IMG/VR virus record: IMGVR_UViG_3300037419_000871 | Source: a virus | Direction: 5' to 3' (one strand) | DNA: 64,000 nucleotides | Shown here: positions 1-64,000 of the stretch, piece by piece | Layout of the letters: every line of letters starts with the position of its first letter | Position numbering within the stretch: the first letter of the stretch is position 1 | Program-made: the position numbers and the translations under genes | The notes under the pieces: model-generated | The model's database searches: none | What the model was told of the DNA's origin: nothing | The model's input: the letters and a program-made list of their open reading frames with translations, nothing else

Positions 1-379
1 GCGAGAAGAACGTCAGGACGCTGGAAGGCTCGCTACGGGAGATCGCGCGCAAGGGCGGGCCGCAGGATTTGTGTCAGGCGGCGCAACTGACCTCGTGGGC
101 CGTGCCAACGACGCGGGATCACAAGGACGGATCGAGCATCGGGACGGTCGAGACGAACGGCCTGCTGGGTCGGCAGGTATGGCTTTCTTCTCCGACGCCG
201 ACTGGATCCTCTGCACAGACGGAAAAGCCAGGCCAATTGAACCCGGCACATTCCCGTTGGCTCATGGACAGCCCAACCGCGTGGGACGACTGCGCGCCTA
301 CGGCAACGCGATGCACCGCGCGAAAATCACACAATTCATCCTCGCGGCCGACGAAGCAATCAGGAGCGCAGCAGAATGA
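1..379 (+). CDS. C-terminal part of phage C5 cytosine DNA methyltransferase (5' truncated by window edge)
   Basis: Frame 2 open from base 2; [25 protein letters not shown] followed by motif-X-like [11 protein letters not shown]. Confidence 0.8.
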
Positions 380-383
380 CTGA
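3..383 (+). CDS. Alternative-frame ORF nested in the C5 MTase (motif IX-like beta polypeptide), 5' truncated
   Basis: Frame 3 open from base 3: [44 protein letters not shown]. Confidence 0.6.
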
Positions 384-1233
384 CCCTCGCGAGTTCAATC
401 GGCCGGCGGATCGGCTTGAACAAGTCTTGAAGGTCGCGTCTAGCGCGCGCCGCAACGGCAAGGATATGAATGTCTGGGCCGACGATGTGAAGGCCATGCA
501 GGATGCAGTCACCGCCCTCCGCACGGCAGCCGCAGCGTCAAGCGCTGGGCCGGTGAAGGTGAAGGTGCTCAATTGGCAACACGACGGCAATCAGTCGTAT
601 GCCTATTGTGACGTGACCGAGACGCGCTGGACGGCGAGAAATACGCAGGAGCGAAAAGCCGCCGAAGCTCGACGTGAAGCGCGCATCCTATCCGCCCTCA
701 TCCCCGAGCCCGCAAAGGCCGGTGACGCGGTGCTGCTGCGGGAGGCGTTGGTGAACGGCGCTCATTATCTCGGCGCGATTAGGCAGCGCCTTGAGCAGTT
801 GTACGAAGAACATCCTGAAAATCCTCGTTTGCGAGAACAGGTGTCGGACGAGGTCGATTTCATCGACGGATTGTTTGAATCCCTCTCCACGGCGCAACCC
901 GACACCGCCGCGCAAGGCGGCAAGCAATCTGACGGCGGCGTGGAAGGACACGCCGAATTTGCAAGCGGCGGAAAAAGCCGCGCAATGGAAGCGACTGATC
1001 ATCGTGAAAGTTGCGCGGAAACTCTCGGTGACCCCGAAGCGCTATGCAGCAATTCGCCTGAGGCCACAGGAGCCGGTATCAAGCCCGGCCCGTCAGACCC
1101 CACCCCATCGCGCCCGGAGGTGAGCGTGGCTGAACTCGCGTATTGGTTTGCTTACGAGATGCCAGTAGACGAGAGTTCGTCGGACAAAGCCCGCGCCCTG
1201 AAGGCCAAGTATCACATGGAGGGACGGGAGTGA
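376..1233 (+). CDS. hypothetical phage protein
   Basis: 285 aa ORF, ATGA-coupled to upstream gene. Confidence 0.7.
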
Positions 1234-1556
1234 CGGCTGTGCCGAAATTCACCTCTGGACCATGGGAAGCTCACCCCGCGCCCTACGGCTATGACATTTG
1301 GGCGAACACTCCACAGCCGTACCGCAAGTGGGTCGCCCCCGTCCAGCGCTTGGCAAACCCGCATCAAGAGTTGTTTTCCGGCTCGATCTATGAGGATGCC
1401 GAGACAACGAGGGCGAATGCCATGTTGATGGCCGCCGCGCCCGATCTCTTCGAGGTCGCGCAACTGATCCTCGACACCGCGACCATTGAAACACCACCCG
1501 GCCTTCTAGCAGCGGCAGAAGTGGCCATCTCCAGAGCAACGGACCCCCGCCCATGA
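1230..1556 (+). CDS. hypothetical phage protein (GPW...ANAMLMAAAPDL type)
   Basis: GTG at 1230 overlapping upstream stop, GGAGGG RBS; TSGPW and ANAxLxAAAPDL motifs common in phage early proteins. Confidence 0.75.
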   Translation: MTAVPKFTSGPWEAHPAPYGYDIWANTPQPYRKWVAPVQRLANPHQELFSGSIYEDAETTRANAMLMAAAPDLFEVAQLILDTATIETPPGLLAAAEVAISRATDPRP

Positions 1557-2050
1557 CAAACATCAAGGATGCGCTGGAACCGTTCGCGCGTATTCCGCTC
1601 GCACACACTGACGACATCGACGATAGCGCCAATGTCTTTGAATACGAAGGCGGGGCGATCCATCTTGGCGACCTGCGTAGGGTACACCAAGCCCTCTCCC
1701 AACTCACCGCCAGCCCTGACCGCGAGAAGGTGGCGGCGGGGATTGCCGCGTTGCTTATAAGTGAGGTGCCATCGCTGGGCTCCTTTGGGGCGAAACAGAT
1801 CACGGATCGCATCCTCTCCACCATTGCCCTGGATGAAGCGGCGATCCGCGCCGACGCTTCCTGCCTCGACTTCTTCGAAAAGAACCAAGACATGGAGTTG
1901 TCCTGCACATGGGACGACACCGACAAGCCATGGCAGGTCCACAGCGTAACCGGAGGAAGGAATGACCGCGAATGGAAACTGGTGGGCGATGGTGCGACGC
2001 CGCGCGAAGCCATCGCCGCCGCCATTCGCTCACAGGAGGCGGGAAGATGA
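1553..2050 (+). CDS. hypothetical phage protein
   Basis: 165 aa, coupled start and stop overlaps. Confidence 0.7.
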   Translation: MTNIKDALEPFARIPLAHTDDIDDSANVFEYEGGAIHLGDLRRVHQALSQLTASPDREKVAAGIAALLISEVPSLGSFGAKQITDRILSTIALDEAAIRADASCLDFFEKNQDMELSCTWDDTDKPWQVHSVTGGRNDREWKLVGDGATPREAIAAAIRSQEAGR

Positions 2051-2391
2051 AGCTGACAGAAAATGATATCGCTGCGCTTTGTGGTGGCAAGAAAGCCGCT
2101 CGGAGGTCCGCACGTCGGCCCCAGAGGAACGACCTCCATCGATCGAAGATTCTCCTGTTGCTGAGAATGATCGAAGCCGCGGATGGCTATATCGACGCGT
2201 CCGACGATCCTCATTCGCTGCTGACCTATTTTTGCGATGATCGAGGGTTAGAGACAGATACCTTCAATCTTGCGATCAAAGAGGGACTGATCCGAACAAC
2301 TCACGACGACATTTTTGAAACATCGCGAGCATTCATCACCGACCTGGGCCGCGCTGCACTAGAGAAAGGGCAAGCCGATGCAGTGGATTGA
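2047..2391 (+). CDS. hypothetical protein (possible C-terminal winged helix)
   Basis: ATG 2047 after GGAGG; ends ITDLGRAAL. Confidence 0.6.
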   Translation: MKLTENDIAALCGGKKAARRSARRPQRNDLHRSKILLLLRMIEAADGYIDASDDPHSLLTYFCDDRGLETDTFNLAIKEGLIRTTHDDIFETSRAFITDLGRAALEKGQADAVD

Positions 2392-2614
2392 TCTCGACGT
2401 TGGTGACGATTGCTGGTGCTACGTTGGCAACCACAAAGGCAAGAAAAGTAAGGGAACGATTATCGCTATCGTGCGTCTTCCGGGTTACGCCAAGCCGCAT
2501 TACATCGTTGAGATACCAACGAGCGTTGATCCCCTGCTGGAAGTGCGCGACGGATTCTCAATCAGCGACAGCGAGAAGAAGCATATCGGCTTTCTTCGGA
2601 GGGCAGGCCGATGA
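2378..2614 (+). CDS. hypothetical protein (SH3-like beta fold possible)
   Basis: 78 aa ORF in operon. Confidence 0.6.
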   Translation: MQWIDLDVGDDCWCYVGNHKGKKSKGTIIAIVRLPGYAKPHYIVEIPTSVDPLLEVRDGFSISDSEKKHIGFLRRAGR

Positions 2615-3124
2615 GCGCGGATTTGATGGACCGCCTCCGTCAAGACGCCGAGATGCTTCAAGACGGACCGCAGAGCAACCTTACGAAGCTATGGCACAGC
2701 GAAGTCGTCAAAGACGCCGCGAAGGATTGCAAAGAAGCCGCCGCGCGCATCGAAGCGTTGGAGGCGCTTGCCGCCGAGCGCCTTGAGAATTACCGAAAAG
2801 GAATTTCGGTAGTCCGCGACCTCAACATGCGGCACAAGGCGGAAGTCGAAGCGTTGGAGGCGGAGAACGCGAGGCTGCGGGCCGCAACCGATCGTATCGC
2901 TCGCGTTGATGACAGTCAACGCAAAACAACTCAGAACGTCAATCGAGAACAACGCCGTGCTCAACACGCGCGCCGAGAAGGCAGAGAGCGCGTTGGCCGA
3001 GGCGGTCGGCCACCTCCGTAAATGGGTTGGATGGTGTGAAGATTGGGCGTCGGGGAAGTCACACCCGGCTGACGATCTAAAGGCCGCCCGCGCATTTGTT
3101 CAGCAACACGAGGGGAAGAAGTAG
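2611..3124 (+). CDS. coiled-coil hypothetical protein(s): ORFs 2611-3021 and 2906-3124, possibly one frameshifted gene
   Basis: ARIEALEA / AENARLRAA coiled coil in frame 1 continued by RAEKAESALAEA in frame 2. Confidence 0.5.
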
Positions 3125-3304
3125 ATGATTGGCTGGGTCGCATTCATTCTCGCGATGATGGCAATCGGCGGTAATCCGTCGCAAACGAAGATGGATCAAA
3201 TCGACGCGCGTATCACTCGGCTCGAACGGCAGAAATGCACAATGATTGCCGTGAGCACACCCTCCGGTAACAAGACAATCTGCGCGTTGGATTTCCAGCC
3301 ATGA
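3125..3304 (+). CDS. small membrane/secreted hypothetical protein (59 aa)
   Basis: MIGWVAFILAMMAIGG hydrophobic N-terminus; read by hand, below track cutoff. Confidence 0.55.
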   Translation: MIGWVAFILAMMAIGGNPSQTKMDQIDARITRLERQKCTMIAVSTPSGNKTICALDFQP

Positions 3305-3702
3305 CGCACCAACGCGCAATCGAGGCCGGGGCGAGGGCTGATGCGCTGTTCGACGGTCGCACTTGGCTGGCGATGCCGAAATCTGAACGCGCTCGCTATC
3401 TTGAGCGGTCGCGCAATCACCTCACCGCCCTCGCTGCGGAAGGGCTCGTCGTGGTGCCGAAGGAGCCGACAGAGGCGATGTGGGGCGGATTAGCGCGTGA
3501 TCTAGTCATGTGGAATCGCGGCTTGCCAAACCAGTACGGCAGCACGCTTTACAAGCACCTTCGCGCATGTGGTCGAGAAATTCCCGATTGGCTACTGGCT
3601 GAGATACCAGACATCGATCACACGCCGCCGAAGGGAACGGTTGCGGTCTGCATCTACCGCGCCATGATCGCAGCCGCTCCTCCTGTCTCGGAGGGGAAGT
3701 GA
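3301..3702 (+). CDS. hypothetical phage protein
   Basis: VVPKEPTEAM...YRAMIAAAP motif typical of phage early proteins. Confidence 0.7.
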   Translation: MTHQRAIEAGARADALFDGRTWLAMPKSERARYLERSRNHLTALAAEGLVVVPKEPTEAMWGGLARDLVMWNRGLPNQYGSTLYKHLRACGREIPDWLLAEIPDIDHTPPKGTVAVCIYRAMIAAAPPVSEGK

Positions 3703-3855
3703 ATGGCGCGCTTTGCTGCTGTCCTCATTGGCTTAGTGTTTTCGAACTTCGCCTATCAGTATTTCACCGGTCAAAATTGGCCGCTCGCAATTGATCGTTC
3801 GATGTTCCAATTCACGGCGGTCGCGGTATGTGCGCTATTGACGCGCACCTCATGA
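3703..3855 (+). CDS. small membrane protein (50 aa)
   Basis: Two hydrophobic stretches, GGAGGGG RBS, coupled to next ORF. Confidence 0.5.
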   Translation: MARFAAVLIGLVFSNFAYQYFTGQNWPLAIDRSMFQFTAVAVCALLTRTS

Positions 3856-4124
3856 CCACATCCCCCTCACTCGTAAAGGCTGGGCCGATGGACGACGATC
3901 ATCTGCGCCATATATGCAAGCTCGCGTCGATTGCGGTTGGCGGACTTCGTGACCGCGAGGACTGGCTAACGTATGTGCGCGATTGCAGCGACTCCGAACT
4001 GGTCGATCATCATACGTGTCTGTCGATCCTATCGAAGGCATTTGTCGAGCTGATGAACCGAGCCGACATGAAACCAAAGTTCAGCTACCCCGCCGCCACC
4101 CCCAAGACGGAGGTGGGGAAGTGA
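3852..4124 (+). CDS. hypothetical protein
   Basis: ATGA-coupled ORF ending before Xis. Confidence 0.6.
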   Translation: MTTSPSLVKAGPMDDDHLRHICKLASIAVGGLRDREDWLTYVRDCSDSELVDHHTCLSILSKAFVELMNRADMKPKFSYPAATPKTEVGK

Positions 4125-4456
4125 GCCACGCGAATGATAATGGAGCGGCGAATGATAACGTGCCGTCGCTCGGCAACGTCTATACGCTAAACGAGGCGGC
4201 GGCCAAGTTGCACATGAGCCGACGCGCCCTTCAGGACACGATTAAGAGGCTCCCATTCTACGCCAAGAATGGTAGGGTCTATCTCTTTTCGGATAGTGAC
4301 ATTTTGGCGATTTGGAACGGCATGCGATGCGACTCTACCTCTGCCGCAGAAGCCCTAAAGGAAACTGGTACATCCGCGGGACGGACGCGGAAGGCGCGCC
4401 CATCTTCGAATCTACGAAAACAACTCGCCGAGATATTGCAGAAGCGCAGCGCATAA
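4121..4456 (+). CDS. xis: excisionase-like helix-turn-helix protein
   Basis: YTLNEAAAKLHMSRRALQD MerR/Xis-type HTH, GRVYLF wing; directly upstream of integrase. Confidence 0.75.
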   Translation: MSHANDNGAANDNVPSLGNVYTLNEAAAKLHMSRRALQDTIKRLPFYAKNGRVYLFSDSDILAIWNGMRCDSTSAAEALKETGTSAGRTRKARPSSNLRKQLAEILQKRSA

Positions 4457-5475
4457 AACTTGAGGAGCGCCTGCTTGGCGAATCCGTTCACGGCAAGAAG
4501 CCATTCGTTACGTTTGGCGAAGCGGCTATTTCGTATCTGGCGTCTGGCGGCAAGCACCGCTTCCTAGCTAATGCCAAGACACAAGAGCCTGTTGGGCCAT
4601 TCCTGAAGTTCGAGGCAAGCCCACTGAAGAAAATCACCCAATCCGACCTGGACCGCGCTGCGGCTGAGGCATATCCCAGCGCGCGCCCAGACACACGCAA
4701 CAGGCAATTCTACACACCGTTTGTGGCTGTCTGGAATCACGCCGTTGGCAACGATTGGGCTGACTACCGCAAATGGAAGCGGCCCAAGAAGCCGAGGGGG
4801 ACGAACGTAGCCGTTCTGGCGCCCACCCGTGCGGGCAATAAGCCCGTGGCATACGAACACGCCTCTAAGTTCGTCCTCGCCATGTCGCCCGCTAATGCGA
4901 TCGTGATGACTATCCTGTTCTATACTGGCATGCGTCCTATCGAGCTATTCAGCCTGGATTGTGCAGACGTTGACGTTAAGGGCCGCTGGATCACCATCAA
5001 GTCGTCCAAGACTGGAGAGCCTCGCGGCGTGCCGATGCATAGGGTGCTGGTGCCACTTATGGCCGCGCTAAAGAAGCGAGGTGGCAAGCTGGTGCGCCAG
5101 TGGAACGGGAGTCCATTCGTCGTCCGCGAATCCATCGGCGGTCAGATGAAGAAGGCTATTGCGGGCGCACGCAAGCGAAGCGGCATCAAGGACGTGTCGC
5201 CCTACACCGCCCGCCACACGGTCTCGACGCAACTCGTGGTCAATGGTGTGCATCCGCACATCAAGGACCAAATCCTGGGCCACGCCGTTGATGACATGAG
5301 CCGGCACTATACCGACGTGCCCCGCAAGGAACTGATCGCGGCGATCGATACGCTACCTACGGTTAAGGCGTGGGCTGGGGCGCCGTGGATGAAAGATCCT
5401 GTTGGGCTAACTGGCACGTATGCCGGGGTTGATTGGGTGCACGGAAGCGGAACTAGGAAGAGGAAACGGGGATGA
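4327..5475 (+). CDS. int: tyrosine recombinase / phage integrase
   Basis: LFYTGMRPIEL (R), SKTGEPR (K), YTARHT (HxxR), LGH, RHY catalytic Tyr. Confidence 0.95.
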   Translation: MRLYLCRRSPKGNWYIRGTDAEGAPIFESTKTTRRDIAEAQRIKLEERLLGESVHGKKPFVTFGEAAISYLASGGKHRFLANAKTQEPVGPFLKFEASPLKKITQSDLDRAAAEAYPSARPDTRNRQFYTPFVAVWNHAVGNDWADYRKWKRPKKPRGTNVAVLAPTRAGNKPVAYEHASKFVLAMSPANAIVMTILFYTGMRPIELFSLDCADVDVKGRWITIKSSKTGEPRGVPMHRVLVPLMAALKKRGGKLVRQWNGSPFVVRESIGGQMKKAIAGARKRSGIKDVSPYTARHTVSTQLVVNGVHPHIKDQILGHAVDDMSRHYTDVPRKELIAAIDTLPTVKAWAGAPWMKDPVGLTGTYAGVDWVHGSGTRKRKRG

Positions 5476-5780
5476 GCGATTGGCGCGAAAGGTCCAATAA
5501 GAGACGCGACGAGCGTCAAACTAAGGTTCCTGTGATCCGAGCGCCTAGCGCATCCAAGAAAGACACAAAGAAGTGGTGCCGCGGTAAGGCTGGAGTTGAA
5601 CACAAACCAGTCTGCATGACGCATGATGAATGGGAAAATCGCTCTCAATCATCGGCATGGTCGAAGGATTGGCGAGTGCTTGTGTGCGAGGATTGCGGCA
5701 AGCAGCTCGATTATTGGTGGCCAGTACCATTTATGAAAGGCGCCGCTCCGCCCGCATGGCTCACAACAGACCCTAAATAA
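5472..5780 (+). CDS. hypothetical protein with putative Zn-binding Cys/His residues
   Basis: WCRGK, HKPVC, CEDC; 102 aa. Confidence 0.6.
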   Translation: MSDWRERSNKRRDERQTKVPVIRAPSASKKDTKKWCRGKAGVEHKPVCMTHDEWENRSQSSAWSKDWRVLVCEDCGKQLDYWWPVPFMKGAAPPAWLTTDPK

Positions 5781-5814
5781 TCTGTGCAAATTCTGTGCAG
5801 CGCATTCATAAAAC

Positions 5815-5846
5815 GCAAAAAACCCGCTGTTTATGCGGGTTTCTTT
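5815..5846 (+). terminator. Rho-independent (possibly bidirectional) terminator
   Basis: AAAAAACCCGC-tgttta-tGCGGGTTTCTTT hairpin with flanking A/T runs. Confidence 0.65.
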
Positions 5847-5858
5847 ATATGGGCCACA

Positions 5859-5906
5859 CCCTTCACACGGGAGAGGTCGTTGGTTCAAGCCCAACTGTGC
5901 CCACCA
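5859..5906 (+). mobile_element. attP: attP core = 3' half of tRNA-Val(CAC)
   Basis: CCCTTCACACGGGAGAGGTCGTTGGTTCAAGCCCAACTGTGCCCACCA: anticodon loop CAC, T-arm GTTGG/CCAAC, CCA end; no 5' half upstream; adjacent to integrase. Confidence 0.88.
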
Positions 5907-6052
5907 ACTAAGTCATTGAAACAATTACATCATTACATTTGCAGGCAAAGCTAGACCGCGCGTCAGTGTGCGGTACGGAGCACGAACATGTGTGCAAATC
6001 TGTACAAACGGTGTGCAGTCTGTTCTTGATGTGTTCTTGGGGAGAAAATGAC

Positions 6053-6613
6053 GTGAAGCACGATAACGACAACAAGAAATCTATCGCTATAGATATCCCC
6101 CATATGACGCAAAGTGACGCCGATCGGTTCTGGAGCCTGGTTTCAGTCGAGGCGACAAATGAGTGTTGGCTATGGACCGGAGCGGCGAACGCCAATGGCT
6201 ATGGGAGATTTCGCATAGGGGAAAGTCTGTATTCGCCCCATCGAGTCGCACACAGTCTCGCCAATGGTGACATCCAGAATGTAGACGAATTCCATGGCAC
6301 GGTCGTCCGACACAAGTGCGATAACCCGCCATGCTGCAACCCGGCACACCTTGAGACGGGCAGACAGATCGATAACGTTGCCGACATGAAAGAACGTGGA
6401 AGAGATGACAGCGCTCGCGGCGAGGCATCCGGAAAAGCAAAGCTCACGGAGGATATGGTCCGCTTTATCCGCGAAAGCCAACTGTCCAGCAGAAAGTTGG
6501 CTGCGGAATTGGGTATTGTTTCGGACGGCACCATTCGTCAGATTCGCCGCGGTGAGCGTTGGGCGCACATTGCCGCGAATGACAACGGGAGCAAGAAAGA
6601 CAGGGCCGCCTAA
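6053..6613 (+). CDS. HNH homing endonuclease with C-terminal HTH
   Basis: RFWSLV, CWLWTG, GYG, HRVA, VRHKCDNPPCCNPAHLETG..IDN. Confidence 0.9.
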   Translation: MKHDNDNKKSIAIDIPHMTQSDADRFWSLVSVEATNECWLWTGAANANGYGRFRIGESLYSPHRVAHSLANGDIQNVDEFHGTVVRHKCDNPPCCNPAHLETGRQIDNVADMKERGRDDSARGEASGKAKLTEDMVRFIRESQLSSRKLAAELGIVSDGTIRQIRRGERWAHIAANDNGSKKDRAA

Positions 6614-6614
6614 T

Positions 6615-6650
6615 GAAAAACCCGCCCCAACTTTCGCTGGAGCGGGTTCT
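6615..6650. terminator. bidirectional terminator hairpin
   Basis: AAAAACCCGCCCCAAC-TTTC-GCTGGAGCGGGTTCT; minus-strand loop GAAA followed by T run. Confidence 0.65.
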
Positions 6651-7211
6651 GTCTTGCGGGCCGGGTTAGGACGTTGCCCAATGCCATGCAGAGCTTGGGG
6701 TCGTACCGGCCGGTGCTGACTTCACCGCATAGGCGCCTGCATAAAGCGCCGCCGCAAGATTCTCCCAGCCGCTCCCCGGGTCGACCGTACTCGTCCCTTA
6801 CGGACCGGCCCGGTCTGGGCGCTCGCGCGGACCCGCTAGACTTGCATCTAGCCTGATGTTTACCCACCGCAGGGCGTATGTGCGGTGCATCTTTCTGGCC
6901 TATCCGCATGCCCGCCGCGTTGTGTGGCGGGCGAGGGAGATAAACCAGAAAGAAACTGGAGCCGCATACCACGCCATGCGCACGCCGGCCTGTCCTGCAG
7001 ACCCGGTAATGGGGGACGCGCGCGCATTAAGAATCGGCGCTGTCACGCTCTACCTGGAGCCGCCACTATCGAGGCGGCATGAAAAACGTTCACTCGTTGT
7101 GAATTTTACGCGCTACAGCGCATAACCGTGAATTATGCGCTGTCTCGTATACGCTTCATATCTGGCGCATATGACGCGCCAACGTATCATTTATGGTTCA
7201 TTGCTGCGCCG

Positions 7212-7463
7212 CTACGCGGCGGCAGCAATGTCCGAAGAATGTAGGCTAGTTTCGGACGCCTCAACTTGCGTAGAGGCGGGCCAACAAGGCAGGCATGGTG
7301 CCAACTCCCTGATGTGATCGACAAGATACCCCGCGCCCCTCCGCGCCTCCGCCGCGTCAACCAATGACCTGATTCTGGCAAGAGCCTTTGGAGCGCTAAG
7401 GCCGATGTGCTCGTAGTCATTCGGCTTGCGTCGTATTGCCTTCTCGGCACTCCACTTCATCAT
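7212..7463 (-). CDS. hypothetical protein
   Basis: Coupled to upstream ORF; ATG at 7463 or 7460. Confidence 0.45.
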   Translation of the reverse strand: MMKWSAEKAIRRKPNDYEHIGLSAPKALARIRSLVDAAEARRGAGYLVDHIRELAPCLPCWPASTQVEASETSLHSSDIAAAA

Positions 7464-7807
7464 CACGATGCCTCCATCATCAATTCTTCCGCGCACCCGC
7501 GCCGATAGTTCGCCCAAGGGTCTTCGCGAAGCGAAGTAAAGATGTAATCGCGGCTCGTTTCGTCCTCGGAGTCGTATTTTTCAACTAGCGTGTGCTCCGG
7601 GTCATCGCGCAAAACATGATATGCGGGAGTTTCCATACCTGCGGCTTCCGCCTCGTCCATCAGAGCGATAAAGCGGTTCTGCCAATCAACCGGCAGGGCC
7701 TCCAGCGCCAGACGCGGCATAACAAAGTATGATGAATACGAAAGCCCGAACCACCCATGCAGCGGGCTTTCAACATAGGTGCCGTTTTGCTCTTGATGCA
7801 TCATCAC
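7463..7807 (-). CDS. hypothetical phage protein
   Basis: 114 aa, HGWFGLSYSSY...PWANYRRG. Confidence 0.7.
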   Translation of the reverse strand: MMMHQEQNGTYVESPLHGWFGLSYSSYFVMPRLALEALPVDWQNRFIALMDEAEAAGMETPAYHVLRDDPEHTLVEKYDSEDETSRDYIFTSLREDPWANYRRGCAEELMMEAS

Positions 7808-8319
7808 GCCGCCGCTCCTACGCTAGTTGGCGCGGCTACAGCACGTTGCTCCCTCATCCAAGCCACCGCCCCAGCCAGATAGTTGATCGCCCCAAGGCAC
7901 TCCGCCTCGGCCGCACCGAGCTCACCCCGCTCAATCATGCCGGCCGCCTCACCCGCCTTCTTGATGGCCTGCCCCAAGGGGAAGCCCGGGCCAACCAGGC
8001 GGGTTGTCTCGAGCATAGGCTGGTCATCAAACGGCAGATCCCGCGCGTGGCGCTCCTTGCCCTTGCCGGTTGCGGCATGGGCAAATGCGGCGTCGAGGAT
8101 GGTGCGGAGGGTGGTGTATGGGTCGCGCGGGCAATGCCACGTACCATGCACGTCCATATGACCGTTACTATTGGTCGCCTCCGGCTGGCCAATAGTCGGG
8201 TGCCATTCGGAGGTAGGCAACACTTCGCAAGGCGCGGTGTCTTGTGCCGAAGCAATGCGGGCCGCGATTTCTTCTTTAGCCGTAGCGCGCAGCGCCATCT
8301 CTCTTGTCGGGTATCCCAC
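7804..8319 (-). CDS. conserved hypothetical phage protein (GKGKERHA family)
   Basis: AAFAHAATGKGKERHA...GQAIKKA...LGAINYLAG. Confidence 0.75.
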   Translation of the reverse strand: MGYPTREMALRATAKEEIAARIASAQDTAPCEVLPTSEWHPTIGQPEATNSNGHMDVHGTWHCPRDPYTTLRTILDAAFAHAATGKGKERHARDLPFDDQPMLETTRLVGPGFPLGQAIKKAGEAAGMIERGELGAAEAECLGAINYLAGAVAWMREQRAVAAPTSVGAAA

Positions 8320-8603
8320 TAAACCGCCTCCATCTCTTTCTTGCTTTCATCCGCCACCAACGGCCGGAACCGCCACGACGCAAACGGCTTTTCAAAGTCC
8401 ACAATCTTGTCACCAACCTGATAAGGCAGGCGGTCGTTTTTGATTTCCATAAGCAGCAAACCTTCCACGCCGAAGTGGTCAATCACCACGTCGCGCACGG
8501 TGTAGGTGCTGTTTAATGTTGGCATTACCTCGTCGCCGTAGCCAAGCAGGCCGAGGTTGTCAGTTGAGATGCAGACGACGGGTTGATTGTGGGTGAAGGT
8601 CAT
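8319..8603 (-). CDS. hypothetical protein
   Basis: 94 aa, FASWRFRPL. Confidence 0.65.
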   Translation of the reverse strand: MTFTHNQPVVCISTDNLGLLGYGDEVMPTLNSTYTVRDVVIDHFGVEGLLLMEIKNDRLPYQVGDKIVDFEKPFASWRFRPLVADESKKEMEAV

Positions 8604-8767
8604 ACATCAACCTCGTTATTGGCTAGTGCGGCGGCTTGTTGCTCTGGTGTAAGGGTGGCGAAGAAACCGGAAGGCACCACTTTGCCATTCTTAACAGTTA
8701 GCAAGGCGCGTGGCTCGTCGTCATCCGCGGCGATGCGGAAACTATTCGCTTCAACGGTCTCAGCCAT
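8600..8767 (-). CDS. small hypothetical protein (55 aa)
   Basis: Read by hand; coupled on both sides. Confidence 0.55.
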   Translation of the reverse strand: MAETVEANSFRIAADDDEPRALLTVKNGKVVPSGFFATLTPEQQAAALANNEVDV

Positions 8768-8982
8768 CACGCTGCCTCCGCAACTTGCGAAGCGGAGGGG
8801 GGTAGAGACTCTAGGCGGATAGCGTCTTCCTCGTAGGCTTCGACTGACACCATTCGCCGATGCGCGAGGGCATCAAATGCGTAGCGACGCATATCCATGA
8901 TGGCCGACAACGCAAGCCCCTTCCAGGTTTGGATTTCATCGGCATCGTCTTCAAATGGGATTTCTTCGAATGTCATTTCCAC
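8767..8982 (-). CDS. hypothetical protein
   Basis: GGAGG RBS, 71 aa acidic. Confidence 0.6.
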   Translation of the reverse strand: MEMTFEEIPFEDDADEIQTWKGLALSAIMDMRRYAFDALAHRRMVSVEAYEEDAIRLESLPPSASQVAEAA

Positions 8983-8985
8983 CTC

Positions 8986-9351
8986 CTAATAAAACGCCTT
9001 CGGATCAAACCCATGCGTCGCACACACCTTCGCCGCCAGTTTTCTAAACGGCATGTTATGCACGTCTTCGCTCTTGCTGCGGCTTTCCATGCCGGTTAGC
9101 CGCAGATGCATATGCAGAATCTCATGGGCCATCGTCTCCATCAACGTCTTGGTGTGGCCGACCGTTGCCGACGACACTTCGATTGTGTGCGTCCCGTCCC
9201 AGATGTATTGAGCGAACATCTTGCGCGATCGGATAACACGAAACTTGATATCGTCGCCGTCAGGTAGGTTCCAGCTTTTGAATGGCGGTGTCGTGCAAAG
9301 ATAGTCGTATGCGGCGGCGAGGATTTCGGGTGTGAGTGGGAGGTGGGTCAT
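8986..9351 (-). CDS. SprT-like zinc metalloprotease domain protein
   Basis: TMAHEILHMH (HExxH) with later H..PF motif. Confidence 0.65.
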   Translation of the reverse strand: MTHLPLTPEILAAAYDYLCTTPPFKSWNLPDGDDIKFRVIRSRKMFAQYIWDGTHTIEVSSATVGHTKTLMETMAHEILHMHLRLTGMESRSKSEDVHNMPFRKLAAKVCATHGFDPKAFY

Positions 9352-9432
9352 GAAGCCTCGAAGTACTGAGTAATTTCCAACGCGATCAGGCAGGCAACAA
9401 TTACCAGACCGGCGAACAGCAGCGGGTCCACG

Positions 9433-9642
9433 CTACACCACCCTCATCGCCACTGGCGGCTGCGCGCCGAAGATCGTCAACTCAACCGCACCACCGCGCG
9501 ACATGCGTTGCAGTTCTTCCGCTGTCGGCACCCACTGCGTCACAACCGTCTTGCCGTCGCGCTTGGCCGGAAGGTCTTCGCAGGGAAGCTCTGCTGTGCC
9601 GCGGTACAGGGCATTGAAGCCGTCGAATTTGGTGGGTGTCAT
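9433..9642 (-). CDS. hypothetical phage protein
   Basis: CEDLPA...WVPTAEEL...QPPVAM. Confidence 0.7.
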   Translation of the reverse strand: MTPTKFDGFNALYRGTAELPCEDLPAKRDGKTVVTQWVPTAEELQRMSRGGAVELTIFGAQPPVAMRVV

Positions 9643-9809
9643 GCGGCACCTACCGGCGTAGGGGCGGCAAAAGCACTGTGCCCGCGCTCGATAAGCATTC
9701 GACGCGCCGCCTCAGATATCGTGATGCCCGGCTCATCGCAGGTTTCATCCGCAACGGGTATCATCCCGTCGATCAGTTCAATGACCGCCAAAGCCTGTTC
9801 CAAGTTCAT
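9639..9809 (-). CDS. small hypothetical protein (56 aa)
   Basis: Read by hand; ATGA-coupled on both sides. Confidence 0.55.
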   Translation of the reverse strand: MNLEQALAVIELIDGMIPVADETCDEPGITISEAARRMLIERGHSAFAAPTPVGAA

Positions 9810-11080
9810 GCCGCCGCTTTCCTTTCTTCATTATCATTCGCCGCAACCTGCAATCCACGCGACGGAGGGAAGCGCTTAATCACGCGCCCGCTTTCGCCGT
9901 CCTGTCTGTGCAGCGTCACCGATTGCATCGCGCTGCCCGATCGATACCCGTGCGCGTGCGCGAATGAATCTCGCGGCACAGGCTGGCTAAAGGACTCGCA
10001 AATCAGCGAGCCGATTTGCTTCTTTGTCTCGTGGTGAATGTGTCCAAAGATGCACCATCGATACAGGGACGCATTCCAGTATTCCGGATTATCTTCGGCC
10101 ATCATCACATACATACGATCAGGCTTCATCGTATGGCCGTGCGTGGCGCCCGTGTAGTTTACACCGAACAGATGGAAAAAGTGGTCGTTGTTGGCGTCTT
10201 CCGTATCGATCTCGACGCGCTCTTCATTTGCGTAAAACAGCCCCAAGGCGATGTTCAACCACATAGCCGACTCGGGGTCGTGGTTGCCTTTGAGGTTCTT
10301 TACGATGACGCGCTTGTGCCGCTGCAACGCCAAGTCAATCGTGGTCCGCAGCATATTGACGCCCGCCCACTTAACCTTGTGGCTGCGTCCATCAACGTCC
10401 AATTGGTGACCTGATGCCGGGGTTACGTTGCGCTGGTCGTCGGCGTGGAAGAAATCACCAGTGTTGATGATGACGCCGGTTTCAGCGGGCGGCGATTCGC
10501 CTATCAGGCGATGTAGCGTTCCACCGACACGGGACACGCCAATCTTCAGATCGTTGGATTCGCCAGTTTCCTTGACGTGTGCAAGCATCCCGATGTGTGG
10601 ATCGACTATTGGATAATAGTTGCACAGGTCCGCATAGGTTTCTCTCGGCGGCCGGACCAGCTTAGCGAAGCCTTTGTATTGGCCAAACTCGGTGTGGATG
10701 GCTGCGGCGAGCGCCATCGTGTCGGCTGAGTCCTCTCTTGTCTTCACCCACTTCTGGATAACCCGGCCTTCGGCATCCACCAGCGCGGACTCACCCTTGA
10801 TGGCGTGACCATCAATCGGCGCATATACCTCGCCCGGCTCCTTCGTTTGCTTGACCCAAGCGTCACCGACCTTTGCCGCCACGCTCTTGATGGCAAATCC
10901 TGGCATTGCTGCCGGGTGTTCCAATAGCATCCCCTTCTCAGCCGCCCTCCGTAGCCGCGATTGCACGGTTTCCCGCGCCAGCCCCATGGCCTTAGCCGTG
11001 GCGGACTGGTTGCGATCGCACGCGGTATAGGCGGCTACCGTGGCCGCAAGGTCTTCGTCGCTGACTGGTGGTGTGCTCAT
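9806..11080 (-). CDS. N-terminal HTH + calcineurin-like metallophosphoesterase
   Basis: NQSATAKAMGLARETVQSRL HTH; DPHIG, GDFFHAD, GNHD, HGH, GHIHH metal motifs. Confidence 0.8.
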   Translation of the reverse strand: MSTPPVSDEDLAATVAAYTACDRNQSATAKAMGLARETVQSRLRRAAEKGMLLEHPAAMPGFAIKSVAAKVGDAWVKQTKEPGEVYAPIDGHAIKGESALVDAEGRVIQKWVKTREDSADTMALAAAIHTEFGQYKGFAKLVRPPRETYADLCNYYPIVDPHIGMLAHVKETGESNDLKIGVSRVGGTLHRLIGESPPAETGVIINTGDFFHADDQRNVTPASGHQLDVDGRSHKVKWAGVNMLRTTIDLALQRHKRVIVKNLKGNHDPESAMWLNIALGLFYANEERVEIDTEDANNDHFFHLFGVNYTGATHGHTMKPDRMYVMMAEDNPEYWNASLYRWCIFGHIHHETKKQIGSLICESFSQPVPRDSFAHAHGYRSGSAMQSVTLHRQDGESGRVIKRFPPSRGLQVAANDNEERKAAA

Positions 11081-11221
11081 GAAGCCCCGTTGGATTGTGT
11101 TGACAATGATATTTGAGCCTGCGCGCGGGATTTTCGGACCGGCTAAGAAAATTTAGGCGCGGCGTCGACAGTGAAAGACAACCCTACCTCCCTCCCGCGG
11201 GCGAAGGATTAGGGAGACCGG

Positions 11222-11259
11222 CAAAGAAAAATTTGGCCCCGATTTACGGGGCCTGCTTT
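11222..11259 (-). terminator. terminator after lysis cassette
   Basis: minus strand GGCCCCG-taaat-CGGGGCC followed by AAATTTTTCTTT. Confidence 0.6.
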
Positions 11260-11389
11260 TGGTGCTGTGCAACATAATAAGGACTGGCCGGGTCCACCCG
11301 GGCTGCGTGGTTATCCAAGGCCAGCCCGAGCGCCATGGCGAACGGGAGCAAGAACCCCAGCGCCACGGCCCAATCTATAATTCCCTCGA

Positions 11390-11686
11390 TCACGGCTTCG
11401 GCACGAAGTGCATTAGGAATGTATCGAAACGGTCACCAAGCCGGTTGACCGCGTCGGTAAACTCCTTGAGCGTTTCGCGGCTGACGTACTCAGACGCGAC
11501 GTGCTCTTTGTGGTCGGCCAGTTCGCGGGCCAACTCTACGGCCCTCGCGCTCGCCCCCGAGGCCAGTGTCTCGGCCGCCGTAATGCGCCCATCGGCGGTA
11601 GTCAGGCGTCCGGACAGTTTCCATATCCAACCCACCACCGCCAAAAGAACGGTCACTGCGACGCCGGCAATTGCTTCAATGCCCAT
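11390..11686 (-). CDS. lysis-region membrane protein (holin/antiholin-like)
   Basis: One N-terminal TM helix then coiled coil, EYVSRE motif. Confidence 0.65.
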   Translation of the reverse strand: MGIEAIAGVAVTVLLAVVGWIWKLSGRLTTADGRITAAETLASGASARAVELARELADHKEHVASEYVSRETLKEFTDAVNRLGDRFDTFLMHFVPKP

Positions 11687-11958
11687 CACCGCCACCTCTT
11701 TTGCAAGTCGCCGTACCAGGCCAGAAACCGATTTCCGCACGCCTGCATGACGGCAGAGCGGACACGATCCTGCTTCCACAGGGATTCGACTTCGGCCACG
11801 GTTAGGGCCTTGGCTGGCACCTTCACCGGACCTCGCCGGAAGCACGCCTGAATGTCAGCGGGGACCGTGGGCAGCGCCCCCGAGGTGGTGCCGGAAGGCT
11901 GGCAACCGGCCAGCATGAGGCCCGCCACTAGCGCGGCGGCTGCTACAGTGTATTTCAA
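11686..11958 (-). CDS. o-spanin (Rz1-like lipoprotein)
   Basis: TTG start, signal peptide and lipobox LAGC, Pro-rich; follows i-spanin. Confidence 0.75.
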   Translation of the reverse strand: MKYTVAAAALVAGLMLAGCQPSGTTSGALPTVPADIQACFRRGPVKVPAKALTVAEVESLWKQDRVRSAVMQACGNRFLAWYGDLQKRWR

Positions 11959-12356
11959 TGGATATCTCCCACCCTCTTCGCCGCATCTTCCGGAAGGCAC
12001 TGGTTGTTATTGGACGGCGTCTGTGCCGCCAGCGCCTCCAGTTCTGCAATTCTGGCATTAGCTGCCAAGGCGCGCTTGACGTCGGCCTGATTGACGTCGC
12101 GCAGCGTGTCCAGTCGGCCTTGCAACACTTTGGTTTGCTCCGCGACCTCCTCGGTTACGCGGCGGTCGTACCCGTTCTTATCGAACTGTTGCGCGTACAG
12201 GCCGGCAGCAGCCACCACCAAGGCCGCAACGGCAACCTTCCAGTTCTTCGCGAACCACGCCACCGCGCCCAACGCCACGACGGCAAGCACGACCACTAGA
12301 ACAAGCGCGAGGTTCGCGCCCAAATACGAAAGCAACCACACTAACGCGGCCCCCAC
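11955..12356 (-). CDS. i-spanin (Rz-like)
   Basis: N-terminal TM segments and periplasmic coiled coil with C-terminal Cys; downstream of endolysin. Confidence 0.75.
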   Translation of the reverse strand: MGAALVWLLSYLGANLALVLVVVLAVVALGAVAWFAKNWKVAVAALVVAAAGLYAQQFDKNGYDRRVTEEVAEQTKVLQGRLDTLRDVNQADVKRALAANARIAELEALAAQTPSNNNQCLPEDAAKRVGDIH

Positions 12357-12418
12357 GATGCAATGATAATGATGACTATGATGATGACTGCGGCCAGCCC
12401 GAGCGGTCCAAGCAACAT
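12341..12418 (-). CDS. 25-aa single-pass membrane peptide
   Basis: MLLGPLGLAAVIIIVIIIIASWGPR with GGAGG RBS; between endolysin and i-spanin. Confidence 0.55.
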   Translation of the reverse strand: MLLGPLGLAAVIIIVIIIIASWGPR

Positions 12419-12475
12419 GCGCGCCTCCACTATCGGGGTGGCGCGGGTGCGCCTACGTAGCTACAGCCCGCATGG

Positions 12476-12955
12476 CTACAGGCCGGTAAGACACAGGCGT
12501 TCTTCGGCCTTGCGCCGGTTATCCAGCCCGCGCACCACCTTGCCGCCCGCCCGGTTGTAAAGCCGCAGCGCGTGGCATGCGCCGCGGAAGTCGCCCGCCT
12601 TCAAGGCGCGAACCATGCTAGAATTGCAGAACGCGCCTGATCCGAAGTTGTACGCGCCCGACACGAACGCCACGCGCATGTTGTCGGTCAGTTTGGCCTC
12701 AATGAATGGCCCCCAGCACGACGATATCTCGGCGTAATAGCGGGGCAGTTTCTGCGCCAACAGATCGCGGCATTCCTGCTTGCTGTATTGCCGGTTTTCG
12801 ACGTTCTCGGTTTCGCCATAGCAAACCGTCACCACGCCAACGATGTCCCGGTACGGCTTGGTGTACAGCCCCTCCCACGGCATGACGAACAACGCCGCGG
12901 CCAGCGCCACGCCAGCCGCCAGGCCAGCGCCTTTTTTGGCATTCGGTCGGGGCAT
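12476..12955 (-). CDS. endolysin, GH24 lysozyme, probable SAR type
   Basis: WEG...YRDIVGVVTVCYGET (E-D-T triad), GLDNRRKAE; Ala/Gly-rich N-terminal anchor. Confidence 0.92.
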   Translation of the reverse strand: MPRPNAKKGAGLAAGVALAAALFVMPWEGLYTKPYRDIVGVVTVCYGETENVENRQYSKQECRDLLAQKLPRYYAEISSCWGPFIEAKLTDNMRVAFVSGAYNFGSGAFCNSSMVRALKAGDFRGACHALRLYNRAGGKVVRGLDNRRKAEERLCLTGL

Positions 12956-13194
12956 TAGGCCTCCGCCCCCGGCTGCTTAAGCAAGCGCGCCCCGATCAGG
13001 ACGGCCCAGCCCAGCGTGTTGAGTACCAGAAACCAGACAGGCGGCATGACGTACACAAACGCCGCCAGCCCAAGCATCGCGCCGTTCAAGGCCCCGAAGA
13101 ACAGACCGACGCGGATAGACCACAGGCGGGTTAATTCGGTGCGCCAGCGGGGGATTAGGCGCAAACGGGCGCTGCCCGGTAAGGGGTTGGCCAT
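12955..13194 (-). CDS. holin/pinholin
   Basis: 79 aa, two TM helices, WSIR motif, coupled to endolysin. Confidence 0.7.
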   Translation of the reverse strand: MANPLPGSARLRLIPRWRTELTRLWSIRVGLFFGALNGAMLGLAAFVYVMPPVWFLVLNTLGWAVLIGARLLKQPGAEA

Positions 13195-13294
13195 AGGTTC
13201 TCGTCCTCTGAATTGGAGGTGGGGGTGAACTAGCGGGTTGCGGTTGGTTTGGTGCGGTGTTTAAGTCCGTCCCGGAACATGGGCACGGGGCAAA

Positions 13295-13681
13295 ATGCGG
13301 TACTTGATCGTTGTTGCGTCTCTCGCGCTGGCCGGATGTAGCGGCCTTCAATGGGACAGCGGAGTGACCTGGGCTCCTGATTTCATTAAGCAGGAACAGT
13401 CGAAGCCATCATCTATCGAACCAGAGCCGCTTCCCGACGTAGCGGCCATCGTCAAAACGCAAGGCGCTAAAACTTTCTCAAATCTTCAATCGATCCAGAT
13501 CAGCGAACCTTGGCCCGACAGTAATCACTGGAAACTCTGCGCAAGGGTCCGCAGCCTGAGCGTAACGGGGGCGCCGGTCAGCGGCACCTACACCGTTAAT
13601 GTTGTTGGTGGGAATCTCCGTGACCCTCGCCTCGACACCGCCGGCGTCTGCACAAAGTTGAAATATAGAGCACCGGTCTAA
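13295..13681 (+). CDS. lipoprotein (moron)
   Basis: MRYLIVVASLALAGC lipobox; opposite strand to late genes. Confidence 0.8.
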   Translation: MRYLIVVASLALAGCSGLQWDSGVTWAPDFIKQEQSKPSSIEPEPLPDVAAIVKTQGAKTFSNLQSIQISEPWPDSNHWKLCARVRSLSVTGAPVSGTYTVNVVGGNLRDPRLDTAGVCTKLKYRAPV

Positions 13682-13786
13682 AGTAGCAGCGAAGAACCGT
13701 GGTTATCGATCGCATGCACACAGCGGCCCGTTGAAAGGGAACAACAGCAGTGTTACAACCCGACCTTTAAACGAAGGGTTGTAATT

Positions 13787-13990
13787 ATGGATTTGCGAGA
13801 AAATTTTGGGCCGTTTATTGGAATTTTGTCAGCGATTTCAATGCTTTTTCTATTTGCTTACACTGTCTACCTTGATAGCCCACAATATCTGCGTGAGCAG
13901 ATCGCCTTTGAATGCCAGCATTCACCGAAAGCGTGCGGGAAAGCGGAGCATGTGCGCGTAAGCGACCGCATCGGAAACATGCAGAAGTAA
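13787..13990 (+). CDS. small single-TM protein (moron)
   Basis: GPFIGILSAISMLFLFAYTVYL TM, CxxxPxxC. Confidence 0.6.
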   Translation: MDLRENFGPFIGILSAISMLFLFAYTVYLDSPQYLREQIAFECQHSPKACGKAEHVRVSDRIGNMQK

Positions 13991-15304
13991 GCCGTTCGGG
14001 AAGACATCCGGACGCGCCGCGACGGTATCGAGAATGGTGTCTCTAACCGTCGGCTCCCACGCATCCAAAAGCATCAAATGCGTGAACAGCAGGCCACGAG
14101 AGTATCCTATCCTTTCGCTGGTCCCACCCGTGACCCGCAAGTCCATTTTCCCGATGAATGTGTTGATTGATCGATTCTGACGGATGACGAGACCAAGAAC
14201 CGACCAGAGAAGCCCGACGCGAACACCCTCATCAAGTTTCAGCCCGCTTTCGTCGAGATAGACTAAGGCCGGCAGGGTGATCGCGGCCTTCCAAAATTGT
14301 TCCTCGTACTGATCTTTCGGCAGAACCTGATAGGGCCAGCTGAGCGCTGTGCGTCCGATCTCTGTGTTCATCGGCGTCGCGTGCGCGACGAAGTAATGCT
14401 CGAATCCGACAGCGAAGTCGCGAAAAGCCGGATCGCCTCCATACTGAAATGCAAGCATTGATGCTTCCGCAAACGCTGCCATGTGATTGATCGCGTCGTG
14501 TTCCCCGCTCCAGAGATTGCGGAAATATCGCTGATCGCCCTCGATGACTTGCTCGGCTAGGTACGGTTTCAGGATTGCGATGCCGCGCTCAGCAAACGAT
14601 AGAATCTCTTCTTTCCGCTTGGCGTCGAACTCTTTGTAGCCTCGAATGTCGAGCGCAAGCCGTATCATCGGGGTTATGATTCGCGCCGGCAGAGTGATCT
14701 CCCTGCCCGGCTTGCCCGGCTCGTTCAGGCTCCAACCATCGATATTGTCCCGGCCGAAGCTATCCTTGCGGCCCAGCACACGGTCGGTGTGTGCAAACGC
14801 TTGGCGCGCACCACGCAAAAACATGTCGATATATCGAAGATCGAACGTCGCCATGAAGGCGTCGATCTCTGCGTTCGCGGCGTAAGCCCATCCCCAGGCC
14901 AACGCGCTTCCGGGATCGGTCGTCAAATCACTGTTGGCGAGTGCGGCATCCCGTTCAGCCAAAAACTGATACAGCACCTCATGTGAGGCTGGCAGCTTTA
15001 TAAAAGCGAAGTACGCTTTCCGACAGGCGACATCCAATTCCATCGGATCAGGCCTGCGGGCGGCAAGTTTTTCAAGCGCGGAGATAGTGTCCTGAAAGCT
15101 GTGCTCGTCCGGGAAAAGTGAGAACGCGGCTTCAACGGTGCTCCGGCTAATTCGTCTGGACAGAAGGTCCTTTTGCAGATCGTTATACGATGCAAGTGGC
15201 GTGCGGGCGAACTTAGAGAGGGGCGGCTCGATGCCGTCATGACCCGGGAGCAAGAGCCCAGCCAAGAGGACGGTCACAGCAAAAAACGCTCGAAAGATCA
15301 TGCA
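13922..15304 (-). CDS. exported hypothetical protein, possible (alpha/alpha)-barrel carbohydrate-active fold
   Basis: Signal-like MIFRAFFAVTVLLAGLLLPG; helical aromatic-rich repeats; start may be 15304-15349. Confidence 0.6.
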   Translation of the reverse strand, partial: CMIFRAFFAVTVLLAGLLLPGHDGIEPPLSKFARTPLASYNDLQKDLLSRRISRSTVEAAFSLFPDEHSFQDTISALEKLAARRPDPMELDVACRKAYFAFIKLPASHEVLYQFLAERDAALANSDLTTDPGSALAWGWAYAANAEIDAFMATFDLRYIDMFLRGARQAFAHTDRVLGRKDSFGRDNIDGWSLNEPGKPGREITLPARIITPMIRLALDIRGYKEFDAKRKEEILSFAERGIAILKPYLAEQVIEGDQRYFRNLWSGEHDAINHMAAFAEASMLAFQYGGDPAFRDFAVGFEHYFVAHATPMNTEIGRTALSWPYQVLPKDQYEEQFWKAAITLPALVYLDESGLKLDEGVRVGLLWSVLGLVIRQNRSINTFIGKMDLRVTGGTSERIGYSRGLLFTHLMLLDAWEPTVRDTILDTVAARPDVFPNGLLLHVSDAVAYAHMLRFPARFR

Positions 15305-15397
15305 GGTTCCCGGGTCGAGTACGCCTGCATAAGCATTTGACAAGCACAAATCCAGTGGGCAGTTTCTCTCCGTTCATCCTCCCTCCAAGTTCATCCC

Positions 15398-16579
15398 ATG
15401 ACCCGATTTTCTTATTTCGCGCTGCCCATTTGCTCGGTTCTGTTCTTATTTTCGGCATTCTACAAAAACTTAGTTCCATCCCCCGTCGACCTGTCCGTGG
15501 TCGCCGGCGCGCTGGTCTGTATCTGCTTGGTCCCATGGTGGCGGTCCTTCGCTGGTTTGAAGCAGCCTCTCGTGCTTCTGATTTTGGCGCTGAACCTGTA
15601 CCTAGCCATCAGATTGTTCCCCGAGTACCCCAACTGGGGAATGCGAAAATTGACAGCGGCATTTCTATTCGGCCTGCCGGCGCTATGCGCTGGGTATGTT
15701 ATCGCGAGTGATGGTAGACTTCGCGGGGTGACGATGTGGACATTCTCGCTGTTGTCGATCCCCCTCGCCGCAATCGTAGTCATCGAATCTCTGTCTAGCC
15801 CACTCGATTTTTCCACGATTGGCGGGTCAGGATATCAGATCACCGGAATGTTCTTCGCATTCGCGATGATTGCTAGCGCAGTTCTCGCTAACCCCTACAC
15901 CATGGCGGCGTCAGTCATCGGCGCCTTGGTTTGCGGCAATATCACAGGCATCGCGTTTGGCGGTGCCGCCGTTATTCTCATATGGCTGCGGCGGTGGGAC
16001 TTAAAAGATGTTTTAAAACAGGCTGCATGGTCTTTGGCAGTCGTCGTCGCCTACACCATTTTAGTAGCTCCGCCGCTGGCGATTCAGCGGACTCTGTTGA
16101 CCTCTCTCGGGCTAGCCAAGCGCACCGAACTAGTTGAACCGCCGAAAGCCAGCGCCACCGTTCCGGAGATGTTTAAATCGATCACCACCAATCCGGACAA
16201 GCTCGAAGAGAACGCCACCACAAGCACTGAACGTCTCGACATCTGGAAGGCCGCGATCAAAAAGATTGAGCAAAAGCCTTTTTGGGGCTGGGGCTACGGC
16301 GACGTTAAATACGGAGCGGCCACCATGGCACACAACGTATTTCTCGAAATGCTCGCAGAAGGCGGCCTCATCGCGTTCGGTCTGATGCTCGCAATCTTCG
16401 TCGTTGCCTTTAGGCAGGTCTGGCTTGCTAACGACAGCTTGGCGCTTGGCTTCTTGTTGCTCGTGTCGCTGGATCTGATGATTTCTGCGATTTGGGGTTT
16501 ACGGATTTCGCTATTTGCGTTCGGGCTGGCCGCCGGGGCGGCCTACCATAAAGTCAAAAGCCCTCAGCCTCCCACTTGA
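15398..16579 (+). CDS. O-antigen ligase/polymerase family (WaaL/Wzy_C) membrane protein
   Basis: About 11-12 TM helices; periplasmic ERLDIWKAAI..KPFWGWGYG...AHNVFLEMLAEGG signature. Confidence 0.85.
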   Translation: MTRFSYFALPICSVLFLFSAFYKNLVPSPVDLSVVAGALVCICLVPWWRSFAGLKQPLVLLILALNLYLAIRLFPEYPNWGMRKLTAAFLFGLPALCAGYVIASDGRLRGVTMWTFSLLSIPLAAIVVIESLSSPLDFSTIGGSGYQITGMFFAFAMIASAVLANPYTMAASVIGALVCGNITGIAFGGAAVILIWLRRWDLKDVLKQAAWSLAVVVAYTILVAPPLAIQRTLLTSLGLAKRTELVEPPKASATVPEMFKSITTNPDKLEENATTSTERLDIWKAAIKKIEQKPFWGWGYGDVKYGAATMAHNVFLEMLAEGGLIAFGLMLAIFVVAFRQVWLANDSLALGFLLLVSLDLMISAIWGLRISLFAFGLAAGAAYHKVKSPQPPT

Positions 16580-19076
16580 CGTGAACAGTCCCATCCTCAC
16601 CAAAAACTGCGCCAGTCGCCGTTGCAATTAGAACCGTCATGCCGGTATATGCGACGGTCGGGCATGACGTTTCCCCAAATCGAACTGACCCTATGCCTGA
16701 TGTCATAGGCTGCGCCGAGGTGAAGATCGGCGGCGAGGTCGCCGAGAAAAATTCGGGGAAGTCAAACGATGCTGTTGCCGAACTCGCCGCCGATGCGAGG
16801 GCAACGTCGACATAGCCCACTTGCCGCGTCGGATACGACAACACCTTGACGGTCGCTCCGACGTTGTAGGTGACGTTGTTCGCGCCTCCCAACGTAATCT
16901 CATTCCGCCCGAAAGCGATAATGTTCGTATTGTTGTCAGCGATTGCGACGCCGACAACTGAGTTATAGCTCGACGGAACAAGCGTCGGCTTGAACTGCAA
17001 CGTGTTCCCGCCGATGTAGCCACGATTGCCGATGCTGGAAGCACGAATGAAGGTCGGGTCCGTAACCGTGGTGCCGAGCACCGAAACTATGGTGTTTCCT
17101 TCACACCGGAATCCGTCATTCAGGAAGTACCAGTTAATGCCACCCCACTCCGGCTCGATGATAATGTTGCCGCGCGCGATCACGCCGCTGGTGGCGAAGA
17201 AATGCATTGCCGCAAGTTCAAGCTCCTCGTTGCCGAAATGCTTGATGATGTTGCCCTCGACGATCGTATTGGCGTTCGCCGTGATGAGCGTCGGTCCCGC
17301 ACTGCTTTGGCCGCCCATGCGGATGCCGCACCCTTCGTAGGTGCCGACCAGCAGATTGCCCGCGATGATGTTGGTGTTCGCAACCTCTGTACCGGGGCTG
17401 TCGAACGTGCAGTTCACACCATGATGAACGTTGATCGCCGAGTTATCGACGACACGATTGTGGTTGCCAGCATGGATATCGTAACCGGTGTAGATGAGGT
17501 TGTTGAGCACAGTGTTCTGCGTGATCAGAACGTCGAACGGGGCTGGGCTCGCCGTGATGTTCGTGTCGAGCGGCGGCACGGTTTCTCGCGTGCAGGAGAT
17601 GCCGTAGGCCGAGGCACCAATGCCGGGCCCTACCGTATCTACGAGATTGCTGCGAATTTCGGCATGCAGCGGAGACAGCAACATGATCCCCGCGTAGCCG
17701 ACATCTTTGATGCGACAGCCGGTGACCTTCGCGTTGGACACAAATTGTCCGAAGATCGCGTAGCCACGGAACCCCGTCAGGTGGCAGTTGTGGATCTCGA
17801 CGCCATCGATGAACGTTGGGGCATCCGGCGCGTTGCTGACGCCGACGAACTTATAGGCGTGCTGGAATCCGTCCGCGACGGTAGAACCGGCAGTCCCGGT
17901 GCCTGTCGCGTGCAAGGACAGAACGACACATCCGGCGGCGATGTTCAGGAAATCGATTCCGCTCGTGGTGTTGATCAGCTTCGCGCCGTTACCGAACACC
18001 AACGTGTTGGGCGACAGCGTCAGCTCATCAGTGATGAAGTATGTTTTGCCCGGCGTGAACTTAAGAATCTTCCCCGCGGCGAATGCCATAGCTTCTTGAA
18101 TGGCGGCCGTGTCGTCAGTCGTCCCGTCACCGACTGCGCCGAATGCGGCAACATCTACTTCGGTTGCATTATTTACCCACCAACCGCCGTTCGTGGCATC
18201 AGTCGAACCATCCGGCAAGAAACGATCCGTAGACCGAAACCCGCCACGTGCCGGCGCCGAGGCGACACGGCTGTACATCTGCAAGGGCGCGTCGCCGTGG
18301 TTCGCCCAACCAGCGGTCAGAAGATATGAGCGAGAGGCAATAAACGACGAGAGTTTTGCCGTCGCAACGGAGGCAATGGTAGGAACGTCACCAGCGCCGA
18401 CTGTTGCAGCTAGATCAGCCGCCTCGATCGCGCGGTCCCGAGCATCTACCGCAGTCGCGGCGGCGCTCTCTGCGGCAGCTTGGATCGCCGCGCTGGCCTG
18501 ATCTGAGATCAGCCGAAAATCTGTGCCGTCGATATAGCCAGAGATGAGCATCCCGGCAACCAGACCGCCAATGACCGGATCGTTACCTGATGACGTTCTG
18601 ATGCGGAGAGGGGCCCCGCCATTCAACGCGACCGTAACGGGTGAGGCCGTGTTGGTGCTCGTGATGTTCAGGACGATAAGCGAGTCGGTAGAGGCCAGCG
18701 GATAGTCGTTCGTGGCAATGATCGCACTGGCGCTGCCGGCGCCATCGTTCTGGGCGCGATAGAACGAATACGGAAGGTTAGCGAGTTTGGTCCAGGTCCC
18801 GGCACCGGACGCGCCCGATTTTTGATAGACGCCGTTGAACGCTGGCGTGGGATCTAGGACAACCCACGCCATCTTCATCGCATCGTAGTTCAGGCTCGCA
18901 TAGGCCTGTGCGCGCGTCGTAAAAACAACGCCGCCACCCACCTGAAAGCCACTCAGCATGGTCTCAAGATATCCGCCCCATGCACGGATATCGCGTTTGG
19001 CAGGCTGGTTCGGCCCCGACGCGGGAATACCGATATTGCTATAGTCACGCCAAACCTCTGCCGCAGTGAGTGCCAT
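16554..19076 (-). CDS. tailspike / depolymerase with right-handed beta-helix
   Basis: VDVAAFGAVGDGTTDDTAAIQEA pectate-lyase-3 start; repeated I.GN/NTI beta-helix rungs; N-terminal virion anchor. Confidence 0.88.
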   Translation of the reverse strand: MALTAAEVWRDYSNIGIPASGPNQPAKRDIRAWGGYLETMLSGFQVGGGVVFTTRAQAYASLNYDAMKMAWVVLDPTPAFNGVYQKSGASGAGTWTKLANLPYSFYRAQNDGAGSASAIIATNDYPLASTDSLIVLNITSTNTASPVTVALNGGAPLRIRTSSGNDPVIGGLVAGMLISGYIDGTDFRLISDQASAAIQAAAESAAATAVDARDRAIEAADLAATVGAGDVPTIASVATAKLSSFIASRSYLLTAGWANHGDAPLQMYSRVASAPARGGFRSTDRFLPDGSTDATNGGWWVNNATEVDVAAFGAVGDGTTDDTAAIQEAMAFAAGKILKFTPGKTYFITDELTLSPNTLVFGNGAKLINTTSGIDFLNIAAGCVVLSLHATGTGTAGSTVADGFQHAYKFVGVSNAPDAPTFIDGVEIHNCHLTGFRGYAIFGQFVSNAKVTGCRIKDVGYAGIMLLSPLHAEIRSNLVDTVGPGIGASAYGISCTRETVPPLDTNITASPAPFDVLITQNTVLNNLIYTGYDIHAGNHNRVVDNSAINVHHGVNCTFDSPGTEVANTNIIAGNLLVGTYEGCGIRMGGQSSAGPTLITANANTIVEGNIIKHFGNEELELAAMHFFATSGVIARGNIIIEPEWGGINWYFLNDGFRCEGNTIVSVLGTTVTDPTFIRASSIGNRGYIGGNTLQFKPTLVPSSYNSVVGVAIADNNTNIIAFGRNEITLGGANNVTYNVGATVKVLSYPTRQVGYVDVALASAASSATASFDFPEFFSATSPPIFTSAQPMTSGIGSVRFGETSCPTVAYTGMTVLIATATGAVFGEDGTVHVKWEAEGF

Positions 19077-19118
19077 GGCCAGTTTTCCTTATTTAAGTGA
19101 ATGTGCCGAAGCAGACGA

Positions 19119-19892
19119 TTAAGCGATCTCGTAAAATCCAGAGACACTCAGGACCGATCCGTCGCCAAACGGGAACGAACCGTCATAAAGATGAGAGAAG
19201 CTGTAGTTGCTGAAGACCTGAGAGCAGAGGCTCTTGCCGCTGTTGATAAAGACGCCGAGGCAAGGCAGCTGCGCTGCAACAGTGTGCGGAAGTGACCCGC
19301 GGATTTCGCCGCCAGCCGTTCCGATCGTCGTGATTGTCAGGATCTGGCGAAACAAGACAAGCTTGCCGAGAACAACATAGGCCCCGGTTGCGCTTGCAGC
19401 CGTGATAGCTCCCGTCGTTGACGTCACGACCGGCGTATACGCAGTCCACGCTCCAACCCCCAAGAGCGCAAAGATATCCGCCGCCGTCGCGCCGGTCAGC
19501 AAGGACCGCCCGAGCGCGGCAGTGGTCAACGATGCGATAGCCGTAAGGTCACTATCAAGTGGTTGCTTCCCGGCCAGCGCCGTGGTGACCGTGGTGGCGA
19601 AGTTGGCGTCGTCGCCGAGCGCGTCGGCAAGCTCTTTCAGTGTATCGAGTGTGCTGGGCGCTGCATTGACGAGCGCCGCCAGCGCCGCCTTCACAGCCTT
19701 TTGCGAAGGGATTTTGGAATCACTATTCGCAGCCATCGTGCTGTCAGTGTCGATGGCAGCAGTGTCCACCTTTCCGGCGGCCGCCGCATATAGCTCGGTG
19801 TCGTTGGCGTTGATCTTCTGAAACGCCGCCCGAATGGAATCACCAGTCCCATCATTCGCCGCTGTGCCGACATTAATCGCCTGTTGAGCCAT
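19119..19892 (-). CDS. short tail fibre protein
   Basis: ATG at 19892; GTAANDGTGDSIRAAFQKINAN and APSTLDTLKELADALGDDANFATTV fibre segments. Confidence 0.8.
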   Translation of the reverse strand: MAQQAINVGTAANDGTGDSIRAAFQKINANDTELYAAAAGKVDTAAIDTDSTMAANSDSKIPSQKAVKAALAALVNAAPSTLDTLKELADALGDDANFATTVTTALAGKQPLDSDLTAIASLTTAALGRSLLTGATAADIFALLGVGAWTAYTPVVTSTTGAITAASATGAYVVLGKLVLFRQILTITTIGTAGGEIRGSLPHTVAAQLPCLGVFINSGKSLCSQVFSNYSFSHLYDGSFPFGDGSVLSVSGFYEIA

Positions 19893-21754
19893 CAGGAGTG
19901 GTCCGCCGTAATGAGAGTGGAGTCTGCCGTGTAAAGATTGCTGTCCGCCTTGAACGGCAGCAGCGACCAAGAAGAGATAGAGCCGCGCGGGCCAACCGTT
20001 GCCGCCTGAACGATGTAAGCTGAACCAAGCTGCACCAGGCCCGTCGTGATGCTCACCGTGGTGCCGTCCGAATTGGTGTCGTCGCCGCTTGCCTCGACCC
20101 AAGGTCCCGGATTTCCGTCACCGGCATCGGCGATGCGATATCTGACCAGGTAGGAGACGTCACTGCGTCCCGGATCGTCGAATGTCACCAGCAGGCGATA
20201 GCCATCAGTGTCATTACCGGTGAGCGTACTGTTCACACTCGTCGGAACAGGAAGTGCATCGCTGCCGATTGATGGCGGGATGACGGGCGCCCGCCCCTCA
20301 TCTTCGATCGGATCATAGGCCTCGATATCGTCGCCGATCAGGTTGAAGTTGAACGTCACCCGACCGGCCATCAGATCGAGATCCGCGCTTTGAATCTCGA
20401 TTACGCAATCCTGCAGACCCGAGACGAACGGATATTGCAGCCGGACCCAACGGCGGCCGATTGCGCGCAGCCCATACAGCGTCGTGGTGATCGACCCGGT
20501 CATTGCCGGGTTAAGGCGCTGCATGGCGCGCGACGCGAGCCGTCGTGCCTGCGAATTGCTCTGCACCCACGACAGATCGATTGGCTGGGACCGGACCACC
20601 CCGGCTAGCGAGATTGCATCTTCATCGCGCCAGGTCTCGGTCTGAACCGAGGAATAGTTCTGCTCCGGGTCGGTGAAAGTGATGTCCAGCTGGTTGACGG
20701 ACTGTTCGTCGGGTTGGCCATAGCTCACCGAGAATGCAAGGATATGCTTCTCGTTCAGCGTGACATCTGGCTCGCGGTAAAAGCCGACGACGATGGAGAA
20801 CGTGCCGTCCCCATTTTCCGATAACCACCCGTCGCACGTCGACAGGATGCCGTTGATGACATCCTCCGGCTTGTTGTCGAACTGAAACCAGATCGAACAT
20901 TGGTAGCGCGGCTCGAATGAACCGTCTGCTTTCTCCACGAACTCATCGCATAGATCGGCTTCATGGAGCCAGGCACCGAGAACAGGAGCAATGACTGTGT
21001 CGTAGTCCAGTCCAAGGCCACCATCGGCCCGGGTCAGATAATCCATCAGTTGAATGACGGGATTGAATGATGTCTTCCACGTCGATTCATCGCTGCGGAT
21101 CTGCGTCAGGTCGCGCGGGTCCCAAACAACGGAACAGTCGGCCACCACGGAAAGGACCGGCAGTCCCCTCGGATAGATCTTCTGGAAGTCCTTCTCCTTG
21201 ACGCCGGAACAGACCAGAGAGGCCCATGCGATGCCCTTGCCGGCATGTTCTGCGGTCCAGGTTGCACCGATGCCGGGCAATCCGATGAATTGCGCGAGCG
21301 GAGGCGTGTCTGTCCCCAGCGTCGTTTGGATTCCGACGTTGTGGCCGCCGTACCTGCCATCATCGCCCGGGAGAACGCCATAGGTGTCCGGGATCAGCGT
21401 GACCAAGTCATCGTGCAGATAGTGCGCGACGACGCCACCGATCCTCCCGGAATGAAAGGCCATCACGTCGCAGGAATTGCCTGCGGCTTCCTCAAAATAC
21501 ATGTAGTAACCGGCGAGCCGGTTGCGGCCATAGCCACGAATGCGCGGCGGGACCGCCTGTTTGATCGGCTGGGTGCCGTCCGCCGGCTTCGGCAAACTGG
21601 GCCGCAGCGCATACTGCAGACCAATCGAAACGCCGATCACCGCGGCCGTCCCGACGATCGAGGCGGTGCTGACGCCAAGAATTGTCGCGGGGATACCGGC
21701 TGCGCCCGCCGCCTCGGCCGCGGCGATGATGATGGCGCCGATCGTCTCAACCAT
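19892..21754 (-). CDS. central tail / tip attachment (hub) protein
   Basis: 620 aa after NlpC-like gene; YGRNRL, NPVIQLMDYL, FnIII-like C-terminus. Confidence 0.8.
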   Translation of the reverse strand: MVETIGAIIIAAAEAAGAAGIPATILGVSTASIVGTAAVIGVSIGLQYALRPSLPKPADGTQPIKQAVPPRIRGYGRNRLAGYYMYFEEAAGNSCDVMAFHSGRIGGVVAHYLHDDLVTLIPDTYGVLPGDDGRYGGHNVGIQTTLGTDTPPLAQFIGLPGIGATWTAEHAGKGIAWASLVCSGVKEKDFQKIYPRGLPVLSVVADCSVVWDPRDLTQIRSDESTWKTSFNPVIQLMDYLTRADGGLGLDYDTVIAPVLGAWLHEADLCDEFVEKADGSFEPRYQCSIWFQFDNKPEDVINGILSTCDGWLSENGDGTFSIVVGFYREPDVTLNEKHILAFSVSYGQPDEQSVNQLDITFTDPEQNYSSVQTETWRDEDAISLAGVVRSQPIDLSWVQSNSQARRLASRAMQRLNPAMTGSITTTLYGLRAIGRRWVRLQYPFVSGLQDCVIEIQSADLDLMAGRVTFNFNLIGDDIEAYDPIEDEGRAPVIPPSIGSDALPVPTSVNSTLTGNDTDGYRLLVTFDDPGRSDVSYLVRYRIADAGDGNPGPWVEASGDDTNSDGTTVSITTGLVQLGSAYIVQAATVGPRGSISSWSLLPFKADSNLYTADSTLITADHS

Positions 21755-22174
21755 TTAGAACGTCCAAGCCTTGACGGTCGGCAACAGATCGTCTCGCGCG
21801 ATCACCAGGCCGCGATCAGCGGAAATAACCGCACGCATCGATTCCGAAACGCAGATTGAACCTGTCGGAAAGCGCAGGATCTTGCCGTGTCGTACAGCGA
21901 TCGGCGCGCTCACCAACATCGGGTCACCCGCCTTCGGTTCGTCGGTCTCGCGCAACCCGATTGCAGCCGCGCGCGCGGCGCAGGCCGTCACGAACCCACC
22001 TTCCTCACGAAGCATCTTTCGATATTCTCGATTGGACGAATACGTCCCGCGGCGATCGGCGATCGGGTCACACCCCGTCACCGCCAGGATCCAGTCCGCC
22101 ATAAAGACACAGCAATCGAGAGCCCCGGGCCTAAACGGCCGCCGGGCTACCGCCGCGAGATAGTCGGCGAGCAT
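21755..22174 (-). CDS. NlpC/P60-like tail tip assembly protein (DUF6950-like)
   Basis: FRPGALDCCVFMADW...GCDP. Confidence 0.75.
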   Translation of the reverse strand: MLADYLAAVARRPFRPGALDCCVFMADWILAVTGCDPIADRRGTYSSNREYRKMLREEGGFVTACAARAAAIGLRETDEPKAGDPMLVSAPIAVRHGKILRFPTGSICVSESMRAVISADRGLVIARDDLLPTVKAWTF

Positions 22175-22316
22175 TGAATGAACCGGTTATGGTCATCACT
22201 CCATGACTGTGGGTCGTCACGATCCGCGCCGCGTTTCAGCCACTTCATAGTGAAATAAACGCCGCAGGAAACGCTGGCACCAAAGCCAAATCCGACAACA
22301 CACAGAACTGCGAAAC

Positions 22317-22922
22317 TCAAAATCGTGGCCATGTCTTGCTGAATCCCGTTGCATAGAGTGGCGTGCGTTCACAGAACCGGTCGCCCGGGTGGCGCGCCTG
22401 CTGATCTTGATCAGTGAAATACGAATAGGACGGGCGCCGACGCCCCGTGGTCAGGCTCCCGACCGAGAGTGTTACGGTGCGGACGACCGGAGTATCCGGG
22501 TTATCGGTGATCGCCTGCTGCACGCTCAGAAAGTCTGCTATGTAGTTCTGACACCACTTCACCGGACCCAAGAGCTGCCATTGGCCGTTCATCACCGCAA
22601 AGCCGACAGAACAGCGTTTGCCCTTGACCTGTTCGGCATCTCCCCCGCTGGCGATCTTCAGAATGTCGCCAGACACGCCGCTGACGGTGAAGTCGACACG
22701 TTCGGCCGCGCCGTTGATGAGCTGCTTGAAAGCAGGAACGCTCGCGATCTCGCCAAAACCCGCGTAACTCGCCCCGGCCGGATCCAGCACATTGACGCCC
22801 GGCTCGATCCTACCAACGCCGAGCCACAGCCGCAAAATCGGGTCGGTTTCGAGGCGGAAAAACACTCCGATATTGTGAACGCCGGATTCCAGCGCCGGAG
22901 CCTCTGCATCGTTCAGGATCAC
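22317..22922 (-). CDS. minor tail protein
   Basis: Position between Dit-like and NlpC genes; DQQARHPGDRFC. Confidence 0.75.
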   Translation of the reverse strand: MILNDAEAPALESGVHNIGVFFRLETDPILRLWLGVGRIEPGVNVLDPAGASYAGFGEIASVPAFKQLINGAAERVDFTVSGVSGDILKIASGGDAEQVKGKRCSVGFAVMNGQWQLLGPVKWCQNYIADFLSVQQAITDNPDTPVVRTVTLSVGSLTTGRRRPSYSYFTDQDQQARHPGDRFCERTPLYATGFSKTWPRF

Positions 22923-23647
22923 TGGAACGCCTCGACAAAGCTGGCGTCAGCACTGTTGAACGTCCACGGCTGAACGCTCAGGTCCATCGCCCCTGCATTG
23001 GCAAGACGCATCGTGCAACGCGGCCGATCGAACTCAACATCCGTTCCGCTCGCGACGGCCTCGCGAAGCGGCGGATTGAACGTGACAACGGCATGAGCCG
23101 CGTCGACATAGTCGACAGTCGCGATCTCGTAGAGCCGCCAGCCGACTGTCGGGTGGTTGATTGAGAAGCTTTCGCCTCCAACCAAAGGCCCCGCATTCAG
23201 CAACTGCAACCCCAGCGTCGTCGCCCGCAGCGCCGCGGCGTCATAGGTGATCACGTCGATGACAGGCTGATAATAGCCGGTTCCGTCGTCAAAAGGCGTT
23301 CCGTCGCTGTGACGAATCAGACCAAACTCGCTTGCGCCCGACGGAAACGGCCGAAACAAAGCGTCGTTGCGCGGCACCACGATCACATTGACGCCGCCGG
23401 CGCAGACCTGCCGGACGGCGCGCCAAAGCAACGTGCTAAACTTCGGACGATCTCGACCGATATCGCCGATGCCCTTCCGACCACTCAACGACACCGCGCT
23501 CATCGTGCAGGTCCAATAGCCGCCACCATCCGACCGACCAATGGTCATGACGCCCGCGCCGGTCTGCCCGGGCGCCATGGTGTTGCCGGCAATGTTCCAG
23601 GCGTGCGACCGCTCCCTTAGGAGAGCCCGAGGGAATTCCGGCACCAT
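22919..23647 (-). CDS. distal tail protein (Dit-like)
   Basis: Immediately after tape measure; FNPPLREAV. Confidence 0.7.
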   Translation of the reverse strand: MVPEFPRALLRERSHAWNIAGNTMAPGQTGAGVMTIGRSDGGGYWTCTMSAVSLSGRKGIGDIGRDRPKFSTLLWRAVRQVCAGGVNVIVVPRNDALFRPFPSGASEFGLIRHSDGTPFDDGTGYYQPVIDVITYDAAALRATTLGLQLLNAGPLVGGESFSINHPTVGWRLYEIATVDYVDAAHAVVTFNPPLREAVASGTDVEFDRPRCTMRLANAGAMDLSVQPWTFNSADASFVEAFQ

Positions 23648-25980
23648 CAGGACACACCCGTGAGCTGATACCGCTGCGAGCTGATCGTTGCCCGCTGCTG
23701 CGAGGCGATGGCGCGGCTGTGAGCATTCAATACCCGTTCCAGGCGAGAGATGGCAGCAGGGTCGGCGCCGGACGCGTCGACGTTGTAAGTAATAGACGTT
23801 GACGGGGCCATGCCGCCCTGTCGCAGGACGTCATTCGGCACGATCTGCGATCCGCGAGGGATGTTCAAAAGCTCGGGGCCGTTCTCGCCAACCAGCGATA
23901 GACCTCCCTTAGCGTAATCGGTGCCTGAAGCGTACATGCCGCCGGTTGCTGTTAGCGACAAACCAGTGCCGCCCGTGGCAGCGCCACCGCCACCAAACAG
24001 GCTGAACAGATTGAACCCGCCGCCACCAGATCCGCCGAATGCAGCCTTCCATAGGTTGTCCGCTGCCATGCTTGCCAACTTGTCAGCAATCTTGCCCAGC
24101 GCGTTTGACGCAGCAGTCTTGAGCGCGTCCATAGCAGATGCGCCATTTCGGATTTGCTGCACGAAGTCAGTCATAAACCCACGGTTGATGTCTTGTCCCA
24201 TATTGGACAGTTCACGCATAGCATTCAGAGCGCGTAAACCAGACGCCTCAACGCTATTCAAAGACTCCGCAACCGAGTTGTATTGACCGCGCAATTGCTG
24301 CGCGATCTGCACGTCTTCCGGCGTCAAAAATGCCGTTTGTTTACCGAACCCAATATCGCTCGCAACACGAGCCTTCTGCATGGCGAGCTGCGCTTTGCCG
24401 TAGGCATCCGCCACTTGTTCGATAACCTTGCGTTGCGCCTCCGTAACGACATTGTTGCCAAGGCCAGCCGCGGTATTCGCCTGCTTCGCTACAGTTTCAA
24501 GTTGCGCCGCGACTTTTGCGCGTCCGCGCGCTTCAGTGCCGAGATCCAGAGCCGCCGCCTCTGCCTGCAATGCGGAAGTGCGTTTTTCAATATTTCCTGC
24601 AGCACTATCGAATCTATCGACGCCAGCATCAGTCGGCTTCAACTTCGGCGCAGGTCCGGCACCGCGTGACGGTTGACGCTCTTGAGCGGGCGGAAGATTT
24701 CCGAATCGCTCATTGAATGTTGCGGGGCGGTTATTGATGGCGTCCACCGCAGCGCCGGCCACAGTTACTGCCGGTCCAATAATTGGATTGATTTTTGCAG
24801 CGACCCAAGCAATCGTTTTAAGCCAATCCGGAATCTTAAAATTATTCGCGATCTCAACAGCACGCGCGATTAGGTTGACCACATCGGCCCAATGGCCCTT
24901 GATCGTGATCATAACGGACGCGAGCTCGTTCCACGACGGTTTGAGCGACCGAGAAAGACGGTCGTTCGCCATCTTCAACTGATCGTCGATTTCCTTTGCC
25001 CGCTGGACAAGTTCATTTGGGAAAATACCGTCTTGCGACTTCTTCAAGTCGTCCATCGTCGCCAGAATGCCCTCGGCCGACGTCTTCCCTTGGCGGATAC
25101 GGTCCACAAACTGTGTTCCGAACATTTTTTCGCCGACGTCAAGCGACGCCGCGTGCTGGCCGACCTTATCTAATTCGACCATCGACTTAAGAACGGCTTG
25201 AACTTTCTCTTCTTGCGTTTGAGCATCGCGAAAAAGAACAAGACCCTGCAACTGCGTGCCCGCCGCCTTTGCGACGGTCGCGTTGTATACGCGGAGCGCC
25301 TTTTCGACGTCGGTAATACGCTCCTTGCCGGTCTCCCACTTCGAAAGATCGATAGGTGATTTATCTTTGGTGGCGTTGAACGCATTCGACAGCGCGCCGT
25401 CTAATTCGTCAGTCGTAATCTTAAGTTTGCGCGCCTCGCCCTCAAACAATTGGAGGAACGCTGGACTAACCTTCATGTTGGACGCTTTGTCGGCGACCGC
25501 GACCATCGCGGCGATTTGGTCGCGCGCCGCACCAATCGCTTCACCCATAAGGTGAATGGCCTCATAGACGGCAAACGCACGCAACGCCAGCGGGGCAAGC
25601 GACTGTGCAAACCCCGTTACGGCCGGAACGCCGACCGCTGTAAACGCCTGAAATGATCCCTTGACCGCGGGCGATGCGAATACGCTCGCAACCTTAAGTC
25701 CCGCTTCAGTGGATTCCTTTACGGCGGTTTGCGTGAAGTCCTGAATTTGCGGTTTTACCTTGGCAAACTGATCGCCAAGAAACTTCGTCGCGTCTTGGAC
25801 AGCCGGCTTGAATTTGTCGGACTTGATCGCAAGCTGTATCTGCGCCTTGGCTTGCATCTTGACGAATTCCTTGACGACAAAATCAGTCGCCGAGGAAGTC
25901 ATGGACTTAGCTTCGCTGATACTCTTGTCGAACCCCTGGGTGTCTAACCCCATTGGAATGCGTAGTGCGGGGACTGCCAT
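23647..25980 (-). CDS. tail tape measure protein
   Basis: 777 aa Ala-rich helical; C-terminal ASGTDY..GG..LVGENGPELL. Confidence 0.9.
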   Translation of the reverse strand: MAVPALRIPMGLDTQGFDKSISEAKSMTSSATDFVVKEFVKMQAKAQIQLAIKSDKFKPAVQDATKFLGDQFAKVKPQIQDFTQTAVKESTEAGLKVASVFASPAVKGSFQAFTAVGVPAVTGFAQSLAPLALRAFAVYEAIHLMGEAIGAARDQIAAMVAVADKASNMKVSPAFLQLFEGEARKLKITTDELDGALSNAFNATKDKSPIDLSKWETGKERITDVEKALRVYNATVAKAAGTQLQGLVLFRDAQTQEEKVQAVLKSMVELDKVGQHAASLDVGEKMFGTQFVDRIRQGKTSAEGILATMDDLKKSQDGIFPNELVQRAKEIDDQLKMANDRLSRSLKPSWNELASVMITIKGHWADVVNLIARAVEIANNFKIPDWLKTIAWVAAKINPIIGPAVTVAGAAVDAINNRPATFNERFGNLPPAQERQPSRGAGPAPKLKPTDAGVDRFDSAAGNIEKRTSALQAEAAALDLGTEARGRAKVAAQLETVAKQANTAAGLGNNVVTEAQRKVIEQVADAYGKAQLAMQKARVASDIGFGKQTAFLTPEDVQIAQQLRGQYNSVAESLNSVEASGLRALNAMRELSNMGQDINRGFMTDFVQQIRNGASAMDALKTAASNALGKIADKLASMAADNLWKAAFGGSGGGGFNLFSLFGGGGAATGGTGLSLTATGGMYASGTDYAKGGLSLVGENGPELLNIPRGSQIVPNDVLRQGGMAPSTSITYNVDASGADPAAISRLERVLNAHSRAIASQQRATISSQRYQLTGVS

Positions 25981-26241
25981 TTACGCGACCGCCCTTTTGC
26001 TAATACCGTGTGCGGCCAGCATGTCGTCAAACTCGTCGTTAGACATTGCTTCCGGCTTATCCGTCCCGTTCGCTCGATTCAGACCGTCAGCGTATGCCGC
26101 GATCTCCCAAATCGTGAACTCTTCCACTTCACGCGGCGACCACTCGGCCGCTGCACCAATTGCAATTACTTCAGATCGTCGGAGGCGCCCGTCGTCGTGG
26201 TAAAGCCGGGATTTTCCTTCGCCTCCGGCTCCAGTTTTCCC
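25981..26241 (-). CDS. tail assembly chaperone frameshift extension (gpGT-like)
   Basis: -1 frame open from GGGAAAA (26241-26235) to TAA 25983-25981: WSPREVEEFTIWEIAAYADG. Confidence 0.8.
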   Translation of the reverse strand, partial: GKTGAGGEGKSRLYHDDGRLRRSEVIAIGAAAEWSPREVEEFTIWEIAAYADGLNRANGTDKPEAMSNDEFDDMLAAHGISKRAVA

Positions 26242-26567
26242 ACGGGATCATCCGCAGGCGCTCCGAACAACACCGCGCGTACAATCGCGTATGCGAGCAA
26301 AACGCTATGAGACAGCGGGTTTTCGTCGACATGGTTCTTAACAGCCGCCATCGCCTGTTCCGGCGTCTTGCCACCACCAATCAGGCCAAGCCGGATTGTC
26401 TCACGCACCTCATTTATGCCATACGCGCCGCTTTCGAGCCGCCCCGCGATAACGCCGATTCCAGCCTTACACTTGTCTTCGAGGTCGAGAATGAGACCTA
26501 CCTTGGAAAGGCAGAACTGATCTTCTCCGCCCGCCCAAACTATAGACACCGTACCGTTAGCGCTCAT
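26166..26567 (-). CDS. tail assembly chaperone (GTA gp10-like)
   Basis: VRETIRLGLIGGG; directly upstream of tape measure. Confidence 0.85.
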   Translation of the reverse strand: MSANGTVSIVWAGGEDQFCLSKVGLILDLEDKCKAGIGVIAGRLESGAYGINEVRETIRLGLIGGGKTPEQAMAAVKNHVDENPLSHSVLLAYAIVRAVLFGAPADDPVGKLEPEAKENPGFTTTTGASDDLK

Positions 26568-27028
26568 GACTTAATAGCCTCTTCAATTGCGTCTTGGATG
26601 GCTTGGTGGATTTCTTCTTTGTTGGCGCGATATGTATTGAAGAAGAACGGCTCGGCTGGATGATCCTTCGAACCAAACTCGACAGCGCGGCTGTAGTCGT
26701 AAGAAACGCCGCTACCTTGCCCAACCGGGACTTTCGATATCCCGCTATTATCTCGACCATCGATAATAACTGGAGACGTATAATCAGTGCTGCGGCCGTA
26801 ATACTTCGTTGTCGCATCGCCACCGGCCGTCACCTCTAAATCGAGGTCGTTCTTTTTGCGCCGAACCATAACACTGTCGCGCAACGCGCCAGTTTTTACG
26901 GGCGCGGCAGCTTTTATCTTTTCCGCCAATCCGTCAGCCTGCTCTTTAATCGCAAGAGCAAGCTTCTTTTTAGCCTTGAACGACAGATCATCAAACCATG
27001 ATTGAACGTCGTCATCAGGGCGTGCCAT
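26564..27028 (-). CDS. HK97 gp10-like tail component
   Basis: APVKTGALRDS, VEFGS...PAEPFF. Confidence 0.85.
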   Translation of the reverse strand: MARPDDDVQSWFDDLSFKAKKKLALAIKEQADGLAEKIKAAAPVKTGALRDSVMVRRKKNDLDLEVTAGGDATTKYYGRSTDYTSPVIIDGRDNSGISKVPVGQGSGVSYDYSRAVEFGSKDHPAEPFFFNTYRANKEEIHQAIQDAIEEAIKS

Positions 27029-27030
27029 TT

Positions 27031-27468
27031 CTAAACAGCATCAACCCACGTCACCGCACCGTCATTGACGAGCGTGACGTCGACGGTAACCTTCTGGCCG
27101 CGTGTGCCGCCCAACTTGAACGCGCTCAGAATGAACGTGCCGGCATAGTGTCCCAGCGATGCGTTATCGAGTTTGATCTGGAGGTTGTGCGAAGCGGCGC
27201 TCATGAACCAATCGTTCCACTTCTGGAACGACTCCACGGCCATAACACCCGTACCGCTCACGGTCGCCGAGAGTGCGTTAACATCCTTGGCTTCCCACGC
27301 CGGGGCCTCGGGATTGTCGCAGTCAGGCAGCAACGTGGTATTGGTCGATGCAGCAAGATCAAATGACTTGGTCGTCAAGCCGCACGGCTCCGCGAATACT
27401 TCCGGGCTGGCGCCGTCGCCAACCAGGATCAACAGTTTGGTGCCGGGCAAAACAGTCGGCTGTGCCAT
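27031..27468 (-). CDS. major tail tube protein
   Basis: GTKLLILVGDGASPEVF...CGL, GTA-like tube fold. Confidence 0.88.
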   Translation of the reverse strand: MAQPTVLPGTKLLILVGDGASPEVFAEPCGLTTKSFDLAASTNTTLLPDCDNPEAPAWEAKDVNALSATVSGTGVMAVESFQKWNDWFMSAASHNLQIKLDNASLGHYAGTFILSAFKLGGTRGQKVTVDVTLVNDGAVTWVDAV

Positions 27469-27534
27469 AGTACGATGTTCCTTTCATAGAACAGCAAGCC
27501 GCGGTCTGCGGCGTCATAGCGCGTGGTGCGCGGT

Positions 27535-27945
27535 TTAGACTGGGGAAAGAAGCGCCCTGAATGTCAGCGATACCCGGCGCGTAATGCCGTCCGGATCACG
27601 GAGCGGCTGGTATTGCTCTAGTTCGAACACTACGACGTTGAAGCCGGCCACGCTTAGCGCATCTGGCTTGTCGTCTAACTTCGCGACGATGGCCGCCGCG
27701 ATTTCCTTCGCTTCTTTGTAGCCGTTGTAGGTCGACCACACGTCGATGATTGGGAAACACTCGGCGCCGTCGATGCAACCGGCCTTGTCAGGTAGAACTT
27801 GGCAGTCGCCCAGACTTACATAAGGCGTTGCGGCGTTTTGCGGAGCGGCGTCGTAAACGCGGCCACCGACAGCAGTCGGGAGCGCGCCAGACGTAGTTAA
27901 CGCGCCGAAGATGGCCGTCTGGAGCGAAAACGACGGGTCAATCAT
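27535..27945 (-). CDS. tail terminator (DUF3168-like)
   Basis: LQTAIFGAL, RVYD..PQ..TPYV, DPDGITRR. Confidence 0.85.
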   Translation of the reverse strand: MIDPSFSLQTAIFGALTTSGALPTAVGGRVYDAAPQNAATPYVSLGDCQVLPDKAGCIDGAECFPIIDVWSTYNGYKEAKEIAAAIVAKLDDKPDALSVAGFNVVVFELEQYQPLRDPDGITRRVSLTFRALLSPV

Positions 27946-28157
27946 TGGCCTATTAACCGGCTAATAAAGCCATTGCCGTCCGTAGCGTTAATCTCCATTG
28001 GCTCAATGGGATCAACAACTTCACCGGCCCTCGCGGAGACTATTGCGCGGACAGCCGCTTCCGGCACCCGCTGGTATGTCTGGCCACCTAGATATTGCAC
28101 GAAGGCGCGCGAGGTGGCACGGTAGGAGAAATCACGTTCCATTCTGATGGTTTTCAT
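27942..28157 (-). CDS. small hypothetical head-tail region protein
   Basis: 71 aa, coupled to terminator gene. Confidence 0.6.
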   Translation of the reverse strand: MKTIRMERDFSYRATSRAFVQYLGGQTYQRVPEAAVRAIVSARAGEVVDPIEPMEINATDGNGFISRLIGQ

Positions 28158-28367
28158 ATGAAAACGATTTCTCTGGTAATTCTTCTGGCTCTGACCAGCG
28201 CCGCGAACGCGGCTACTGATGATGACATTATGACGTGTGCTGGAATACCGGACAGCAAGGAGCGGCTGTTATGTTTTGATGCAACCGCTCGGATGGTGTT
28301 GTCGCGTCGAATTAGTTCACCCGAAAACTACATCCTTCAGCGTTTTAAAAAGTCCGCCGACAAGTAG
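28158..28367 (+). CDS. small secreted protein inserted antisense in neck module
   Basis: Signal peptide MKTISLVILLALTSAANA; CAGIPDSKERLLCFD. Confidence 0.7.
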   Translation: MKTISLVILLALTSAANAATDDDIMTCAGIPDSKERLLCFDATARMVLSRRISSPENYILQRFKKSADK

Positions 28368-28718
28368 TTAAGGCGTCGCAGTTGACGGGTCTTCGCCATC
28401 TGTTTCAACCGCGAATTCCAGCATGTCGTTTCGCTGATCTGGATTGGCGGCTCCGCGGATGTTGTACGTCACCCCATCCACCACAACGCGATATTTTCCA
28501 TCAATCAACCGCGTTGCCGTACTGCTGCGCACCCTTAGAACTCCCGCCGACGCATCCGCAATACGCCCCTGCTGGATCTTCTCGCGCGCACGCTCGGGCG
28601 ACAGTTGCGACCAGACCGTGACGTATTCCTGCCACGACAGCGTGGAGCCGCCTGCGCCGTCTGAGACGGAAACCTGCGATTCGAAGCGGGCGCGCTTGTT
28701 GAGGGTGCCGGCTTTCAT
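28368..28718 (-). CDS. head closure / head-tail adaptor
   Basis: MKAGTLNKRARF...YNIR. Confidence 0.85.
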   Translation of the reverse strand: MKAGTLNKRARFESQVSVSDGAGGSTLSWQEYVTVWSQLSPERAREKIQQGRIADASAGVLRVRSSTATRLIDGKYRVVVDGVTYNIRGAANPDQRNDMLEFAVETDGEDPSTATP

Positions 28719-28873
28719 TCTACAGTGATCTCGCAACGCGTCCCGGTGAGCCAAGCGCCAACCAGAAACACGCGGCCAGCAAGCCAGAGGCGCGGCTTCC
28801 ACATGCGCGGCAACCTTACGCGCAGCGTAAGCATCTCAATGGCGCGGACTTCAAGGTCGTGCGCGGTCATTGC
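28715..28873 (-). CDS. small hypothetical protein
   Basis: MTAHDLEVRA..., coupled to adaptor. Confidence 0.45.
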   Translation of the reverse strand, partial: AMTAHDLEVRAIEMLTLRVRLPRMWKPRLWLAGRVFLVGAWLTGTRCEITVE

Positions 28874-28874
28874 C

Positions 28875-29285
28875 TTACACCACAACCCCCGGCGCAACAA
28901 TCCGAACGGCGAGCACCGACGTCGACTTGGCAATACCAAGCTGACAGACATTCTCACCAGTCGTGAGATCGGCCGCGGGCTGAATGCCACCCGCAGTTTC
29001 GGACAAATAGTACGCGGTGCCCTTTGTGAGCGTGGCGCCGATCGTTACGTCACCCTCAACCTGCACCGTGACAGGCTGGTTCAACGCGGCGCCATTCAAC
29101 GCAATGCCACCGGCAGTCTTCGCCGCAGTCGTCGCCGAGTCGCTGTCAGCCAACTTCCACTTGTTCACGGTCGTATCGAAATACACAACCTGCCCTGCCG
29201 TAATGGCTTCCCCGGCCGTGCCGCTAGCGCGCTTGCCGGAGCCGTCGCCAACAACACTCGTCGCAGTAATCGTAAGATCGGTCAT
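28875..29285 (-). CDS. putative capsid decoration/cement protein
   Basis: AGEAITAGQVVY, GIALNGA, YYLS..AGGI. Confidence 0.6.
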   Translation of the reverse strand: MTDLTITATSVVGDGSGKRASGTAGEAITAGQVVYFDTTVNKWKLADSDSATTAAKTAGGIALNGAALNQPVTVQVEGDVTIGATLTKGTAYYLSETAGGIQPAADLTTGENVCQLGIAKSTSVLAVRIVAPGVVV

Positions 29286-29302
29286 GGTTCCTCCAATAGC
29301 CG

Positions 29303-29848
29303 CTAGATGCCGCGGCGATAATTGCTCAAAAGACTGTCAAACGCCGTCCAACTCGGGACGGCGCCGTTCTCGCGAACGGCATAAGCGTCTGCAATGAAAA
29401 GCAGGATTGCGTGCTTCACGGCGGGTGGCACTTCTGCATAGCCGACCGTGGCCGTCACAGTTATGCGCGATCCCGTCTGCACCACAGGCCACACCTGTCC
29501 CGGCTTCAACACAATCGCGGTGCTCAACCCATCAGAGTGTAGTTCGTAAACTGTGTCGGGTAACGTCTGCTCTGCGCCCGCTGCATCGATATACGTAATC
29601 GACGCTACAGCGCTGACGGGCGCAATCGGCAGATAAGCAATATCTGCAAAACTATCGCACTTTACCTCGACTGTGCGCGAGACAAGCGGCGTATTGCAAT
29701 ACTTCTCGACGTGATCCGTCGCCGCCGCAATGAGCAGCGCAATGTCTGTGGCATCATCCGCGGCATCGATACGAAGGCGCAGCTTCACTTCGTCTGCCGT
29801 AACCGGCAACGTTGCAGGTGCTTCCGTGACCTTCGCCGGATACCACAT
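29303..29848 (-). CDS. head-tail connector (gp6-like)
   Basis: PVTADEVKLRLRID, VPPAVKHAILLFIADAYAVRE. Confidence 0.88.
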   Translation of the reverse strand: MWYPAKVTEAPATLPVTADEVKLRLRIDAADDATDIALLIAAATDHVEKYCNTPLVSRTVEVKCDSFADIAYLPIAPVSAVASITYIDAAGAEQTLPDTVYELHSDGLSTAIVLKPGQVWPVVQTGSRITVTATVGYAEVPPAVKHAILLFIADAYAVRENGAVPSWTAFDSLLSNYRRGI

Positions 29849-30054
29849 TAGATTTCCTTGCGCGGTCGTCCACGCCTGCGCTGTTCGGTTGCAGGTTCGG
29901 CAACAACCGCCCGCTCAACGCGATGCTCAGCAACTGGCACCGCGTATTCCGCGGCAATCAACCGAACGGCCTCAGCATCCGGGAAATCCCGCTCGTCGCC
30001 CGGCGCCAGCAACATGCCGGGGCCGGACAACTCAACCAGCATACGAACAAGCAT
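29848..30054 (-). CDS. small hypothetical protein (capsid-adjacent, RGRPRK tail)
   Basis: EAVRLIAAEYA, RRGRPRK. Confidence 0.7.
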   Translation of the reverse strand: MLVRMLVELSGPGMLLAPGDERDFPDAEAVRLIAAEYAVPVAEHRVERAVVAEPATEQRRRGRPRKEI

Positions 30055-30260
30055 TAGCCCGCACTGACCGTCAGAACGCCACTATTGCTCCACAACAGAC
30101 CTGCGACGTTAGGATCTGCGGTCGGGATGCCGGTGACAATCGCTTTGCCGGCGGCGTTCACGGTGAAGATCATGTTACCAATAGCGATTACACCTCCGGC
30201 CTCAGCCGTGAGTTTGTCGCCACCGACATCACGATGGACTTTGCCACTATAATCAGACAT
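30054..30260 (-). CDS. small virion-associated hypothetical protein
   Basis: IPTADPNVAGLLWSNSGVLTVSAG. Confidence 0.7.
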   Translation of the reverse strand: MSDYSGKVHRDVGGDKLTAEAGGVIAIGNMIFTVNAAGKAIVTGIPTADPNVAGLLWSNSGVLTVSAG

Positions 30261-30318
30261 TCATTCCTCCAATTAAACCAAGGGAAGTGGCGGGCCGTTG
30301 CCAGCCCGCCGTGTCCGA

Positions 30319-31605
30319 TTACGGCTGCAACAGATGCTTGACGGCGGCAGTGTCACCAAGCTCGCCATCAAGGTAGATCAGGCCAGCGATGCCCAGATCC
30401 GGCCAATAGGTCTCACGCTTGACACCAATCATCGGCGAACCAACCTTGCGAACGAAATACTTGCCGAAGTCGCCGAACAGGATGGACTTCTTGCCGGTAG
30501 CAACGCCGTCCATCGCCTGGTTCACGCTATAGCGGTAACCAAGGATCGAACCCGGTACGCCGTTCTGCACATCACCGTTCGTCCAGATGTAGCGGCCGTC
30601 GCCGTCCTTCAGCTTGCGGAGAGCCGCCAGCGTCAGGTCATTGAACATGAACCGCACCTTCGGAGACTGGCGATAGGCCGGGTCGACCGAGTGAACAAGG
30701 TCAATCAGTTCGTCGTAGGTCACGGCAGCAGCCGCAGCGGCGTCCTTGCCCTTGACCGACGCGGTAACGATACCGTTCGGGTCACCAGTACCGTCGCCCG
30801 TGGTAAGCTGCTTGTTGGCAATGCGCCCAAGACGCTCGCCGAGCAACTGACCGAGCAGCGATTCCATGTTGAAGATAGAGTCGCGAGCCAGCTCCAGCGA
30901 GAACTTCACCCATTCGGTGTCGTAGCCGTAAGCCTCAAGCGACTTCTGGCCGAAGGTGACGTCGCTGCCACCATCGTCAGTCATCGCGGTGCCTTCCGCG
31001 TGCTGAACCGCGGTAACTGCGGTATCGTCAACGGTCGGGATCTTGATCGTCACGCCAGTCGAGGTGGAGATGACGGTACAGATATCCTCGTCATACATCG
31101 GACCCCAAGCCTTCATCGACTTGATGATCTGATTGGACAACTCCACCGGAACGGTGTAGCCGCCCGCAGTCGTCGATGTGCCCTGCGTGGAGACCTGCGT
31201 GCGCTGTTCGTTGGCGAGTTTCACGCCCTCCTTCAGAACCGCGCGCTCTTCCTGCGACAGTTCGTCAAGCGACGCACCGCGCGACAGATACTTGTAGAAC
31301 ACCTCGCGGTATTCCGGCTTCGCCTCTTCGGCCTGGCCGCGCTGTTCGTCGCCATCCTTGGCAACCGGGCGCTTGCCCTTGCGCTCTTCGGCGGCGCGCT
31401 CTTCAATCGCGGCCTGCGCAGCGGCAAGACGCTCTTCGCGCTCGATCTGCACGCCGATCTTGTCAAACTCGGCCATGATGTCGTCATGGCGCTTTTCCAA
31501 CTCAGCCGAACGGGCTTCGTCGGTGTTCTTGCCAACCTCGTCGAGGGCGGCGCGCGCGTCAACAATCAGCTTCTCGCGCTTTTCCTGAAGTTCCTTGATA
31601 GTCAT
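30319..31605 (-). CDS. major capsid protein, HK97 fold
   Basis: N-terminal coiled-coil delta domain, GGYTVP, GDFGKY, DGELGD. Confidence 0.95.
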   Translation of the reverse strand: MTIKELQEKREKLIVDARAALDEVGKNTDEARSAELEKRHDDIMAEFDKIGVQIEREERLAAAQAAIEERAAEERKGKRPVAKDGDEQRGQAEEAKPEYREVFYKYLSRGASLDELSQEERAVLKEGVKLANEQRTQVSTQGTSTTAGGYTVPVELSNQIIKSMKAWGPMYDEDICTVISTSTGVTIKIPTVDDTAVTAVQHAEGTAMTDDGGSDVTFGQKSLEAYGYDTEWVKFSLELARDSIFNMESLLGQLLGERLGRIANKQLTTGDGTGDPNGIVTASVKGKDAAAAAAVTYDELIDLVHSVDPAYRQSPKVRFMFNDLTLAALRKLKDGDGRYIWTNGDVQNGVPGSILGYRYSVNQAMDGVATGKKSILFGDFGKYFVRKVGSPMIGVKRETYWPDLGIAGLIYLDGELGDTAAVKHLLQP

Positions 31606-31680
31606 AGTTTAGGGCTCCTAAAGTAAGGCCACGCAGGCCATGGGGATTAACTGGCAGGACGTTTCGCGTCCGCCCTCCGG

Positions 31681-32346
31681 CTACTCGCCGGGTGACACGG
31701 GCGCGTCCTGCCGGATGCCCCGAAACTGCTGTTCCATTCTTGCTCGCTTTTCAGCGATGCGTCGCTTGGCTGCCGCCGCATCAGCGGCGCGCTGTTCTGC
31801 GGTCTTCTCGCCGGCTTCACGCTCCTTGCGGGCGCTATCCAGATCGCGCAACGCAATCGACGTACCTTCGTAGGCGGGCTCCGAAACGATCGAGACTTCG
31901 CGGAGGATCACTTCGTCGATCGTGCGCGACGGGATATCGCCCGTGTCATCCCAGGTTTGTTTAGTGACGATGAAGCCGAAAGACATGCCGGTGACATCGC
32001 CGCGCTCAATCAACGTCTGCACGTCGCGACCGTCAGACGTATCCGGCAAGTCGATCTCGACCGCCAGGCCCCTTTCGTCTTCATGAATACGCAAAGTGCC
32101 GGCGCTCTTGCGCCCAAGCACGCGCCCGCTGTTGTGATCGAAGTACGCCCGGACATCCGCGGTCTTCAGCGTTTCGGTAAAGGCTCCCGGTGCAATCGTC
32201 TCTCGGAAGTAATCGCCGATCTCGGTCATGTCATTGAAGACAGCCGCATAACCCGCAACGGTCGTTTTGCCATCGGCGGCACGGCGCTCAATGGGCGCCG
32301 TAAACGACCGAACCTCTTGTCCATTAAGGTCGGGCTTCTTGCTCAT
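31681..32346 (-). CDS. HK97 prohead protease
   Basis: GYAAVFN, FDHN, GMSFGF, EVSIVSEPAY. Confidence 0.95.
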   Translation of the reverse strand: MSKKPDLNGQEVRSFTAPIERRAADGKTTVAGYAAVFNDMTEIGDYFRETIAPGAFTETLKTADVRAYFDHNSGRVLGRKSAGTLRIHEDERGLAVEIDLPDTSDGRDVQTLIERGDVTGMSFGFIVTKQTWDDTGDIPSRTIDEVILREVSIVSEPAYEGTSIALRDLDSARKEREAGEKTAEQRAADAAAAKRRIAEKRARMEQQFRGIRQDAPVSPGE

Positions 32347-33650
32347 GCTGCTTTCGGTTCCTCAGTGTCTGGCGTGTCCCCATGCGCCGAATTGTCATTT
32401 GCCGGTTCACCGGACTCCGCGGGCTTGGCAACAGTCTGCACCGGCTGCGAGCCTAGCGGGACGGTGCCGCCCTGCATGAACAAGTCGTCAGCGTGCTCGT
32501 TCTCGTGGTCGGGACGATTTTCTAACGCCCGCCCCTCGTTCGGAGTCAGCAAGCCGGCCTGAATGCCGCGCGTGATGCCGTCGATACGCGACTTGAAGTC
32601 GCCGCGAAGCAGGCCATCGAGGTTATGTTCAATATACCGCCCCTTGGTGCCACGGCCGAACAACTTCAGATTCAACTCACCTTCAAACGCTTCGGCCCAC
32701 TGGCCGATCAGGTGCTTAACGAGATGCAAGTCCTGCTGCTCAGCGTTGCTGAACGTCGCGCGCGACAGATCCTGCAAAAACACGGGCGGCAACTGGAACG
32801 CGCGCGCGATTTCCTCAACCTGGAAACGCCGCGCCTCAACCATCTGGCCCTTGTCGGGCTCAAGGCCCACAGGCTTCAACTCGTAGCCGCCAGGAATCGG
32901 CGTGATAGGCTTGCCGCTCGCCTTGGCAGTATCGATCGCTCGGTTAATGTCCGCCAACATGCGGTTCATCTGCTCGGCACCGGCCGGGAGCGGTCCTGTC
33001 AACGCCAACGGAGGAACGCCACCGCCTGCAAAGAAGTTACTGGCGTAGTCGTTCATCGCCAAGGCAAGCTGAATCGCCTTCGATGCGTTGGCAATTGGCC
33101 CATAATGCCCAACGCCATCGGCGCGCAGCATGTATGGGATATCGATGACGTCCGCGGCATCGTAATCTCGGCCGTCAAACTTATAGACGAGTTTCAGCCC
33201 CTCTCGGCGAACCGTCGTCTTGCCGGGATCCATCGGCCAAATGGCTTCAACACCCTGCGGCGCACGCTCAATCCACGCAAAACCGCGCCCGCCCGTAAAC
33301 ACCTGTTGCCAGAAATACTGACGAAACTTGAACGAATCCATCTCGTCATTCGGCGCATCGTGAATGACGGACTCAAGTTTGCCACTAACCTTCTTCGGGC
33401 CATCCTTCGTCTCGCGGTACGCATGCAACGGCAGAGCAGCCATCGTGCGAGACAGAAAAGCAACCGCAGCAGCAACAGCAGGAACACCAAGCGCACTGTC
33501 AATCGTGATGTGCGCGAGGTTCTTTGCATCGATGCCAAAAAATGCGAGAAAATCGTGAGAACTGACGGGAATCGTGCCGTTTGTAGGCAGATTTCGCACT
33601 TCCGCTTGAGTTTTCGTGGCAGTTTCAGCCCTGTCAAACGGCCACATCAA
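32343..33650 (-). CDS. HK97-family portal protein
   Basis: IARAFQLPP, NAEQQ, LTPNEGRALEN. Confidence 0.95.
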   Translation of the reverse strand: MMWPFDRAETATKTQAEVRNLPTNGTIPVSSHDFLAFFGIDAKNLAHITIDSALGVPAVAAAVAFLSRTMAALPLHAYRETKDGPKKVSGKLESVIHDAPNDEMDSFKFRQYFWQQVFTGGRGFAWIERAPQGVEAIWPMDPGKTTVRREGLKLVYKFDGRDYDAADVIDIPYMLRADGVGHYGPIANASKAIQLALAMNDYASNFFAGGGVPPLALTGPLPAGAEQMNRMLADINRAIDTAKASGKPITPIPGGYELKPVGLEPDKGQMVEARRFQVEEIARAFQLPPVFLQDLSRATFSNAEQQDLHLVKHLIGQWAEAFEGELNLKLFGRGTKGRYIEHNLDGLLRGDFKSRIDGITRGIQAGLLTPNEGRALENRPDHENEHADDLFMQGGTVPLGSQPVQTVAKPAESGEPANDNSAHGDTPDTEEPKAA

Positions 33651-35209
33651 TAAGCTCCGACATTAGAAAGGCTGAAATTTGGGTCGTTCCAGGGGGATGA
33701 GACGGGTGCCACTTCGACGTATTCGGACGCGGCGCCCATCGCCATAGCAAGAGAAACCATTCCATCAATCCGACCGCGGCTTTGAGCCTTTGTCAGTTTG
33801 CGGTTGCCAGCGTCGTCCTGCTTGGCGATTGCATTGGCGGCGCACATATTTAGCACAGGATGGCCACCGTGCCGCAACTTTCCGTTCAGCAGGGCCGATT
33901 CAAGTGATCGAAGTGCGGGAGACATGGAGACAAATCCCTGCCCGAATTCTAGAAACCGCTCTTCAATTTCCTCTTCCGTAAATCCAGCGCGCAACAGGCA
34001 TGGCTTAAAGTGCTTCCAGTTATACCGATCGAAAGCAATCTTTTGGATATTGTATGTGTCAAACACATCCCGGATGTGACGCGCTACAAAATCATACTCA
34101 ATACTCTTAGCACCTGGAACGACGTCCAAATATCGATCAGCCCATTGATCGTAAGGAACGCGATCTGCGCGCGCACGCTCATGAATGCCATGTCCGGGTA
34201 ACCAGAATGTTGGGTAAACGTCCCACGCACCAGCAGTAACGTCGGGCGCTATCAGCACAAGTGCGGTAAGGTCATTCGTCTCAGATAGATCGAGACCGCC
34301 GTACACCGGCCTACCGGTTAGGTCGGGATTTGGTTTAGCAGAGCACGCTTCCCAGACGCTGCGCGTAATAAACGGACTGCTAACCTCAACCCTCTGGTTG
34401 AGCACAAGGTTACGATATGCCGCCTCGCGCGAAGGGAGGCGCTTGGCCTCCTCCATCATCTGCAGGGTTTCTTCCGGATTCTGGAAGTCACCGAACGCCG
34501 GATTGGCTACCCTGATCGTCGCTTCACAGAACGGATCAGCATCGATCGGGGCGGTGAACAGAAACACCCGGATTTTAGGATCCTTCGACTTAACCGCGTC
34601 GTCAATCAGCATCGACAATAGGTCAGCGTCGGTTGCCGCCTGCGTCGAGATCACGATGGAGAGCGGCTTGTCCTGCGCACCAGTCGCCGTCTCAAGCGCC
34701 TCATATAACTCGGAGCGTGGCCCCTTAACCTGGCCAAGTTCATCATGAACGATAAACACGGGCGACAGGCCGTAAGCGGTACTGGCGTCTGCGGAGAGCG
34801 CGCGGTAACGCGTACCGAGTTCGCCGCAGACCAGCTCCTTGCTACTATCTTTTGGGATAACGTATTCGCGCAATGAGTTTGAAATACGCGCGCACTTTGC
34901 AGCAAGATTGAAGATCACCGCGGCCTGTTCTCGCGACTGCGCCGAGCTATACAACTGACTGTTGGGCTTGGCCTCCGGCCCACAAAGATGCAGCAAAAGA
35001 AGGAACGCGCTCAACGCGGTTTTGGCGTTCTTCCGACCGACCGAAATAATCGCGCGCCGTGTGTCGGCCGGGTTATCGTAAATACCGAGCACGATTTCGC
35101 GCTGCCACTTACGCAACCTAACCGGCTTGCCAAGATGCGCGCCTTCGGGGATATAGCAGTGGGTTTCGATCCACTTGCAATTGCGCTCACCGCGCGTCAA
35201 CTTTCCCAT
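33647..35209 (-). CDS. terL: terminase large subunit
   Basis: GRKNAKT Walker A, VHDELG Walker B, GLDLSE, RIDGMVSL. Confidence 0.95.
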   Translation of the reverse strand: MGKLTRGERNCKWIETHCYIPEGAHLGKPVRLRKWQREIVLGIYDNPADTRRAIISVGRKNAKTALSAFLLLLHLCGPEAKPNSQLYSSAQSREQAAVIFNLAAKCARISNSLREYVIPKDSSKELVCGELGTRYRALSADASTAYGLSPVFIVHDELGQVKGPRSELYEALETATGAQDKPLSIVISTQAATDADLLSMLIDDAVKSKDPKIRVFLFTAPIDADPFCEATIRVANPAFGDFQNPEETLQMMEEAKRLPSREAAYRNLVLNQRVEVSSPFITRSVWEACSAKPNPDLTGRPVYGGLDLSETNDLTALVLIAPDVTAGAWDVYPTFWLPGHGIHERARADRVPYDQWADRYLDVVPGAKSIEYDFVARHIRDVFDTYNIQKIAFDRYNWKHFKPCLLRAGFTEEEIEERFLEFGQGFVSMSPALRSLESALLNGKLRHGGHPVLNMCAANAIAKQDDAGNRKLTKAQSRGRIDGMVSLAMAMGAASEYVEVAPVSSPWNDPNFSLSNVGAY

Positions 35210-35628
35210 GGCTTCTTTGCGTTGGCGCCAGACTTTTTGGAAGCCGTGTTGGCGTTCAGAGCGTTATAGCGGGACTGTTGCGTCAACCGCATCCTGGTGG
35301 CGAGCGACGACATGGCCCGGCCTTCACGCTCAAACATCTTTGTCAGTTTGTCGAAGCGTTCGGCGCCCGCTTCCGTGTTGATGTCAGCGAGGGGAAATGT
35401 GTCTAAGACTACCGAAAGTTTCAAAGCATTCTCGGCATGGCGCACATACTGAATCAGGAGGCCGTGCGTCTCACGGCTAAACCAGTCTGCTGGCAGGCGA
35501 CCAACGATCGCGCGCCACTCATCAGATTGAAAGTCCGTGAGACCAGTGGGCGGCGGAGGTCGCTGCCCCGGCAATTGCGCGGATTTAACTTCCTTACTCG
35601 CCGCAGATTTACGTCCGCGGGGTGCCAT
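35197..35628 (-). CDS. terS: terminase small subunit (P27-like)
   Basis: MAPRGRK, RMRLTQQSR; upstream of terL. Confidence 0.85.
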   Translation of the reverse strand: MAPRGRKSAASKEVKSAQLPGQRPPPPTGLTDFQSDEWRAIVGRLPADWFSRETHGLLIQYVRHAENALKLSVVLDTFPLADINTEAGAERFDKLTKMFEREGRAMSSLATRMRLTQQSRYNALNANTASKKSGANAKKPWES

Positions 35629-35676
35629 AACGATTGATCCTAAATGCCTTTTTTCTTATGGTTTTTCGTTGCTCTT

Positions 35677-35697
35677 GGGGGCCGACGCTAGCTAGCG
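35677..35697. other. candidate cos site
   Basis: GC-rich GGGGGCCGACGC plus palindrome CGCTAGCTAGCG about 50 bp upstream of terS; position typical of cos in HK97-like phages. Confidence 0.35.
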
Positions 35698-35828
35698 CGA
35701 AAGTTCGGAGAGAACTGACCCAGCCCTCCCATCTTCTTGCTTTTTCTTGTCTTTTTCATCTTTACTCGGAAGCACAGTCCGAATAGCAGCGAACGCTGCC
35801 TTGCGAATGCGCTGGCAGGTACAACAGG

Positions 35829-36452
35829 TCATGAAGCCCATAATCTCCCATGGACGATCTCGCATACTGTGCCAGCAGATAGACCGTACTTGAGGCACAT
35901 CGAACGCTGTGTAGAGCCCGCTGCAACCATCGCTCTGATGTCTTCTGCGTCACTCATATTAATCTTAGTCGACCTAGTGTTCCGAGACTGAACTGATGAT
36001 GATGCCCAACGGCAGTTGTCCGGCTCGTAGTCACCATTTGGGTCTGTGCGATCGAGCGTCGTCCCATCAGGACGCTCACCCATATCACTCAAGAAGACAC
36101 TAAAATCTCTCCACTCATGGCAGACAGATATCCCGCGGCCACCATACGTATCCCAATTTGAAGATACTGGGTTGGTGGTTCTGCGTATCATCGCTTCCCA
36201 GGATCGATAGGTCGGAGTCCTTGAGTACGGAGAGGCGTGGCCGTGTCGCTTACTTCTGGCTGACGTAGCCTCACGAGCTAAACAGCCGCAACTTTGCGTG
36301 TGGCCATACTTTAAGGATTGGGTAGAAACGTCCTTCAGTGCTCCACATTCACATCGGCACAGCCATCTAATTCCGCTCTTGCCGTTCGGTGCACGAGATA
36401 AAACGGTCAAACGACCAAACTTAAGCCCGACTAAATCAGAAACGTTCCCCAC
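35829..36452 (-). CDS. HNH-type homing endonuclease with C-terminal HTH
   Basis: FGRLTV, WLCRCECG, TQSCGC, YGGRGI.VC.EW, TTLDR.DPNGDYEPDNCRWA. Confidence 0.88.
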   Translation of the reverse strand: MGNVSDLVGLKFGRLTVLSRAPNGKSGIRWLCRCECGALKDVSTQSLKYGHTQSCGCLAREATSARSKRHGHASPYSRTPTYRSWEAMIRRTTNPVSSNWDTYGGRGISVCHEWRDFSVFLSDMGERPDGTTLDRTDPNGDYEPDNCRWASSSVQSRNTRSTKINMSDAEDIRAMVAAGSTQRSMCLKYGLSAGTVCEIVHGRLWAS

Positions 36453-36547
36453 AGGCCTCGACTCCCGTGTTGTTTGACCTCGACTATGAGCGAGTGGACC
36501 GAGGCCCACTCGCTCAAAAGCAGCGCAAGAGGTCGAGAATTGCGCCG

Positions 36548-36850
36548 CTAGGAATCAATCGGCCAACCCGTGACGTCAAAAGTAACCACTTCCTGCCCTG
36601 ACTCCATCCGGCGCTTCACACTGTCATGACAATGTTTGCAAAGGGACTGCAGGTTCTCGGGGTCAAAGAATAAATCCACGCTGCCCTTATGCGGGACGAC
36701 GTGGTCGACGATATCCGCAATAACGACATCTTCACGCTGTTTACAGAACTGGCACAACGGCTCCATCGCCAATTGCCATTCGCGCAACCCGTCCCATCGC
36801 GCGGTGTTGTAGAGGTGCTGCCACGGCCGCTTGGTGCGATTTACTGCCAC
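36548..36850 (-). CDS. packaging-associated HNH endonuclease (HK97 gp74-like)
   Basis: PLCQFC, VDHVVPHKG, NLQSLCKHCHD. Confidence 0.9.
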   Translation of the reverse strand: MAVNRTKRPWQHLYNTARWDGLREWQLAMEPLCQFCKQREDVVIADIVDHVVPHKGSVDLFFDPENLQSLCKHCHDSVKRRMESGQEVVTFDVTGWPIDS

Positions 36851-36853
36851 AAC

Positions 36854-37060
36854 CTAAGCCGGATCCGATTTCTCCGAATTCCACTCGCAGCCCGCCAGAA
36901 CCTTGAACTCCTGGCCCTTGGCATTTAGCTCTACCGCCTTGGCTTGGACACGCGCCACCTCGTCGAGGCACGCTGCATACGTCTCGACCGGCTGGCGCTT
37001 AACAAACGGCTGCGTCATACCGGGCGACAGCAGCATGACGACGAAAATGATTTTCAGCAT
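36854..37060 (-). CDS. small secreted hypothetical protein
   Basis: MLKIIFVVMLL, two Cys. Confidence 0.6.
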   Translation of the reverse strand: MLKIIFVVMLLSPGMTQPFVKRQPVETYAACLDEVARVQAKAVELNAKGQEFKVLAGCEWNSEKSDPA

Positions 37061-37094
37061 GTGCGACTCAGCATGGGTGGTCCTGCAGCAATGA

Positions 37095-37171
37095 TGGAGC
37101 GGGCCGTGGGAATCGAACCCACCTAGAACAGTTTGGAAGACTGCCGCCTTAGCCCAGACAGCCAGACCCGC
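37095..37171 (-). tRNA. tRNA-Gly(TCC)
   Basis: Acceptor GCGGGTC/GGCCCGC, anticodon arm GCAGT-CTTCCAA-ACTGT, T-arm GTGGG-TTCGATT-CCCAC, U73, encoded CCA. Confidence 0.88.
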
Positions 37172-37251
37172 TAAAAACAAACGAGGAGGGCGAAACCCGC
37201 AACCGTCTTGGCATTCGGCCCATGGGCCTTATAGCGCCAAGCAACGCCTCG

Positions 37252-37407
37252 CTATGTCGTTACCCCGACGTCTGCGTCCGGCATAAACACAAAATGCCAG
37301 CCCGCATCTTCCAGAGCCGCAACAATATCTTCTGACGCCGTGTCCGGGTCGTCGTGGTCCCACAACTCTTCCCGGATAATCTCAATGGGCTTGCGGGAAT
37401 GGGTCAC
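37252..37407 (-). CDS. small acidic hypothetical protein (51 aa)
   Basis: MTHSRKPIEIIREELWDHDDPDTASEDIVAALEDAGWHF, read by hand. Confidence 0.45.
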   Translation of the reverse strand: MTHSRKPIEIIREELWDHDDPDTASEDIVAALEDAGWHFVFMPDADVGVTT

Positions 37408-37615
37408 GGCGGCACCAAGAAGGCCGGCACCACGTAGAGCGCCGGGTGCCTATGGTGAACCATAGGCGGGGAATTTGTAGACGGGCGAAGCGTGCTGAAA
37501 CGGCCTCTGGGGCTTTCGCCGTGAAATTACTACATGCCGACGTGACGTAGCCCGTCAAAGGAGAAAAGAACCCCTTCACTAAACCAAGTTCCCCAGATGG
37601 GTTCTAGGGACGTTT

Positions 37616-38545
37616 TTATGCGGCGCGGCGTAGCTCTGCTATTGCCGCGTCCACCTCCAGCACGGCTTTACGTTCCGCCTGCTTGGTATTGCCCCAGTTC
37701 TTAGCCGTCGCAATCTCCCGCATCGTCATGCCTGCCAGCGCCATATCAAGCACGTCCGGCACCGCATGGCCGTTGGCATCGATAGCCGCGATCATCGACA
37801 TCTCAGCAGCGTCAGGCGCACCAACGAACGAACCTTCCGTGGCCATGGCGTTTGCGTCAGGCTTCCCACAAAGGAAGTCCACCTTCCACGCCATGCCGGG
37901 TTTACACAACGTCACATTGGCTTGCGGGTTGGCCTCTGCGCACTGCTCTAGCGTCCGCGTACCATCGACACCATGGCTTGCCAGCAGATCGCGCAACTTC
38001 GACGGCACAACATACCCAACTGCCGCAGCGGTAAGCCGGACCAGAACATGGCACGCGCTCGGGTATCTGGTATCCGGCACCCATGCGGGCGGCATCTTAC
38101 CAATGCCGCGGAGCGACATCAGCCATGTTCCGTGCGCGTTGTTGCCCGCGGCGAGCGCTTTCGAAGTCTTGCGTCGACTGCCCTTTGGTTTCTTGTAGCC
38201 GTCCTTAGGCTTGAGCCAGAACTCCTCGCCCTCCTTGTTTAGGATCGGTGTGCCATCCTCCGCCGCTGCCCGGTATTCCGTCAGTCGGCCCTTGGCATCG
38301 AAGCGCAACCCGATTACGCCTTCTGGGTCCGGCTTGCCGTCCTTCACGGTGATGGCCGCGCGCCTGACTTCTTCGATGGTGGGGCGCATTACCATTTCGC
38401 TGTCGACGCCAATCCCTTCCGTTATGGGCACGTTGTCGTTCGCTACGGTGTTGCGCGCCTTAACGATATTGGCCAGAAACTCTGCATCGTCCTGACGGCC
38501 TAGTCGGATGAGGCGGGCGAACAGGCGGCCTGATGTCGGCTTCAT
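37616..38545 (-). CDS. putative late-gene transcriptional regulator with C-terminal sigma4/LuxR-like HTH
   Basis: VLDMALAGMTMREIATAKNWG; last early gene before tRNA and packaging operon. Confidence 0.55.
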   Translation of the reverse strand: MKPTSGRLFARLIRLGRQDDAEFLANIVKARNTVANDNVPITEGIGVDSEMVMRPTIEEVRRAAITVKDGKPDPEGVIGLRFDAKGRLTEYRAAAEDGTPILNKEGEEFWLKPKDGYKKPKGSRRKTSKALAAGNNAHGTWLMSLRGIGKMPPAWVPDTRYPSACHVLVRLTAAAVGYVVPSKLRDLLASHGVDGTRTLEQCAEANPQANVTLCKPGMAWKVDFLCGKPDANAMATEGSFVGAPDAAEMSMIAAIDANGHAVPDVLDMALAGMTMREIATAKNWGNTKQAERKAVLEVDAAIAELRRAA

Positions 38546-38730
38546 ACGCGCGCTCCTTCTAGCGCGGCGGCGCCAGCCTCAGTGAGTTTTGCCGTCGCCC
38601 CAAATGGATCATATTCGATCATGCCGCTATCCTGCAGGTTTGAGAGAATCCGCAACATTCGCTTGGAGCGCATCGCCCTGCTGGCCGATTCTTCTAGGTT
38701 TCGGCAAACATCAATTTCTTCAGTGTTCAT
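38542..38730 (-). CDS. small winged-helix-like protein
   Basis: LQDSGMIEY...KLTEAGAAAL. Confidence 0.55.
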   Translation of the reverse strand: MNTEEIDVCRNLEESASRAMRSKRMLRILSNLQDSGMIEYDPFGATAKLTEAGAAALEGARV

Positions 38731-39170
38731 GGTCTCTCCCCGTTATCATTCCCCGCCAACCACCCCCGCACCACCGATACCGCCTGTATCGCGCTGTCGG
38801 CCTCCGTGGCGGCCTTAATCACCGCCTGGTATCCAAACCCCAGACGCGCCAGCAAAGCGCCCCTGTCGCGCTGCTCTGGCGACAAACGGCCCTTAGCGGC
38901 CTTGAACTCGATCAGGCCCAGCCGCCCGCCCTCAAGGTAAACGCGCAGATCGTGCTCCCCGGCAACGAGTCCGGTTGCTTTCATGATGGTTGCGCTCTGC
39001 CGTGAGCGCCGGCCTGCCGCCATGTCGGCCGCGAGCGTGAACCGCCTGCCGAATTCCGGCATAGCGCGCAGCGCCCTGACCGCACTGGCCTGTATCTTCC
39101 ACTCCGGCACGGTGTCAGTCCGCCGCACAACGCGGGTGCCGTTTCGTAGCTTGGTTGTTTTGAATCCCAT
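38727..39170 (-). CDS. VRR-NUC domain nuclease
   Basis: PEWKIQ, GEHDL, IEFKAAKGRLSPEQ. Confidence 0.85.
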   Translation of the reverse strand: MGFKTTKLRNGTRVVRRTDTVPEWKIQASAVRALRAMPEFGRRFTLAADMAAGRRSRQSATIMKATGLVAGEHDLRVYLEGGRLGLIEFKAAKGRLSPEQRDRGALLARLGFGYQAVIKAATEADSAIQAVSVVRGWLAGNDNGERP

Positions 39171-39271
39171 GCCACCAACTCCCGCTCGTCGGCGGATGTT
39201 TAGGGTGGCGGGAGAAAATAAATTTGCGGGCGTGGTGGACCCGTAAGCCCGTGGCGGGCTAGCCTGTCGCC

Positions 39272-39490
39272 ATGCGCAAGTTTGTCCCAACGCTGATCCT
39301 GGTCGCCGCGGTAGTGGCGATTGTTTGGGCCGCCTCCAACAACAAGCCACTAGAACAACCGCGCCGCTATGGTGACGTTGCCAAGGCCGAGTGCGTCCGC
39401 GGGGCCGGGCCGGAGCGCGATAGCCAGGAGGCCTGTCTGTCCGGCAAGTTGCTGCGCAAGGCGATAGAGATGCAGGCGGCGGATAGGTAG
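39272..39490 (+). CDS. small membrane-anchored protein (antisense moron)
   Basis: N-terminal TM, two Cys. Confidence 0.6.
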   Translation: MRKFVPTLILVAAVVAIVWAASNNKPLEQPRRYGDVAKAECVRGAGPERDSQEACLSGKLLRKAIEMQAADR

Positions 39491-39529
39491 GTTGCTAGAC
39501 CAGATTGTGGCAAAGTTGGGGCAGCAGAA

Positions 39530-39790
39530 TTGCACACCACCTCCACCTGCACACCTCTGGTTTTGAGGTGGATATCCGTAACCTCATCCCCCACCTGCCC
39601 CCCACCCCCGCCCCTAAAGGGGGACGGGGTGGGGTGGTGCAGGGATTCTTATGCTTCGTGGTGTGCAATGCCCACCACCCAAAAGCAGGGCACGTGCAGG
39701 TGGATAAACAGGCCAGCCGGGAAGGTGGATTGTGGCGACAATGCGTCATTTGCACCCCACCTGCACAGCTAGGTGGATAAGGTGGCTGTT
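39530..39790. repeat. putative replication origin: AGGTGGAT/CACCTGCAC repeats around a C/G inverted repeat
   Basis: Non-coding, directly downstream of primase-helicase; CCCCACCCCCGCCCC-TAAA-GGGGACGGGGTGGGG. Confidence 0.55.
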
Positions 39791-39857
39791 GCAGATATGG
39801 CACAAGAAAACCCAGCCGCGAGGCGGGTCATCCTTCTCTATCGCGTTGTTTTCTACC

Positions 39858-42116
39858 TCACACCGCCGCTCTCGCCGGCCTCACAAACTTGATTTTCCTC
39901 CCCACATGCCGCGGATCGTCCTCGTCCACCTCGGCCAAGATGCCGTTGGCGATCCACGAATCCAGCGCCGCCTTGATGCGCCGTTTTTCCGGCGTCATGG
40001 CGCGGCTGGTTTCTATGTCGGCGCCCATGGCTTGCGCCAGGACGTAGCCGGCCCAATCGGATGACTGATCGCTCGCGCGGCAGTTCTGATTAGCCAGCCG
40101 CACCAGCACCTCGGCCCGCACGTCGTCTGGAATGGCCGCCGCAACGGCATCCTTGGACGGCCAGTTCCACTCCGTCACGACGCCGGCATGGTCTTGCGGC
40201 TTCAGGATGCCGGTGCCATTGCCTAAAGGCACGCTCTCCATCTTGCGCCAATGCTGACTGTTGTCGAGCTTGGTCAGATTGGCCTTGCCGTAGTGGATCC
40301 AGAAGTAGCTAAACCTGTCGTTCGGGTCTAAGCCCGCCTTGGTGGCCTGATCCTCTGTCATGCGGTTTAGCACCCGCACGGAACGCGCCGCACCAATCAG
40401 CGACACGGCTCCGCGGGCATCCTCCACGGTGGCCTCGCGGTCGGACATTTTGCGCAGGTGGTGTACCACGTCGACGGCGCAGTTGGTCATGTCCGCGATT
40501 TGCGCCCACAGCTTGGCCACCTTGTCGATCGCGCCGTTGTCGTTCTCATTGACGTGGTGCGTCGACACGAACGGGTCAATGATCATGACGTCGATGCCGT
40601 GGCGGCGGATTTGCTCCACGACAGCCTCGACAACCGGCTTGTTGATCTTCAGGCCGGTTTTCTTATCCTCCTCCATGATGACAAGTTCCTGCTCGCGTCC
40701 GGTGTCGAGGAACAGGCGGCCGGCGATGTCATCAGGCGCAAGATTGTAATGGAGGCATGCGGCCATGATCCGCCGGTCCATTTCGTCGCGCGGATCCTCG
40801 GCGTTGAACAGCCAGCAAGACAGGCGCGTGGGTGGCTTTGTGCCTGCCAGCGGCTTGCCTGACACCATAGAAAGCGCCTCCACGATACTGTTGGACGTTT
40901 TCCCCAAGCCACCCGGCGAGACGGTTACAGACACGAATTTGCGGATGTAGTGTGTACCGAACGCGAACTCTCTGCGGGGTAGTTTCTTGGGATCTTTGTA
41001 GGTGAACGGCGTGGCTGTGAAGGCTGGGCGCTCGGGCGCTGGAGTGTTGTCTTGCGTAAGCGATACGAACTCGGGGTCGGCGCCGTGGTTGCCCGGCTCT
41101 GGCGCGTGGTCAGCGCCGGGTGCTGCGGGCAGCGCAACGTCGTGCGCGCCGGTTTTGGCGGTTGCACTGGCCTTCCGTAGCCCGTTCTCAATCATCTTGG
41201 TAATGTCGATCAGCCGCGTGTTGTCGCCACGATCCGGCGCCGGGATATCGCGCGGTTGCTGGATGCCCGCAGCCAACCCGTTCTCGATTGTCTTGCAGCA
41301 CCGCGCCCAATCACGGCCCCAGCCGCGCGCAACGTCCTGCAGCAAGGCGCGCGCTTCGGATTCCGACAAAGCGCCGGCACCGACGAATGTGCCGAGGCAG
41401 AACGAAGCGTCGTTGAGAGAGTTGTTCCTCGACCCCATAGGCGCGCCGGCAAGTTCCGCCAACTCACGGTCAACCGCCGCGTTGACGTATGCGCTGTTGG
41501 TGTGGGAGTTGCCCGCGCGGATGGTTGTTTGCTCAGGCGCGCGTCGCACGACCAAGTCTAGCAACCACGCAGGCGCATCAGCGATGTCCGGTATCTTGTT
41601 GGCGTCGGGTTGCTCTACCCATTTGTAAGCGCGGCCATCAGACATGACGCTGCCGGCCGCGCAGACGTACCCGCCTTCCGAACGCAAATCCACGCCCGCG
41701 CCGAGGTTGCCGCGGTTGCGTGTGCCGTCGACGTATTTAAACAGGTAGTGCATTCCACCGTTGGGCGATTTAACGCGCGCGGTCTCTGGCAGCGGCCCGT
41801 GCTCCGCTTCCATCTCATGCAGCCACTCGAACCCATTTGCGGCTCCGGGTTTGTTGTCCACGTCGAGGACGAAGAACCCAGCATCCTTGCCGGTGGGAAT
41901 GCCTACGGCCGCATCCGGCCAGTCGTTGAACCAACGCTTGACGATGTGCGCAAACCGCGTTGCCCCGCGGAAGCCGTTTGATGTAAGAGGCGTTTTCTCG
42001 CCAAGCGTTGTCACCTCACCTGTATACGGGTCGGTGGTTTCCTCCGCGCGGCTGCGGCACGGGAAGACCTTCAGGCCCTGCGAGACGTAGAAGTTGGCGA
42101 GTTCAAGCGGCGTCAC
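39858..42116 (-). CDS. bifunctional primase-polymerase fused to AAA_25 (RepA-like) helicase
   Basis: VFPC..KTP, VLDVD, HYLF, DLRSEGGYV; SPGGLGKT Walker A, IIDPF, VVHHLRK. Confidence 0.92.
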   Translation of the reverse strand: MTPLELANFYVSQGLKVFPCRSRAEETTDPYTGEVTTLGEKTPLTSNGFRGATRFAHIVKRWFNDWPDAAVGIPTGKDAGFFVLDVDNKPGAANGFEWLHEMEAEHGPLPETARVKSPNGGMHYLFKYVDGTRNRGNLGAGVDLRSEGGYVCAAGSVMSDGRAYKWVEQPDANKIPDIADAPAWLLDLVVRRAPEQTTIRAGNSHTNSAYVNAAVDRELAELAGAPMGSRNNSLNDASFCLGTFVGAGALSESEARALLQDVARGWGRDWARCCKTIENGLAAGIQQPRDIPAPDRGDNTRLIDITKMIENGLRKASATAKTGAHDVALPAAPGADHAPEPGNHGADPEFVSLTQDNTPAPERPAFTATPFTYKDPKKLPRREFAFGTHYIRKFVSVTVSPGGLGKTSNSIVEALSMVSGKPLAGTKPPTRLSCWLFNAEDPRDEMDRRIMAACLHYNLAPDDIAGRLFLDTGREQELVIMEEDKKTGLKINKPVVEAVVEQIRRHGIDVMIIDPFVSTHHVNENDNGAIDKVAKLWAQIADMTNCAVDVVHHLRKMSDREATVEDARGAVSLIGAARSVRVLNRMTEDQATKAGLDPNDRFSYFWIHYGKANLTKLDNSQHWRKMESVPLGNGTGILKPQDHAGVVTEWNWPSKDAVAAAIPDDVRAEVLVRLANQNCRASDQSSDWAGYVLAQAMGADIETSRAMTPEKRRIKAALDSWIANGILAEVDEDDPRHVGRKIKFVRPARAAV

Positions 42117-44031
42117 GGATCACCTGTGTCTGGTTGTTGTTATTGTCGTTGGCGGCGGTGGGCGGCATCAGCCGCTGTATGCGCCGTCCTAGCCACGCGA
42201 AAAGCGGCACTGCCCAACTATTCCCCAGCGCCTTGTAGCGCGGACCGTCAGCCGCCAAGCGCGCAACGTCCGCGCGCGTCAGGTTCTTCGGATTACCGCG
42301 GGCCATGTACTTGACCCAATCGGCGTCGAGTTTCGCTTCGCTGACCTTGTTATACGGAATCGCGGTGTAGTCCGGCGACCACCAACGGCCGGCGTCGTCG
42401 AGCCACGCGCCGGGGTAGTCGGGACTGCATAAGAATTGAAACCCCTGCAGACGCTCGCATTCGCGCGGCGTGAGACGTCGGACGGCGGAGGTTAGCACAT
42501 GCGGCTTATCCCCACCGCCTGAGCTTGCGCGCAGCGCGGTGGCAACGTCGCCACCTAGTTCTGCCGTCGCGCCGCCTTCACGGCCACGGAGGGCGACGGT
42601 GCAGACCGCCATAGGATCGTGACGTCGCAAGGTTGGTGATAATTCTGCCGACGCGTCCGCTCCGAAGTCTACAGACTGGAACGCAATCGCAGGCATCACA
42701 CCCGCATTAGCATGGCTCGTGGTGTGTCCGCCGGCGCGTAGAGTTGGCGCTAGGTCGGTGGAAGCGTCGGCGCCGTAGTCCTTGGCGCTAAACGCGATGA
42801 CGTGAGGCGGGCGAGAGGGGCGGTTCTCCCCTTCGGCCCGCAACGTCCCAGCCACGTCGTCTTGCTTCCACCAACCTTGTCCAGTCTCGTGCATGACCGT
42901 TACAATCGGCGTGCCGCGACCCGTGCCGTCTTCCGATCCGTCCGCACCTTCGGCTTTCAACGCGTGACTGATAGGACCAGTGACGCCTACCGCAACCATA
43001 GTCGTCGACTCGTAGTCCTGCGATGAACCCTCGCGCGTTGTGTCGCAACGCGCGATCTCGGGTGCGTAAGCGACAGCAGAACGTGAGTGCCCGTCAGTCG
43101 TTAGAGTTGGTACGATTTCTTTTTCAAGTGTTACCATCTCTTCGTGTGCAGACTTTCGACCGTTGGGCCGCCCCTTATTCATATGAAGAAAGCAAGCCAC
43201 AACCGGACCATGCCCGCGCGTATCTCCGGTACGCTCTACTCCCCGGCCACTTGCCGTAAGGCTTGGTGCAACTGCGGCGGCAATTCCTTGCCCCGTTTCT
43301 CTGCTCGGCGGAGAATCCCGGCGCACGCTTTCTGGCTCAAAAAGAACCGCTGCGGGATCGGCCCCGTTTCCAAAATCTGCGACAACGATGACACGCTTGC
43401 GTCGTTGGGCCAGTCCGAAGTATTGGGCGTCGAGGACACGCCACGCCGCACGTCCTTTGGGTCCAGCGACCATACCCGCGTTAGGCCAGCGACGTCCCTT
43501 TGGTGGTGGTAGGGCATCTGCTGCGCCCACAAGTCCGGCGAGGAAACATCCGAAGGCGTTGTCTTTAGTTGAGAGAACTCCGGGTACATTTTCCCAGACT
43601 GCATTCCGAAGTCCATTGCCATTTGTCGTGCCATTGCCGGCGAGTTCATGAGCGAGCCTTACGAATTCGAGAGAAAGATTACCGCGCGCGTCGTCTAATG
43701 ACTGACGCAGACCGGCAACACTAAACGCCTGGCATGGCGTGCCGCCACACAGGATATCAACACGGCTAAGCGTAGCTGTATCGATCTTGGTGAAGTCGCC
43801 AAGGTTAGGTACACTTGGATAGTGATGCGCGAGCACCGCAGACGGAAACTTCTCAATCTCCGAAAATGCCACGGCCTGCCACTGCGGCCACGCTACGGAC
43901 GCCGCTTCAATGCCAGAGCATACGCTCAGGAAGCGCAGCGCCCCTGCGTTAGCCGGTGCGCAATGACCGCCACAATAATCTCCGCGGTCGTATCGTGCAG
44001 CGTCTGGACAATTATCATTCGCGTACTCCAT
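42103..44031 (-). CDS. C5 cytosine DNA methyltransferase with long repeated TRD region
   Basis: SVCSGIEAA (I), GGTPCQAFS (IV), WENVPG (VI), QRRKRV (VIII), LTPRECERLQGF (IX), YKALGNS (X). Confidence 0.93.
   Translation of the reverse strand: MEYANDNCPDAARYDRGDYCGGHCAPANAGALRFLSVCSGIEAASVAWPQWQAVAFSEIEKFPSAVLAHHYPSVPNLGDFTKIDTATLSRVDILCGGTPCQAFSVAGLRQSLDDARGNLSLEFVRLAHELAGNGTTNGNGLRNAVWENVPGVLSTKDNAFGCFLAGLVGAADALPPPKGRRWPNAGMVAGPKGRAAWRVLDAQYFGLAQRRKRVIVVADFGNGADPAAVLFEPESVRRDSPPSRETGQGIAAAVAPSLTASGRGVERTGDTRGHGPVVACFLHMNKGRPNGRKSAHEEMVTLEKEIVPTLTTDGHSRSAVAYAPEIARCDTTREGSSQDYESTTMVAVGVTGPISHALKAEGADGSEDGTGRGTPIVTVMHETGQGWWKQDDVAGTLRAEGENRPSRPPHVIAFSAKDYGADASTDLAPTLRAGGHTTSHANAGVMPAIAFQSVDFGADASAELSPTLRRHDPMAVCTVALRGREGGATAELGGDVATALRASSGGGDKPHVLTSAVRRLTPRECERLQGFQFLCSPDYPGAWLDDAGRWWSPDYTAIPYNKVSEAKLDADWVKYMARGNPKNLTRADVARLAADGPRYKALGNSWAVPLFAWLGRRIQRLMPPTAANDNNNNQTQVIRDAA
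43236..43649 (-). CDS. alternative-frame ORF nested in C5 MTase
   Basis: 137 aa, same strand, shifted frame; SDWPNDASVSSLSQILETGPIPQRFFLSQKACAGILRRAEKRGKELP. Confidence 0.6.
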   Translation of the reverse strand: MNSPAMARQMAMDFGMQSGKMYPEFSQLKTTPSDVSSPDLWAQQMPYHHQRDVAGLTRVWSLDPKDVRRGVSSTPNTSDWPNDASVSSLSQILETGPIPQRFFLSQKACAGILRRAEKRGKELPPQLHQALRQVAGE

Positions 44032-44399
44032 CACCACGGAATCTCCCTGCTCACAATCTCCCGCATGCTGTCGGCGTATGCGATAAACCCCAGCCGCCAG
44101 AACGTCGCCCACTCCTCTTCCGTCAACGTGGCAAGGTCTGTCTTTTGTATGGAGTCAAGGTATTCTCCGCCTGCGTTGCCGCCGTCTTCCAAGGCGCGTG
44201 TTTCGAACTCGTCCAGTTGCTTGCGTGGCATGTGATAGACCTTTGGTAATTTGGAGCGGACGCCGTTGTGTGTGTCGTCCAGGCATTCCCAGCACCCCCA
44301 TTTGATGGGTGCGCGGTCGTGCGGGGCATAGCCGATGTTGTCGTGGCGGCGTTTGCAGATGAAGCAAACGCCAACAAGTTCGTGGGCTAGGCTGGTCAT
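44031..44399 (-). CDS. CxxC-containing conserved phage protein (DUF6511-like)
   Basis: CFICKR...CWEC; GGEYLDSIQKTDLATL. Confidence 0.7.
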   Translation of the reverse strand: MTSLAHELVGVCFICKRRHDNIGYAPHDRAPIKWGCWECLDDTHNGVRSKLPKVYHMPRKQLDEFETRALEDGGNAGGEYLDSIQKTDLATLTEEEWATFWRLGFIAYADSMREIVSREIPW

Positions 44400-45979
44400 G
44401 CTGCGAACAAGTCGGCTTGTGGTGTGTTGTCGTTTGCCGGTTGCGCGGCTTGCGCCGTAGCTACTGGCAACGATGGAGCGGTAAGTCGCCGCTTAATGTC
44501 CTCCACATATTCCGCCTCGCGCTCGATAAGTACCGCACGGAAGCCTTCGCGCTCTGCCGCCTCTCCGGTCGTCCCCGATCCCGCAAATGGATCCAAGACC
44601 GTCCCGCCGGGCGGTGTGATAAGGCGGGCCAACCAAGACATAAGGGCCACGGGCTTGACGGTTGGGTGTTTCGATCCGGCGCGGTCGGCTTTGCTGGCTT
44701 TTGCTGAATAGAAGAATCGGGCGGCAGAGCCACCTGCGTCCCCGTAACGCATCGCTGCGCCGCCGATACCGAACATGCTGCTTTCGGGTCCGCTGTGTGT
44801 TCCCTCCGCAGCGGTGCGCGCCTTACCAGCGCCGTGCGTATTCGGAAACGCCCCGACCACTTCATCCGAGCCGTCGTGAATTACGTTGGCCGGCCAGCGT
44901 CCGGCACCACTTGGCTTCCAAGTTCCTTCCGTCACGACGCCGCCGTTGATATTCGCCCCATAAATTTTGTTCGGTGTGCTCTTGCCGCTGCGGCCTTCCA
45001 TCTCCGCAACATCCGCCGCACTCGTCCCAACCCTACACCCATCAATATTCAGCGCGCCGGTGCGCCAGCGCAGCACATTCGCGGCGACCGTGCCTTCGGA
45101 CAGCGGCTTGCGCGCGAGCACGATGGGTTCAAACGCCGGTTTGAGCGCGGTGCCCCAGCCCTCCCATTGGCGGGCGGCGTCGAGCACCGGAGTCGGCGCA
45201 AGCTGGCGGCCCGTAAAGCTTCCGACTGTGTTGCCGGACCCGCCGTGCAACCCGCCCGTCGTCTCGATTGTGCCGCGCTGCTTTGCGGCTTCGCCCCACT
45301 CACCTTTGCGCTCGTTCAGCCGCCACACATCGGAGTCCATTTCGTCGCCGAGCGAAAGGAAGGCTTTCAACTGCAGCCACTGTTCCCACTTCGGACACTG
45401 GCAACGATGCAATAGGCGCGACGTCCACCAGCCGCCCATGTCTGACGTGCCCATGTGAGTATCGATATCGCTCCGCGATTTACCGGCGCGATCCGCAGCG
45501 TCCGCTACAAACGTGGTTACGCGCAGAATATCGGGACGGTCGTCGCGCGCCTTATCAATCCCCTTGCTCACATCATGCGACTTCGGAAAACCCGTCCCAT
45601 ATACCCACATCAACGAGTCGCGAATTTCAAATCCCGCATCCTCGATCGCGCACGCCATGCGGTGATACCCGCGCGACGCACCGAACGCGGCGACATGCCC
45701 GCCCGGTTTCAACACGCGCAGGACGTCGACCCAAAACTCTTCGGAGAACGCGGTCTCGCCGGTATCCCAGGTCTTGCCCATGAACCCGGCCGACGCGCGC
45801 ATATATGCGTCGTTGCCCTTTGCTGGCGCAGCGTTCGCACCGCCGAACCGCTTGACGATGGAAACCAGTGCATAGGGAGGATCTGTGACGCAGCTATCCA
45901 GCGAATTATCCGGCAACTGCCGCAGCACGTCGCGGTTGTCGCCGTGGTACAACTCACAATTTCCAATAACTGTTTTCAA
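44396..45979 (-). CDS. N6-adenine/N4-cytosine DNA methyltransferase (beta class) with internal insertion
   Basis: VTDPPY, HPTVKP, VLDPFAGSGTT. Confidence 0.92.
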   Translation of the reverse strand: MKTVIGNCELYHGDNRDVLRQLPDNSLDSCVTDPPYALVSIVKRFGGANAAPAKGNDAYMRASAGFMGKTWDTGETAFSEEFWVDVLRVLKPGGHVAAFGASRGYHRMACAIEDAGFEIRDSLMWVYGTGFPKSHDVSKGIDKARDDRPDILRVTTFVADAADRAGKSRSDIDTHMGTSDMGGWWTSRLLHRCQCPKWEQWLQLKAFLSLGDEMDSDVWRLNERKGEWGEAAKQRGTIETTGGLHGGSGNTVGSFTGRQLAPTPVLDAARQWEGWGTALKPAFEPIVLARKPLSEGTVAANVLRWRTGALNIDGCRVGTSAADVAEMEGRSGKSTPNKIYGANINGGVVTEGTWKPSGAGRWPANVIHDGSDEVVGAFPNTHGAGKARTAAEGTHSGPESSMFGIGGAAMRYGDAGGSAARFFYSAKASKADRAGSKHPTVKPVALMSWLARLITPPGGTVLDPFAGSGTTGEAAEREGFRAVLIEREAEYVEDIKRRLTAPSLPVATAQAAQPANDNTPQADLFAA

Positions 45980-46203
45980 GACAACACCCCCTTCACTCTC
46001 AACGTTTCAAACAACCGCCGCAGCGTGTAACTGCGCACGAGCGACACGACGGTGAACAACAGGCCAATAGCGGCATGTTCACCTGCACCAACGTAAATCC
46101 CGAACATCGGGAAGATTGCCATCTGAGCCGCTATTGCTACGCAATAGCCGATTGCGATGTTGGCTAATGATTCCGCCAAGCTCGCGCGTCTGGATTGTTT
46201 CAT
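45976..46203 (-). CDS. small two-TM phage protein often found beside methyltransferases
   Basis: SLAESLANIAIGY, RSYTLRRLF. Confidence 0.75.
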   Translation of the reverse strand: MKQSRRASLAESLANIAIGYCVAIAAQMAIFPMFGIYVGAGEHAAIGLLFTVVSLVRSYTLRRLFETLRVKGVLS

Positions 46204-46264
46204 AGTATGTGCCCCGCTTGGTCGGGTTGCACGGGTGTCTCGGCCAACGGGCCGCGCACTACTG

Positions 46265-46450
46265 CTACTGCGTGCTACGCCGCGCAGTAGCAGGCTTTGT
46301 AGGTTGCTCTAGGAAATCGTAATCTTCCGCTATTTCTTCGACGGGATAATCCATATCGTTTCCTATGAACGCCACTCGATCGCGCCTCACATTCACAATC
46401 GACAGCCGGCCGTTGTGCTTGTCCATCACCCACCAATACCCGTCGTTCAT
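46265..46450 (-). CDS. hypothetical protein
   Basis: GAGG RBS; DGYWWV. Confidence 0.55.
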   Translation of the reverse strand: MNDGYWWVMDKHNGRLSIVNVRRDRVAFIGNDMDYPVEEIAEDYDFLEQPTKPATARRSTQ

Positions 46451-46459
46451 GTCGTCACC

Positions 46460-48166
46460 TCAGAACGGCACCTCAGAATCCCAACTCTCCCCCGCCGCCA
46501 TCAGCGGCTTCCAGTTGTCGTTGCTTGCGGTGGGCACGCTATCGCTCGCCAACTGCTCTCCAGCCTTCCAAGCATTCACGTTCTGGTATTTGCCGTTTAG
46601 CTTTAGTTGCACCTCTGCCGTCGTTCGCAGTTCGTCGGCGCGGTCTAGGAACTCCGCAACGGTTTTAGGGAAAGGAGCCTTACCGCCGTGGTCGCGCCAG
46701 TATCGATCTGACTTTGATTTGGGAAACGCCCGCTTTTTAGGATCTGGATGCTCTAAGTGTTGAGGGCAGACCCAATCATTGACGACGTTCAGACCGAGCC
46801 TGTAGCTGACCTTCACAGTTGGCGGGAAGCCGTGAACCTTCGGCGGATTCTCCCTGAACGTCCGGCCTGTTACCGCATGCCAAACGGGAGGCGCGGTGGA
46901 GAGGATTGGCGTTATGTCTGCACTTGCCTTGTGCTTAGGCTTGTCCGATTCCGGAAATTCAAAGCCACAATCGATACATACTCGCGCAGCCGCATGATTA
47001 ATGCATTGGCATTCGGGACAAACGCGGATAGGAGCCTCGCCTTGGCCCTTACCAGGCTGCCTGATCTGGACTGCATCAATAGGGCCCAGATCCGACACCA
47101 CACCAGCGAAGTCCAAAACGCGACAATTTTTCTTGCCGGGCGAAAGCCGCAACCCCCTGCCCACTTGCTGCACGTACAAGGCTGGGGACTTCGTCGGTCG
47201 CATCAACGCCAACAGATCGGTCGGCGGGTGATTAAATCCGATGGATAAAACGTTCACATTCGTAAGACAGCGAATCTCGCCACGCTTGTATGCATCAAGC
47301 GTGCGCCGTCGCTCGCCGGCGTCCATCGTCCCCTCGACCATGGCGCAGCTAACACCTTGGCGGATAAACGCATCCCTCACGTCAGCCGCATGCTGGACCC
47401 CAGCACAAAAGGCCAGCCAACTTTTGCGCCCCTCGGCCAATCCGAACTTGATGACCTCCGCGACGGCCGACTCTGTTACGTCAGACTTATTAACGGCCCG
47501 CTCCAATTCGCCAGAAATATATTCGCCACCTCGCGTGTGAACACCTGACACGTCGAATTTCGTATCCGTGGCCTTGCTTACAGGCGGAACAAGAAAGCCG
47601 TCGTCGATAAGGCGGCCAACGCCGACGTCAAATGCAACCGTCTTGAATAGCGAGTCCTCTGCGTCGACAAGCATTCCACTATCCATGCGATACGGCGTGC
47701 CGGACATGCCTAGAATTCGCAAATCAGGGTTGATCGCGCGAAGATCATCAATGAACCTGCGGTACATAGTTGTAGACTTCGGGCTAATTAGGTGGCATTC
47801 GTCGATGATAAGACAATCAACCCAGCCAATGATTACCGCCAGTTTGTAGACAGACTGAATCGAGCAAAACAGAACTTGCGACCGCGTGTCGCGCTGGCCA
47901 AGGGCTGCGCTGTTGATGCCAGCCGGGCAAAACGGCCAAGCGTCAACTAGCGCCTTATAATTCTGCGTCACTAACTCCCGCGTGTGAACGGCACACACAA
48001 ATCGAGCGTCAGGGAAGTCCGCGATCATGCGTTGGATAAACGCGGCCTGCATGATGGTTTTACCGGCGCCAACGCTAGCGACAAGCAGGGTCGACTCCAC
48101 GTCATCGAATTCCTTGATGACCGCAGAAACTGCTTCTTCCTGGTAGGGGCGCAATGTGAATGTCAT
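46460..48166 (-). CDS. SF2 DEAD/DEAH-like helicase with C-terminal Zn ribbon
   Basis: LRPYQ, GAGKT, DECH, SGTP, QQVGRGLR, CPEC...CIDC. Confidence 0.93.
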   Translation of the reverse strand: MTFTLRPYQEEAVSAVIKEFDDVESTLLVASVGAGKTIMQAAFIQRMIADFPDARFVCAVHTRELVTQNYKALVDAWPFCPAGINSAALGQRDTRSQVLFCSIQSVYKLAVIIGWVDCLIIDECHLISPKSTTMYRRFIDDLRAINPDLRILGMSGTPYRMDSGMLVDAEDSLFKTVAFDVGVGRLIDDGFLVPPVSKATDTKFDVSGVHTRGGEYISGELERAVNKSDVTESAVAEVIKFGLAEGRKSWLAFCAGVQHAADVRDAFIRQGVSCAMVEGTMDAGERRRTLDAYKRGEIRCLTNVNVLSIGFNHPPTDLLALMRPTKSPALYVQQVGRGLRLSPGKKNCRVLDFAGVVSDLGPIDAVQIRQPGKGQGEAPIRVCPECQCINHAAARVCIDCGFEFPESDKPKHKASADITPILSTAPPVWHAVTGRTFRENPPKVHGFPPTVKVSYRLGLNVVNDWVCPQHLEHPDPKKRAFPKSKSDRYWRDHGGKAPFPKTVAEFLDRADELRTTAEVQLKLNGKYQNVNAWKAGEQLASDSVPTASNDNWKPLMAAGESWDSEVPF

Positions 48167-48939
48167 GCCGCTAGCATTGCCTCTTCGACCATCTTTGCCG
48201 TGATATTGTCATTGGTTGGATGGAGATGCGCTCTACGCTCCATCCTGACGATTCTAGATACTTGCTTGGTATCCGTACCAATCTCTCGCGCGATATCGGA
48301 TAAAGACATCCCTGATGAATGCAGAACGTGGATGCGTCGCACATCATCATCAAACAGACTTACGCGACAATCTTGTGTTGGCTTCTTGCCTTGAACGTCG
48401 GCAATCATCCCGGCAGTGATTGGGTCATTGTCTGGATGCACGTGATTCCACCTGTCGCCAGAAGCTATGCGGCTAACCTGTTGCCTTCGAATGTTGAGCC
48501 CAGCAGCAATATCTTCTTGTGTCTTACCTTCAGAGCGAAGGACATGAATCGTGCGGGCTATTTCTGTCGTGACCTTGGACCACGGCGCAATGTCGCCAAG
48601 CTGTTTAGTTCCGTGCGCGATCTTATCAGCCTCGTTCTCGACTTGAGTTGCCCATCTGAGGCAGAACGGACTAACGCAACCCATACTCCCATTGCCGCAG
48701 TTATGAGCGGCTTGGTGTAGGTCGGACGGCGGATCACCATTAACTGATCTGCACACATACCTATGAGCCAGACCTGGATTAGCATCTATGGTGGCGCGAG
48801 CGTATCCCTTTGCGTCTCTATAAAACGGCCAGAAGACGCACCCCTTGATTTCATCCTTGCGGGCAATAATGTCATCAAGAAATGCGCGAGCTTCCCCGAG
48901 TTTTGCTCGACGTGGTTTGTTGTCATTCGCTGCTAGCAT
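48163..48939 (-). CDS. HNH-like homing endonuclease with two tandem HTH modules
   Basis: CVFWP..GYA, AHRYVC, AAHNCG..GCVSP..LRWATQVENEAD; duplicated QVSRI..RW.H.HP.ND. Confidence 0.8.
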   Translation of the reverse strand: MLAANDNKPRRAKLGEARAFLDDIIARKDEIKGCVFWPFYRDAKGYARATIDANPGLAHRYVCRSVNGDPPSDLHQAAHNCGNGSMGCVSPFCLRWATQVENEADKIAHGTKQLGDIAPWSKVTTEIARTIHVLRSEGKTQEDIAAGLNIRRQQVSRIASGDRWNHVHPDNDPITAGMIADVQGKKPTQDCRVSLFDDDVRRIHVLHSSGMSLSDIAREIGTDTKQVSRIVRMERRAHLHPTNDNITAKMVEEAMLAA

Positions 48940-48963
48940 TTACGCGCCTCCCGCTGATAATCC

Positions 48964-49470
48964 CTAAGCTGCAGCATTCTTTTTCTCGTTGTCATTCGCC
49001 GCACGCAGAAACGCGCGCGCATCACGGACTGTGCAATAAACAGAGGCCCGCGTTTTCCCGAACGCCCCACCAATCTCGGCGCCGGAATATCCAACTGCTT
49101 TCATGGTCAGCACTTCGGCCTCGTAGCGCGTGACGTTATTCAACGTCCGGGGAATGTCTGTGTAGTGTTCCTGATTGGCTGGTGACACTATCGGATGCGG
49201 CGAGAGCATCGTTTGTGTCCGGTCATTTCGCGCCAGCCGAGAGACAACCTTCAACACCTGAAACTCAAGCCACGGCGCAAACCCTCCCTCTGGCCCATCG
49301 TCGTACCAGTACCATTTGGAAAGCGCGTGCGCGAACGTCTCCTGGTAGATGTCTTCCGCATCAAGGGTGATCGCATATTTGCGTGATAGTTTACGGAGCA
49401 GCGGGTCGTACTGCAGGAGAAGTTTATCGAACCATGCGGGGCGCTGTTGGTTGTCGTTCGCGGGGATCAT
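48964..49470 (-). CDS. ECF-like sigma factor (sigma2 + sigma4 domains)
   Basis: DAEDIYQETF, FAPWL, GYSGAEIGGAFGKTRASV. Confidence 0.75.
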   Translation of the reverse strand: MIPANDNQQRPAWFDKLLLQYDPLLRKLSRKYAITLDAEDIYQETFAHALSKWYWYDDGPEGGFAPWLEFQVLKVVSRLARNDRTQTMLSPHPIVSPANQEHYTDIPRTLNNVTRYEAEVLTMKAVGYSGAEIGGAFGKTRASVYCTVRDARAFLRAANDNEKKNAAA

Positions 49471-49700
49471 GCGGCACCTGACGGAGCGGCAAGGCTGGTC
49501 CAATGGGTGGGCTTAAGCGGTGTACTCGCGTAGCCACAAGAAAAGTCGTCGTAACTATCGTCAAGCCACAATGGACCTCCGCTGCCGTCAAAATCATTTG
49601 CGTCGCAGCGGAAACTGCCGATGTGGAAACGTCCTCCGCTATACAATAGCAACTCCGTGCCGTCCTTCGGCGCGCTATCCATGGTTTGCCAATCAATCAC
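49467..49700 (-). CDS. DUF551-like phage protein
   Basis: WQTMDSAPKDGT...PTHWTSL. Confidence 0.8.
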   Translation of the reverse strand: MIDWQTMDSAPKDGTELLLYSGGRFHIGSFRCDANDFDGSGGPLWLDDSYDDFSCGYASTPLKPTHWTSLAAPSGAA

Positions 49701-50686
49701 GCCGCCTCTCCCATCTTGTCCGCACCATCAACCCACGTCTTGCCGTTCCACAGCACGTAGGTAACTGTCTCGGCTTCGTCGTCCGCGTCTATTTGTTCGC
49801 CTGGCACCATTCCGGGCACGTAGAGGTGGGCCGGACACGCAGCCTTCTGCTCGTCCAGCGAAAGCGGCTTTGCCCAACGGCTGCACGACCAATGTGCGTC
49901 GCCCGTCATCTCCGGCGTGGCGTGGAGGCAGGATCGACAAGTGACTCGCGGCCATGATTTTCCGTGGCAGATGTCATGGTGTTTACAGAACATGCAGCCG
50001 AAGAACCCCGGATCATCCGAGATGCGCGACGGCGGCGAGCTACTGTTAACGATGCGCTCCGCCCGCGCGATCTGGCGGATGCAGTAGTCGGCGTCGTATT
50101 CGATGCGTTCCGCATAGAGTGTGTCCGTGTCTTTACAGGCTGAGAGGTACAACGCGCGGGTCAGACTGAAACCGTGCATACCGATCTGGCATTGGCCAAA
50201 GTGAAGCGGTTTGCTGACTCGAATGCCCTTGCCCCCCTTGCGCGGGTCATGCTTCTGCAATTCCTTCATGCCTTCGGCGTTGGTGGACTTCAGTTCCAGC
50301 AGGTGCTCAGTCTTGGGTGCTTCAGGGACGTTGTCGCAGGCGCCATCCCGCTTGCCGCGGACGAACCCAGACGCGAGCCTGATGCGGTCCTGTTGCCCCC
50401 ATACCTCGACGCCGATGCGCTGCAGATCCTCGACGAGCCTTTCTTCTTCACGGTTTCCGGTGTCGAACAGGCGGATTTTGCGTCCATCTAAGTGCTCTGG
50501 CTGGCTTGCCCAGCGCAGGCCATACCAGAGCGCGCGATCGCATTCCGTGCCGATCTCACCGACGCTGATGCCCAACGAGTCATAGTGCTTGTTGGCGGTT
50601 TCGTAAGCGCGATAGATGGCGGCGACGGTTGGGGATACGGGGCGAGGGATGGGTGCCACAATTAATCTTCCACTACGTTCGCGCAA
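49697..50686 (-). CDS. PD-(D/E)xK (Cas4/YqaJ-like) exonuclease
   Basis: GTECDRALWY, DG..., LLELKS, H..QCQ, CMFCKHHDIC. Confidence 0.85.
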   Translation of the reverse strand: MRERSGRLIVAPIPRPVSPTVAAIYRAYETANKHYDSLGISVGEIGTECDRALWYGLRWASQPEHLDGRKIRLFDTGNREEERLVEDLQRIGVEVWGQQDRIRLASGFVRGKRDGACDNVPEAPKTEHLLELKSTNAEGMKELQKHDPRKGGKGIRVSKPLHFGQCQIGMHGFSLTRALYLSACKDTDTLYAERIEYDADYCIRQIARAERIVNSSSPPSRISDDPGFFGCMFCKHHDICHGKSWPRVTCRSCLHATPEMTGDAHWSCSRWAKPLSLDEQKAACPAHLYVPGMVPGEQIDADDEAETVTYVLWNGKTWVDGADKMGEAA

Positions 50687-50928
50687 AATTGCGGGACTTG
50701 CTCCATGTCGACTTCATACTTTCCGAGTAATTCCTCGCCGTCGTAGAGCGTGAAGTCGATGGGCCATTTCATCTCCCACCCATCGTGATTGTAGAAGAAG
50801 TCTTTAGCCGCCTCCTCTGCCACCCATGCTTTGCCGGTCTCCCAATCGACGGTTCCGTTAGACTCAAATTCGTAACACTCGCAACCGTCATCAACTTCGT
50901 AGCTGTACGTATGATAGTAGCCCATCAC
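50662..50928 (-). CDS. acidic hypothetical protein
   Basis: 88 aa, HDGWEMKWP. Confidence 0.65.
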   Translation of the reverse strand: MMGYYHTYSYEVDDGCECYEFESNGTVDWETGKAWVAEEAAKDFFYNHDGWEMKWPIDFTLYDGEELLGKYEVDMEQVPQFCANVVED

Positions 50929-51134
50929 CTCACCCCTCCCCGCACACCGTCATAAGCCGCCTTGCAGGCACGCGCGCGGGCAAGGATGGTGGGGTGCGCG
51001 CTGCGGTACAGGATTGGCGCGGTGAACCCGAGTGCGCCGGCAAGTTCTTCGTACATGGTTTCGCTCGTATCCAGGTTGGCGAGCACTTCGCCGATGATGT
51101 CGCACGCGGCGTTATAGGTTTTGTCGTCCATCAT
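50925..51134 (-). CDS. hypothetical protein
   Basis: Coupled ORF. Confidence 0.55.
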   Translation of the reverse strand: MMDDKTYNAACDIIGEVLANLDTSETMYEELAGALGFTAPILYRSAHPTILARARACKAAYDGVRGGVR

Positions 51135-52192
51135 GCGGCCTCCTTGACGCGCATCGGCATCACGAGTCCCAACCAATCTCCATTGCCTTGGAAGATCGCA
51201 GGCGTATTACCGTCTGCAAACGACGCGCGCACTTCATCGCCCGATGCCGCGCCCAAGACATCCGCGATGTAGGCCGTGTTGAACCCGATCTCGATAGGCT
51301 CGCCCGCGTATTCAGCCTCGACGTCTTCATGCGCGGAGCCGTCATCGCCGTTGGCGTCTACAGCGATGTTGTCGCCCGCAACCGTGAACTTCGCCGCACG
51401 CCCTCGGTTGCTTTCAATCGTGGATACGCGGGCTACGGCAGAGGCAAGCTCCTTCCGGTCGACCGTCACAACGTTGGTGTTGTTTCGCGGAATGACTCGG
51501 GAGTAATCCGGGAACGTCCCATCGATCAGCTTGGACACGATGATGGTATCCGCCGTGGCAAAGCGGACCTTGGTCTGCGACAGCGCGACGTCCACCACGC
51601 CGGCCGGCACGACGCCGACAGTCTTGGCCGGGATAATCACCGCCGGGATCTGCGGCATGCCGGACGCGGTGTTGTGCGCCAACCGGTGACCGTCCGTTGC
51701 TACGGCACGAATACCGCCCTCAGCCGTGCTGTGTAGGTGGACGCCGCACAGATAGAATCGCGTTTGTTCTGACGAGATGGCGAACTTGACCGGCGCGACA
51801 AGGTCGGCAAAGTCCAATTGGAAAGGCTCGCCAAGTTCGCCCGCGTCAAGGTGCGGAAAATCCGCAACCGGCAAGGTCGGCAGCGTGAACCGGCTGCGGC
51901 CGGATTTCACAACCAGCTTGTCGTCTTTGTGGTCCAGAGTGACGACATCGCCAGACAGGCGACGCGCGATATCGCTCAGGCGTTTGGCGTCGACGGTGGT
52001 GCTGATTTCGCCGTCGCAGTGAGTCATGGCGCTGTACTGGATATCCAGATCGGTGCCAGTTACCGTCAGTTTGCCGCCGTCCGTGGACAGCAGCACGTTG
52101 GCAAGGATAGGAATGGTGTTGCGATGCTCCACCACCTTGGAAACAGCCGCCAGCGTTCGCGCCAAATCGGCGCGTTGAATTGTGAGGGTCAT
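51131..52192 (-). CDS. dnaN: DNA polymerase III beta sliding clamp homolog
   Basis: RNTIPILANVL, TGTDLD, TRFYLCGV, VATDGHRLA, IDGTFPDY, IGFN..Y, VMPMR. Confidence 0.95.
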   Translation of the reverse strand: MTLTIQRADLARTLAAVSKVVEHRNTIPILANVLLSTDGGKLTVTGTDLDIQYSAMTHCDGEISTTVDAKRLSDIARRLSGDVVTLDHKDDKLVVKSGRSRFTLPTLPVADFPHLDAGELGEPFQLDFADLVAPVKFAISSEQTRFYLCGVHLHSTAEGGIRAVATDGHRLAHNTASGMPQIPAVIIPAKTVGVVPAGVVDVALSQTKVRFATADTIIVSKLIDGTFPDYSRVIPRNNTNVVTVDRKELASAVARVSTIESNRGRAAKFTVAGDNIAVDANGDDGSAHEDVEAEYAGEPIEIGFNTAYIADVLGAASGDEVRASFADGNTPAIFQGNGDWLGLVMPMRVKEAA

Positions 52193-52256
52193 TTTTCACC
52201 TGTATATAAAGAGAAACCGGGGGTTGCCGCTCCACTAGCGAGGAGCGGCATGGTTG

Positions 52257-52460
52257 TTAAGCGTTGTTAGAAACGTATTTGACGGCGTCATACAGTTTCA
52301 GCGCCAACACAATGCGCTGCGCGTCCCGCAACCGCATAACCGGCTCCTGCACGAACTTTCCGGACTCCACCTCGCGCGTGATAATCCTCATCAACGATGA
52401 CCCGAAGTCGCTCAGCGTTACTGCGTCGTCACCAACACTCTTAATCTCCCACGCCATCAC
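52257..52460 (-). CDS. hypothetical protein
   Basis: GAGAGGG RBS. Confidence 0.55.
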   Translation of the reverse strand: MMAWEIKSVGDDAVTLSDFGSSLMRIITREVESGKFVQEPVMRLRDAQRIVLALKLYDAVKYVSNNA

Positions 52461-52521
52461 AACACCCTCTCAGTTGTAGCCGACACACCTTCAGGCAGGC
52501 GGTCGTGTTCGTGGTTATTGC

Positions 52522-52701
52522 TCAATGCACCGTCTCCCCATCTCGTTCATAAATTTCAGCGTCAACGCGCTCATCGTCTAGCCACTGATCTACGTCCAGT
52601 CCGAACAGCCACGCAGTTACGCGGCGATCCCATTCTTCGCGCTCCGCTGCGGTCGCCGCCGCGATTTCGCTGGGCTGTGCATCGATAGGTAGGCGTGGCA
52701 T
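52522..52701 (-). CDS. hypothetical protein
   Basis: MPRLPIDAQ start within track ORF. Confidence 0.45.
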   Translation of the reverse strand: MPRLPIDAQPSEIAAATAAEREEWDRRVTAWLFGLDVDQWLDDERVDAEIYERDGETVH

Positions 52702-53052
52702 CAATGCACCGTCTTTCGTGTGTAAACGTTCGTCCCGTCCCACGTATCGATGCGGGAGATTGTCGGAAACGACTCGCCGACCAATCGCACCTGCTCCATG
52801 CTGTACAGCGCGAGCGCAACCATGAAGCCGCCTTCGGTGTCGTCTACAAATACGTGATAGATGTTCATGGCCGCGACGACACATCACGAATGAACAACGG
52901 CACCACGCCGAACAAGAACCAGCCTTCACGACGCCATGACTTTGCGTAGTAGTCGCGGCCCTTCGTAGCCGTCCACATTTTGTGTACAATCATCGGACTC
53001 TCCCGTTGGTAACTACTGGTGCGCAGCGCGCACCAGTAGTGTTGCTGTTGCG

Positions 53053-53652
53053 TTACGCCGCGCGCTTCCCCCAGGGGCGGCTCTTGCCAGCCACTGCACC
53101 CGTAGCCGCCGCACCGCCGTTGCCAGTCGTGCGCGCGTCACCACTTGCAGGCCGGTTGTCGTTGGCGGGCTTGCGATTGTCGTTGGCCGCCGCGGGGGCT
53201 GTGACGCCGATCTCGGGCATGTTGGGATCGTCGGCGTGATAGAACTTCTTCACCTCGTTGCGAGGCGCGTAAGTCGTGTTGCCTACCTTGCGTTCTTTCG
53301 ACAGGCCGACCTTTGCCGCAAATCCGTGGAAGTGAAGCATCTCGCTGTCATCCACATCGCCCTCGATACCAGTTGCGGCGATCAGATGTTCAAGCTGGCC
53401 TTGTCCAATTTCTTGAGTCTTCGGATTGGTGTGCTCCAGCATGATATTTCCGAAGATGAGACGGCCCTTGTATTCCTCCGGCTCGATCACGCTGTAGCGC
53501 AAGGCGAGCATCTTGCCCTGACCCTTTTCGGTGTCGGTGTCCTTGATTTCCGACTGGATAATCTCCAACGCATAGATGCCTTCGGGGAGATTTTCGAAAT
53601 CGTTCTGGTCGTCTACTTCTGCTGCTTTAACGCTTCGTCCAAGAATTGCCAT
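53053..53652 (-). CDS. DUF669 single-stranded DNA-binding-like protein
   Basis: LPEGIY, EYKGRLIF, IGQGQL, RNEVKKF. Confidence 0.85.
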   Translation of the reverse strand: MAILGRSVKAAEVDDQNDFENLPEGIYALEIIQSEIKDTDTEKGQGKMLALRYSVIEPEEYKGRLIFGNIMLEHTNPKTQEIGQGQLEHLIAATGIEGDVDDSEMLHFHGFAAKVGLSKERKVGNTTYAPRNEVKKFYHADDPNMPEIGVTAPAAANDNRKPANDNRPASGDARTTGNGGAAATGAVAGKSRPWGKRAA

Positions 53653-54084
53653 GTAATTCCCGTTGGCTTGCGGGTTGCTCCTTCGGAGCGATGCACTCGG
53701 CAAAGGGCCGATCGTGCTACTGCACTAGCGTGCAGTTAGTCGTTCGTGTCTTGCTCCACAGCGTCCAGTTTCACGATGAAGTACGCGAATGTCGGATGCC
53801 ATGTGACATCGATAACGCGCTGCTTGTCTTTCATCTGAGCGTCTACCCACGCCTGCAGAACGTCGTTCATGCTGGCCTTGTTCAGGTGCAGTTCGTTGGT
53901 ACCGAGCATCACGCCGCCTCCATTCCACGTTGCTTTCCTTCGTCATACCCATCGGCAACCATTGGCCAATCAAAAGCCCGGCCGTTGCTCACCAGCAGCA
54001 TCATGCCCTTACGCGCATGAGCCGGAGGCGGGTTGGGAAGCAGCGCGCGCACGAGCGTTACGCTGTTGCAGCGGAGGGCGGGGA

Positions 54085-54858
54085 TCATTGGGCGGGATCC
54101 TGCGCGCTGGGCAGGTACTCTGCGAACTTGGCGAAGCCTGACCCCTTCTTATAGATAAAGCTGTCCGGCATGCTGAAGCGGTTCTTCGCGACGAAGCCGG
54201 CCTTTTCGTTCAGATGCACCAGGCGCTCGTTGCCACCCTCGGCATGCGTCACCTTCTTATTGAACCCGGCATCCGCAGTCTTGAGCGAGATGCGATAGTT
54301 CATGAAGGCGACGATGTCCGACTGCTCACGCACCAACGCGTTTGCGCGCTTATGCAGTTTCGGACTATAGCGGCTATATGGATCTGAGGTCGGCGAGTCG
54401 AAGCGCACGATCTCCGGGTGCGCGAGTTGGACGACAAATAGGCCGGCGCGGGCCAGCGCGGACGTGGCCTGCAGATATTCCTTCCACTCGGTATCTGCTT
54501 CGATATATCCCTTGCCGTACCCGGCTTCCTCGATTGAATTGATGCCAAGGCGACGGCACGTTGCGCCCCACACCAGACCCTCAAGGCCGTCGAGGCTGTC
54601 GATAATAACCGAGCCGAATTCGTGGTCGCCGTCCAGCAACTCACCGAACACGTCCAATAACGACTCGTAGGATTCAATCGTGCCGGGTGTCTGCAGTTCG
54701 ACGTCGCTCGGCGGCGTCTCGCCTTCAGTCGGCAGATAGACGGCGCTCGGGAATTCCGCGGCAAGGCTGGTTTTGCCAACACCGTCCACGCCGTACAACA
54801 AAATCTTGGGCGGGTGATTGGTCTTGGTAGACTTCAAGCTAGATAGAGAAATCGCCAT
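54085..54858 (-). CDS. AAA_24 ATPase (Sak4-like recombinase)
   Basis: LLYGVDGVGKT, VIIDSLD, YGKGY, AKNRF. Confidence 0.9.
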   Translation of the reverse strand: MAISLSSLKSTKTNHPPKILLYGVDGVGKTSLAAEFPSAVYLPTEGETPPSDVELQTPGTIESYESLLDVFGELLDGDHEFGSVIIDSLDGLEGLVWGATCRRLGINSIEEAGYGKGYIEADTEWKEYLQATSALARAGLFVVQLAHPEIVRFDSPTSDPYSRYSPKLHKRANALVREQSDIVAFMNYRISLKTADAGFNKKVTHAEGGNERLVHLNEKAGFVAKNRFSMPDSFIYKKGSGFAKFAEYLPSAQDPAQ

Positions 54859-55004
54859 TAGGTTTGTTTCCTAATGAAAGATAGCGCGCGGCAAAGGCCG
54901 CTCACGCAGAGCCGGGTAACGCTACCGCCAGTGCAGCGGCGTGGTTGCGATTGCTACTAGCGCGACCACTAGTAGCAAGACGTGCAGCGGGTCGAGGTGC
55001 GGCA

Positions 55005-55244
55005 CTAGAAAAGGCCCGACCAAACCCCAACCCCATGAATCACGCCAACCGGCGCGACGATGCACCCGAACAGCAAGAGAATCCACGCGCTGGCCTTGAT
55101 GCAGACGATAACGTGCGTGATCCAGGCTGCTGCACTACCGAGCAGCAGCGAGATAAAGGCCAGCCCGAGAGCAAGATAACCACCAGCCTCCGGCAGTTGC
55201 GATGGCGCGCGCGATGCTTGCCGTGTGTTGAACATCGTCTGCAT
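55005..55244 (-). CDS. small membrane protein
   Basis: Hydrophobic; PVGVIHG. Confidence 0.65.
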   Translation of the reverse strand: MQTMFNTRQASRAPSQLPEAGGYLALGLAFISLLLGSAAAWITHVIVCIKASAWILLLFGCIVAPVGVIHGVGVWSGLF

Positions 55245-55245
55245 G

Positions 55246-55536
55246 TCACGCCGCCTCACGATACGATTCCACATAGCCAGCCTCCATCTCATCCGCCACA
55301 GCCCGCAAAGCCGCCGCCTGCGCCTTGTGCCGTGAGCGAGCCTTGCGGCGGCGCTCGTCGTATGACTTGCGTTCGTTCCAGTCGGCTACGGCACGCAATG
55401 CTGCCGGGTTGGCGTTGGTTGCGAGCGCCTGTTGCAGGGTGATGGTTGCCGCACTAGCGAGCGGCAAGTCGTTGTAAGCCCGAGTGAAGGCCGGGTTGCG
55501 GTGAAGGCGGGTCTTGAGTTCGACGACGTTGGTCAT
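55246..55536 (-). CDS. hypothetical protein
   Basis: 96 aa, coupled. Confidence 0.6.
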   Translation of the reverse strand: MTNVVELKTRLHRNPAFTRAYNDLPLASAATITLQQALATNANPAALRAVADWNERKSYDERRRKARSRHKAQAAALRAVADEMEAGYVESYREAA

Positions 55537-55868
55537 TAGGCGGCTTCCTCATCGATTGAGCTAAACAACGGCGGCACGGCTAACTTTTCCCGAGCGTATT
55601 CGCGAGCCTTATTCATCGCGGCCATTCGCTCGTTGAAATCTTGCTGTATCTTTTCGCAAAGGCGAGCTATTCGCTCTGGCGTTCGCTCCAAGCCACCAAT
55701 TTCGCCGCGATATTCGATGCCGTGCGGGCCAACAAAGTGGTAGGCGACGCGCGGAAGGAACTCGCCCTTGGTGATAACGGCATCGTGGTGACAGGCGCGC
55801 GCTACCAGCAGGTGCACCGGTTCGCCGAACTTCAGTTCTAGCGGGCGCGGCCTAAACCAAGCCATCAC
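55536..55868 (-). CDS. hypothetical protein
   Basis: 110 aa, coupled. Confidence 0.6.
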   Translation of the reverse strand: MMAWFRPRPLELKFGEPVHLLVARACHHDAVITKGEFLPRVAYHFVGPHGIEYRGEIGGLERTPERIARLCEKIQQDFNERMAAMNKAREYAREKLAVPPLFSSIDEEAA

Positions 55869-56122
55869 GCCACCTCCTTCATCACGTCGAATAAGGCGAG
55901 CACGATGTCCTTCGAAGACGTGACTTTTCCAGCATCGTCAAACGTTTCAACGACTCCATTCTCAAAGTCGATGTTGATGTCGCCGGTAGGCAAATCAACG
56001 TCAACGGCTGGCTCAAAATCGTAGAGCATCATCACGAACGTGTCGACCTGATCCCACCCCGTCGCCGTGCCGATAACGCGGCCAAGGACGGTCCAGTCAA
56101 CGCGCTTTTCTTTTGACATCAC
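55865..56122 (-). CDS. hypothetical protein
   Basis: 85 aa, coupled. Confidence 0.6.
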   Translation of the reverse strand: MMSKEKRVDWTVLGRVIGTATGWDQVDTFVMMLYDFEPAVDVDLPTGDINIDFENGVVETFDDAGKVTSSKDIVLALFDVMKEVA

Positions 56123-57045
56123 GCCACCTCTTTCATCTCAATATGCTGTTCCGCCACCCGCCCAGCCACGCGCTGGTAAACCGCGAATTCCTGGCCGGGA
56201 TTGTTGCGCGCAAGGCGCTCGGCTTCCTTGGTGGCCGCTTCGACAGAGGCGTGAGCGTGCGGCCACTGTGACGGGCGCGGCTTGCCGTTGCTGATTAGGG
56301 CGACGATGCAGGGTTCTTTCATGCCCCACGGGCGATGTGGGGGCGGTTCATCTCTCGACGGTGCCTGCACGAGTTCGAAGTAGGTTTCGGGCCATCGGTA
56401 TCTGCGGGTTTTCAAACTCGCAAAGTCCGAAGTGACGTTCACAGTCCCGCATTTCATGTTATCTGGAAAATCGGACTTCGTGACTGTATAAAGATGGTCC
56501 GCAAATAGCAGGTCGGTGCAGGATTCCACGCACCTCACCACGTCACCCGCCTTGAACTTCGGCTTCGGTGGTAACTTCGGCTTCGGCACCTCTTCCCACG
56601 GCACGCGCGCGCTCGTCGCGTGTTGCTTGCCAGCCACATCCTCCACCCGCTCCCAATCCAGATTGTCCGCATGAAAGAACGCAACAACCGTCCCATACGC
56701 GGACGCGTCATCCATCCGCACACTGACGTTGTCGCCAATGACAGCCGACACCGTGCCGCGCTCACCGCACGCGCGCACGCCACTGTGCTTGTTCAACTTA
56801 ACGCGATCGCCGGGGCGGAAGGCGGGGGAAAGACGGTAGGCGAACAAACCTTCAATGTCCGGCCCAAGATCCGGGAGGTAGCAATAATCATCTCCGCCCG
56901 GCACACTCTCGACGCGCGTCACAGTGGCAACGTCACCAACATTCCCACCGCCGCGCGCGTCAACCACGCGCACCCGATCACCAACCCGGTAGCGGCCCTG
57001 CTGCACAGCAGCAGGCTTGTCCTCATTCCATCCAAATCCGTACAT
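56119..57045 (-). CDS. protein with three SH3/KOW-like repeats
   Basis: YRVGDRVRVV, FRPGDRVKL, FKAGDVVRC; C-terminal ATKEAERLARNNPGQEF. Confidence 0.7.
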   Translation of the reverse strand: MYGFGWNEDKPAAVQQGRYRVGDRVRVVDARGGGNVGDVATVTRVESVPGGDDYCYLPDLGPDIEGLFAYRLSPAFRPGDRVKLNKHSGVRACGERGTVSAVIGDNVSVRMDDASAYGTVVAFFHADNLDWERVEDVAGKQHATSARVPWEEVPKPKLPPKPKFKAGDVVRCVESCTDLLFADHLYTVTKSDFPDNMKCGTVNVTSDFASLKTRRYRWPETYFELVQAPSRDEPPPHRPWGMKEPCIVALISNGKPRPSQWPHAHASVEAATKEAERLARNNPGQEFAVYQRVAGRVAEQHIEMKEVA

Positions 57046-57055
57046 GCGTCCCTCC

Positions 57056-57325
57056 TTAGTGCTTGGTTGCGTTGCGGGCTTCGCGGGCGCACGCAAGGCA
57101 CGCCACGTTGTGTAAGTCCGGCTCGGGTTCATCGAGCAAGCTGTCGCGATACCAGCGCTCGGTCGGCGTATCGGAGCCGTCGAAAAAGAAAACGCGGTAT
57201 TCGTCCTCGCCGCTTGTCGTAACCTTGATGCCGGTTACTGTGCCGGCGAGTTCGCCGGCGACAATAACTTCGTCATCAATGCGAAAGCGCGTCATGCCGT
57301 AGAGCGTTTGTTCAACTGGTGTCAT
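57056..57325 (-). CDS. hypothetical protein (YodC/SH3-like)
   Basis: FRIDDEVIV, CLAC. Confidence 0.6.
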   Translation of the reverse strand: MTPVEQTLYGMTRFRIDDEVIVAGELAGTVTGIKVTTSGEDEYRVFFFDGSDTPTERWYRDSLLDEPEPDLHNVACLACAREARNATKH

Positions 57326-57449
57326 CGTGGCTCCGAATAAGAAGGCACCTTGCGGTGCAGTTTGCCGCGCGGTGTGGGCGCGCGGGGTTGGGGGTAGCGG
57401 TTGCCGAAACTTGCGTGTCGGCATTGATGGGGTTTGATGGTGGTTGGCG

Positions 57450-59471
57450 TCAGGCGGCTAAACGCTGTTCTTCAGAATTGCGCTGCTTCGTTTTCGACCT
57501 CGCGGCCTTTTTTGGCCACGCGCTCGCTGGAATCTTGATATTGGTGTTGTCGCGCACCCACTCTAGGCCGCGCTGGATGTGGACCCAGCCGTTGGAGGCG
57601 CGTGGTAGGCCCATCTTGGAGTATCGACAAAATGTCGGGCTGGATATTCCGATGCGACGAGTGAATTCTATTCGACGCTCATAATCGCCTTCGTGTAAGG
57701 ACTCCTGCGGAGCCCGTCTTGTTGAAGATCGGAATTTATCGTCCCTGATCCAACCAATTACTTGTTCCTTGTCGTACAGAACTCGCAATCCAACTTTTTT
57801 TGTTCTGAGACCTCCACGTTTTGCCGCCCCTTTGATTCCTGGCGCAGATAGCCCAGTCAATCGCTCGACTTCAGCCAATGTGATCAGGCCATCATATGAA
57901 AGTATTGACGCGGCTTCGCTTCTGGAATTTTTAGTGACCCATCTTTTCGCATCTTCGACCATGGGATTTCCATGCGCGTCGGTTGGCATGCCGCGCCGCA
58001 CCCACTTATTTGCCATTGAGGCTGTTACGCCGAGCATCCGGCAGAATTCTCGCCGCGAAACACATCCGCGCGCAGGCTTTTTTCCTAGCTTTGTGTTTTC
58101 CCTTACCCAAGCCAGCCCACCAGCTTCATTTATGAAGCCTTCGCCGTCGACTGGAAGACCGACGCGCTTCCAGTTCGCAACAGTACCTCTTCTAATGCCA
58201 AGGATGTTTGCGAACTTCGTTGTGGAGCAGTACCCCTCCGGCACTACACCGCGCACCTCAGTCAGCACGCCATCAAACTCACCGATCTCGCGACCAGTCG
58301 GAAATTCGTACCCGCAAGCGCAAACCGGCTCACGCTCGGCGCGCACTTCCTTGCACTCCGGGCAACGTCGCGGACCACGCTCCACCGACAAGCGCCGCGC
58401 CTTCGCCGCGCCGCCGTCAAGCGACCAATGCCAGTCATCGGCGAACCATGCATGCTCGCGATGCAGGCCAGCGTGGTCCATGATTATTGCAACGTCTTTG
58501 CCCTTAGCCTTACGCAGACCGCGGCCAATCATCTGCAAGAGTAGTGTCGGTGACTTGGTGGGCCGCATGAGGATTACGGCGTCGATCGCTGGCAAGTCGA
58601 AGCCTTCCGTGAACACCTCGACGTTGCACAGCACCTTGATGCGGCCAGCGGCCAACTGTTGCACAGCCGAATCGCGCTCAGCTGTTGGCGTTGTGCCGTC
58701 TACATGAGCGGCTGCAATACCCTCGTCGTTAAACCGTTCTGCCAATGCACGGCTCGCTTCAACCGACGCGCAAAATGCCAGCGCGCGCTTGCCCTTGGCG
58801 TTCTTTTTATACTCGCGAACAGCGTCACCGATCAGAACGGGCGTGTTCATAATCTTGCCAAGGTCCGCTTTCTTGTAGTCACCGGCCTGCATTTTTGCGT
58901 TGGTCAGATCGGGATCGCTCGGCGCGAAATACCGAAACTCAGACAGGAAGCCTTTCTTGATAAGCTCGGCGATACCTGGCCCAGTCACTAATTCGGCAAA
59001 CCACTCGCCGAGTCCCTTGCCGTCAAGGCGCTCCGGGGTTGCGGTAAGTCCCAAGTGGCGCGCGTCTTTCAACTTGGCGCGGATTGCCGCCCAAGACTTC
59101 GCCGCGACGTGGTGGCACTCGTCCCAGATAACCAGCTTTGGCGACGGCAACTTCTTGATGCGCTTCGGCAGCGTCCCCACCGAAACAATCTGCACCCGCT
59201 TCTTTGGCTGCATCTCGCCACGCGGAGAGACAATACCGAAGTCAATTCCGGCCGCCGTGAACGCCTTAGCGACCTGCCGCTCGATTTCCTGCCGATGGCA
59301 TACGAACCAGATCACGCCACGCGACGTGGCGACGATCTCTGTTGCTGCCCTCGTCTTACCGGCTCCGGTCGGCATCTGCAAAATGCAACTGCCGCTTTTT
59401 GTTAGCGCGCGACGCGCGCTTTCAATTGCGGTGCGCTGATATGCGCGCAGCTTGGGGGATTTTGCCATCAC
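57450..59471 (-). CDS. SF2 helicase with four C-terminal HTH repeats
   Basis: LRAYQ, PTGAGKT, DECHH, TATP, QMIGRGLR, CPEC..CACG, then four wHTH repeats. Confidence 0.9.
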   Translation of the reverse strand: MMAKSPKLRAYQRTAIESARRALTKSGSCILQMPTGAGKTRAATEIVATSRGVIWFVCHRQEIERQVAKAFTAAGIDFGIVSPRGEMQPKKRVQIVSVGTLPKRIKKLPSPKLVIWDECHHVAAKSWAAIRAKLKDARHLGLTATPERLDGKGLGEWFAELVTGPGIAELIKKGFLSEFRYFAPSDPDLTNAKMQAGDYKKADLGKIMNTPVLIGDAVREYKKNAKGKRALAFCASVEASRALAERFNDEGIAAAHVDGTTPTAERDSAVQQLAAGRIKVLCNVEVFTEGFDLPAIDAVILMRPTKSPTLLLQMIGRGLRKAKGKDVAIIMDHAGLHREHAWFADDWHWSLDGGAAKARRLSVERGPRRCPECKEVRAEREPVCACGYEFPTGREIGEFDGVLTEVRGVVPEGYCSTTKFANILGIRRGTVANWKRVGLPVDGEGFINEAGGLAWVRENTKLGKKPARGCVSRREFCRMLGVTASMANKWVRRGMPTDAHGNPMVEDAKRWVTKNSRSEAASILSYDGLITLAEVERLTGLSAPGIKGAAKRGGLRTKKVGLRVLYDKEQVIGWIRDDKFRSSTRRAPQESLHEGDYERRIEFTRRIGISSPTFCRYSKMGLPRASNGWVHIQRGLEWVRDNTNIKIPASAWPKKAARSKTKQRNSEEQRLAA

Positions 59472-59740
59472 ACGCTCGCTTTATTCAGATTGAGATGCGT
59501 AAGTTTCGCTCGCAAGCGAAACTCAATCTCGCCAGTCAAGTGGTGGGTGATCGCATCCTTTTTGGAATCCAACTCTTCGATGCGCTCAACCGAACCGCGC
59601 TCGATAAAGAACTGGCAATTATTTAATTCCCAAAATCGGACGCACTTGTCGTTGATGATAATCTCTGCCCGACCCGTCGCGTCGCCATTTGAATGCAGGA
59701 CGCAACTAATGGCGCCTTCGTTTCTGAGTTGTCCGTTCAC
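59468..59740 (-). CDS. hypothetical protein
   Basis: 90 aa, coupled. Confidence 0.5.
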   Translation of the reverse strand: MNGQLRNEGAISCVLHSNGDATGRAEIIINDKCVRFWELNNCQFFIERGSVERIEELDSKKDAITHHLTGEIEFRLRAKLTHLNLNKASV

Positions 59741-59741
59741 G

Positions 59742-60254
59742 TTACGCCGCCCGCGCCAACGTCACGGCGCGCTCAGTGCTACGCTGCGGCAGCCACGTTT
59801 TTTCTTCGCTAAACGGCATCACACAATCACCGCCATACCCAAGCAAACGAGGCTGGCCGTAGCTGCACTCGGTCAGCGCGCGAACGTCGTCTTCGTACAT
59901 TCGCGAGGGGTGCTCGGTCATAAGGGCGAGCAGTTCAAGGCTGGCGCCTTGGTCGGTCGGGGCTTCTTCAATCTCTGCAATCAGAATCAGGCGGCGGACC
60001 ACTGCGCGGCTAAGGCCGGTTTTGCGGGAAATTTCTTCGTTGGTATATTGATCCCCCCACAACTCCATAACTTTGGAGTATGTAGCGTCTGATACAGACG
60101 TCTCGTTTCGGGCTGCATACAGTTCGGCACGGTGACGGTTGTAGAATTTTTCTACGGACGAGACCGACGTCCCTAATCTTGCGGCAACTTCCGCCACGGT
60201 AATTTCAGGGATGCAGGCAAGATCAATGGTTTTTTCTCGGTCCCAGCGAAACAT
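59742..60254 (-). CDS. two-HTH protein, first gene of leftward operon (Cro/GcrA-like position)
   Basis: ATG 60254 after GAGG; TVAEVAARLGTSVSSV and TNEEISRKTGLSRAVV. Confidence 0.65.
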   Translation of the reverse strand: MFRWDREKTIDLACIPEITVAEVAARLGTSVSSVEKFYNRHRAELYAARNETSVSDATYSKVMELWGDQYTNEEISRKTGLSRAVVRRLILIAEIEEAPTDQGASLELLALMTEHPSRMYEDDVRALTECSYGQPRLLGYGGDCVMPFSEEKTWLPQRSTERAVTLARAA

Positions 60255-60300
60255 TACGGCCTCTTGCGGGTTGGTTGCCTTAGCGTTCGGTAACCATACG

Positions 60301-60335
60301 CGAGAGTCGTAGATTCGCAATAGAAAGACCGTAAA
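60301..60335 (-). promoter_or_regulatory. leftward promoter/operator
   Basis: Minus-strand TTTACGGTCTTTCTATTGCGAATCTACGACTCTCG, 30/35 identical to 61769-61803. Confidence 0.7.
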
Positions 60336-60453
60336 AATCTAATAGGTATTGATGGATTTTTCGTATCCGTTTACGATGCTTATGTTTTTTCCTCTTGCGC
60401 AGCCTACGAATGTTCCATTATAGGAACGCTGAACTAGTACAAAAGGAGTAGAG

Positions 60454-61155
60454 GTGATGGATTATGGAAAGTGGCTGAAGAAGGAAATGACTAGAATCAG
60501 CGCGCGTGGGCAAAAGACGAAAAACATCGAGGCGTTGATGAAGCGGCTGAAGAAGTCGACGAACCATTATTACACATACGAGCGCGGCGAGATCGATCTA
60601 ACGCCTAAGGAAATAGCCATTTGTGCAGAGTTTTTCGGCGTCGAGCCGCCCACAAAGCAGAAGCCATCGGCAGAGACTAACGTAATTCCGTTTCACCCGC
60701 CTGGCGTCGGGTCAAAGACGATCGAATATCCTGTTCTCGGTGTCGTAGACGCAGGCGCATTTCGCGAAGCAGATATGCTGGCGCAGGTGGATCCGCGCAC
60801 CGTGCCCGGCCCGGCCAACACGGCCTACCCTCACGCGGCACCCATGGCGTGGGAGGCTCGCGGAGACTCGATGAATGAAGCCAAGATATTCGACGGTACA
60901 ATTCTGCTCGGCGTAGACTTCCAGCAAGCCGGTGCCGTCCTTACCAACGACATGGTTGTTGTCGTCCAGCAAAATCGCGGCGGGCTAATTGAGCGTTCCG
61001 TTAAGGCGGTCGCCGTTTATCCCGATCGCATTGAGTTCCAGCCGAGATCGTCCAACCCTCTGCACAAGCCTTTTGTGTATGAAAACGGCGGCGATGACGG
61101 CGTTTCAGAAGTAACAGTCCTCTCCATTATCCACTGCACTGTGAATTTGTTTTAG
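60454..61155 (+). CDS. CI-like repressor (XRE HTH + S24 peptidase domain)
   Basis: N-terminal HTH (YYTYERGE), C-terminal RGDSMN (Ser) and SVKA (Lys). Confidence 0.88.
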   Translation: MMDYGKWLKKEMTRISARGQKTKNIEALMKRLKKSTNHYYTYERGEIDLTPKEIAICAEFFGVEPPTKQKPSAETNVIPFHPPGVGSKTIEYPVLGVVDAGAFREADMLAQVDPRTVPGPANTAYPHAAPMAWEARGDSMNEAKIFDGTILLGVDFQQAGAVLTNDMVVVVQQNRGGLIERSVKAVAVYPDRIEFQPRSSNPLHKPFVYENGGDDGVSEVTVLSIIHCTVNLF

Positions 61156-61206
61156 TCATCGCGATTGTAACTTGCGCCACCCACAATTTTGACGCATTCT
61201 ATTATT

Positions 61207-61395
61207 GGGCGTAGAAAACCCGGACTTCGTTGTAGGCTAAATCCGCATATGGACGGTGCGCCGAAACCCGACTCGCACGTCGGCACCGTACCCTGGCGGG
61301 TACGCGAACTGGCCTTTGGCCGGGAGCGTCTCGCCATGTCCAACCCGCAAGGGTAAAAGCGGACGGCCCGTAAACGAAGCGGGTTTTCTACCCCC
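61207..61395 (+). ncRNA. candidate structured non-coding RNA
   Basis: 12-bp closing stem GTAGAAAACCCG/CGGGTTTTCTAC, internal stems, ACCC-GCAA-GGGT GNRA hairpin. Confidence 0.5.
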
Positions 61396-61431
61396 GGCTG
61401 CCGCGCCGATTGCGGCACATTGGGGTCTATC

Positions 61432-61707
61432 ATGCATCGATTAGCTATAGTACAGGAACGGGGAGGAAGGGCCGCGCTCGATACGTTCGACGCGGCCTTA
61501 TATTTCGCAATTCTTAGAACGTGTGGCGGCAACCCGCATGTGCGGGCAGACGGCATCTACTGCCGCGTCCTAACAACCGTCACGATCATCAATGAAGCCG
61601 ATCGATGGGCTGCACGGCACGACCCCAATGGTGTCGCGCGGGTAGCGTATGCGCGCGGGCTGTGGTTGCGCCGTAGCGAAGGAACAGACGTCCTTGAGCT
61701 TGGCTAA
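61432..61707 (+). CDS. hypothetical protein
   Basis: ORF between candidate RNA and terminator. Confidence 0.45.
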   Translation: MHRLAIVQERGGRAALDTFDAALYFAILRTCGGNPHVRADGIYCRVLTTVTIINEADRWAARHDPNGVARVAYARGLWLRRSEGTDVLELG

Positions 61708-61727
61708 CCCGTCCGCGCGCATACGTG

Positions 61728-61762
61728 AATAATAGGGCCGTTGCTGGCCCTATTATTTTTTT
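61728..61762 (+). terminator. Rho-independent terminator
   Basis: AATAATAGGGCC-gttgct-GGCCCTATTATT perfect 12-bp stem plus T run. Confidence 0.75.
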
Positions 61763-61768
61763 ATGATC

Positions 61769-61810
61769 TTTACGGTTCTTCTATTGCATTTCTACGACTC
61801 TCGTATATTC
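61769..61810 (+). promoter_or_regulatory. rightward early promoter/operator
   Basis: TTTACGGTTCTTCTATTGCATTTCTACGACTCTCGTATATT: TTGCAT -35-like, TATATT -10-like; repeat of 60301-60335. Confidence 0.7.
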
Positions 61811-61842
61811 TGCTCCTCATCGTAGTTGAGGAGCCCGCCCCA

Positions 61843-62247
61843 ATGTCCTCCATCTCCATCCAGCGCCAGCACATCCAGAACACAACGAACTGGCCGCTTT
61901 ATCGCGAACACCGCGCCTACCTGGCCGATCTGTTCCCGGCTATTCGCTACAGCGGCCAGCCCAAGGCCCCGCTGTGCTGCCACATCAAGTACGATCTGAT
62001 CGGTGCCAACACCGGCCTCAGCGCCGACGACATCAAACACTTCCTGCGCGCCTACACCTTCGGGCCGAAGTACCTGCGCGCGTTGAAGGCCGGTGCTGCA
62101 CGTTTCGACCTGTGGGGCGAACCCGTCGGGATTGTCACCGACGACGAAGCCGAAATGGCCGCGCTTGCGCTTGACGTGCATTACGAAATGCGGCGCGCGG
62201 GTCGCGTTGGTACGGGTGCTGTGCGTGGGCTGGAGTGCGCGGCATGA
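61843..62247 (+). CDS. ProQ/FinO-domain RNA-binding protein
   Basis: LADLFP..., PKAPL..HIKYDL, LRAYTFGPKYLRAL.AGAARFDLWGEPVGIVTDDEA matches FinO/ProQ pattern. Confidence 0.85.
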   Translation: MSSISIQRQHIQNTTNWPLYREHRAYLADLFPAIRYSGQPKAPLCCHIKYDLIGANTGLSADDIKHFLRAYTFGPKYLRALKAGAARFDLWGEPVGIVTDDEAEMAALALDVHYEMRRAGRVGTGAVRGLECAA

Positions 62248-62561
62248 CCAGCGCAGCAAAGCATACGGCGGCCGTGCCTCAGTGGAAAGACACGACGAGC
62301 TATTCGCAGGGACGTGACCGCAAGCCGACATGCTGGTCGATTGATTTCGGCGGGATGCATCTGAGCGTTCTAACGGGTCATCTATACAACCCCGACAATT
62401 GGGTTGTTCATTGCGAACCATGGTTTAACGCGAAACAGATCGCGCCGAAGTCAACCGACACCGCCACGGCGCAAAGGCTCGCAATCGAACTCGTAGCTGA
62501 GAAGCTGCGCGTGGCATCCGCCACCCTCGCCCGTTGCTCCTCGCAAGTGGAGGAAGGGTGA
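62244..62561 (+). CDS. hypothetical phage protein
   Basis: WKDTTSYS, WVVHC. Confidence 0.7.
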   Translation: MTSAAKHTAAVPQWKDTTSYSQGRDRKPTCWSIDFGGMHLSVLTGHLYNPDNWVVHCEPWFNAKQIAPKSTDTATAQRLAIELVAEKLRVASATLARCSSQVEEG

Positions 62562-62619
62562 TGGATGGACTTGCAAGGGCATTGACGTTTCTGCCGATCG
62601 TCATTTTCGCGATCTTCCT

Positions 62620-62841
62620 TTGTCACATGATCTGGATGATGTGATGACCGCCCCCGACCTCATAGCCGATCAAGCGATTCTCACCATCAGCGCATGGCAA
62701 CGTCAAGCTCTCCCCTCGTTGGATGAAGCAATGCTGTTGCTCTACCTCGATCAGGCGCGGCGCTGGGAAGCAAACGACAACCACCAGGATCACTACGGCG
62801 CCACGCTGGATGTGGTGCGCAGGGAGATGGCACATGGCTAA
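62620..62841 (+). CDS. hypothetical protein
   Basis: Start uncertain (62620-62647). Confidence 0.55.
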   Translation: MSHDLDDVMTAPDLIADQAILTISAWQRQALPSLDEAMLLLYLDQARRWEANDNHQDHYGATLDVVRREMAHG

Positions 62842-63085
62842 CGCAAGCGACATGCCTGCGAAGATTTGGTGGGAGGCGGGCTTCGCAGGGGCGAGCGACG
62901 TCGCTCCGGTATCGAAGGACTACACCCCCTACATCCGCGCCGATCTGGTCGAGCCTCTGGTAGAGGCGCTGCGGAAGGCAGAGGAACTTTATCAGGTCGG
63001 CTTGTTGAACGCGCCTGATAACCTTGCCGATGAAGTCGTCACGCTCCGTCGCGCCGCCCTCTCATCCTGGGAGGCCGGGCAATGA
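62834..63085 (+). CDS. hypothetical protein
   Basis: MPAKIW...YIRADL motif. Confidence 0.65.
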   Translation: MANASDMPAKIWWEAGFAGASDVAPVSKDYTPYIRADLVEPLVEALRKAEELYQVGLLNAPDNLADEVVTLRRAALSSWEAGQ

Positions 63086-63624
63086 CCACCGGCCTCCACC
63101 AATCTCAACTCGCACCAGCCGAGAACAAATTCCATGTCGGGAACGGATCCGATGGGAAGCATTATTGGCTGACCCCACCTGATGTGTATGCCGCGCTCGA
63201 TGCCGAATTTTCTTTCGACTTCGATCCGTGTCCGTATCCACTACCACACGGCTTCGATGGCCTGACCTGCGAATGGGGCCGGTCGAATTACGTCAATCCA
63301 CCATTCGGCTCGATCATCCACGATGGCAAGAAGAAAGGCCCGACAGCTTGGGTCCGCAAGGCCATTGCCGAACAGCAAAAAGGCAAGCGCGTCGTTCTGG
63401 TCTACCCGGTCGATAAGTGGGTGCTCATGCTGATGAAGGCGATCCTTGGCGATCACGCTCAGGTCCGAAACCTTGGCGACGTGAAGTGGCTGGCGACGGA
63501 GGACGGATCCGCCGGTAAGGGCACCGGGCGGCATATTGCTTGTTTCATTCTGGAGCCGGACGCCGCCATCCTCAAGGCACGTCAGACCGCCGCGCAACCG
63601 GCCAAGCAAGCGGAGGCGCGGTAA
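63082..63624 (+). CDS. phage Dam-like N6-adenine DNA methyltransferase
   Basis: HYWLTPP, FDFDPC, DGL..EW, YVNPPF. Confidence 0.85.
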   Translation: MTTGLHQSQLAPAENKFHVGNGSDGKHYWLTPPDVYAALDAEFSFDFDPCPYPLPHGFDGLTCEWGRSNYVNPPFGSIIHDGKKKGPTAWVRKAIAEQQKGKRVVLVYPVDKWVLMLMKAILGDHAQVRNLGDVKWLATEDGSAGKGTGRHIACFILEPDAAILKARQTAAQPAKQAEAR

Positions 63625-64000
63625 GTGAATGGACGCGCGCTCTACAATGAAATCGACGAGTTCGCAGCCGACTGGCTCGAAAACCTCATTCGTGCAGGGC
63701 TCATTGCCCCTGGACGAGTTGAGCGGCGATCGATCGTTGACCTCACGGCAGACGATCTTGCCGGATACTGGCAAGTCCATCTGTTCGCCGGCATTGGAAT
63801 CTGGTCAGCAAGCCTTCGCGATGCCGGACAGCGAGACGACGCGCCGTGGTGGACAGCATCCTGCCCGTGCCCGCCGTTCAGTGCAGCCGGAAAGAAAAAG
63901 TCCTGCCCCTCATGCGGCGGCACAAACCCTGTCCCGCATGTTGGACGAACTGGCCACTTCGTATGCTGCGTATGCGGCCACGACTGGCTTGCCGACGACA
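63625..64000 (+). CDS. C5 cytosine DNA methyltransferase N-terminus (3' truncated; absent from ORF track)
   Basis: GTG 63625: YNEIDEFAADWL, HLFAGIG (I), SCPCPPFS (IV); frame open to window end. Confidence 0.88.
   Translation, partial: MNGRALYNEIDEFAADWLENLIRAGLIAPGRVERRSIVDLTADDLAGYWQVHLFAGIGIWSASLRDAGQRDDAPWWTASCPCPPFSAAGKKKSCPSCGGTNPVPHVGRTGHFVCCVCGHDWLADD

What the first reader, a model, noticed from the sequence alone, without database searches (positions are those of the whole stretch)
1..383. Dual-coding C5 methyltransferase: motif IX appears to be supplied by an alternative reading frame
Seen: frames 2 and 3 are both open from the window start to about 380. Frame 2 has the MTase end (motif X-like [11 protein letters not shown]) but no canonical motif IX. 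Frame 3 encodes [19 protein letters not shown], which resembles motif IX (LxPxxxxxLMGFP..W), preceded by [12 protein letters not shown]. Known: M.EcoHK31I is a two-polypeptide C5 MTase whose beta chain, carrying motif IX, is translated from an alternative frame inside the alpha gene. Inference: this phage encodes such a split, overprinted enzyme, with the TRD region encoded twice. The DS where a GxP-type sequence would be expected could indicate decay.
Basis: partly seen in the sequence, partly recalled or inferred. Interest (0 to 1): 0.7.

Follow-up and report, generated by a model that had tools for sequence, protein, structure and literature searches.

The report
Phage methylase gene read in two frames
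The start of this window is the tail of a phage DNA cytosine-methylase gene that comparative evidence shows is read in two overlapping frames, apparently giving a catalytic protein and a nested partner with the DNA-recognition region and the missing motif IX, a layout shown before only for the E. coli enzyme M.EcoHK31I.

Summary
Window frames 2 (alpha, 2-379) and 3 (beta, 3-383) are both open and carry the quoted motifs. The gene is cut by the record's linearisation. Its 5' part lies at the window's far end (alpha GTG 63625, beta ATG 63629), and about 0.25-0.4 kb of its middle is missing.

In 83 related phage loci both frames are always open. Codon shuffles, codon-position substitution rates and frozen alpha-synonymous sites show three zones:
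- an alpha-selected zone (motifs I-IV);
- a beta-selected zone (the TRD, where alpha is only an open, disordered linker);
- doubly constrained zones, including window 203-310, where beta's motif IX overlaps alpha's run-up to motif X.

Beta has its own Shine-Dalgarno (SD) site and ATG, built from rare alpha codons. There is no slippery site. A complex model scores 0.92 against 0.00 for the best control. Two polypeptides are therefore much more likely than frameshifting.

This differs from M.EcoHK31I, because the TRD sits in beta and is not encoded twice. The window's copy has an atypical motif IX core (LMDSP; consensus LMG[LYF]P). Its activity is unknown.

This scan reported the same layout before on five other genomes. 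I found no paper describing it for phages. Nothing here is shown experimentally.

The parts
63612..63616 (+). Shine-Dalgarno GGAGG, 8 nt before alpha's GTG and 12 nt before beta's ATG; probably serves both starts
   Evidence: Read directly. The same 'start-A-ATG-G' layout occurs in the closest relative L004.
63625..64000 (+). 5' part of the alpha ORF, running off the window end. It holds MNGRALYNEID, motif I (QVHLFAGIGIW), motif IV (SCPCPPFS) and then a CxxC...CxxC zinc-ribbon-like insert.
   Evidence: ORF list. tblastn of L004 alpha residues 46-135 hits 63625-63894 at 62% identity, E 1.5e-31.
63629..64000 (+). 5' part of the beta-frame ORF (+1 relative to alpha): an ATG 4 nt after alpha's GTG, then 124 codons without a stop. 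This is a passenger leader overlapping alpha motifs I-IV.
   Evidence: In relatives this zone shows alpha-type codon periodicity but is depleted of beta-frame stops.
2..379 (+). 3' part of the alpha ORF: an R/G-rich linker, then [40 protein letters not shown] (motif X) and a C-terminal helix. Stop TGA at 377-379.
   Evidence: PHROG phrog_363, E 7e-7. tblastn to phage C5 MTase genes.
3..383 (+). 3' part of the beta ORF: the TRD-like region ([41 protein letters not shown]), the motif IX-like block and a basic tail. Stop TGA at 381-383.
   Evidence: PHROG phrog_31772 (E 1e-15) and phrog_1008. tblastn.
3..202 (+). Zone where, in relatives, only the beta frame is under protein-level selection. Alpha's reading is an open, disordered linker.
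   Evidence: Substitution rates peak at beta codon position 3. Alpha is kept free of stops, 0 observed against 3.9 expected. The alpha linker has pLDDT below 50.
203..310 (+). Doubly constrained overlap: alpha reads DADW...[11 protein letters not shown] and beta reads ...[26 protein letters not shown].
   Evidence: Alpha-synonymous codon diversity is 0.12-0.30 of expectation here and 0.84 just after YGNA. Substitution rates are low and equal at alpha position 3 and beta position 3.
231..293 (+). Motif IX-like block of beta, [21 protein letters not shown]. The core reads D-S where relatives have G-[LYFI].
   Evidence: Alignment A3. Residue counts in 80 relatives. The G-to-D change is GGG-to-GGA, synonymous in alpha.
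299..310 (+). Motif X core YGNA of alpha.
   Evidence: Invariant G272/N273 in alignment A1. Read.
376..1233 (+). Downstream ORF (285 aa, no family hit). Its ATG overlaps alpha's stop (ATGA) and AGGAG lies at 362-366.
63082..63624 (+). Upstream Dam-like N6-adenine methyltransferase (NPPF motif). Its TAA abuts alpha's GTG.
   Evidence: PHROG phrog_111, E 6.5e-17.

Best explanation
Window 1-383, together with 63625-64000, belongs to one phage orphan C5-cytosine methyltransferase locus that encodes two polypeptides from overlapping frames.

Alpha is translated continuously. It holds the catalytic half (motifs I-VIII), then a disordered linker whose sequence is not selected but must stay open, then a conserved DADW...RVGRLRxYGNA segment and the motif X helix.

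Beta lies in the +1 frame and starts at its own ATG. In this window that ATG is 4 nt after alpha's GTG and shares the same SD. In many relatives it is an internal SD+ATG embedded in alpha's VDERSIEDV codons. Beta runs through a short unselected leader, then carries a conserved helix-hairpin block (LGSTLYxLTWK...), the variable W-P-T-P-containing recognition region and the motif IX-like [16 protein letters not shown].

I infer that beta docks on alpha. Its motif IX packs against alpha's motif X, motif VIII and N-terminal helix, completing a canonical C5-MTase fold, and beta supplies target recognition.

Shown computationally: both frames are open and under selection in defined zones, beta has its own ribosome-binding site, and the two chains are modelled as a confident complex. 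Inferred and not shown: that both proteins are made, that they bind, that both are needed for methylation, and that this window's atypical copy (LMDSP) is active.
For: 1. All 83 related loci keep both frames open; the third frame closes within about 7 codons.

2. Synonymous-codon shuffles in 59 loci. Keeping beta's residues gives 3.9 alpha-frame stops in the TRD zone (mean P of none 0.02), but none is observed in 59/59. Keeping alpha's residues gives 1.5 beta-frame stops in the motif I-VIII zone (P of none 0.2), but none is observed in 50/59. The third-frame control matches (6.93 observed vs 6.89 simulated).

3. Substitution rates in independent pairs (14, a larger set), by alpha codon position 1/2/3:
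- motif I-VIII zone: 0.126/0.095/0.273, alpha periodicity;
- TRD zone: 0.276/0.181/0.168, beta periodicity;
- IX/X overlap: 0.109/0.053/0.126, both frames constrained;
- after GNA: 0.154/0.172/0.28, alpha periodicity.

4. Alpha-synonymous codon diversity relative to expectation is 0.8-0.93 in early alpha. It falls to 0.28-0.61 (one block 0.73) from about 70 codons before motif VIII, and to 0.12-0.30 exactly under beta's [22 protein letters not shown]. It returns to 0.84 after YGNA.

5. Internal ribosome-binding site. The Arg-Ser of alpha's VDERSIEDV is coded AGG/CGG AGY (GGAG) in 26 loci, and all 26 have a beta-frame ATG 8 nt downstream. Without GGAG only 10 of 32 do (Fisher p 1.2e-8). AGG is used at that Arg in 19/58 loci, against 6% elsewhere in alpha (p 7e-10).

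6. Complex model of L004 alpha with beta residues 100-286. The score is 0.92 and the best of 3 controls is 0.00. This mark was reached by 58 of 80 solved complexes and 2 of 110 mismatched pairs. The runs agree in at least 82% of contacts and the partner's pLDDT is at least 67. Beta 246-275 (motif IX) touches alpha 254-290 (motif X), 143-161 (motif VIII) and 12-26. Because single-chain C5 MTases are solved, the pass may partly reflect likeness to them.

7. Alpha folded alone has a confident core (residues 1-174) but pLDDT below 50 for the linker 175-231 and for 254-272. Residues 254-278 lie in the confident interface of the complex model.

8. Natural de-overlapping. In L003, L028, L054 and L062 an HNH ORF separates the IX and X blocks. 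Beta keeps LNPSHSRWLMGxPxAWD while alpha's reading of it degenerates. The second copy keeps alpha's RVGRLRxYGNA.

9. The beta and alpha frames are each called as proteins in thousands of clusters (at least 5248 and at least 8000) and form separate PHROGs: 1008/31772 and 363.
Against: - There is no experimental evidence of translation of either frame, of binding or of activity.
- Beta has no significant sequence match to any Pfam family, any PDB chain or the canonical C5 MTase in the same genome. 'Motif IX' therefore rests on a short pattern resemblance and on the modelled position.
- Beta alone folds poorly, with mean pLDDT 58.
- Beta's start position is not conserved across the family.
- For this window specifically, the middle of the gene is missing. 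The nearest relatives are at most 73% identical in DNA, so the window-versus-relative codon-position test is uninformative in 1-202.
- The motif IX core has D-S where 80 relatives have G (69), A, R, S, K or D, followed always by L, Y, F or I. This copy's beta may be impaired.
- Motif IV reads PCP instead of PCQ.
Confidence: 0.78

Rival explanations
1. One polypeptide is made by programmed ribosomal frameshifting. The ribosome would read alpha (motifs I-VIII), shift +1 into beta (TRD and motif IX), then shift -1 back into alpha (motif X). This would recreate the canonical order I-VIII, TRD, IX, X.
For: Concatenating the selected zones of the two frames does give the canonical C5-MTase motif order. 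The IX-to-X spacing would be plausible.
Against: - Alpha stays free of stops through the TRD zone, and beta stays free of stops upstream of its conserved part. A frameshift model needs neither.
- Beta has its own SD+ATG.
- Beta-frame constraint begins about 70 codons before the end of alpha's motif VIII, so both frames are read over the same DNA.
- Alpha's DADWxxCxDGK block, upstream of motif IX, is conserved in the alpha frame.
- There is no X_XXY_YYZ heptamer in window 1-383, and only 1 of 74 relatives has one near motif IX.
- The stretch just after motif VIII is the least conserved in the gene at all codon positions.
Confidence: 0.05
2. The second frame is not translated. Its openness and conservation would be by-products of alpha's conservation, high G+C content or a nucleotide-level constraint.
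For: - Within the window alone, beta's openness is expected by chance given alpha's residues (P 0.75).
- Much of beta's apparent conservation over alpha motifs I-IV mirrors alpha.
Against: - In the TRD zone the most variable codon position is beta's third, not alpha's.
- Alpha's synonymous sites are frozen exactly where beta's motifs lie.
- The beta ORF is 270 codons long in E. coli phages with 55% G+C.
- An SD+ATG is built from rare codons.
- Where an HNH insertion separates the overlap, beta's motif is kept although alpha's reading of it degenerates.
Confidence: 0.03
3. The family is dual-coding, but this window's copy is decaying or altered. Beta's motif IX core has become LMDSP through a G-to-A change that is silent in alpha. 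The enzyme would be weakened or inactive, or beta would bind differently.
For: - D at the G position occurs in 1 of 80 relatives. S at the following hydrophobic position occurs in none.
- That residue pair lies in the modelled interface: beta 259-261 touches alpha 62, 271 and 276.
- Motif IV reads PCP instead of the usual PCQ, and an extra zinc-ribbon-like insert follows it.
- The phage carries a second, canonical C5 MTase and could therefore afford the loss.
Against: - All invariant beta residues are present: L, P, W, L, M, P, W and C.
- The 12 residues before and the 9 after the changed block match the consensus exactly.
- Neither frame has a stop in the 250 visible codons.
- The G position tolerates A, R, K, S and D in relatives.
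- Alpha changes at the same spot (GAPA to GQPN), which could be a paired change.
Confidence: 0.2

Closest known systems
M.EcoHK31I (E. coli HK31; Lee, Kam and Shaw 1995, as described in PMC2836561 and PMC3404938)
   Same: - It is a C5 methyltransferase made of two polypeptides.
- The smaller one is encoded entirely inside the larger gene in another reading frame.
- The large chain holds motifs I-VIII and X.
- The nested chain supplies motif IX.
   Different: - In M.EcoHK31I the TRD is in alpha and beta holds only motif IX. Here the TRD zone is selected in the beta frame and alpha's reading of it is a disordered linker.
- Beta here is an ORF of about 250-390 codons starting near alpha's 5' end.
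- This gene is an orphan phage methylase next to a Dam-like gene, with no sign that it belongs to a restriction-modification system.
M.AquI (two-subunit C5 MTase; PMC3404938)
   Same: The enzyme is split within the variable region. The recognition region and motif IX lie on a different chain from motifs I-VIII. The M.AquI alpha subunit is among the structural matches of alpha's core (rank 25).
   Different: In M.AquI motif X travels with motif IX on the small subunit (PMC3404938), and that description does not present its genes as nested. Here motif X returns to the large chain and the two ORFs overlap over nearly their whole length.
Canonical single-chain C5 MTases (Pfam PF00145; M.HhaI), including this phage's own second MTase at 42106-44112 (-)
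   Same: The alpha profile matches M.HhaI residues 71-173, covering motifs IV-VIII (E 3e-18). Alpha's fold matches the N-terminal halves of type II C5 MTases. The overall motif set is the same.
   Different: The alpha chain has no motif IX and no folded TRD. PF00145 covers only profile positions 60-161 of 324.
PHROG families phrog_363 (alpha) and phrog_1008 / phrog_31772 (beta), all labelled 'DNA methyltransferase'
   Same: The window's two frames hit these families. Both frames have therefore been called as genes in cultured phages.
   Different: The PHROG tables returned list them as separate families. In the records I read, only one of the two overlapping frames was annotated.

Membership tests
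C5 cytosine DNA methyltransferase (PF00145) | Motif I (FxGxG AdoMet loop) and motif IV (catalytic Pro-Cys) | tested here: met
   Window 63625-64000 reads QVHLFAGIGIW and SCPCPPFSAAGK. It is 62% identical to L004 alpha. Motif IV is PCP, not the usual PCQ.
C5 cytosine DNA methyltransferase (PF00145) | Motifs VI (ENV) and VIII (QxRxR) | not testable with these tools
   These motifs lie in the roughly 0.25-0.4 kb of the gene that is outside the window. They are present in all relatives (A1). The relatives' alpha passes PF00145 at 42.8 and 59.9 bits against a cut-off of 22. The window fragments alone give no Pfam hit.
C5 cytosine DNA methyltransferase (PF00145) | Motif X (GN[AS]V helix) at the C-terminus | tested here: met
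   [12 protein letters not shown] is at window 281-313. G and N are invariant in A1.
C5 cytosine DNA methyltransferase (PF00145) | TRD and motif IX on the same chain, between motifs VIII and X | tested here: not met
   Alpha has only a low-complexity linker (pLDDT below 50). PF00145 and M.HhaI align only to motifs IV-VIII.
M.EcoHK31I-type heterodimeric C5 MTase | Second ORF nested in another frame of the large-subunit gene | tested here: met
   Beta is in the +1 frame. It is open in the window and in all 83 relatives, under selection, and has its own SD+ATG.
M.EcoHK31I-type heterodimeric C5 MTase | Nested chain supplies motif IX | tested here: inconclusive
   The pattern LxPxxxx[RW]L[MQ]G[FLY]P resembles the in-genome canonical RRLTPRECERLQGF. 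In the complex model it packs on motifs X and VIII. No profile or PDB search gives a significant match.
M.EcoHK31I-type heterodimeric C5 MTase | TRD carried by the large (alpha) chain | tested here: not met
   In the TRD zone the codon periodicity is beta's. Alpha's reading is disordered.
M.EcoHK31I-type heterodimeric C5 MTase | Both chains required for methylation; chains associate | not testable with these tools
   There is only a model: score 0.92 against a best control of 0.00.
M.EcoHK31I-type heterodimeric C5 MTase | Sequence homology to M.EcoHK31I alpha and beta | not tested
The 1995 paper is not held, there are no supplements, and no hit is named EcoHK31I.

The most novel reading that the evidence does not exclude
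A very large family of phage and prophage orphan C5 methylases (thousands of clusters) would be obligate alpha/beta heterodimers encoded by same-strand ORFs that overlap over 250-390 codons. The specificity subunit (TRD plus motif IX) would be written in the +1 frame of the catalytic gene, and the alpha:beta ratio would be set by competing starts or by an internal ribosome-binding site built from rare codons. This would be one of the longest and most widespread same-strand gene overlaps in bacterial viruses, systematically mis-annotated, and a natural system in which indels of recognition modules change specificity while only lengthening a tolerant linker in the other frame.
Probability: 0.6. 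Interest if true: 0.8.

Novelty: new variant of a known kind. Interest (0 to 1): 0.68.

Why it matters
If both proteins are made, thousands of genes annotated as 'DNA cytosine methyltransferase' or 'hypothetical protein' in phages of Escherichia, Klebsiella, Salmonella, Burkholderia, Pseudomonas, Rhodobacter and others are halves of one two-subunit enzyme.

- Expressing alpha alone would then give false negatives in methylome and anti-restriction studies.
- Specificity predictions should read the +1 frame.
- Gene callers that forbid long same-strand overlaps will keep missing one partner.

The family also offers a clean natural case for studying how two proteins share one DNA sequence. Passenger zones, selected zones and doubly constrained zones are sharply delimited. 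The family could also supply naturally split methylases for targeted-methylation tools, as M.EcoHK31I has (PMC2836561).

Tried and rejected
- **Pfam on the two window fragments:** no hit, because they are too short.
- **Own genome:** none is held. An exact 44-mer from the window end is absent from IMG/VR. Close relatives of the 5' part (L084-L086) lack the zinc-ribbon insert. The missing middle of the gene could not be recovered.
- **Beta against solved structures by sequence:** nothing with a single sequence, the full profile A2 or the motif IX profile A3.
- **hhalign of A2 against the canonical MTase of the same genome:** probability 0.1, no relation shown.
- **ESM Atlas look-alikes of beta:** only unnamed viral clusters.
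- **Beta folded alone:** mean pLDDT 58, too poor for a fold search, so none was run.
- **Window versus its 12 nearest relatives by codon position:** saturated and uninformative in 1-202.
- **M.EcoHK31I sequence or the original paper:** not obtainable, so homology to it is untested.
- **Literature:** searches for a description of this layout in phages found none in the held library. That is not proof that none exists.
- **Double-frameshift model:** considered and rejected; see the rival explanations.

Full report
**What is in the window.**

Frame 2 (called alpha here) is open from the window edge to a TGA at 377-379. It ends with [40 protein letters not shown]..., the motif X end of a C5 cytosine methyltransferase. 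Frame 3 (beta, +1 relative to alpha) is open to a TGA at 381-383. It reads ...[22 protein letters not shown]...[15 protein letters not shown]...LLGRQVW...[26 protein letters not shown]....

Both frames reach the window start only because the gene is cut there.
- tblastn with a relative's alpha finds the gene's 5' part at the other end of the window (63625-63894, 62% identity).
- The ORF list shows alpha starting at GTG 63625 with MNGRALYNEID, motif I (QVHLFAGIGIW) and motif IV (SCPCPPFS).
- The beta frame opens at ATG 63629, 4 nt later, behind one GGAGG at 63612-63616.
- The two ends cannot be joined directly in frame. Comparison with L004 shows that at least about 80 codons are missing, covering alpha motifs VI-VIII and beta's LTWK block.
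- The record is therefore a circularly permuted phage genome a little longer than the window.

PHROG hits confirm a phage: terminase, tape measure, tail fibre, primase and helicases.

**Is it more than chance?**

Inside the window alone the evidence is weak. Shuffling synonymous codons while keeping beta's residues leaves alpha open in 3% of trials. Keeping alpha's residues leaves beta open in 75%. The strength comes from relatives.
- tblastn with either frame hits the same places in more than 200 cultured phage genomes.
- Annotators chose the alpha frame in Bordetella phage PHB09 and Escherichia phage K-01, and the beta frame in Komagataeibacter phage phiKX1.
- In K-01 (55% G+C) the beta ORF is 270 codons long inside a 314-codon alpha.
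- I fetched 80 IMG/VR loci. With three phage records this gives 83 loci, and both frames are open in all of them. The third frame usually closes within 7 codons.

**Selection in each frame.**

1. *Codon shuffles in 59 non-identical loci.*
   - Keeping beta's residues gives a mean of 3.9 alpha-frame stops between motif VIII and the gene end (mean probability of none 0.02). None is observed in 59 of 59.
   - Keeping alpha's residues gives 1.5 beta-frame stops over motifs I-VIII (probability of none 0.2). None is observed in 50 of 59, and the rest have their stops near the 5' end.
   - The third frame behaves as simulated (6.93 against 6.89).
2. *Substitution rates by alpha codon position 1/2/3 in independent pairs (14; a sliding window on a larger set).*
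   - Motif I-VIII zone: 0.126/0.095/0.273.
   - TRD zone: 0.276/0.181/0.168. Alpha position 1 is beta position 3, so the periodicity switches to beta.
   - Motif IX/X overlap: 0.109/0.053/0.126.
   - After GNA: 0.154/0.172/0.28.
3. *Diversity of alpha's synonymous codons relative to expectation.*
   - It is 0.8-0.93 in early alpha.
   - It drops to 0.28-0.61 (one block 0.73) from about 70 codons before motif VIII, where beta reads ...ARQAKE...ALQSSLxSRL...LGSTLYxLTWKxxxTPSGR...LRAS.
   - It drops to 0.16, 0.12 and 0.30 exactly under beta's [22 protein letters not shown].
   - It returns to 0.84 immediately after alpha's YGNA.
   - Several four-fold degenerate alpha codons there show zero diversity.

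In window coordinates the zones are:

| Window nt | Selected frame |
|---|---|
| 1-202 | beta (TRD) |
| 203-310 | both |
| 311-379 | alpha |

**Two proteins or one frameshifted chain?**

Reading the selected zones in turn would give the canonical order I-VIII, TRD, IX, X, so double frameshifting had to be considered. Several results speak against it.
- Alpha is kept open through the zone where its sequence is not selected. Beta is kept open upstream of its conserved part.
- Both frames are constrained over the same DNA before alpha's motif VIII ends.
- Alpha's DADWxxCxDGK block upstream of motif IX is conserved in the alpha frame.
- The stretch after motif VIII is the least conserved in the gene at all three codon positions.
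- No X_XXY_YYZ heptamer exists in window 1-383, and only 1 of 74 relatives has one near motif IX.

Most telling, beta has its own ribosome-binding site.
- In 26 loci the Arg-Ser of alpha's VDERSIEDV is coded AGG/CGG AGY, creating (A)GGAG. All 26 have a beta-frame ATG 8 nt downstream (GAx GAT GTx).
- Without GGAG only 10 of 32 have that ATG (Fisher p 1.2e-8).
- AGG is used at that Arg in 19 of 58 loci, against 6% elsewhere in alpha (p 7e-10).
- Other loci use GGA-Gxx before a GAT-GAx ATG one turn upstream.
- The window and its closest relative L004 place beta's ATG 4 nt after alpha's start, behind a shared SD.

**Structure.**

- The alpha profile matches M.HhaI only over motifs IV-VIII (E 3e-18). 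Pfam PF00145 covers only positions 60-161 of 324.
- Alpha folded alone has a confident core (residues 1-174) that matches the N-terminal halves of type II C5 MTases.
- Its linker 175-231 and the segment 254-272 have pLDDT below 50.
- Beta alone folds poorly.
- Together (L004 alpha with beta 100-286, each with a 49-row alignment) the model supports binding. The score is 0.92 and the best of 3 controls is 0.00. This mark was reached by 58 of 80 solved complexes and 2 of 110 mismatched pairs. The runs agree in at least 82% of contacts, and the partner's pLDDT is at least 67.
- In the model, beta's motif IX (246-275) touches alpha's motif X region (254-290), motif VIII (143-161) and N-terminal helix (12-26). 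Beta 105-152 lies on alpha 122-161.
- Because single-chain C5 MTases have been solved, this pass may reflect likeness to them. It shows compatibility, not binding.

**A natural control.**

In phiKX1 and three IMG/VR loci an HNH endonuclease ORF sits between the motif IX and motif X blocks, with a partial duplication of the overlap.
- The first copy keeps beta's LNPSHSRWLMGxPxAWD, while alpha's reading of it has degenerated (xxQxxVDG...).
- The second copy keeps alpha's FPLxxGxxxRVGRLRxYGNA.
- Alpha stays open through about 170 codons of the HNH gene.

Each motif is therefore maintained by its own frame, and alpha must be read through to motif X.

**Comparison with what is known.**

M.EcoHK31I is the precedent. 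[quoted passage not shown] The present family shares the nesting and the IX/X split, but it puts the recognition region in beta and leaves alpha with a linker.

M.AquI is split in the variable region but keeps IX and X together (PMC3404938).

I could not obtain the M.EcoHK31I sequence, so membership of one sequence family is untested. Beta's identity as 'motif IX' rests on pattern and modelled position only. Profile and PDB searches were negative.

I found no paper describing this layout in phages. This scan has reported it on five other genomes. I reached the same reading independently and add the internal ribosome-binding site, the synonymous-site map and the HNH control.

**This copy.**

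The window's motif IX core reads LMDSP.
- In 80 relatives the residue after WLM is G (69), A (5), R (3), S, D or K (1 each). The next residue is always L, Y, F or I.
- D is therefore rare and S is unprecedented.
- The G-to-D change is GGG-to-GGA, silent in alpha.
- All invariant beta residues are present, the flanking 21 residues match the consensus, and neither frame has a stop.
- Alpha's motif IV is PCP rather than PCQ, followed by a zinc-ribbon-like insert.

Whether this copy is active cannot be told from sequence.

**Verdict.**

The best explanation is a two-polypeptide enzyme encoded by long overlapping ORFs (confidence about 0.78). It is a new variant of the M.EcoHK31I kind and is widespread in phages. 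It is of real interest, but it is not proven experimentally and is not unique to this window.

Noticed in passing
window 63625-64000 and 1-383: The methylase gene is split by the record's linearisation. Its 5' part is at the window's end and its 3' part at the start, with about 0.25-0.4 kb (alpha motifs VI-VIII, beta's LTWK block) outside the window. The record is therefore a circularly permuted phage genome slightly longer than 64 kb.
   Followed up: partly
window 63865-64000 (+): Alpha's motif IV reads PCPPFS instead of the family's PCQPFS. It is followed by a CPSCGG...CCVCG zinc-ribbon-like insert that is absent from all relatives fetched, including the closest 5' relatives L084-L086.
   Followed up: partly
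window 63082-63624 (+): A Dam-like N6-adenine methyltransferase (NPPF motif, phrog_111) lies directly upstream, and its TAA abuts alpha's GTG. Several relatives show the same pairing of adenine and cytosine methylase genes. In L075 the beta frame runs on in frame into a Dam-like domain (ORF 2530-4011).
   Followed up: partly
window 42106-44112 (-): This is a second, canonical single-chain C5 methyltransferase of 669 aa. It has motifs I, IV, VI and VIII, a repeated xPTL(T/R) region, and in-frame motif IX (RRLTPRECERLQGF) and motif X (ALGNSWAVP). Another first-reader note (e1-5325327) flags a nested ORF at 43236-43649 in it. I did not examine that.
   Followed up: no
L003 2292-2810; L028 3274-3780; L054 3409-3915; L062 3289-3774: An HNH endonuclease ORF is inserted between the motif IX and motif X blocks of the methylase. 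It is read in the beta frame after beta's stop and ends in a relic of beta's tail ([13 protein letters not shown]). Alpha stays open through all of it (about 170 codons), so three genes share this DNA. It may be a homing element or an intron.
   Followed up: partly
L009 1478-2224: A second, short alpha-like methylase gene (249 aa) lies directly after a normal alpha/beta pair. It has a minimal linker and no beta frame of its own.
   Followed up: no
window 376-1233 (+): The downstream 285-aa ORF starts at an ATG that overlaps alpha's stop (ATGA) behind AGGAG at 362-366, which suggests translational coupling. It has no PHROG hit.
   Followed up: no

Follow-up and report, generated by a model that had tools for sequence, protein, structure and literature searches.

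A temperate phage of Bradyrhizobium-type bacteria encodes ssrA-tag-like termini that probably place early proteins and the portal under host SspB-ClpXP

The stretch of DNA analyzed here (the window, 64,000 nucleotides; IMG/VR record IMGVR_UViG_3300037419_000871) belongs to a temperate phage of Bradyrhizobium-type bacteria, and its relatives include the classic Rhizobium phage 16-3. Genes and start codons were assigned with a codon-usage caller built for this analysis; public gene calls match the starts of the sigma-like factor (168 aa) and of an HNH endonuclease (258 aa). The proteins listed below carry the tetrapeptide ANDN or a close variant (hereafter, the head), in most cases at or near a terminus. 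Seven of them have the complete layout of a tag look-alike, with (A/P)(A/T)NDN and an Ala-Ala end 7–15 residues further on, and are given first.

42103–42156, minus strand: C-terminus of the C5 DNA methyltransferase (gene 42103–44112), AANDN plus 12 residues ending in Ala-Ala, then the stop; a full look-alike.
44396–44440, minus strand: C-terminus of the N6/N4 DNA methyltransferase (gene 44396–45979), PANDN plus 9 residues ending in Ala-Ala, then the stop.
48163–48219, minus strand: C-terminus of the HNH/HTH endonuclease (gene 48163–48939), PTNDN plus 13 residues ending in Leu-Ala-Ala, then the stop.
48964–49002, minus strand: C-terminus of the sigma-like factor (gene 48964–49470), AANDN plus 7 residues ending in Ala-Ala-Ala, then the stop, with no overlapping start after it.
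6572–6613, plus strand: C-terminus of the HNH endonuclease (gene 5939–6613), AANDN plus 8 residues ending in Ala-Ala, with no overlapping gene downstream.
9806–9844, minus strand: C-terminus of the DNA-repair exonuclease (gene 9806–11080), AANDN plus 7 residues ending in Ala-Ala-Ala; the tail used in the SspB fold.
32343–32405, minus strand: C-terminus of the portal (gene 32343–33650), PANDN plus 15 residues ending in Ala-Ala; the sole late protein with a head or an Ala-Ala end.
46460–46528, minus strand: C-terminal tail of the SF2 helicase, ASNDN plus 17 residues ending in E-V-P-F; head only, without Ala-Ala.
38727–38756, minus strand: C-terminus of the VRR-NUC-like nuclease, AGNDN plus 4 residues; head only.
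44011–44031, minus strand: N-terminus of the C5 methyltransferase, M-E-Y-A-N-D-N, the head being residues 4–7; its ATG shares bases with the upstream stop (TGATG).
48919–48939, minus strand: N-terminus of the HNH/HTH endonuclease (48163–48939), M-L-A-A-N-D-N; the public 258-aa gene call has the same start.
49450–49470, minus strand: N-terminus of the sigma-like factor, M-I-P-A-N-D-N.
4130–4159, plus strand: N-terminus of the excisionase-like HTH protein (Xis), two ANDN heads at residues 4–7 and 10–13 from the GTG start at 4121.
53155–53190, minus strand: tail of the DUF669 protein (gene 53053–53703), two heads (AAANDNRKPANDN) beyond the domain core.
38432–38443, minus strand: ANDN near the N-terminus of the 37616–38545 protein, at residue 36 of its longest ORF; the protein ends in Arg-Ala-Ala.

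Every C-terminus quoted in an earlier, sequence-only reading of this DNA was present at the gene it named, including those of the portal, the DUF669 protein, the helicase (ASNDN) and the VRR-NUC-like nuclease (AGNDN), as were the N-terminal copies on Xis (two), the C5 methyltransferase, the endonuclease at 48163 and the sigma-like factor (residues 4–7 in each), and the copy on the 37616–38545 protein. That reading called the motif genome-wide; its spread is narrower, with carriers restricted to non-structural genes and the portal. No copy of the motif falls within a match to a Pfam/PHROG profile, other than at its edge. In the DUF669 protein, which ends in Arg-Ala-Ala at 53056–53064, the heads are 33–40 residues from the end, and homologues outside Rhizobium-type phages align only to about residue 137–159. 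A broad protein search started from the sigma-like factor returned 2 clusters only.

ANDN was the top tetrapeptide of the phage proteome, with 14 copies against 0.17 expected (Poisson 1.8e-22). Within-protein shuffling yielded a mean of 0.19 copies and a maximum of 2 in 300 shuffles, and the host proteome contained 2 copies per 108,815 residues when compared to 14 per 19,430 in the phage. Over all six frames there were 21 copies of NDN, and 19 of them were in frame within called genes. Placement was strongly terminal: 14 of 19 NDN copies, a figure that includes two Xis copies added by hand, were at most 20 residues from a protein end, against ∼22% expected, and the scripted count without Xis was 12/17 (binomial 2.7e-5). 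The excess over shuffled and host proteomes, and the enrichment at termini over background, thus bear out what had been claimed from the letters alone.

The primase NENDNG (40536–40544) is a conserved, domain-internal motif outside the phenomenon, the NDN copy at 12362 is in a non-coding frame, and the copy at 62773 is in an ORF of doubtful reality.

The synonymous codon variation reported earlier was confirmed. Within the motif, Asn and Asp codons were used as elsewhere in the genome (Fisher 0.30 and 0.24, respectively), the three wobble positions varied freely, and of the 64 tripeptides that N, D, H and Y can form, NDN alone was enriched. (A/P)-A-N-D-N is best explained as a short linear motif on which selection acts through the protein.

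Ala-Ala C-termini were found on 21 of 72 non-structural proteins, on 1 of 27 late proteins (the portal) and on 14 of 342 host proteins (4.1%). They accompanied the head: 8 of 11 NDN-carrying proteins ended in Ala-Ala, compared with 13 of 61 others (p=0.0015). At the C-terminus, 7 of the 9 head copies in the window were on proteins ending in Ala-Ala, the exceptions being the helicase and the VRR-NUC-like nuclease; these two and Xis have heads with no Ala-Ala partner. In the tails that end in Ala-Ala, the number of residues after NDN ranged from 5 to 21 and peaked at 7–9 (13 of 24 distinct tails), the native tag having 8. Among 64 portal tails, the raw table of NDN against Ala-Ala read 25/4/4/31, but this link depends on no more than 8 and 6 changes of state across the tree, too few for an independent-pairs test to be informative.

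It had been raised earlier that terminal Ala-Ala might be fully explained as a by-product of a Shine-Dalgarno sequence and an ATGA/TGATG overlap with the next gene. We rejected this as a full explanation because 9 of 38 early genes without an overlap ended in Ala-Ala, only 1 of 12 late genes with an overlap did so, and the host frequency was 4.1%. The Shine-Dalgarno sequence does account for the Glu of the frequent xEAA ends.

The same pattern was observed in seven related loci and in cultured phage 16-3. The DNA pattern GCNAAYGAYAAY gave 34 matches in the 4.4-Mb genome of a lysogen, with 13 in the related prophage and one that is the tmRNA gene. Related phage contigs had 13–18 matches each, against 0–2 for the reversed-pattern control. 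Among orthologues the head was gained or lost as an insertion of 4–5 residues, and the spacers diverged. In L001, L002 and L003 the orthologues of the C5 methyltransferase kept the C-terminal head, the spacers after it being different, and the N-terminal head of the sigma-like factor was read in 5 of 6 other related loci (L001 being uncertain). The VRR-NUC-like orthologues had AANDN in L003 and L007, GNDN in L001 and DNDN in L004. Phage 16-3 contains 11 ANDN copies in 9,450 residues (4e-22) and Ala-Ala ends on 15 of 52 proteins; its helicase has tandem heads, and its portal bears the full tag and is the sole structural protein there that ends in Ala-Ala.

The homologous modules of Pseudomonas phage NP1 and Variovorax phage VPv62 contained no ANDN and had 0–1 Ala-Ala ends; the helicase and DUF669 module is common to both phages, and NP1 has a homologous annotated clamp. 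A Roseibium phage whose portal is 60% identical lacked the trait and Rhizobium phage RHph_Y3_1 showed no more than a faint form of it, so it does not follow the host alone. A literature search for the motif in phages found no published description.

The window comes from metagenomes, and the tag of its host was deduced from the lysogen of a relative with an 88%-identical helicase. In the host family the tmRNA tag reads ANDNYAPVA(Q/L/V)AA in 21 of 24 tmRNA genes, and it reads the same in the lysogen of the closest relative. SspB (PF04386), homologous to the solved Caulobacter and Agrobacterium proteins, was found adjoining the tmRNA gene in 23 of 26 host-family genomes. The lysogen MAG yielded no SspB, likely because the contig stops 59 nt past the tmRNA, where sspB sits in related genomes. 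A phmmer search of all six-frame ORFs detected no phage-encoded SspB. E. coli SspB binds the tag's seven leading residues and tethers the substrate to ClpX (PMC9963277), and an encoded Caulobacter ssrA tag leads to rapid proteolysis that is slowed by deletion of sspB (PMC9393093).

When compared with the alphaproteobacterial ssrA tag (Caulobacter AANDNFAEEFAVAA, read by SspB-alpha), the phage termini have an identical A-A-N-D-N head and an identical Ala-Ala-COOH end, most full copies have 7–9 residues from NDN to the end, and the location, a terminus that is probably flexible, is alike. In contrast, the phage copies are gene-encoded and are not products of trans-translation, which makes them mimics rather than genuine tags; their spacers are unrelated to the native one, and they often consist of the head only and are sometimes N-terminal or in tandem. 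In 83 phage copies, A or P was at position −2 in 66 and A at −1 in 61, followed by NDN. The next residue (+1) was mostly R, E, T, G, Q or V, whereas native alphaproteobacterial tags have Tyr or Phe, and Pro was at +2 in 34 of the 83. With no aromatic residue at +1, SspB might bind weakly, or another reader may be involved.

We folded SspB residues 1–125 with the tail of the exonuclease and obtained a score of 0.56, the best of 3 controls scoring 0.00, which is weak support for binding by the calibration of the method; 51 of 78 solved complexes and 2 of 108 mismatched pairs reached the mark set by calibration, passing scores of ≤0.60 comprise only 5 of the 78 solved complexes and all 4 passing mismatches (of 180), and the score may reflect memory, an SspB-tag complex of like kind having already been solved. 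The confident contacts involved tail residues 27–36 (QVAANDNEER), at a tail pLDDT of ∼50.

These data suggest that (i) the phage encodes a two-part mimic of the ssrA tag, which we judge reasonably likely to couple its early proteins to SspB and ClpXP; and (ii) the lifetime of about a dozen early proteins and of the portal is probably handed to host SspB-ClpXP. Mimicry is argued for by the same head, the matching spacing, the Ala-Ala excess tied to the head and the presence of SspB in the host family, and at the level of sequence it agrees with what the sequence-only reading had proposed. SspB binding, degradation by ClpXP and the biological purpose are what we infer. SspB(alpha) of the host would bind the ANDN head in a flexible terminus, and its own tail would then tether the carrier protein to ClpX. 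ClpX would engage the free Ala-Ala carboxy-terminus, and ClpXP would degrade the carrier. N-terminal or tandem heads may act as tethering sites where the protein's own end is Ala-Ala or a weaker degron. The predicted outcome is short, host-set lifetimes for the excisionase, the sigma-like factor, the nucleases, the methyltransferases and the DUF669 protein, and removal of unassembled portal.

Single phage proteins are degraded or remodelled by AAA+ proteases of the host: lambda O, the Mu repressor and MuA by ClpXP, and lambda Xis, CII and N by Lon/FtsH. They resemble the proposed system in that a temperate phage has its early regulatory and replication proteins destabilised by host proteases, in some cases through C-terminal signals. 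The lambda and Mu degrons, however, are individual and idiosyncratic, whereas here one modular, host-matched motif is found on about a dozen unrelated proteins throughout a lineage. Cellular proteins also have ssrA-like C-terminal degrons, among them those with ClpX 'C-motif 1', the terminal Ala-Ala of Caulobacter CtrA and mycobacterial anti-sigma factors (bioRxiv 10.1101/491043), and C-terminal tags have been screened (PMC10862746). The encoded Ala-Ala type ends that ClpX recognises on cellular proteins are like the phage ends, but the cellular degrons generally have no SspB-binding head and are not proteome-wide.

Short motifs at extreme termini are also used for docking on sliding clamps, as in the bacterial QL[SD]LF motif, PIP boxes and the T4 gp45-binding tails of gp55 and gp33. 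ANDN could accordingly dock a different partner, such as the phage DnaN-type clamp (51131–52192) or the DUF669/Sak4 pair, its likeness to the tag being a coincidence. The carriers are mostly DNA-metabolism proteins, a phage sigma-like factor is among them, the motif is at the extreme N- or C-terminus, Pro at +2 and the lack of an aromatic at +1 depart from the native tag, and one phage lineage shows the trait most strongly. We nevertheless regard this explanation as unlikely. NP1 and VPv62 have a homologous clamp, Sak4, DUF669 protein, Cas4-type exonuclease and helicase and yet lack ANDN; it is carried by the portal and Xis, neither of which belongs to the replisome; and ANDN is polar and differs in sequence from the known clamp-binding motifs, which are hydrophobic. 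Docking would also leave the identity with the host tag head, the tag-like spacing and the accompanying Ala-Ala ends unexplained.

The heads might instead bind SspB in order to hijack or jam it, with a dozen abundant early proteins sequestering dimeric SspB (and ClpX via Ala-Ala) as a distributed adaptor sponge, so that clearance of tmRNA-tagged host proteins would be stalled or ClpXP re-targeted during infection. Such a role would suit the many heads without an accompanying Ala-Ala, on the helicase, VRR-NUC and Xis and in the N-terminal copies, the tandem heads of Xis, the DUF669 protein and the 16-3 helicase, and the fact that the carriers are made early. It is, in our estimate, quite unlikely: the head goes with an Ala-Ala end at native-like spacing, which is needed for delivery and not for sequestration, the complete tag is on the portal, a late structural protein, both here and in 16-3, and a single dedicated inhibitor would block SspB more simply than motifs distributed across a dozen enzymes.

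A signal in the nucleic acid or in translation (an A-rich, unstructured junction element aiding translation initiation or coupling, a recombination linker between modules, a protein-binding DNA site or a queuosine-codon run) is highly improbable, even though termini of tightly packed genes double as gene junctions, a tail's purine-rich part can include the Shine-Dalgarno signal for the gene that follows (EERK before the ATGA overlap at 9806 being an example) and Q-modified tRNAs read Asn and Asp codons, since the copies keep to the frame of called genes with the reversed DNA pattern near zero, the preceding Ala or Pro-Ala is kept at the peptide level, and some copies have no downstream gene (6572–6613) or are far from the protein end (DUF669). 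A DNA or RNA motif was rejected on frame-locking, free wobble and genome-average codon use, and a queuosine-codon run on the lack of enrichment of any N/D/H/Y tripeptide other than NDN.

If the two-part mimic operates as proposed, a temperate-phage lineage would set the lifetime of its early proteome by one portable, host-matched peptide code in place of separate degrons for each protein. It would have a mechanism to erase nucleases, methyltransferases, the excisionase and the sigma-like factor once lysogeny is established and to clear unassembled portal, and its timing would be tied to the ribosome-rescue and ClpXP load of the host. Phage 16-3 with Sinorhizobium meliloti is an existing genetic system suited to this idea, and the tails would provide natural, graded SspB-dependent tags for alphaproteobacteria. 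Simple proteome-wide statistics of short motifs can bring to light contacts between virus and host that are overlooked by domain annotation.

The window (64 kb, 58% GC) holds the nearly complete genome of a temperate siphovirus-type phage, with an integrase, an Xis-like protein and an HK97-type head module (terminase, portal and S78 protease). Its long, leftward early operon encodes a Sak4-like ATPase, DUF669, a DnaN-type clamp, a sigma-like factor, an SF2 helicase, two DNA methyltransferases, a Prim-Pol/AAA primase, a VRR-NUC-like nuclease and HNH endonucleases. Among the relatives found, the nearest is a prophage carried by a Bradyrhizobiaceae MAG (the lysogen; helicase identity 88%); the window's genes are also carried by metagenome contigs, and its gene order is matched by that of the cultured Rhizobium phage 16-3. 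Gene calls and start codons in the window are those of our own caller. The features considered are:

9806-11080, minus strand, DNA-repair exonuclease
42103-44112, minus strand, C5 methyltransferase, 669 aa
44396-45979, minus strand, N6/N4 methyltransferase, 527 aa
46460-46528, minus strand, tail of the SF2 helicase
62620-62841, plus strand, 73-aa ORF of doubtful reality
7804, 8767, 49697, 53909 and 55246, early operon, examples of the junction GAG GCG GCG TGA TG

Both methyltransferases are far longer than their family profiles, which suggests large insertions; in the C5 enzyme, profile positions 207-491 are spread across residues 58-647.

The sequence-only reading had taken ANDN...AA protein termini as SspB/ClpXP degrons, and all the termini that it quoted were found in the window. 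Six-frame translation yielded 21 NDN tripeptides, of which 19 are in frame with a called gene. ANDN was observed 14 times against 0.17-0.19 expected (Poisson 1.8e-22; maximum of 2 in 300 shuffles), and is the commonest tetrapeptide of the window proteome despite its two rare residues. Fourteen of the 19 NDN copies, the two in Xis included, lie at most 20 residues from a protein end (about 22% expected). The full tail, a head ((A/P)(A/T)NDN) followed by 7-15 residues and Ala-Ala (AA), forms the C-terminus of seven window proteins. In four proteins (Xis, the C5 methyltransferase, HNH and the sigma-like factor) ANDN occupies residues 4-7, and public gene calls agree on the start for two of the four. 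The doubtful ORF 62620-62841 has EANDN 19 residues ahead of its stop and is overlapped in a different frame by a better-scoring ORF (62723-63085).

Selection acts on the peptide. The synonymous codon variation described from the sequence alone was borne out, with three wobble positions varying among the window copies, and codon choice within it matches that of the genome as a whole (Fisher 0.30 and 0.24). Among the 64 tripeptides possible with residues decoded by queuosine tRNAs, only NDN is enriched. The DNA pattern GCNAAYGAYAAY occurs 13-18 times in each related phage contig (62-141 kb), and the reversed pattern 0-2 times. In the lysogen genome (4.4 Mb) it has 34 sites, 13 in the related prophage and one in the tmRNA gene; the other 20 are internal or non-coding, and none of these is tag-like. 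Over 83 distinct NDN copies from the window and the related loci L001-L007 and L033, the consensus is (A/P)-A-N-D-N-x-P, with proline at +2 in 34.

AA ends were found in 22 of the 99 called window proteins, compared with 14/342 in 400 kb sampled from the lysogen chromosome (p=2e-7). They are borne by 21/72 non-structural vs. 1/27 late proteins (p=0.006), the sole late one being the portal, and among early proteins by 8/11 NDN carriers vs. 13/61 others (p=0.0015). Full explanation of AA ends by Shine-Dalgarno/ATGA overlap had been named as a result that would count against the degrons. The overlap fails as a full explanation, because AA ends are present in 9 of 38 non-overlapping early genes (p=1e-4 vs. 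host) and in 1 of 12 late genes with overlaps. In the frequent xEAA ends, the Glu can be put down to the Shine-Dalgarno sequence, whereas the codon before the last falls within the spacer, free of constraint. The recurrent junction GAG GCG GCG TGA TG combines a Shine-Dalgarno sequence, Ala-Ala and a stop overlapping the start, so that many early genes end in xEAA and, when read as the longest ORF, start with V-M. Synechococcus phage Ssp-JY40 shows an AA excess (8/42 called proteins) without the head (zero ANDN); its host group is not known to have SspB.

Each of seven related loci (helicase identity 45-88%) holds 11-18 NDN per 12-22 kb, and in the five analysed AA ends are borne by 29-37% of proteins. 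In orthologue sets the head is conserved and the spacer diverged, and in two families the head was gained or lost as a 4-5 residue insertion. Phage 16-3 shows the whole pattern (ANDN 11 times in 9,450 residues, 4e-22; AA ends in 15/52 proteins); its portal, the only structural protein with an AA end, has the full tag. Related portals gave 64 distinct C-termini: 25 with both NDN and AA, 4 with NDN only, 4 with AA only and 31 with neither, the head-to-end spacers being mostly of 8-10 residues. The raw NDN-AA association (1e-9) largely reflects shared descent, because a tree of the portals built with the tails left out has no more than 8 changes of the one state and 6 of the other, too few for an independent-pairs test to be informative. 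The trait is not universal across alphaproteobacterial phages: it is missing from a Roseibium phage and only faintly present in Rhizobium phage RHph_Y3_1. The window helicase and all its orthologues in L001-L007 and L033 end in D/E-x-E/D-(V/I)-P-F. This end resembles DDDIPF, the C-terminal tip of SSB in bacteria, and may be another, distinct terminal mimic that shares its tail with the NDN head.

For the presumed host of the window, the tag was taken from the relative's lysogen and its family. The lysogen tmRNA encodes ANDNYAPVAQAA, and 21 of 24 tmRNA genes sampled in the family encode ANDNYAPVA(Q/L/V)AA. With the tmRNA-borne alanine, the family tag reads A-A-N-D-N plus 8 residues, Ala-Ala at the end; in AA-ending phage tails the residue count after NDN peaks at 7-9. 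The native tag has Tyr/Phe at +1 after NDN, whereas the phage consensus lacks it. Three lower-scoring alpha-type tmRNA genes (L162, L163 and L164) encode a different tag, ANDNVRMNEVRLAA; in genome G003 this gene sits next to the canonical one as a second copy, and may thus be carried by a mobile element. Two ORFs of host genome G001 (L119 and L123) seem to begin M-S-A-N-D-N and M-A-N-D-N, and may be native proteins bearing an N-terminal tag head.

SspB-alpha reportedly reads the NDN part of the tag. SspB (PF04386) is present in 23/26 host-family genomes, its gene directly adjoining the tmRNA gene on the same strand (L141-L161 with L009-L012; e.g., G005:C19 14320-15350). It was not found in the lysogen MAG, probably because the contig stops 59 nt past the tmRNA. 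Solved SspB structures exist for Caulobacter and Agrobacterium, and the family protein is homologous to them. The E. coli protein attaches to the opening seven residues of the tag and acts as a tether between substrate and ClpX (PMC9963277), and in Caulobacter an encoded ssrA tag leads to proteolysis so fast that sspB deletion is needed as a brake (PMC9393093). A fold was computed of SspB residues 1-125 from a host-family genome together with the 40 C-terminal residues of the exonuclease. Its score was 0.56 (best of 3 controls, 0.00), graded 'weak support' by the tool, whose mark is reached by 51/78 solved complexes and 2/108 mismatched pairs; at scores of 0.60 or less, it is reached by only 5 of the 78 solved complexes and by each of the 4 passing mismatches (of 180). 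Confident contacts fall on tail residues 27-36 (QVAANDNEER). The fold shows likeness rather than binding, since a like complex is already solved.

Docking to a different hub, e.g., the phage clamp, is an unlikely role for the motif. It is weakened by the contrast with Pseudomonas phage NP1 and Variovorax phage VPv62, which share with the window a module of helicase, Sak4, DUF669, exonuclease and clamp, and which have no ANDN and 0-1 AA ends. The portal and Xis are also among the carriers, and docking leaves the triple match to the tag unexplained. That the motif copies act as an SspB/ClpXP sponge is improbable, and a nucleic-acid signal is highly improbable.

ClpXP is already known to degrade single phage proteins, and ssrA-like ends are known from cellular proteins; the searchable literature yielded no case of a host tag copied in modular form onto a dozen unrelated proteins in a phage lineage. 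The most economical explanation, which we consider probable from the sequence comparisons, is that the phage genome encodes a mimic of the two-part host tag. Counted against such a mimic are (i) the absence of an aromatic residue after NDN and the frequent Pro at +2; and (ii) the heads that have no AA end and the restriction of the trait by lineage. In the proposed mimic, the ANDN head would serve as the SspB part and Ala-Ala as the ClpX part, and the outcome would be a shorter life for early proteins and unassembled portal.

Follow-up and report, generated by a model that had tools for sequence, protein, structure and literature searches.

The window analysed here is the whole 64,000 nt stretch of IMG/VR record IMGVR_UViG_3300037419_000871, and the genome is that of a soil phage. 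The minus strand of the window includes a P1-Dmt-like C5 cytosine DNA methyltransferase gene at positions 42103–44031, which encodes 642 aa in one unbroken frame. In the list of ORFs this frame is open over 42103–44112. The likely start of the gene is the ATG at 44031; it and the stop codon of the upstream ORF overlap as TGATG. The product matches PF00145 with E=1.2e-26 and 94.4 bits, above the Pfam cut-off of 22, and PHROG 116 with E=5e-69. Its closest solved relative is M.HhaI, with which it was aligned over motifs I–V, VIII and IX. Motifs I (43903–43926), IV (PCQ; 43720–43746), VI (ENV; 43579–43596), VIII (QxRxR; 43390–43410), IX (RRLTPRECERLQGF; 42439–42480) and X (GNSWAVP; 42205–42225) were all located in this frame.

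A second ORF lies inside the methyltransferase gene at 43236–43649, also on the minus strand. It consists of 137 codons followed by a TGA stop (43236–43238) and, as its start is 382 nt from that of the host gene (44031−43649=3x127+1), it occupies the +1 frame of the same strand. It appears in the ORF list as the preliminary description had reported it, with a one-base offset and the same ordered-looking tail. The extent given there, motifs IV–VIII, needs correcting at one end. The nested ORF covers motifs VI–VIII and continues for approximately 50 codons past motif VIII, and motif IV lies outside it, the ORF starting after that motif. The nested ATG (43647–43649) is formed from a main-frame CAT (His) codon and the G of the following codon, in the context GCT-CAT-GAA, and a Shine-Dalgarno-like AAGG (43657–43660) is found 7 nt before it, both as noted previously. 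An in-frame TAA (43659–43661) that shares the first two bases of the AAGG shuts the +1 frame just 5' of the ATG.

These start signals are retained in relatives. The nested ATG is conserved in 67 of 70 genes, though the main-frame residue at this position is Asp, His or Asn. The codon used is GAT for 24 of the 27 Asp residues, CAT for all 22 His and AAT for all 21 Asn, whereas the background share of T-ending codons is 0.37–0.40. At the Shine-Dalgarno site, the pair of main-frame codons in relatives is mostly GTG and then one of GAG, AGG or GAA, and the site reads GGAG, GAGG or GGAA, with spacing unchanged and the second main-frame residue variable.

The preliminary description had stated that the nested peptide recurs in phage methyltransferase loci, and this proved correct. 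The nested protein matched 159 phage records by tblastn and 3595 cluster representatives by phmmer. Eight of the phage records were inspected, namely NV1.1.1, P1, Vibrio PS10B.1, CobraSix, Akkermansia Chantilly, Streptococcus Javan105, Terrisporobacter TPDSL_ph1 and Mycobacterium NihilNomen. In all eight, the match is to the +1 frame of an annotated methyltransferase CDS, and in none is the nested gene itself annotated. A search of full texts, chiefly from outside the subscription journals, returned no description of it. When a profile of the nested family was used to search the six-frame translation of the window with hmmsearch, this locus was the single match (E=3.6e-65), and the earlier suggestion that both C5 methyltransferases of this genome are dual-coding is not upheld.

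The viral loci and the genome loci each number about 580, and the best 80 or so of each were surveyed, giving a type-A set made up of the window gene and 83 viral relatives, and a second set of 84 further loci, 80 of them on genome contigs. The +1 frame is free of stop codons at the homologous place in 84/84 type-A genes and in 72/84 further loci, so among these best matches the nested frame is unbroken in most homologues. The relative frame is identical in all 83 viral loci fetched from the best of the approximately 580. Elsewhere in the type-A genes, +1 stops occur at 0.034 per codon, and shuffling of synonymous codons left the +1 frame open in 7% of the trials for the median gene. The open stretch is 130–240 codons long in every relative, including those from Firmicutes phages of 39–42% GC. 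In Javan105 (39% GC), 135 codons are open and +1 stops in other parts reach 0.081 per codon. The arrangement is common to phages and prophages of several bacterial phyla, and identity of the nested protein (46–81%) comes close to that of the main frame over the same DNA (54–89%).

Synonymous constraint was assessed at the 4-fold sites of the main frame in 70 genes that share less than 85% identity. Identity at these sites is generally 0.30–0.40 across the host gene. It is 0.44–0.56 over the N-terminal part of the nested ORF, 0.65 at main residues 196–210, 0.84–0.91 at residues 211–255, which lie beneath the nested tail, and 0.61 at residues 256–270, and then drops to 0.32 right past the nested stop. 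In the tail, identity at main-frame positions 1, 2 and 3 is 0.61, 0.79 and 0.77, respectively, compared with 0.74, 0.79 and 0.41 in the motifs that are not overlapped. The least conserved position of the tail is the third position of the nested codons, and the wobble there thus belongs to the nested frame. The strongest dual constraint falls beneath motif VIII and the following 50 codons, not the Gly/Ala/Pro-rich stretch, and the low complexity of the main frame, which had been taken as a sign of dual coding, is a weak one. The 85 N-terminal residues of the nested protein are weakly constrained. Judged from these alignments, the second frame is evidently under purifying selection as a protein, most strongly in the tail, where by the same measure the DNA is held more tightly by the nested frame than by the methyltransferase frame. 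Dual coding had been proposed earlier, and synonymous constraint, shifted periodicity, a conserved ATG and Shine-Dalgarno sequence and a wide phylogenetic spread all bear it out; the nested frame is almost certainly a real, selected protein-coding gene and no chance open frame.

Synonymous constraint by itself cannot separate an overlapping gene from an RNA or DNA element, and what is conserved could in principle be a folded RNA, a promoter within the gene or a site at which a protein binds, with the open frame a by-product. We regard this as exceedingly improbable. The constraint follows the codons of the +1 register, variation being gathered at nested third positions, and it ceases at the nested stop, the position of which is constant. 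Substitutions in the tail are conservative in protein terms (I/V, F/Y and R/K), the ATG is retained while the main-frame residue alters, and the frame is open in every relative, the genomes of 39–42% GC among them. Ribosomal frameshifting, which would enter the +1 frame to produce a truncated enzyme with an alternative C-terminus, might account for database ORFs that are chimeric, running from main-frame motifs I–VI into the nested frame (P0023, P0066, P0068, P0109 and P0142). However, the junctions in these chimeras differ, falling before ENV, after ENV or after AFGCFL, a pattern that suits random indels or errors of sequencing and not a conserved slippery site. A conserved ATG and Shine-Dalgarno sequence also belong to the nested frame itself, which is open right up to them. 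As the junctions are scattered, programmed frameshifting is very unlikely.

Hardly more probable is an enzyme in two halves of the M.AquI type, in which a C-terminal subunit would begin with the nested frame, and the main frame, fused as seen here, would be secondary. About a quarter of the best 150 database matches are proteins of 300–680 aa in which the nested peptide is joined in frame to the target-recognition region and motifs IX–X, and such loci are present in isolate genomes (L138 from Rhizorhapis and L144 from Pseudomonas abyssi). Against this, the main frame is continuous in the window and in 155/168 loci drawn from the best 80 or so of each of the viral and genome sets, and the unbroken 642-codon frame with all motifs rules out a split enzyme in the window. 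In five of six frameshifted loci examined, the change of frame is in or just after a G6–G10 homopolymer located 3' of the normal nested stop, and the split forms therefore look slipped, phase-varied, decayed or mis-sequenced. Gene callers give the nested peptide only where the main gene is interrupted or truncated, calls of it on its own being from contigs of 0.5–4 kb, and the database is consequently enriched in such forms. Given the homopolymer-sited frame changes and this database bias, the long fused proteins were dropped as Rosetta-stone evidence.

A translated gene in its own right remains the preferred reading of the nested frame. The N-terminal 85 or so residues of its product are predicted to be largely disordered and are rich in Ser, Thr and Pro. 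A short hairpin is also predicted, LTRVWSLDPKD at residues 56–66 (43452–43484), for which the AF2 model has strands at 50–52 and 55–57 and an overall span of approximately 50–62. The tail, residues 88–135 from SLSQILE to ALRQVA (43245–43388), shows the strongest constraint within the overlap and is modelled by AF2 as three basic, Arg/Lys-rich helices (89–95, 106–119 and 125–135; pLDDT 70–91). In an alignment of 65 nested proteins, 16 of the 18 invariant columns are in the tail, and the window protein has all 18; G55 and G70 are invariant and V59 almost so. The family tail, L-S-x-x-L-E ... F/Y-L-S-x-x-A-C-x-G-I-L-R-R-A-x-x-R-x-K-x-L-P ... A-L with a stop soon after, is present in the window protein.

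Near the N-terminus, in a region where the AF2 pLDDT is below 50, residues 9–14 read QMAMDF (43608–43625). This sequence has the form Q-[LMIV]-x-[LMI]-x-[LF] and is similar to peptides that bind the sliding clamp, bacterial examples of which are penta- or hexapeptides such as QADMF and QLDLF (PMC3664792). The pattern looked for was a disordered, terminal peptide of the form Q-L-x-L-F or Q-L-x-L-x-L. Similar motifs (QLTMF, QLDLF, QLGLF, QLTMDF and others) were found in 41/68 viral loci and 45/79 further loci, mostly on genome contigs, a rate of 57–60% versus 1.4–1.7% in controls. The nested proteins of P1, the Vibrio phage and CobraSix do not have this N-terminal motif.

Searches of Pfam and PHROGs placed the nested protein in no family at E<=1, PF00145 and the helix-turn-helix families included. 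A profile of the 65 nested proteins had no match to PDB sequences at E<=10, and an ESM Atlas feature search returned viral 'hypothetical protein' clusters alone. By eye, the tail resembles L-x-Q-L-L-D ... K-Y-I-L-T ... L-Y-R-Y-A-K-K in E. coli Dcm, and we examined whether it is the canonical segment that follows motif VIII in monomeric C5 methyltransferases. An hhalign comparison of the nested-family profile with Dcm gave a probability of 0.3%, and BLASTP of the tail against Dcm residues 270–372 returned nothing at E<=100. For a fold search, the AF2 model of P0126, a natural chimera of the tail and motifs IX–X (mean pLDDT 70.6), was compared with 48,161 chains; nothing scored above Z 3.6, and the sole methyltransferase matched was EhMeth, with Z 2.8 and an rmsd of 5.0 over 96 residues. 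The three results leave the idea that the tail is a missing piece of the enzyme without support.

Complex prediction with the methyltransferase and nested residues 45–137 gave scores of 0.79, 0.80 and 0.76 in three runs, while the best of three controls scored 0.00. The mark used for this score is reached by 58/80 solved complexes and 2/110 mismatched pairs, counts that apply here only approximately, as the alignments were made in-house. At least 55% of contacts are common to the runs, and the partner pLDDT is at least 71. In the prediction, the hairpin contributes a further strand to the methyltransferase sheet at main residues 185–190, the lowest-error contacts being between nested 57–61 and main 186–190, and the tail is in contact with main residues 513–528 of the motif IX region. 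The lowest-error contacts centre on residues encoded by shared nucleotides (main minus nested residue number is 127), and if the alignments were paired by genome, covariation of the shared DNA could mimic the hairpin contacts. The predicted contacts also include nested 93–103 with main 518–524, in the motif IX region, which are encoded more than 900 nt away.

On the basis of these models, we lean slightly towards the nested protein being an accessory subunit that binds the methyltransferase. In the proposed reading, bases 43236–43649 are translated in both frames. Frame 0 supplies the catalytic core from motif VI to motif VIII and the start of the methyltransferase variable region, and frame +1 is a separate gene, with its own Shine-Dalgarno sequence and ATG within the methyltransferase mRNA and a product of 137 residues. 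This product would bind the methyltransferase made from the shared mRNA. Between motifs VI and VIII its hairpin would lengthen the edge strand, and where the large and small domains meet, its helical tail would pack on the motif IX helix. As a non-catalytic subunit, it may stabilise or tune the enzyme. For two-frame translation and this mechanism taken together, we put the balance only a little on the side of the proposal. With neither a Pfam or PHROG family nor a solved structure matched by sequence, the inference of function hangs on one in silico prediction.

The preliminary description had offered an accessory subunit or a regulator of the methyltransferase. The complex score of 0.79, against 0.00 in controls, lends in silico support to the subunit. 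A real nested protein that serves as a regulator or adaptor instead of a structural subunit appears rather unlikely. As a regulator, the basic three-helix tail would bind DNA or RNA and control expression of the methyltransferase or early genes, like the controller proteins of restriction-modification systems; as an adaptor, the protein would connect the enzyme with some other partner. In favour of such roles, the tail is a small helical module rich in Arg and Lys, a long disordered N-terminus that often has a short linear motif is typical of adaptors, and neither a methyltransferase motif nor a methyltransferase fold was detected in the nested protein. However, helix-turn-helix and other DNA-binding families were absent from the Pfam search at E<=1, and the predicted complex places the tail on the enzyme. 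An adaptor could also bind the enzyme, so adaptor and subunit are not truly exclusive. A more speculative and distinctly improbable reading is a replisome tether, in which the N-terminal peptide would bind the clamp and the helices would hold the methyltransferase, such that phage DNA is methylated during its replication. It would be a bacterial-virus counterpart of DNMT1–PCNA recruitment, encoded in the second frame of the enzyme gene.

The primary report on M.EcoHK31I, an enzyme with a comparable gene layout, is that of Lee, Kam and Shaw (1995). M.EcoHK31I, from E. coli HK31, is an alpha/beta C5 methyltransferase that recognises YGGCCR (PMC2836561, PMC3404938), and its beta chain is encoded wholly inside the large-subunit gene in another reading frame (PMC2836561). 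In both cases the small chain lies inside the large gene on the same strand. Activity of M.EcoHK31I needs both chains to associate; the association described here is predicted in silico. The beta chain supplies motif IX, which is absent from alpha, whereas the main frame in the window has all motifs, IX and X included, and no methyltransferase motif can be recognised in the nested protein, a comparison made by description alone. It follows that the nested protein is not an EcoHK31I-type beta chain, as had been argued from motif IX. M.EcoHK31I is also part of a restriction-modification system, while the enzyme here belongs to a widespread phage methyltransferase family. The resemblance to M.EcoHK31I is one of layout and not of content. 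The C5 methyltransferase M.AquI, which recognises CYCGRG (PMC3404938), also consists of two polypeptides. Its division falls in the variable region that follows motif VIII, the region that encodes the nested tail and to which the tail is predicted to dock. The split in M.AquI is genuine, with motifs I–VIII and IX–X on separate chains, whereas the gene here is uninterrupted and has its small chain as an addition.

Overprinted genes are known in small viruses, for example in phiX174 and in tymoviruses, where p69 lies over the replicase (PMC8227390). There too a new frame has arisen over an older, widespread enzyme frame and its product is largely disordered. The overlap described here differs in being found in large phages and prophages with double-stranded DNA, which are under little pressure on genome size, and in being old enough to occur across bacterial phyla; it ranks among the oldest and best-supported long same-strand overlaps of double-stranded DNA phages. 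Should the nested protein be produced and bind the enzyme, a large, widespread group of 'orphan' C5 methyltransferases in phages and prophages would be two-protein enzymes annotated as one gene. Codon-optimised heterologous expression of such a methyltransferase would then silently ruin the second gene, and the interpretation of methylome and anti-restriction studies, as well as phage gene calling in general, would be affected.

P1 dmt would be among these two-protein enzymes, and P1 and E. coli permit direct testing of the nested gene. In P1 (NC_005856, P1_gp069; relatives in P7, SJ46 and RCS47), the same nested +1 ORF is open (L002 2459–2950) and is unannotated in the P1 record. Unlike the window enzyme, P1 Dmt has an N6-adenine methyltransferase domain fused to it, and the P1 nested protein is longer than that of the window, with no N-terminal Q-L-x-[LM]-F-type motif. 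The two nested proteins are 44% identical and share the tail and the position of the stop.

The C5 methyltransferase gene contains a second ORF of 137 codons at 43236-43649 on the minus strand, one base downstream of the main frame, as the preliminary description had reported. Its ATG, formed from CAT-G, has AAGG upstream, again as described, at a distance of 7 nt, and an in-frame TAA lies a short way upstream. The span given for it, motifs IV-VIII, was right for motifs VI and VIII, but the ORF starts after motif IV and ends approximately 50 codons past motif VIII. The P1-Dmt-like host gene (42103-44031, minus strand; 642 aa, with ATG 44031 the most likely start) matches PF00145 (Pfam, E=1.2e-26) and PHROG 116 (E=5e-69) and has motifs I, IV, VI, VIII, IX and X all in a single frame.

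The region 42103-45979 on the minus strand is a phage early or replication operon. An N6/N4 methyltransferase gene (44396-45979, minus strand) and a 122-codon ORF (44031-44399, minus strand) lie upstream of the C5 methyltransferase gene, whose ATG overlaps the stop of the small ORF as TGATG (44029-44033). Next after it is a primase-helicase gene (39858-42116) with a start that overlaps the methyltransferase end, its GTG lying 14 nt within the 3' end (42103-42116). The two methyltransferase genes, the small ORF and the primase look translationally coupled. The C-terminus of the C5 methyltransferase (42103-42150) is ...ANDNNNNQTQVIRDAA, and P0007, a metagenomic relative that is 59% identical, ends in ...GNDNEAINEAA; the ANDN...AA-type tail noted elsewhere on this genome in the preliminary description is thus common to at least one relative. 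Seven public soil or rhizosphere metagenome runs, six of which are possibly the source sample, contain 93-100% of the words sampled from 42103-44400, and the habitat of the phage is soil or rhizosphere. Among genomes, the nearest relative of the nested protein is in a Bradyrhizobiaceae MAG (L088; 81%).

As long alternative-frame runs are also found elsewhere in these GC-rich genes (median 102 codons), an open frame at one locus proves little. We scored 83 viral loci, namely the best 80 of roughly 580 picked for homology with the methyltransferase rather than with the nested peptide, and three phage loci that had already been opened. Far from being broken in most homologues, the +1 frame was open in all 83 over the matched 104-167 codons (median about 120), with the same end point. 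When synonymous codons were shuffled within each gene, the median share of trials that left it open was 7%. Stop-to-stop lengths of the nested frame were 130-240 codons, compared with a +1 stop density elsewhere in the same genes of 0.034 per codon, and the nested product was 46-81% identical where the main frame was 54-89% identical over the same DNA. The sequence signal is the constant position of the open frame across all loci. For low-GC genomes, the case for the nested frame is plain: 135 codons are open in Streptococcus phage Javan105 (39% GC; 0.081 +1 stops per codon elsewhere) and 134 in the Terrisporobacter phage (42% GC).

A codon alignment of 70 genes of <85% identity revealed constraint on synonymous sites of the main frame. 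Identity at four-fold degenerate third positions, 0.30-0.40 for the gene as a whole, was 0.44-0.56 over the N-terminal part of the nested ORF, 0.65 at main-frame residues 196-210, peaked at 0.84-0.91 at residues 211-255, was 0.61 at residues 256-270 and returned to 0.32 directly past the nested stop. In the tail (nested residues 88-135), pairwise identities at main-frame codon positions 1, 2 and 3 were 0.61, 0.79 and 0.77, compared with 0.74, 0.79 and 0.41 in the non-overlapped motif blocks, and the wobble position in the tail is therefore that of the nested frame. Such a shift would be predicted by protein-coding constraint and not by an RNA or DNA element. Some single codons hardly vary (GTT 67/68, GAT 62/62 and CAA 69/70, for example, against backgrounds of 0.23-0.39), though binomial p-values for this conservation take no account of relatedness and are illustrative only. 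We conclude, with little doubt, that the nested ORF is a real, selected and unannotated overlapping gene.

The preliminary description had suggested that this peptide recurs in phage methyltransferase loci, and it does: tblastn of the 137 residues matched 159 of 50,697 phage records (E down to 1e-47), overlying a methyltransferase gene or an unnamed CDS in all but one of the listed annotated records. Eight phage records were opened (Sinorhizobium NV1.1.1, P1, Vibrio PS10B.1, Enterobacter CobraSix, Akkermansia Chantilly, Streptococcus Javan105, Terrisporobacter TPDSL_ph1 and Mycobacterium NihilNomen); in all eight, the match read in frame +1 relative to the annotated methyltransferase CDS, and the nested ORF was annotated in none of them. 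Searched exhaustively with phmmer, 1.84 billion cluster representatives yielded 3595 matches at E<=1e-3 and 1105 at E<=1e-10. Those that were free-standing came from 0.5-4 kb metagenome contigs and were unnamed or called only 'hypothetical protein'.

The start signals are also conserved. Where the nested ATG aligns, the main frame encodes Asp, His or Asn (amino acid identity 0.33 in the 70-gene alignment), and the codons used, GAT (24/27), CAT (22/22) and AAT (21/21), keep the ATG in 67 of 70 genes. Two codons further upstream, relatives mostly have GTG then GAG, AGG or GAA in the main frame, placing GGAG, GAGG or GGAA approximately 7 nt 5' of the nested ATG despite a variable second residue. 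Many relatives have an in-frame stop no more than 8 codons upstream. Together, the conserved ATG, the purine-rich site and the nearby stops support independent initiation of the putative gene. The nested ORF of Akkermansia phage Chantilly (L087:1881-2465) has 194 codons and a longer N-terminal extension, showing that the N-terminal part is very variable in length and the tail fixed.

Just past the nested start, a motif of the form Q-[LFMIV]-x-[LMIF]-F or Q-[LMIV]-x-[LMI]-x-[LF] (QLTMF, QLTIF, QLDLF, QLGLF, QLDMF or QLTMDF, for example; QMAMDF at residues 9-14 here) is present in 41 of 68 viral loci and 45 of 79 further loci, mostly genome contigs. As controls, 32-residue windows taken from each of the three frames of these genes gave a rate of 1.4%, and shuffling gave 1.7%. 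The motif arises from codons that are not the preferred ones in the main frame (GCA 31/40, ATT 27/47, GTT 15/15). Speculatively, it is similar to peptides that bind the bacterial sliding clamp, QADMF and QLDLF among them (PMC3664792). As it is absent from the nested proteins of P1, the Vibrio phage and CobraSix, it cannot be the core function of the family.

The nested protein matched no Pfam family, PHROG family or PDB sequence. With a 65-sequence alignment, in which 16 of 18 invariant columns fall in the tail, AF2 gave a mean pLDDT of 60, with residues 1-88 mostly <50 and a three-helix module (89-95, 106-119 and 125-135) at 70-91. One controlled complex prediction combined the methyltransferase alignment with nested residues 45-137, and scored 0.79, 0.80 and 0.76, while the best of three controls scored 0.00; of 80 solved complexes, 58 attained this score mark, as did 2 of 110 mismatched pairs, counts that are rough as the alignments were our own. 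The runs had at least 55% of contacts in common and a partner pLDDT of at least 71. This supports, but does not show, binding of the nested protein to the methyltransferase. In the model, nested residues 57-61 pair as a strand with main-frame residues 185-190, which make up the edge strand lying between motifs VI and VIII. A second set of contacts places nested residues 73-109 and 129-134 on main-frame residues 198-208, 227-243 and 513-528, the last being the motif IX region. The residues at the centre of the strand pairing share their coding nucleotides, and had rows been paired across chains, the covariation imposed by this sharing could give rise to the pairing, but the predicted tail-to-motif-IX contacts cannot be explained in this way. 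The preliminary description had proposed an accessory subunit or regulator. On the basis of this single prediction, we lean towards a small accessory protein that would be made from a separate start within the methyltransferase mRNA and would dock on the enzyme where its two domains join.

The same gene-within-gene layout is found in M.EcoHK31I, where a beta chain is encoded inside the alpha gene in another frame and association of both is needed for activity (PMC2836561). However, the M.EcoHK31I beta chain supplies motif IX only (PMC3404938), whereas here motif IX is in the main frame and the nested protein has none of the methyltransferase motifs; the exclusion of an EcoHK31I-type beta chain in the preliminary description was correct. 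Unlike M.AquI, which is truly split after motif VIII (PMC3404938), the methyltransferase gene is unsplit. We found no description of this nested gene in the accessible full texts, and the system adds a new variant to the gene-within-gene type of C5 methyltransferase with two polypeptides, a type known from M.EcoHK31I. In NihilNomen (L170:1065-2182), the methyltransferase is annotated as two genes, 123 and 124 (231 and 116 aa). Gene 123 has an ENV motif VI and a QRRRR motif VIII and holds a 159-codon nested +1 ORF with QLDLF near its start, and this locus could represent a natural version with three polypeptides.

Roughly one in four of the top 150 phmmer matches is a protein of 300-680 aa that carries the nested peptide joined in frame to the recognition region and motifs IX-X. 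In two loci with this layout, a 243-codon frame-0 ORF (motifs I-VIII) overlaps a 478-codon +1 ORF by 431 nt. Of 84 further loci, including 80 genome contigs (the best 80 of roughly 580), 72 were continuous like the gene studied here, four had the nested frame running into motifs IX-X, three were otherwise frameshifted and five were cut by a contig end. In five of six frameshifted loci examined, the frame changed beyond the usual nested stop, either inside a G6-G10 tract or shortly behind it (L085:3399-3407, L126:2513-2522, L153:3034-3042, L138:2914-2919 and L144:2913-2918). Fused forms are therefore read as slipped, decayed or mis-sequenced copies that were then reported by gene callers, and we take them to indicate neither a two-half enzyme nor a Rosetta-stone fusion. 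In other chimeras, the main-to-nested frame junctions are at scattered positions, which argues against programmed frameshifting. The changes at G tracts could represent phase variation of phage methyltransferases or sequencing error. In the frameshifted genes, the tracts encode Gly runs of the variable region. Runs of at least seven G are also present there in five of the 72 intact genome-contig genes (three G7, one G8 and one G10), and the longest in the methyltransferase gene at 42103-44031 is G4.
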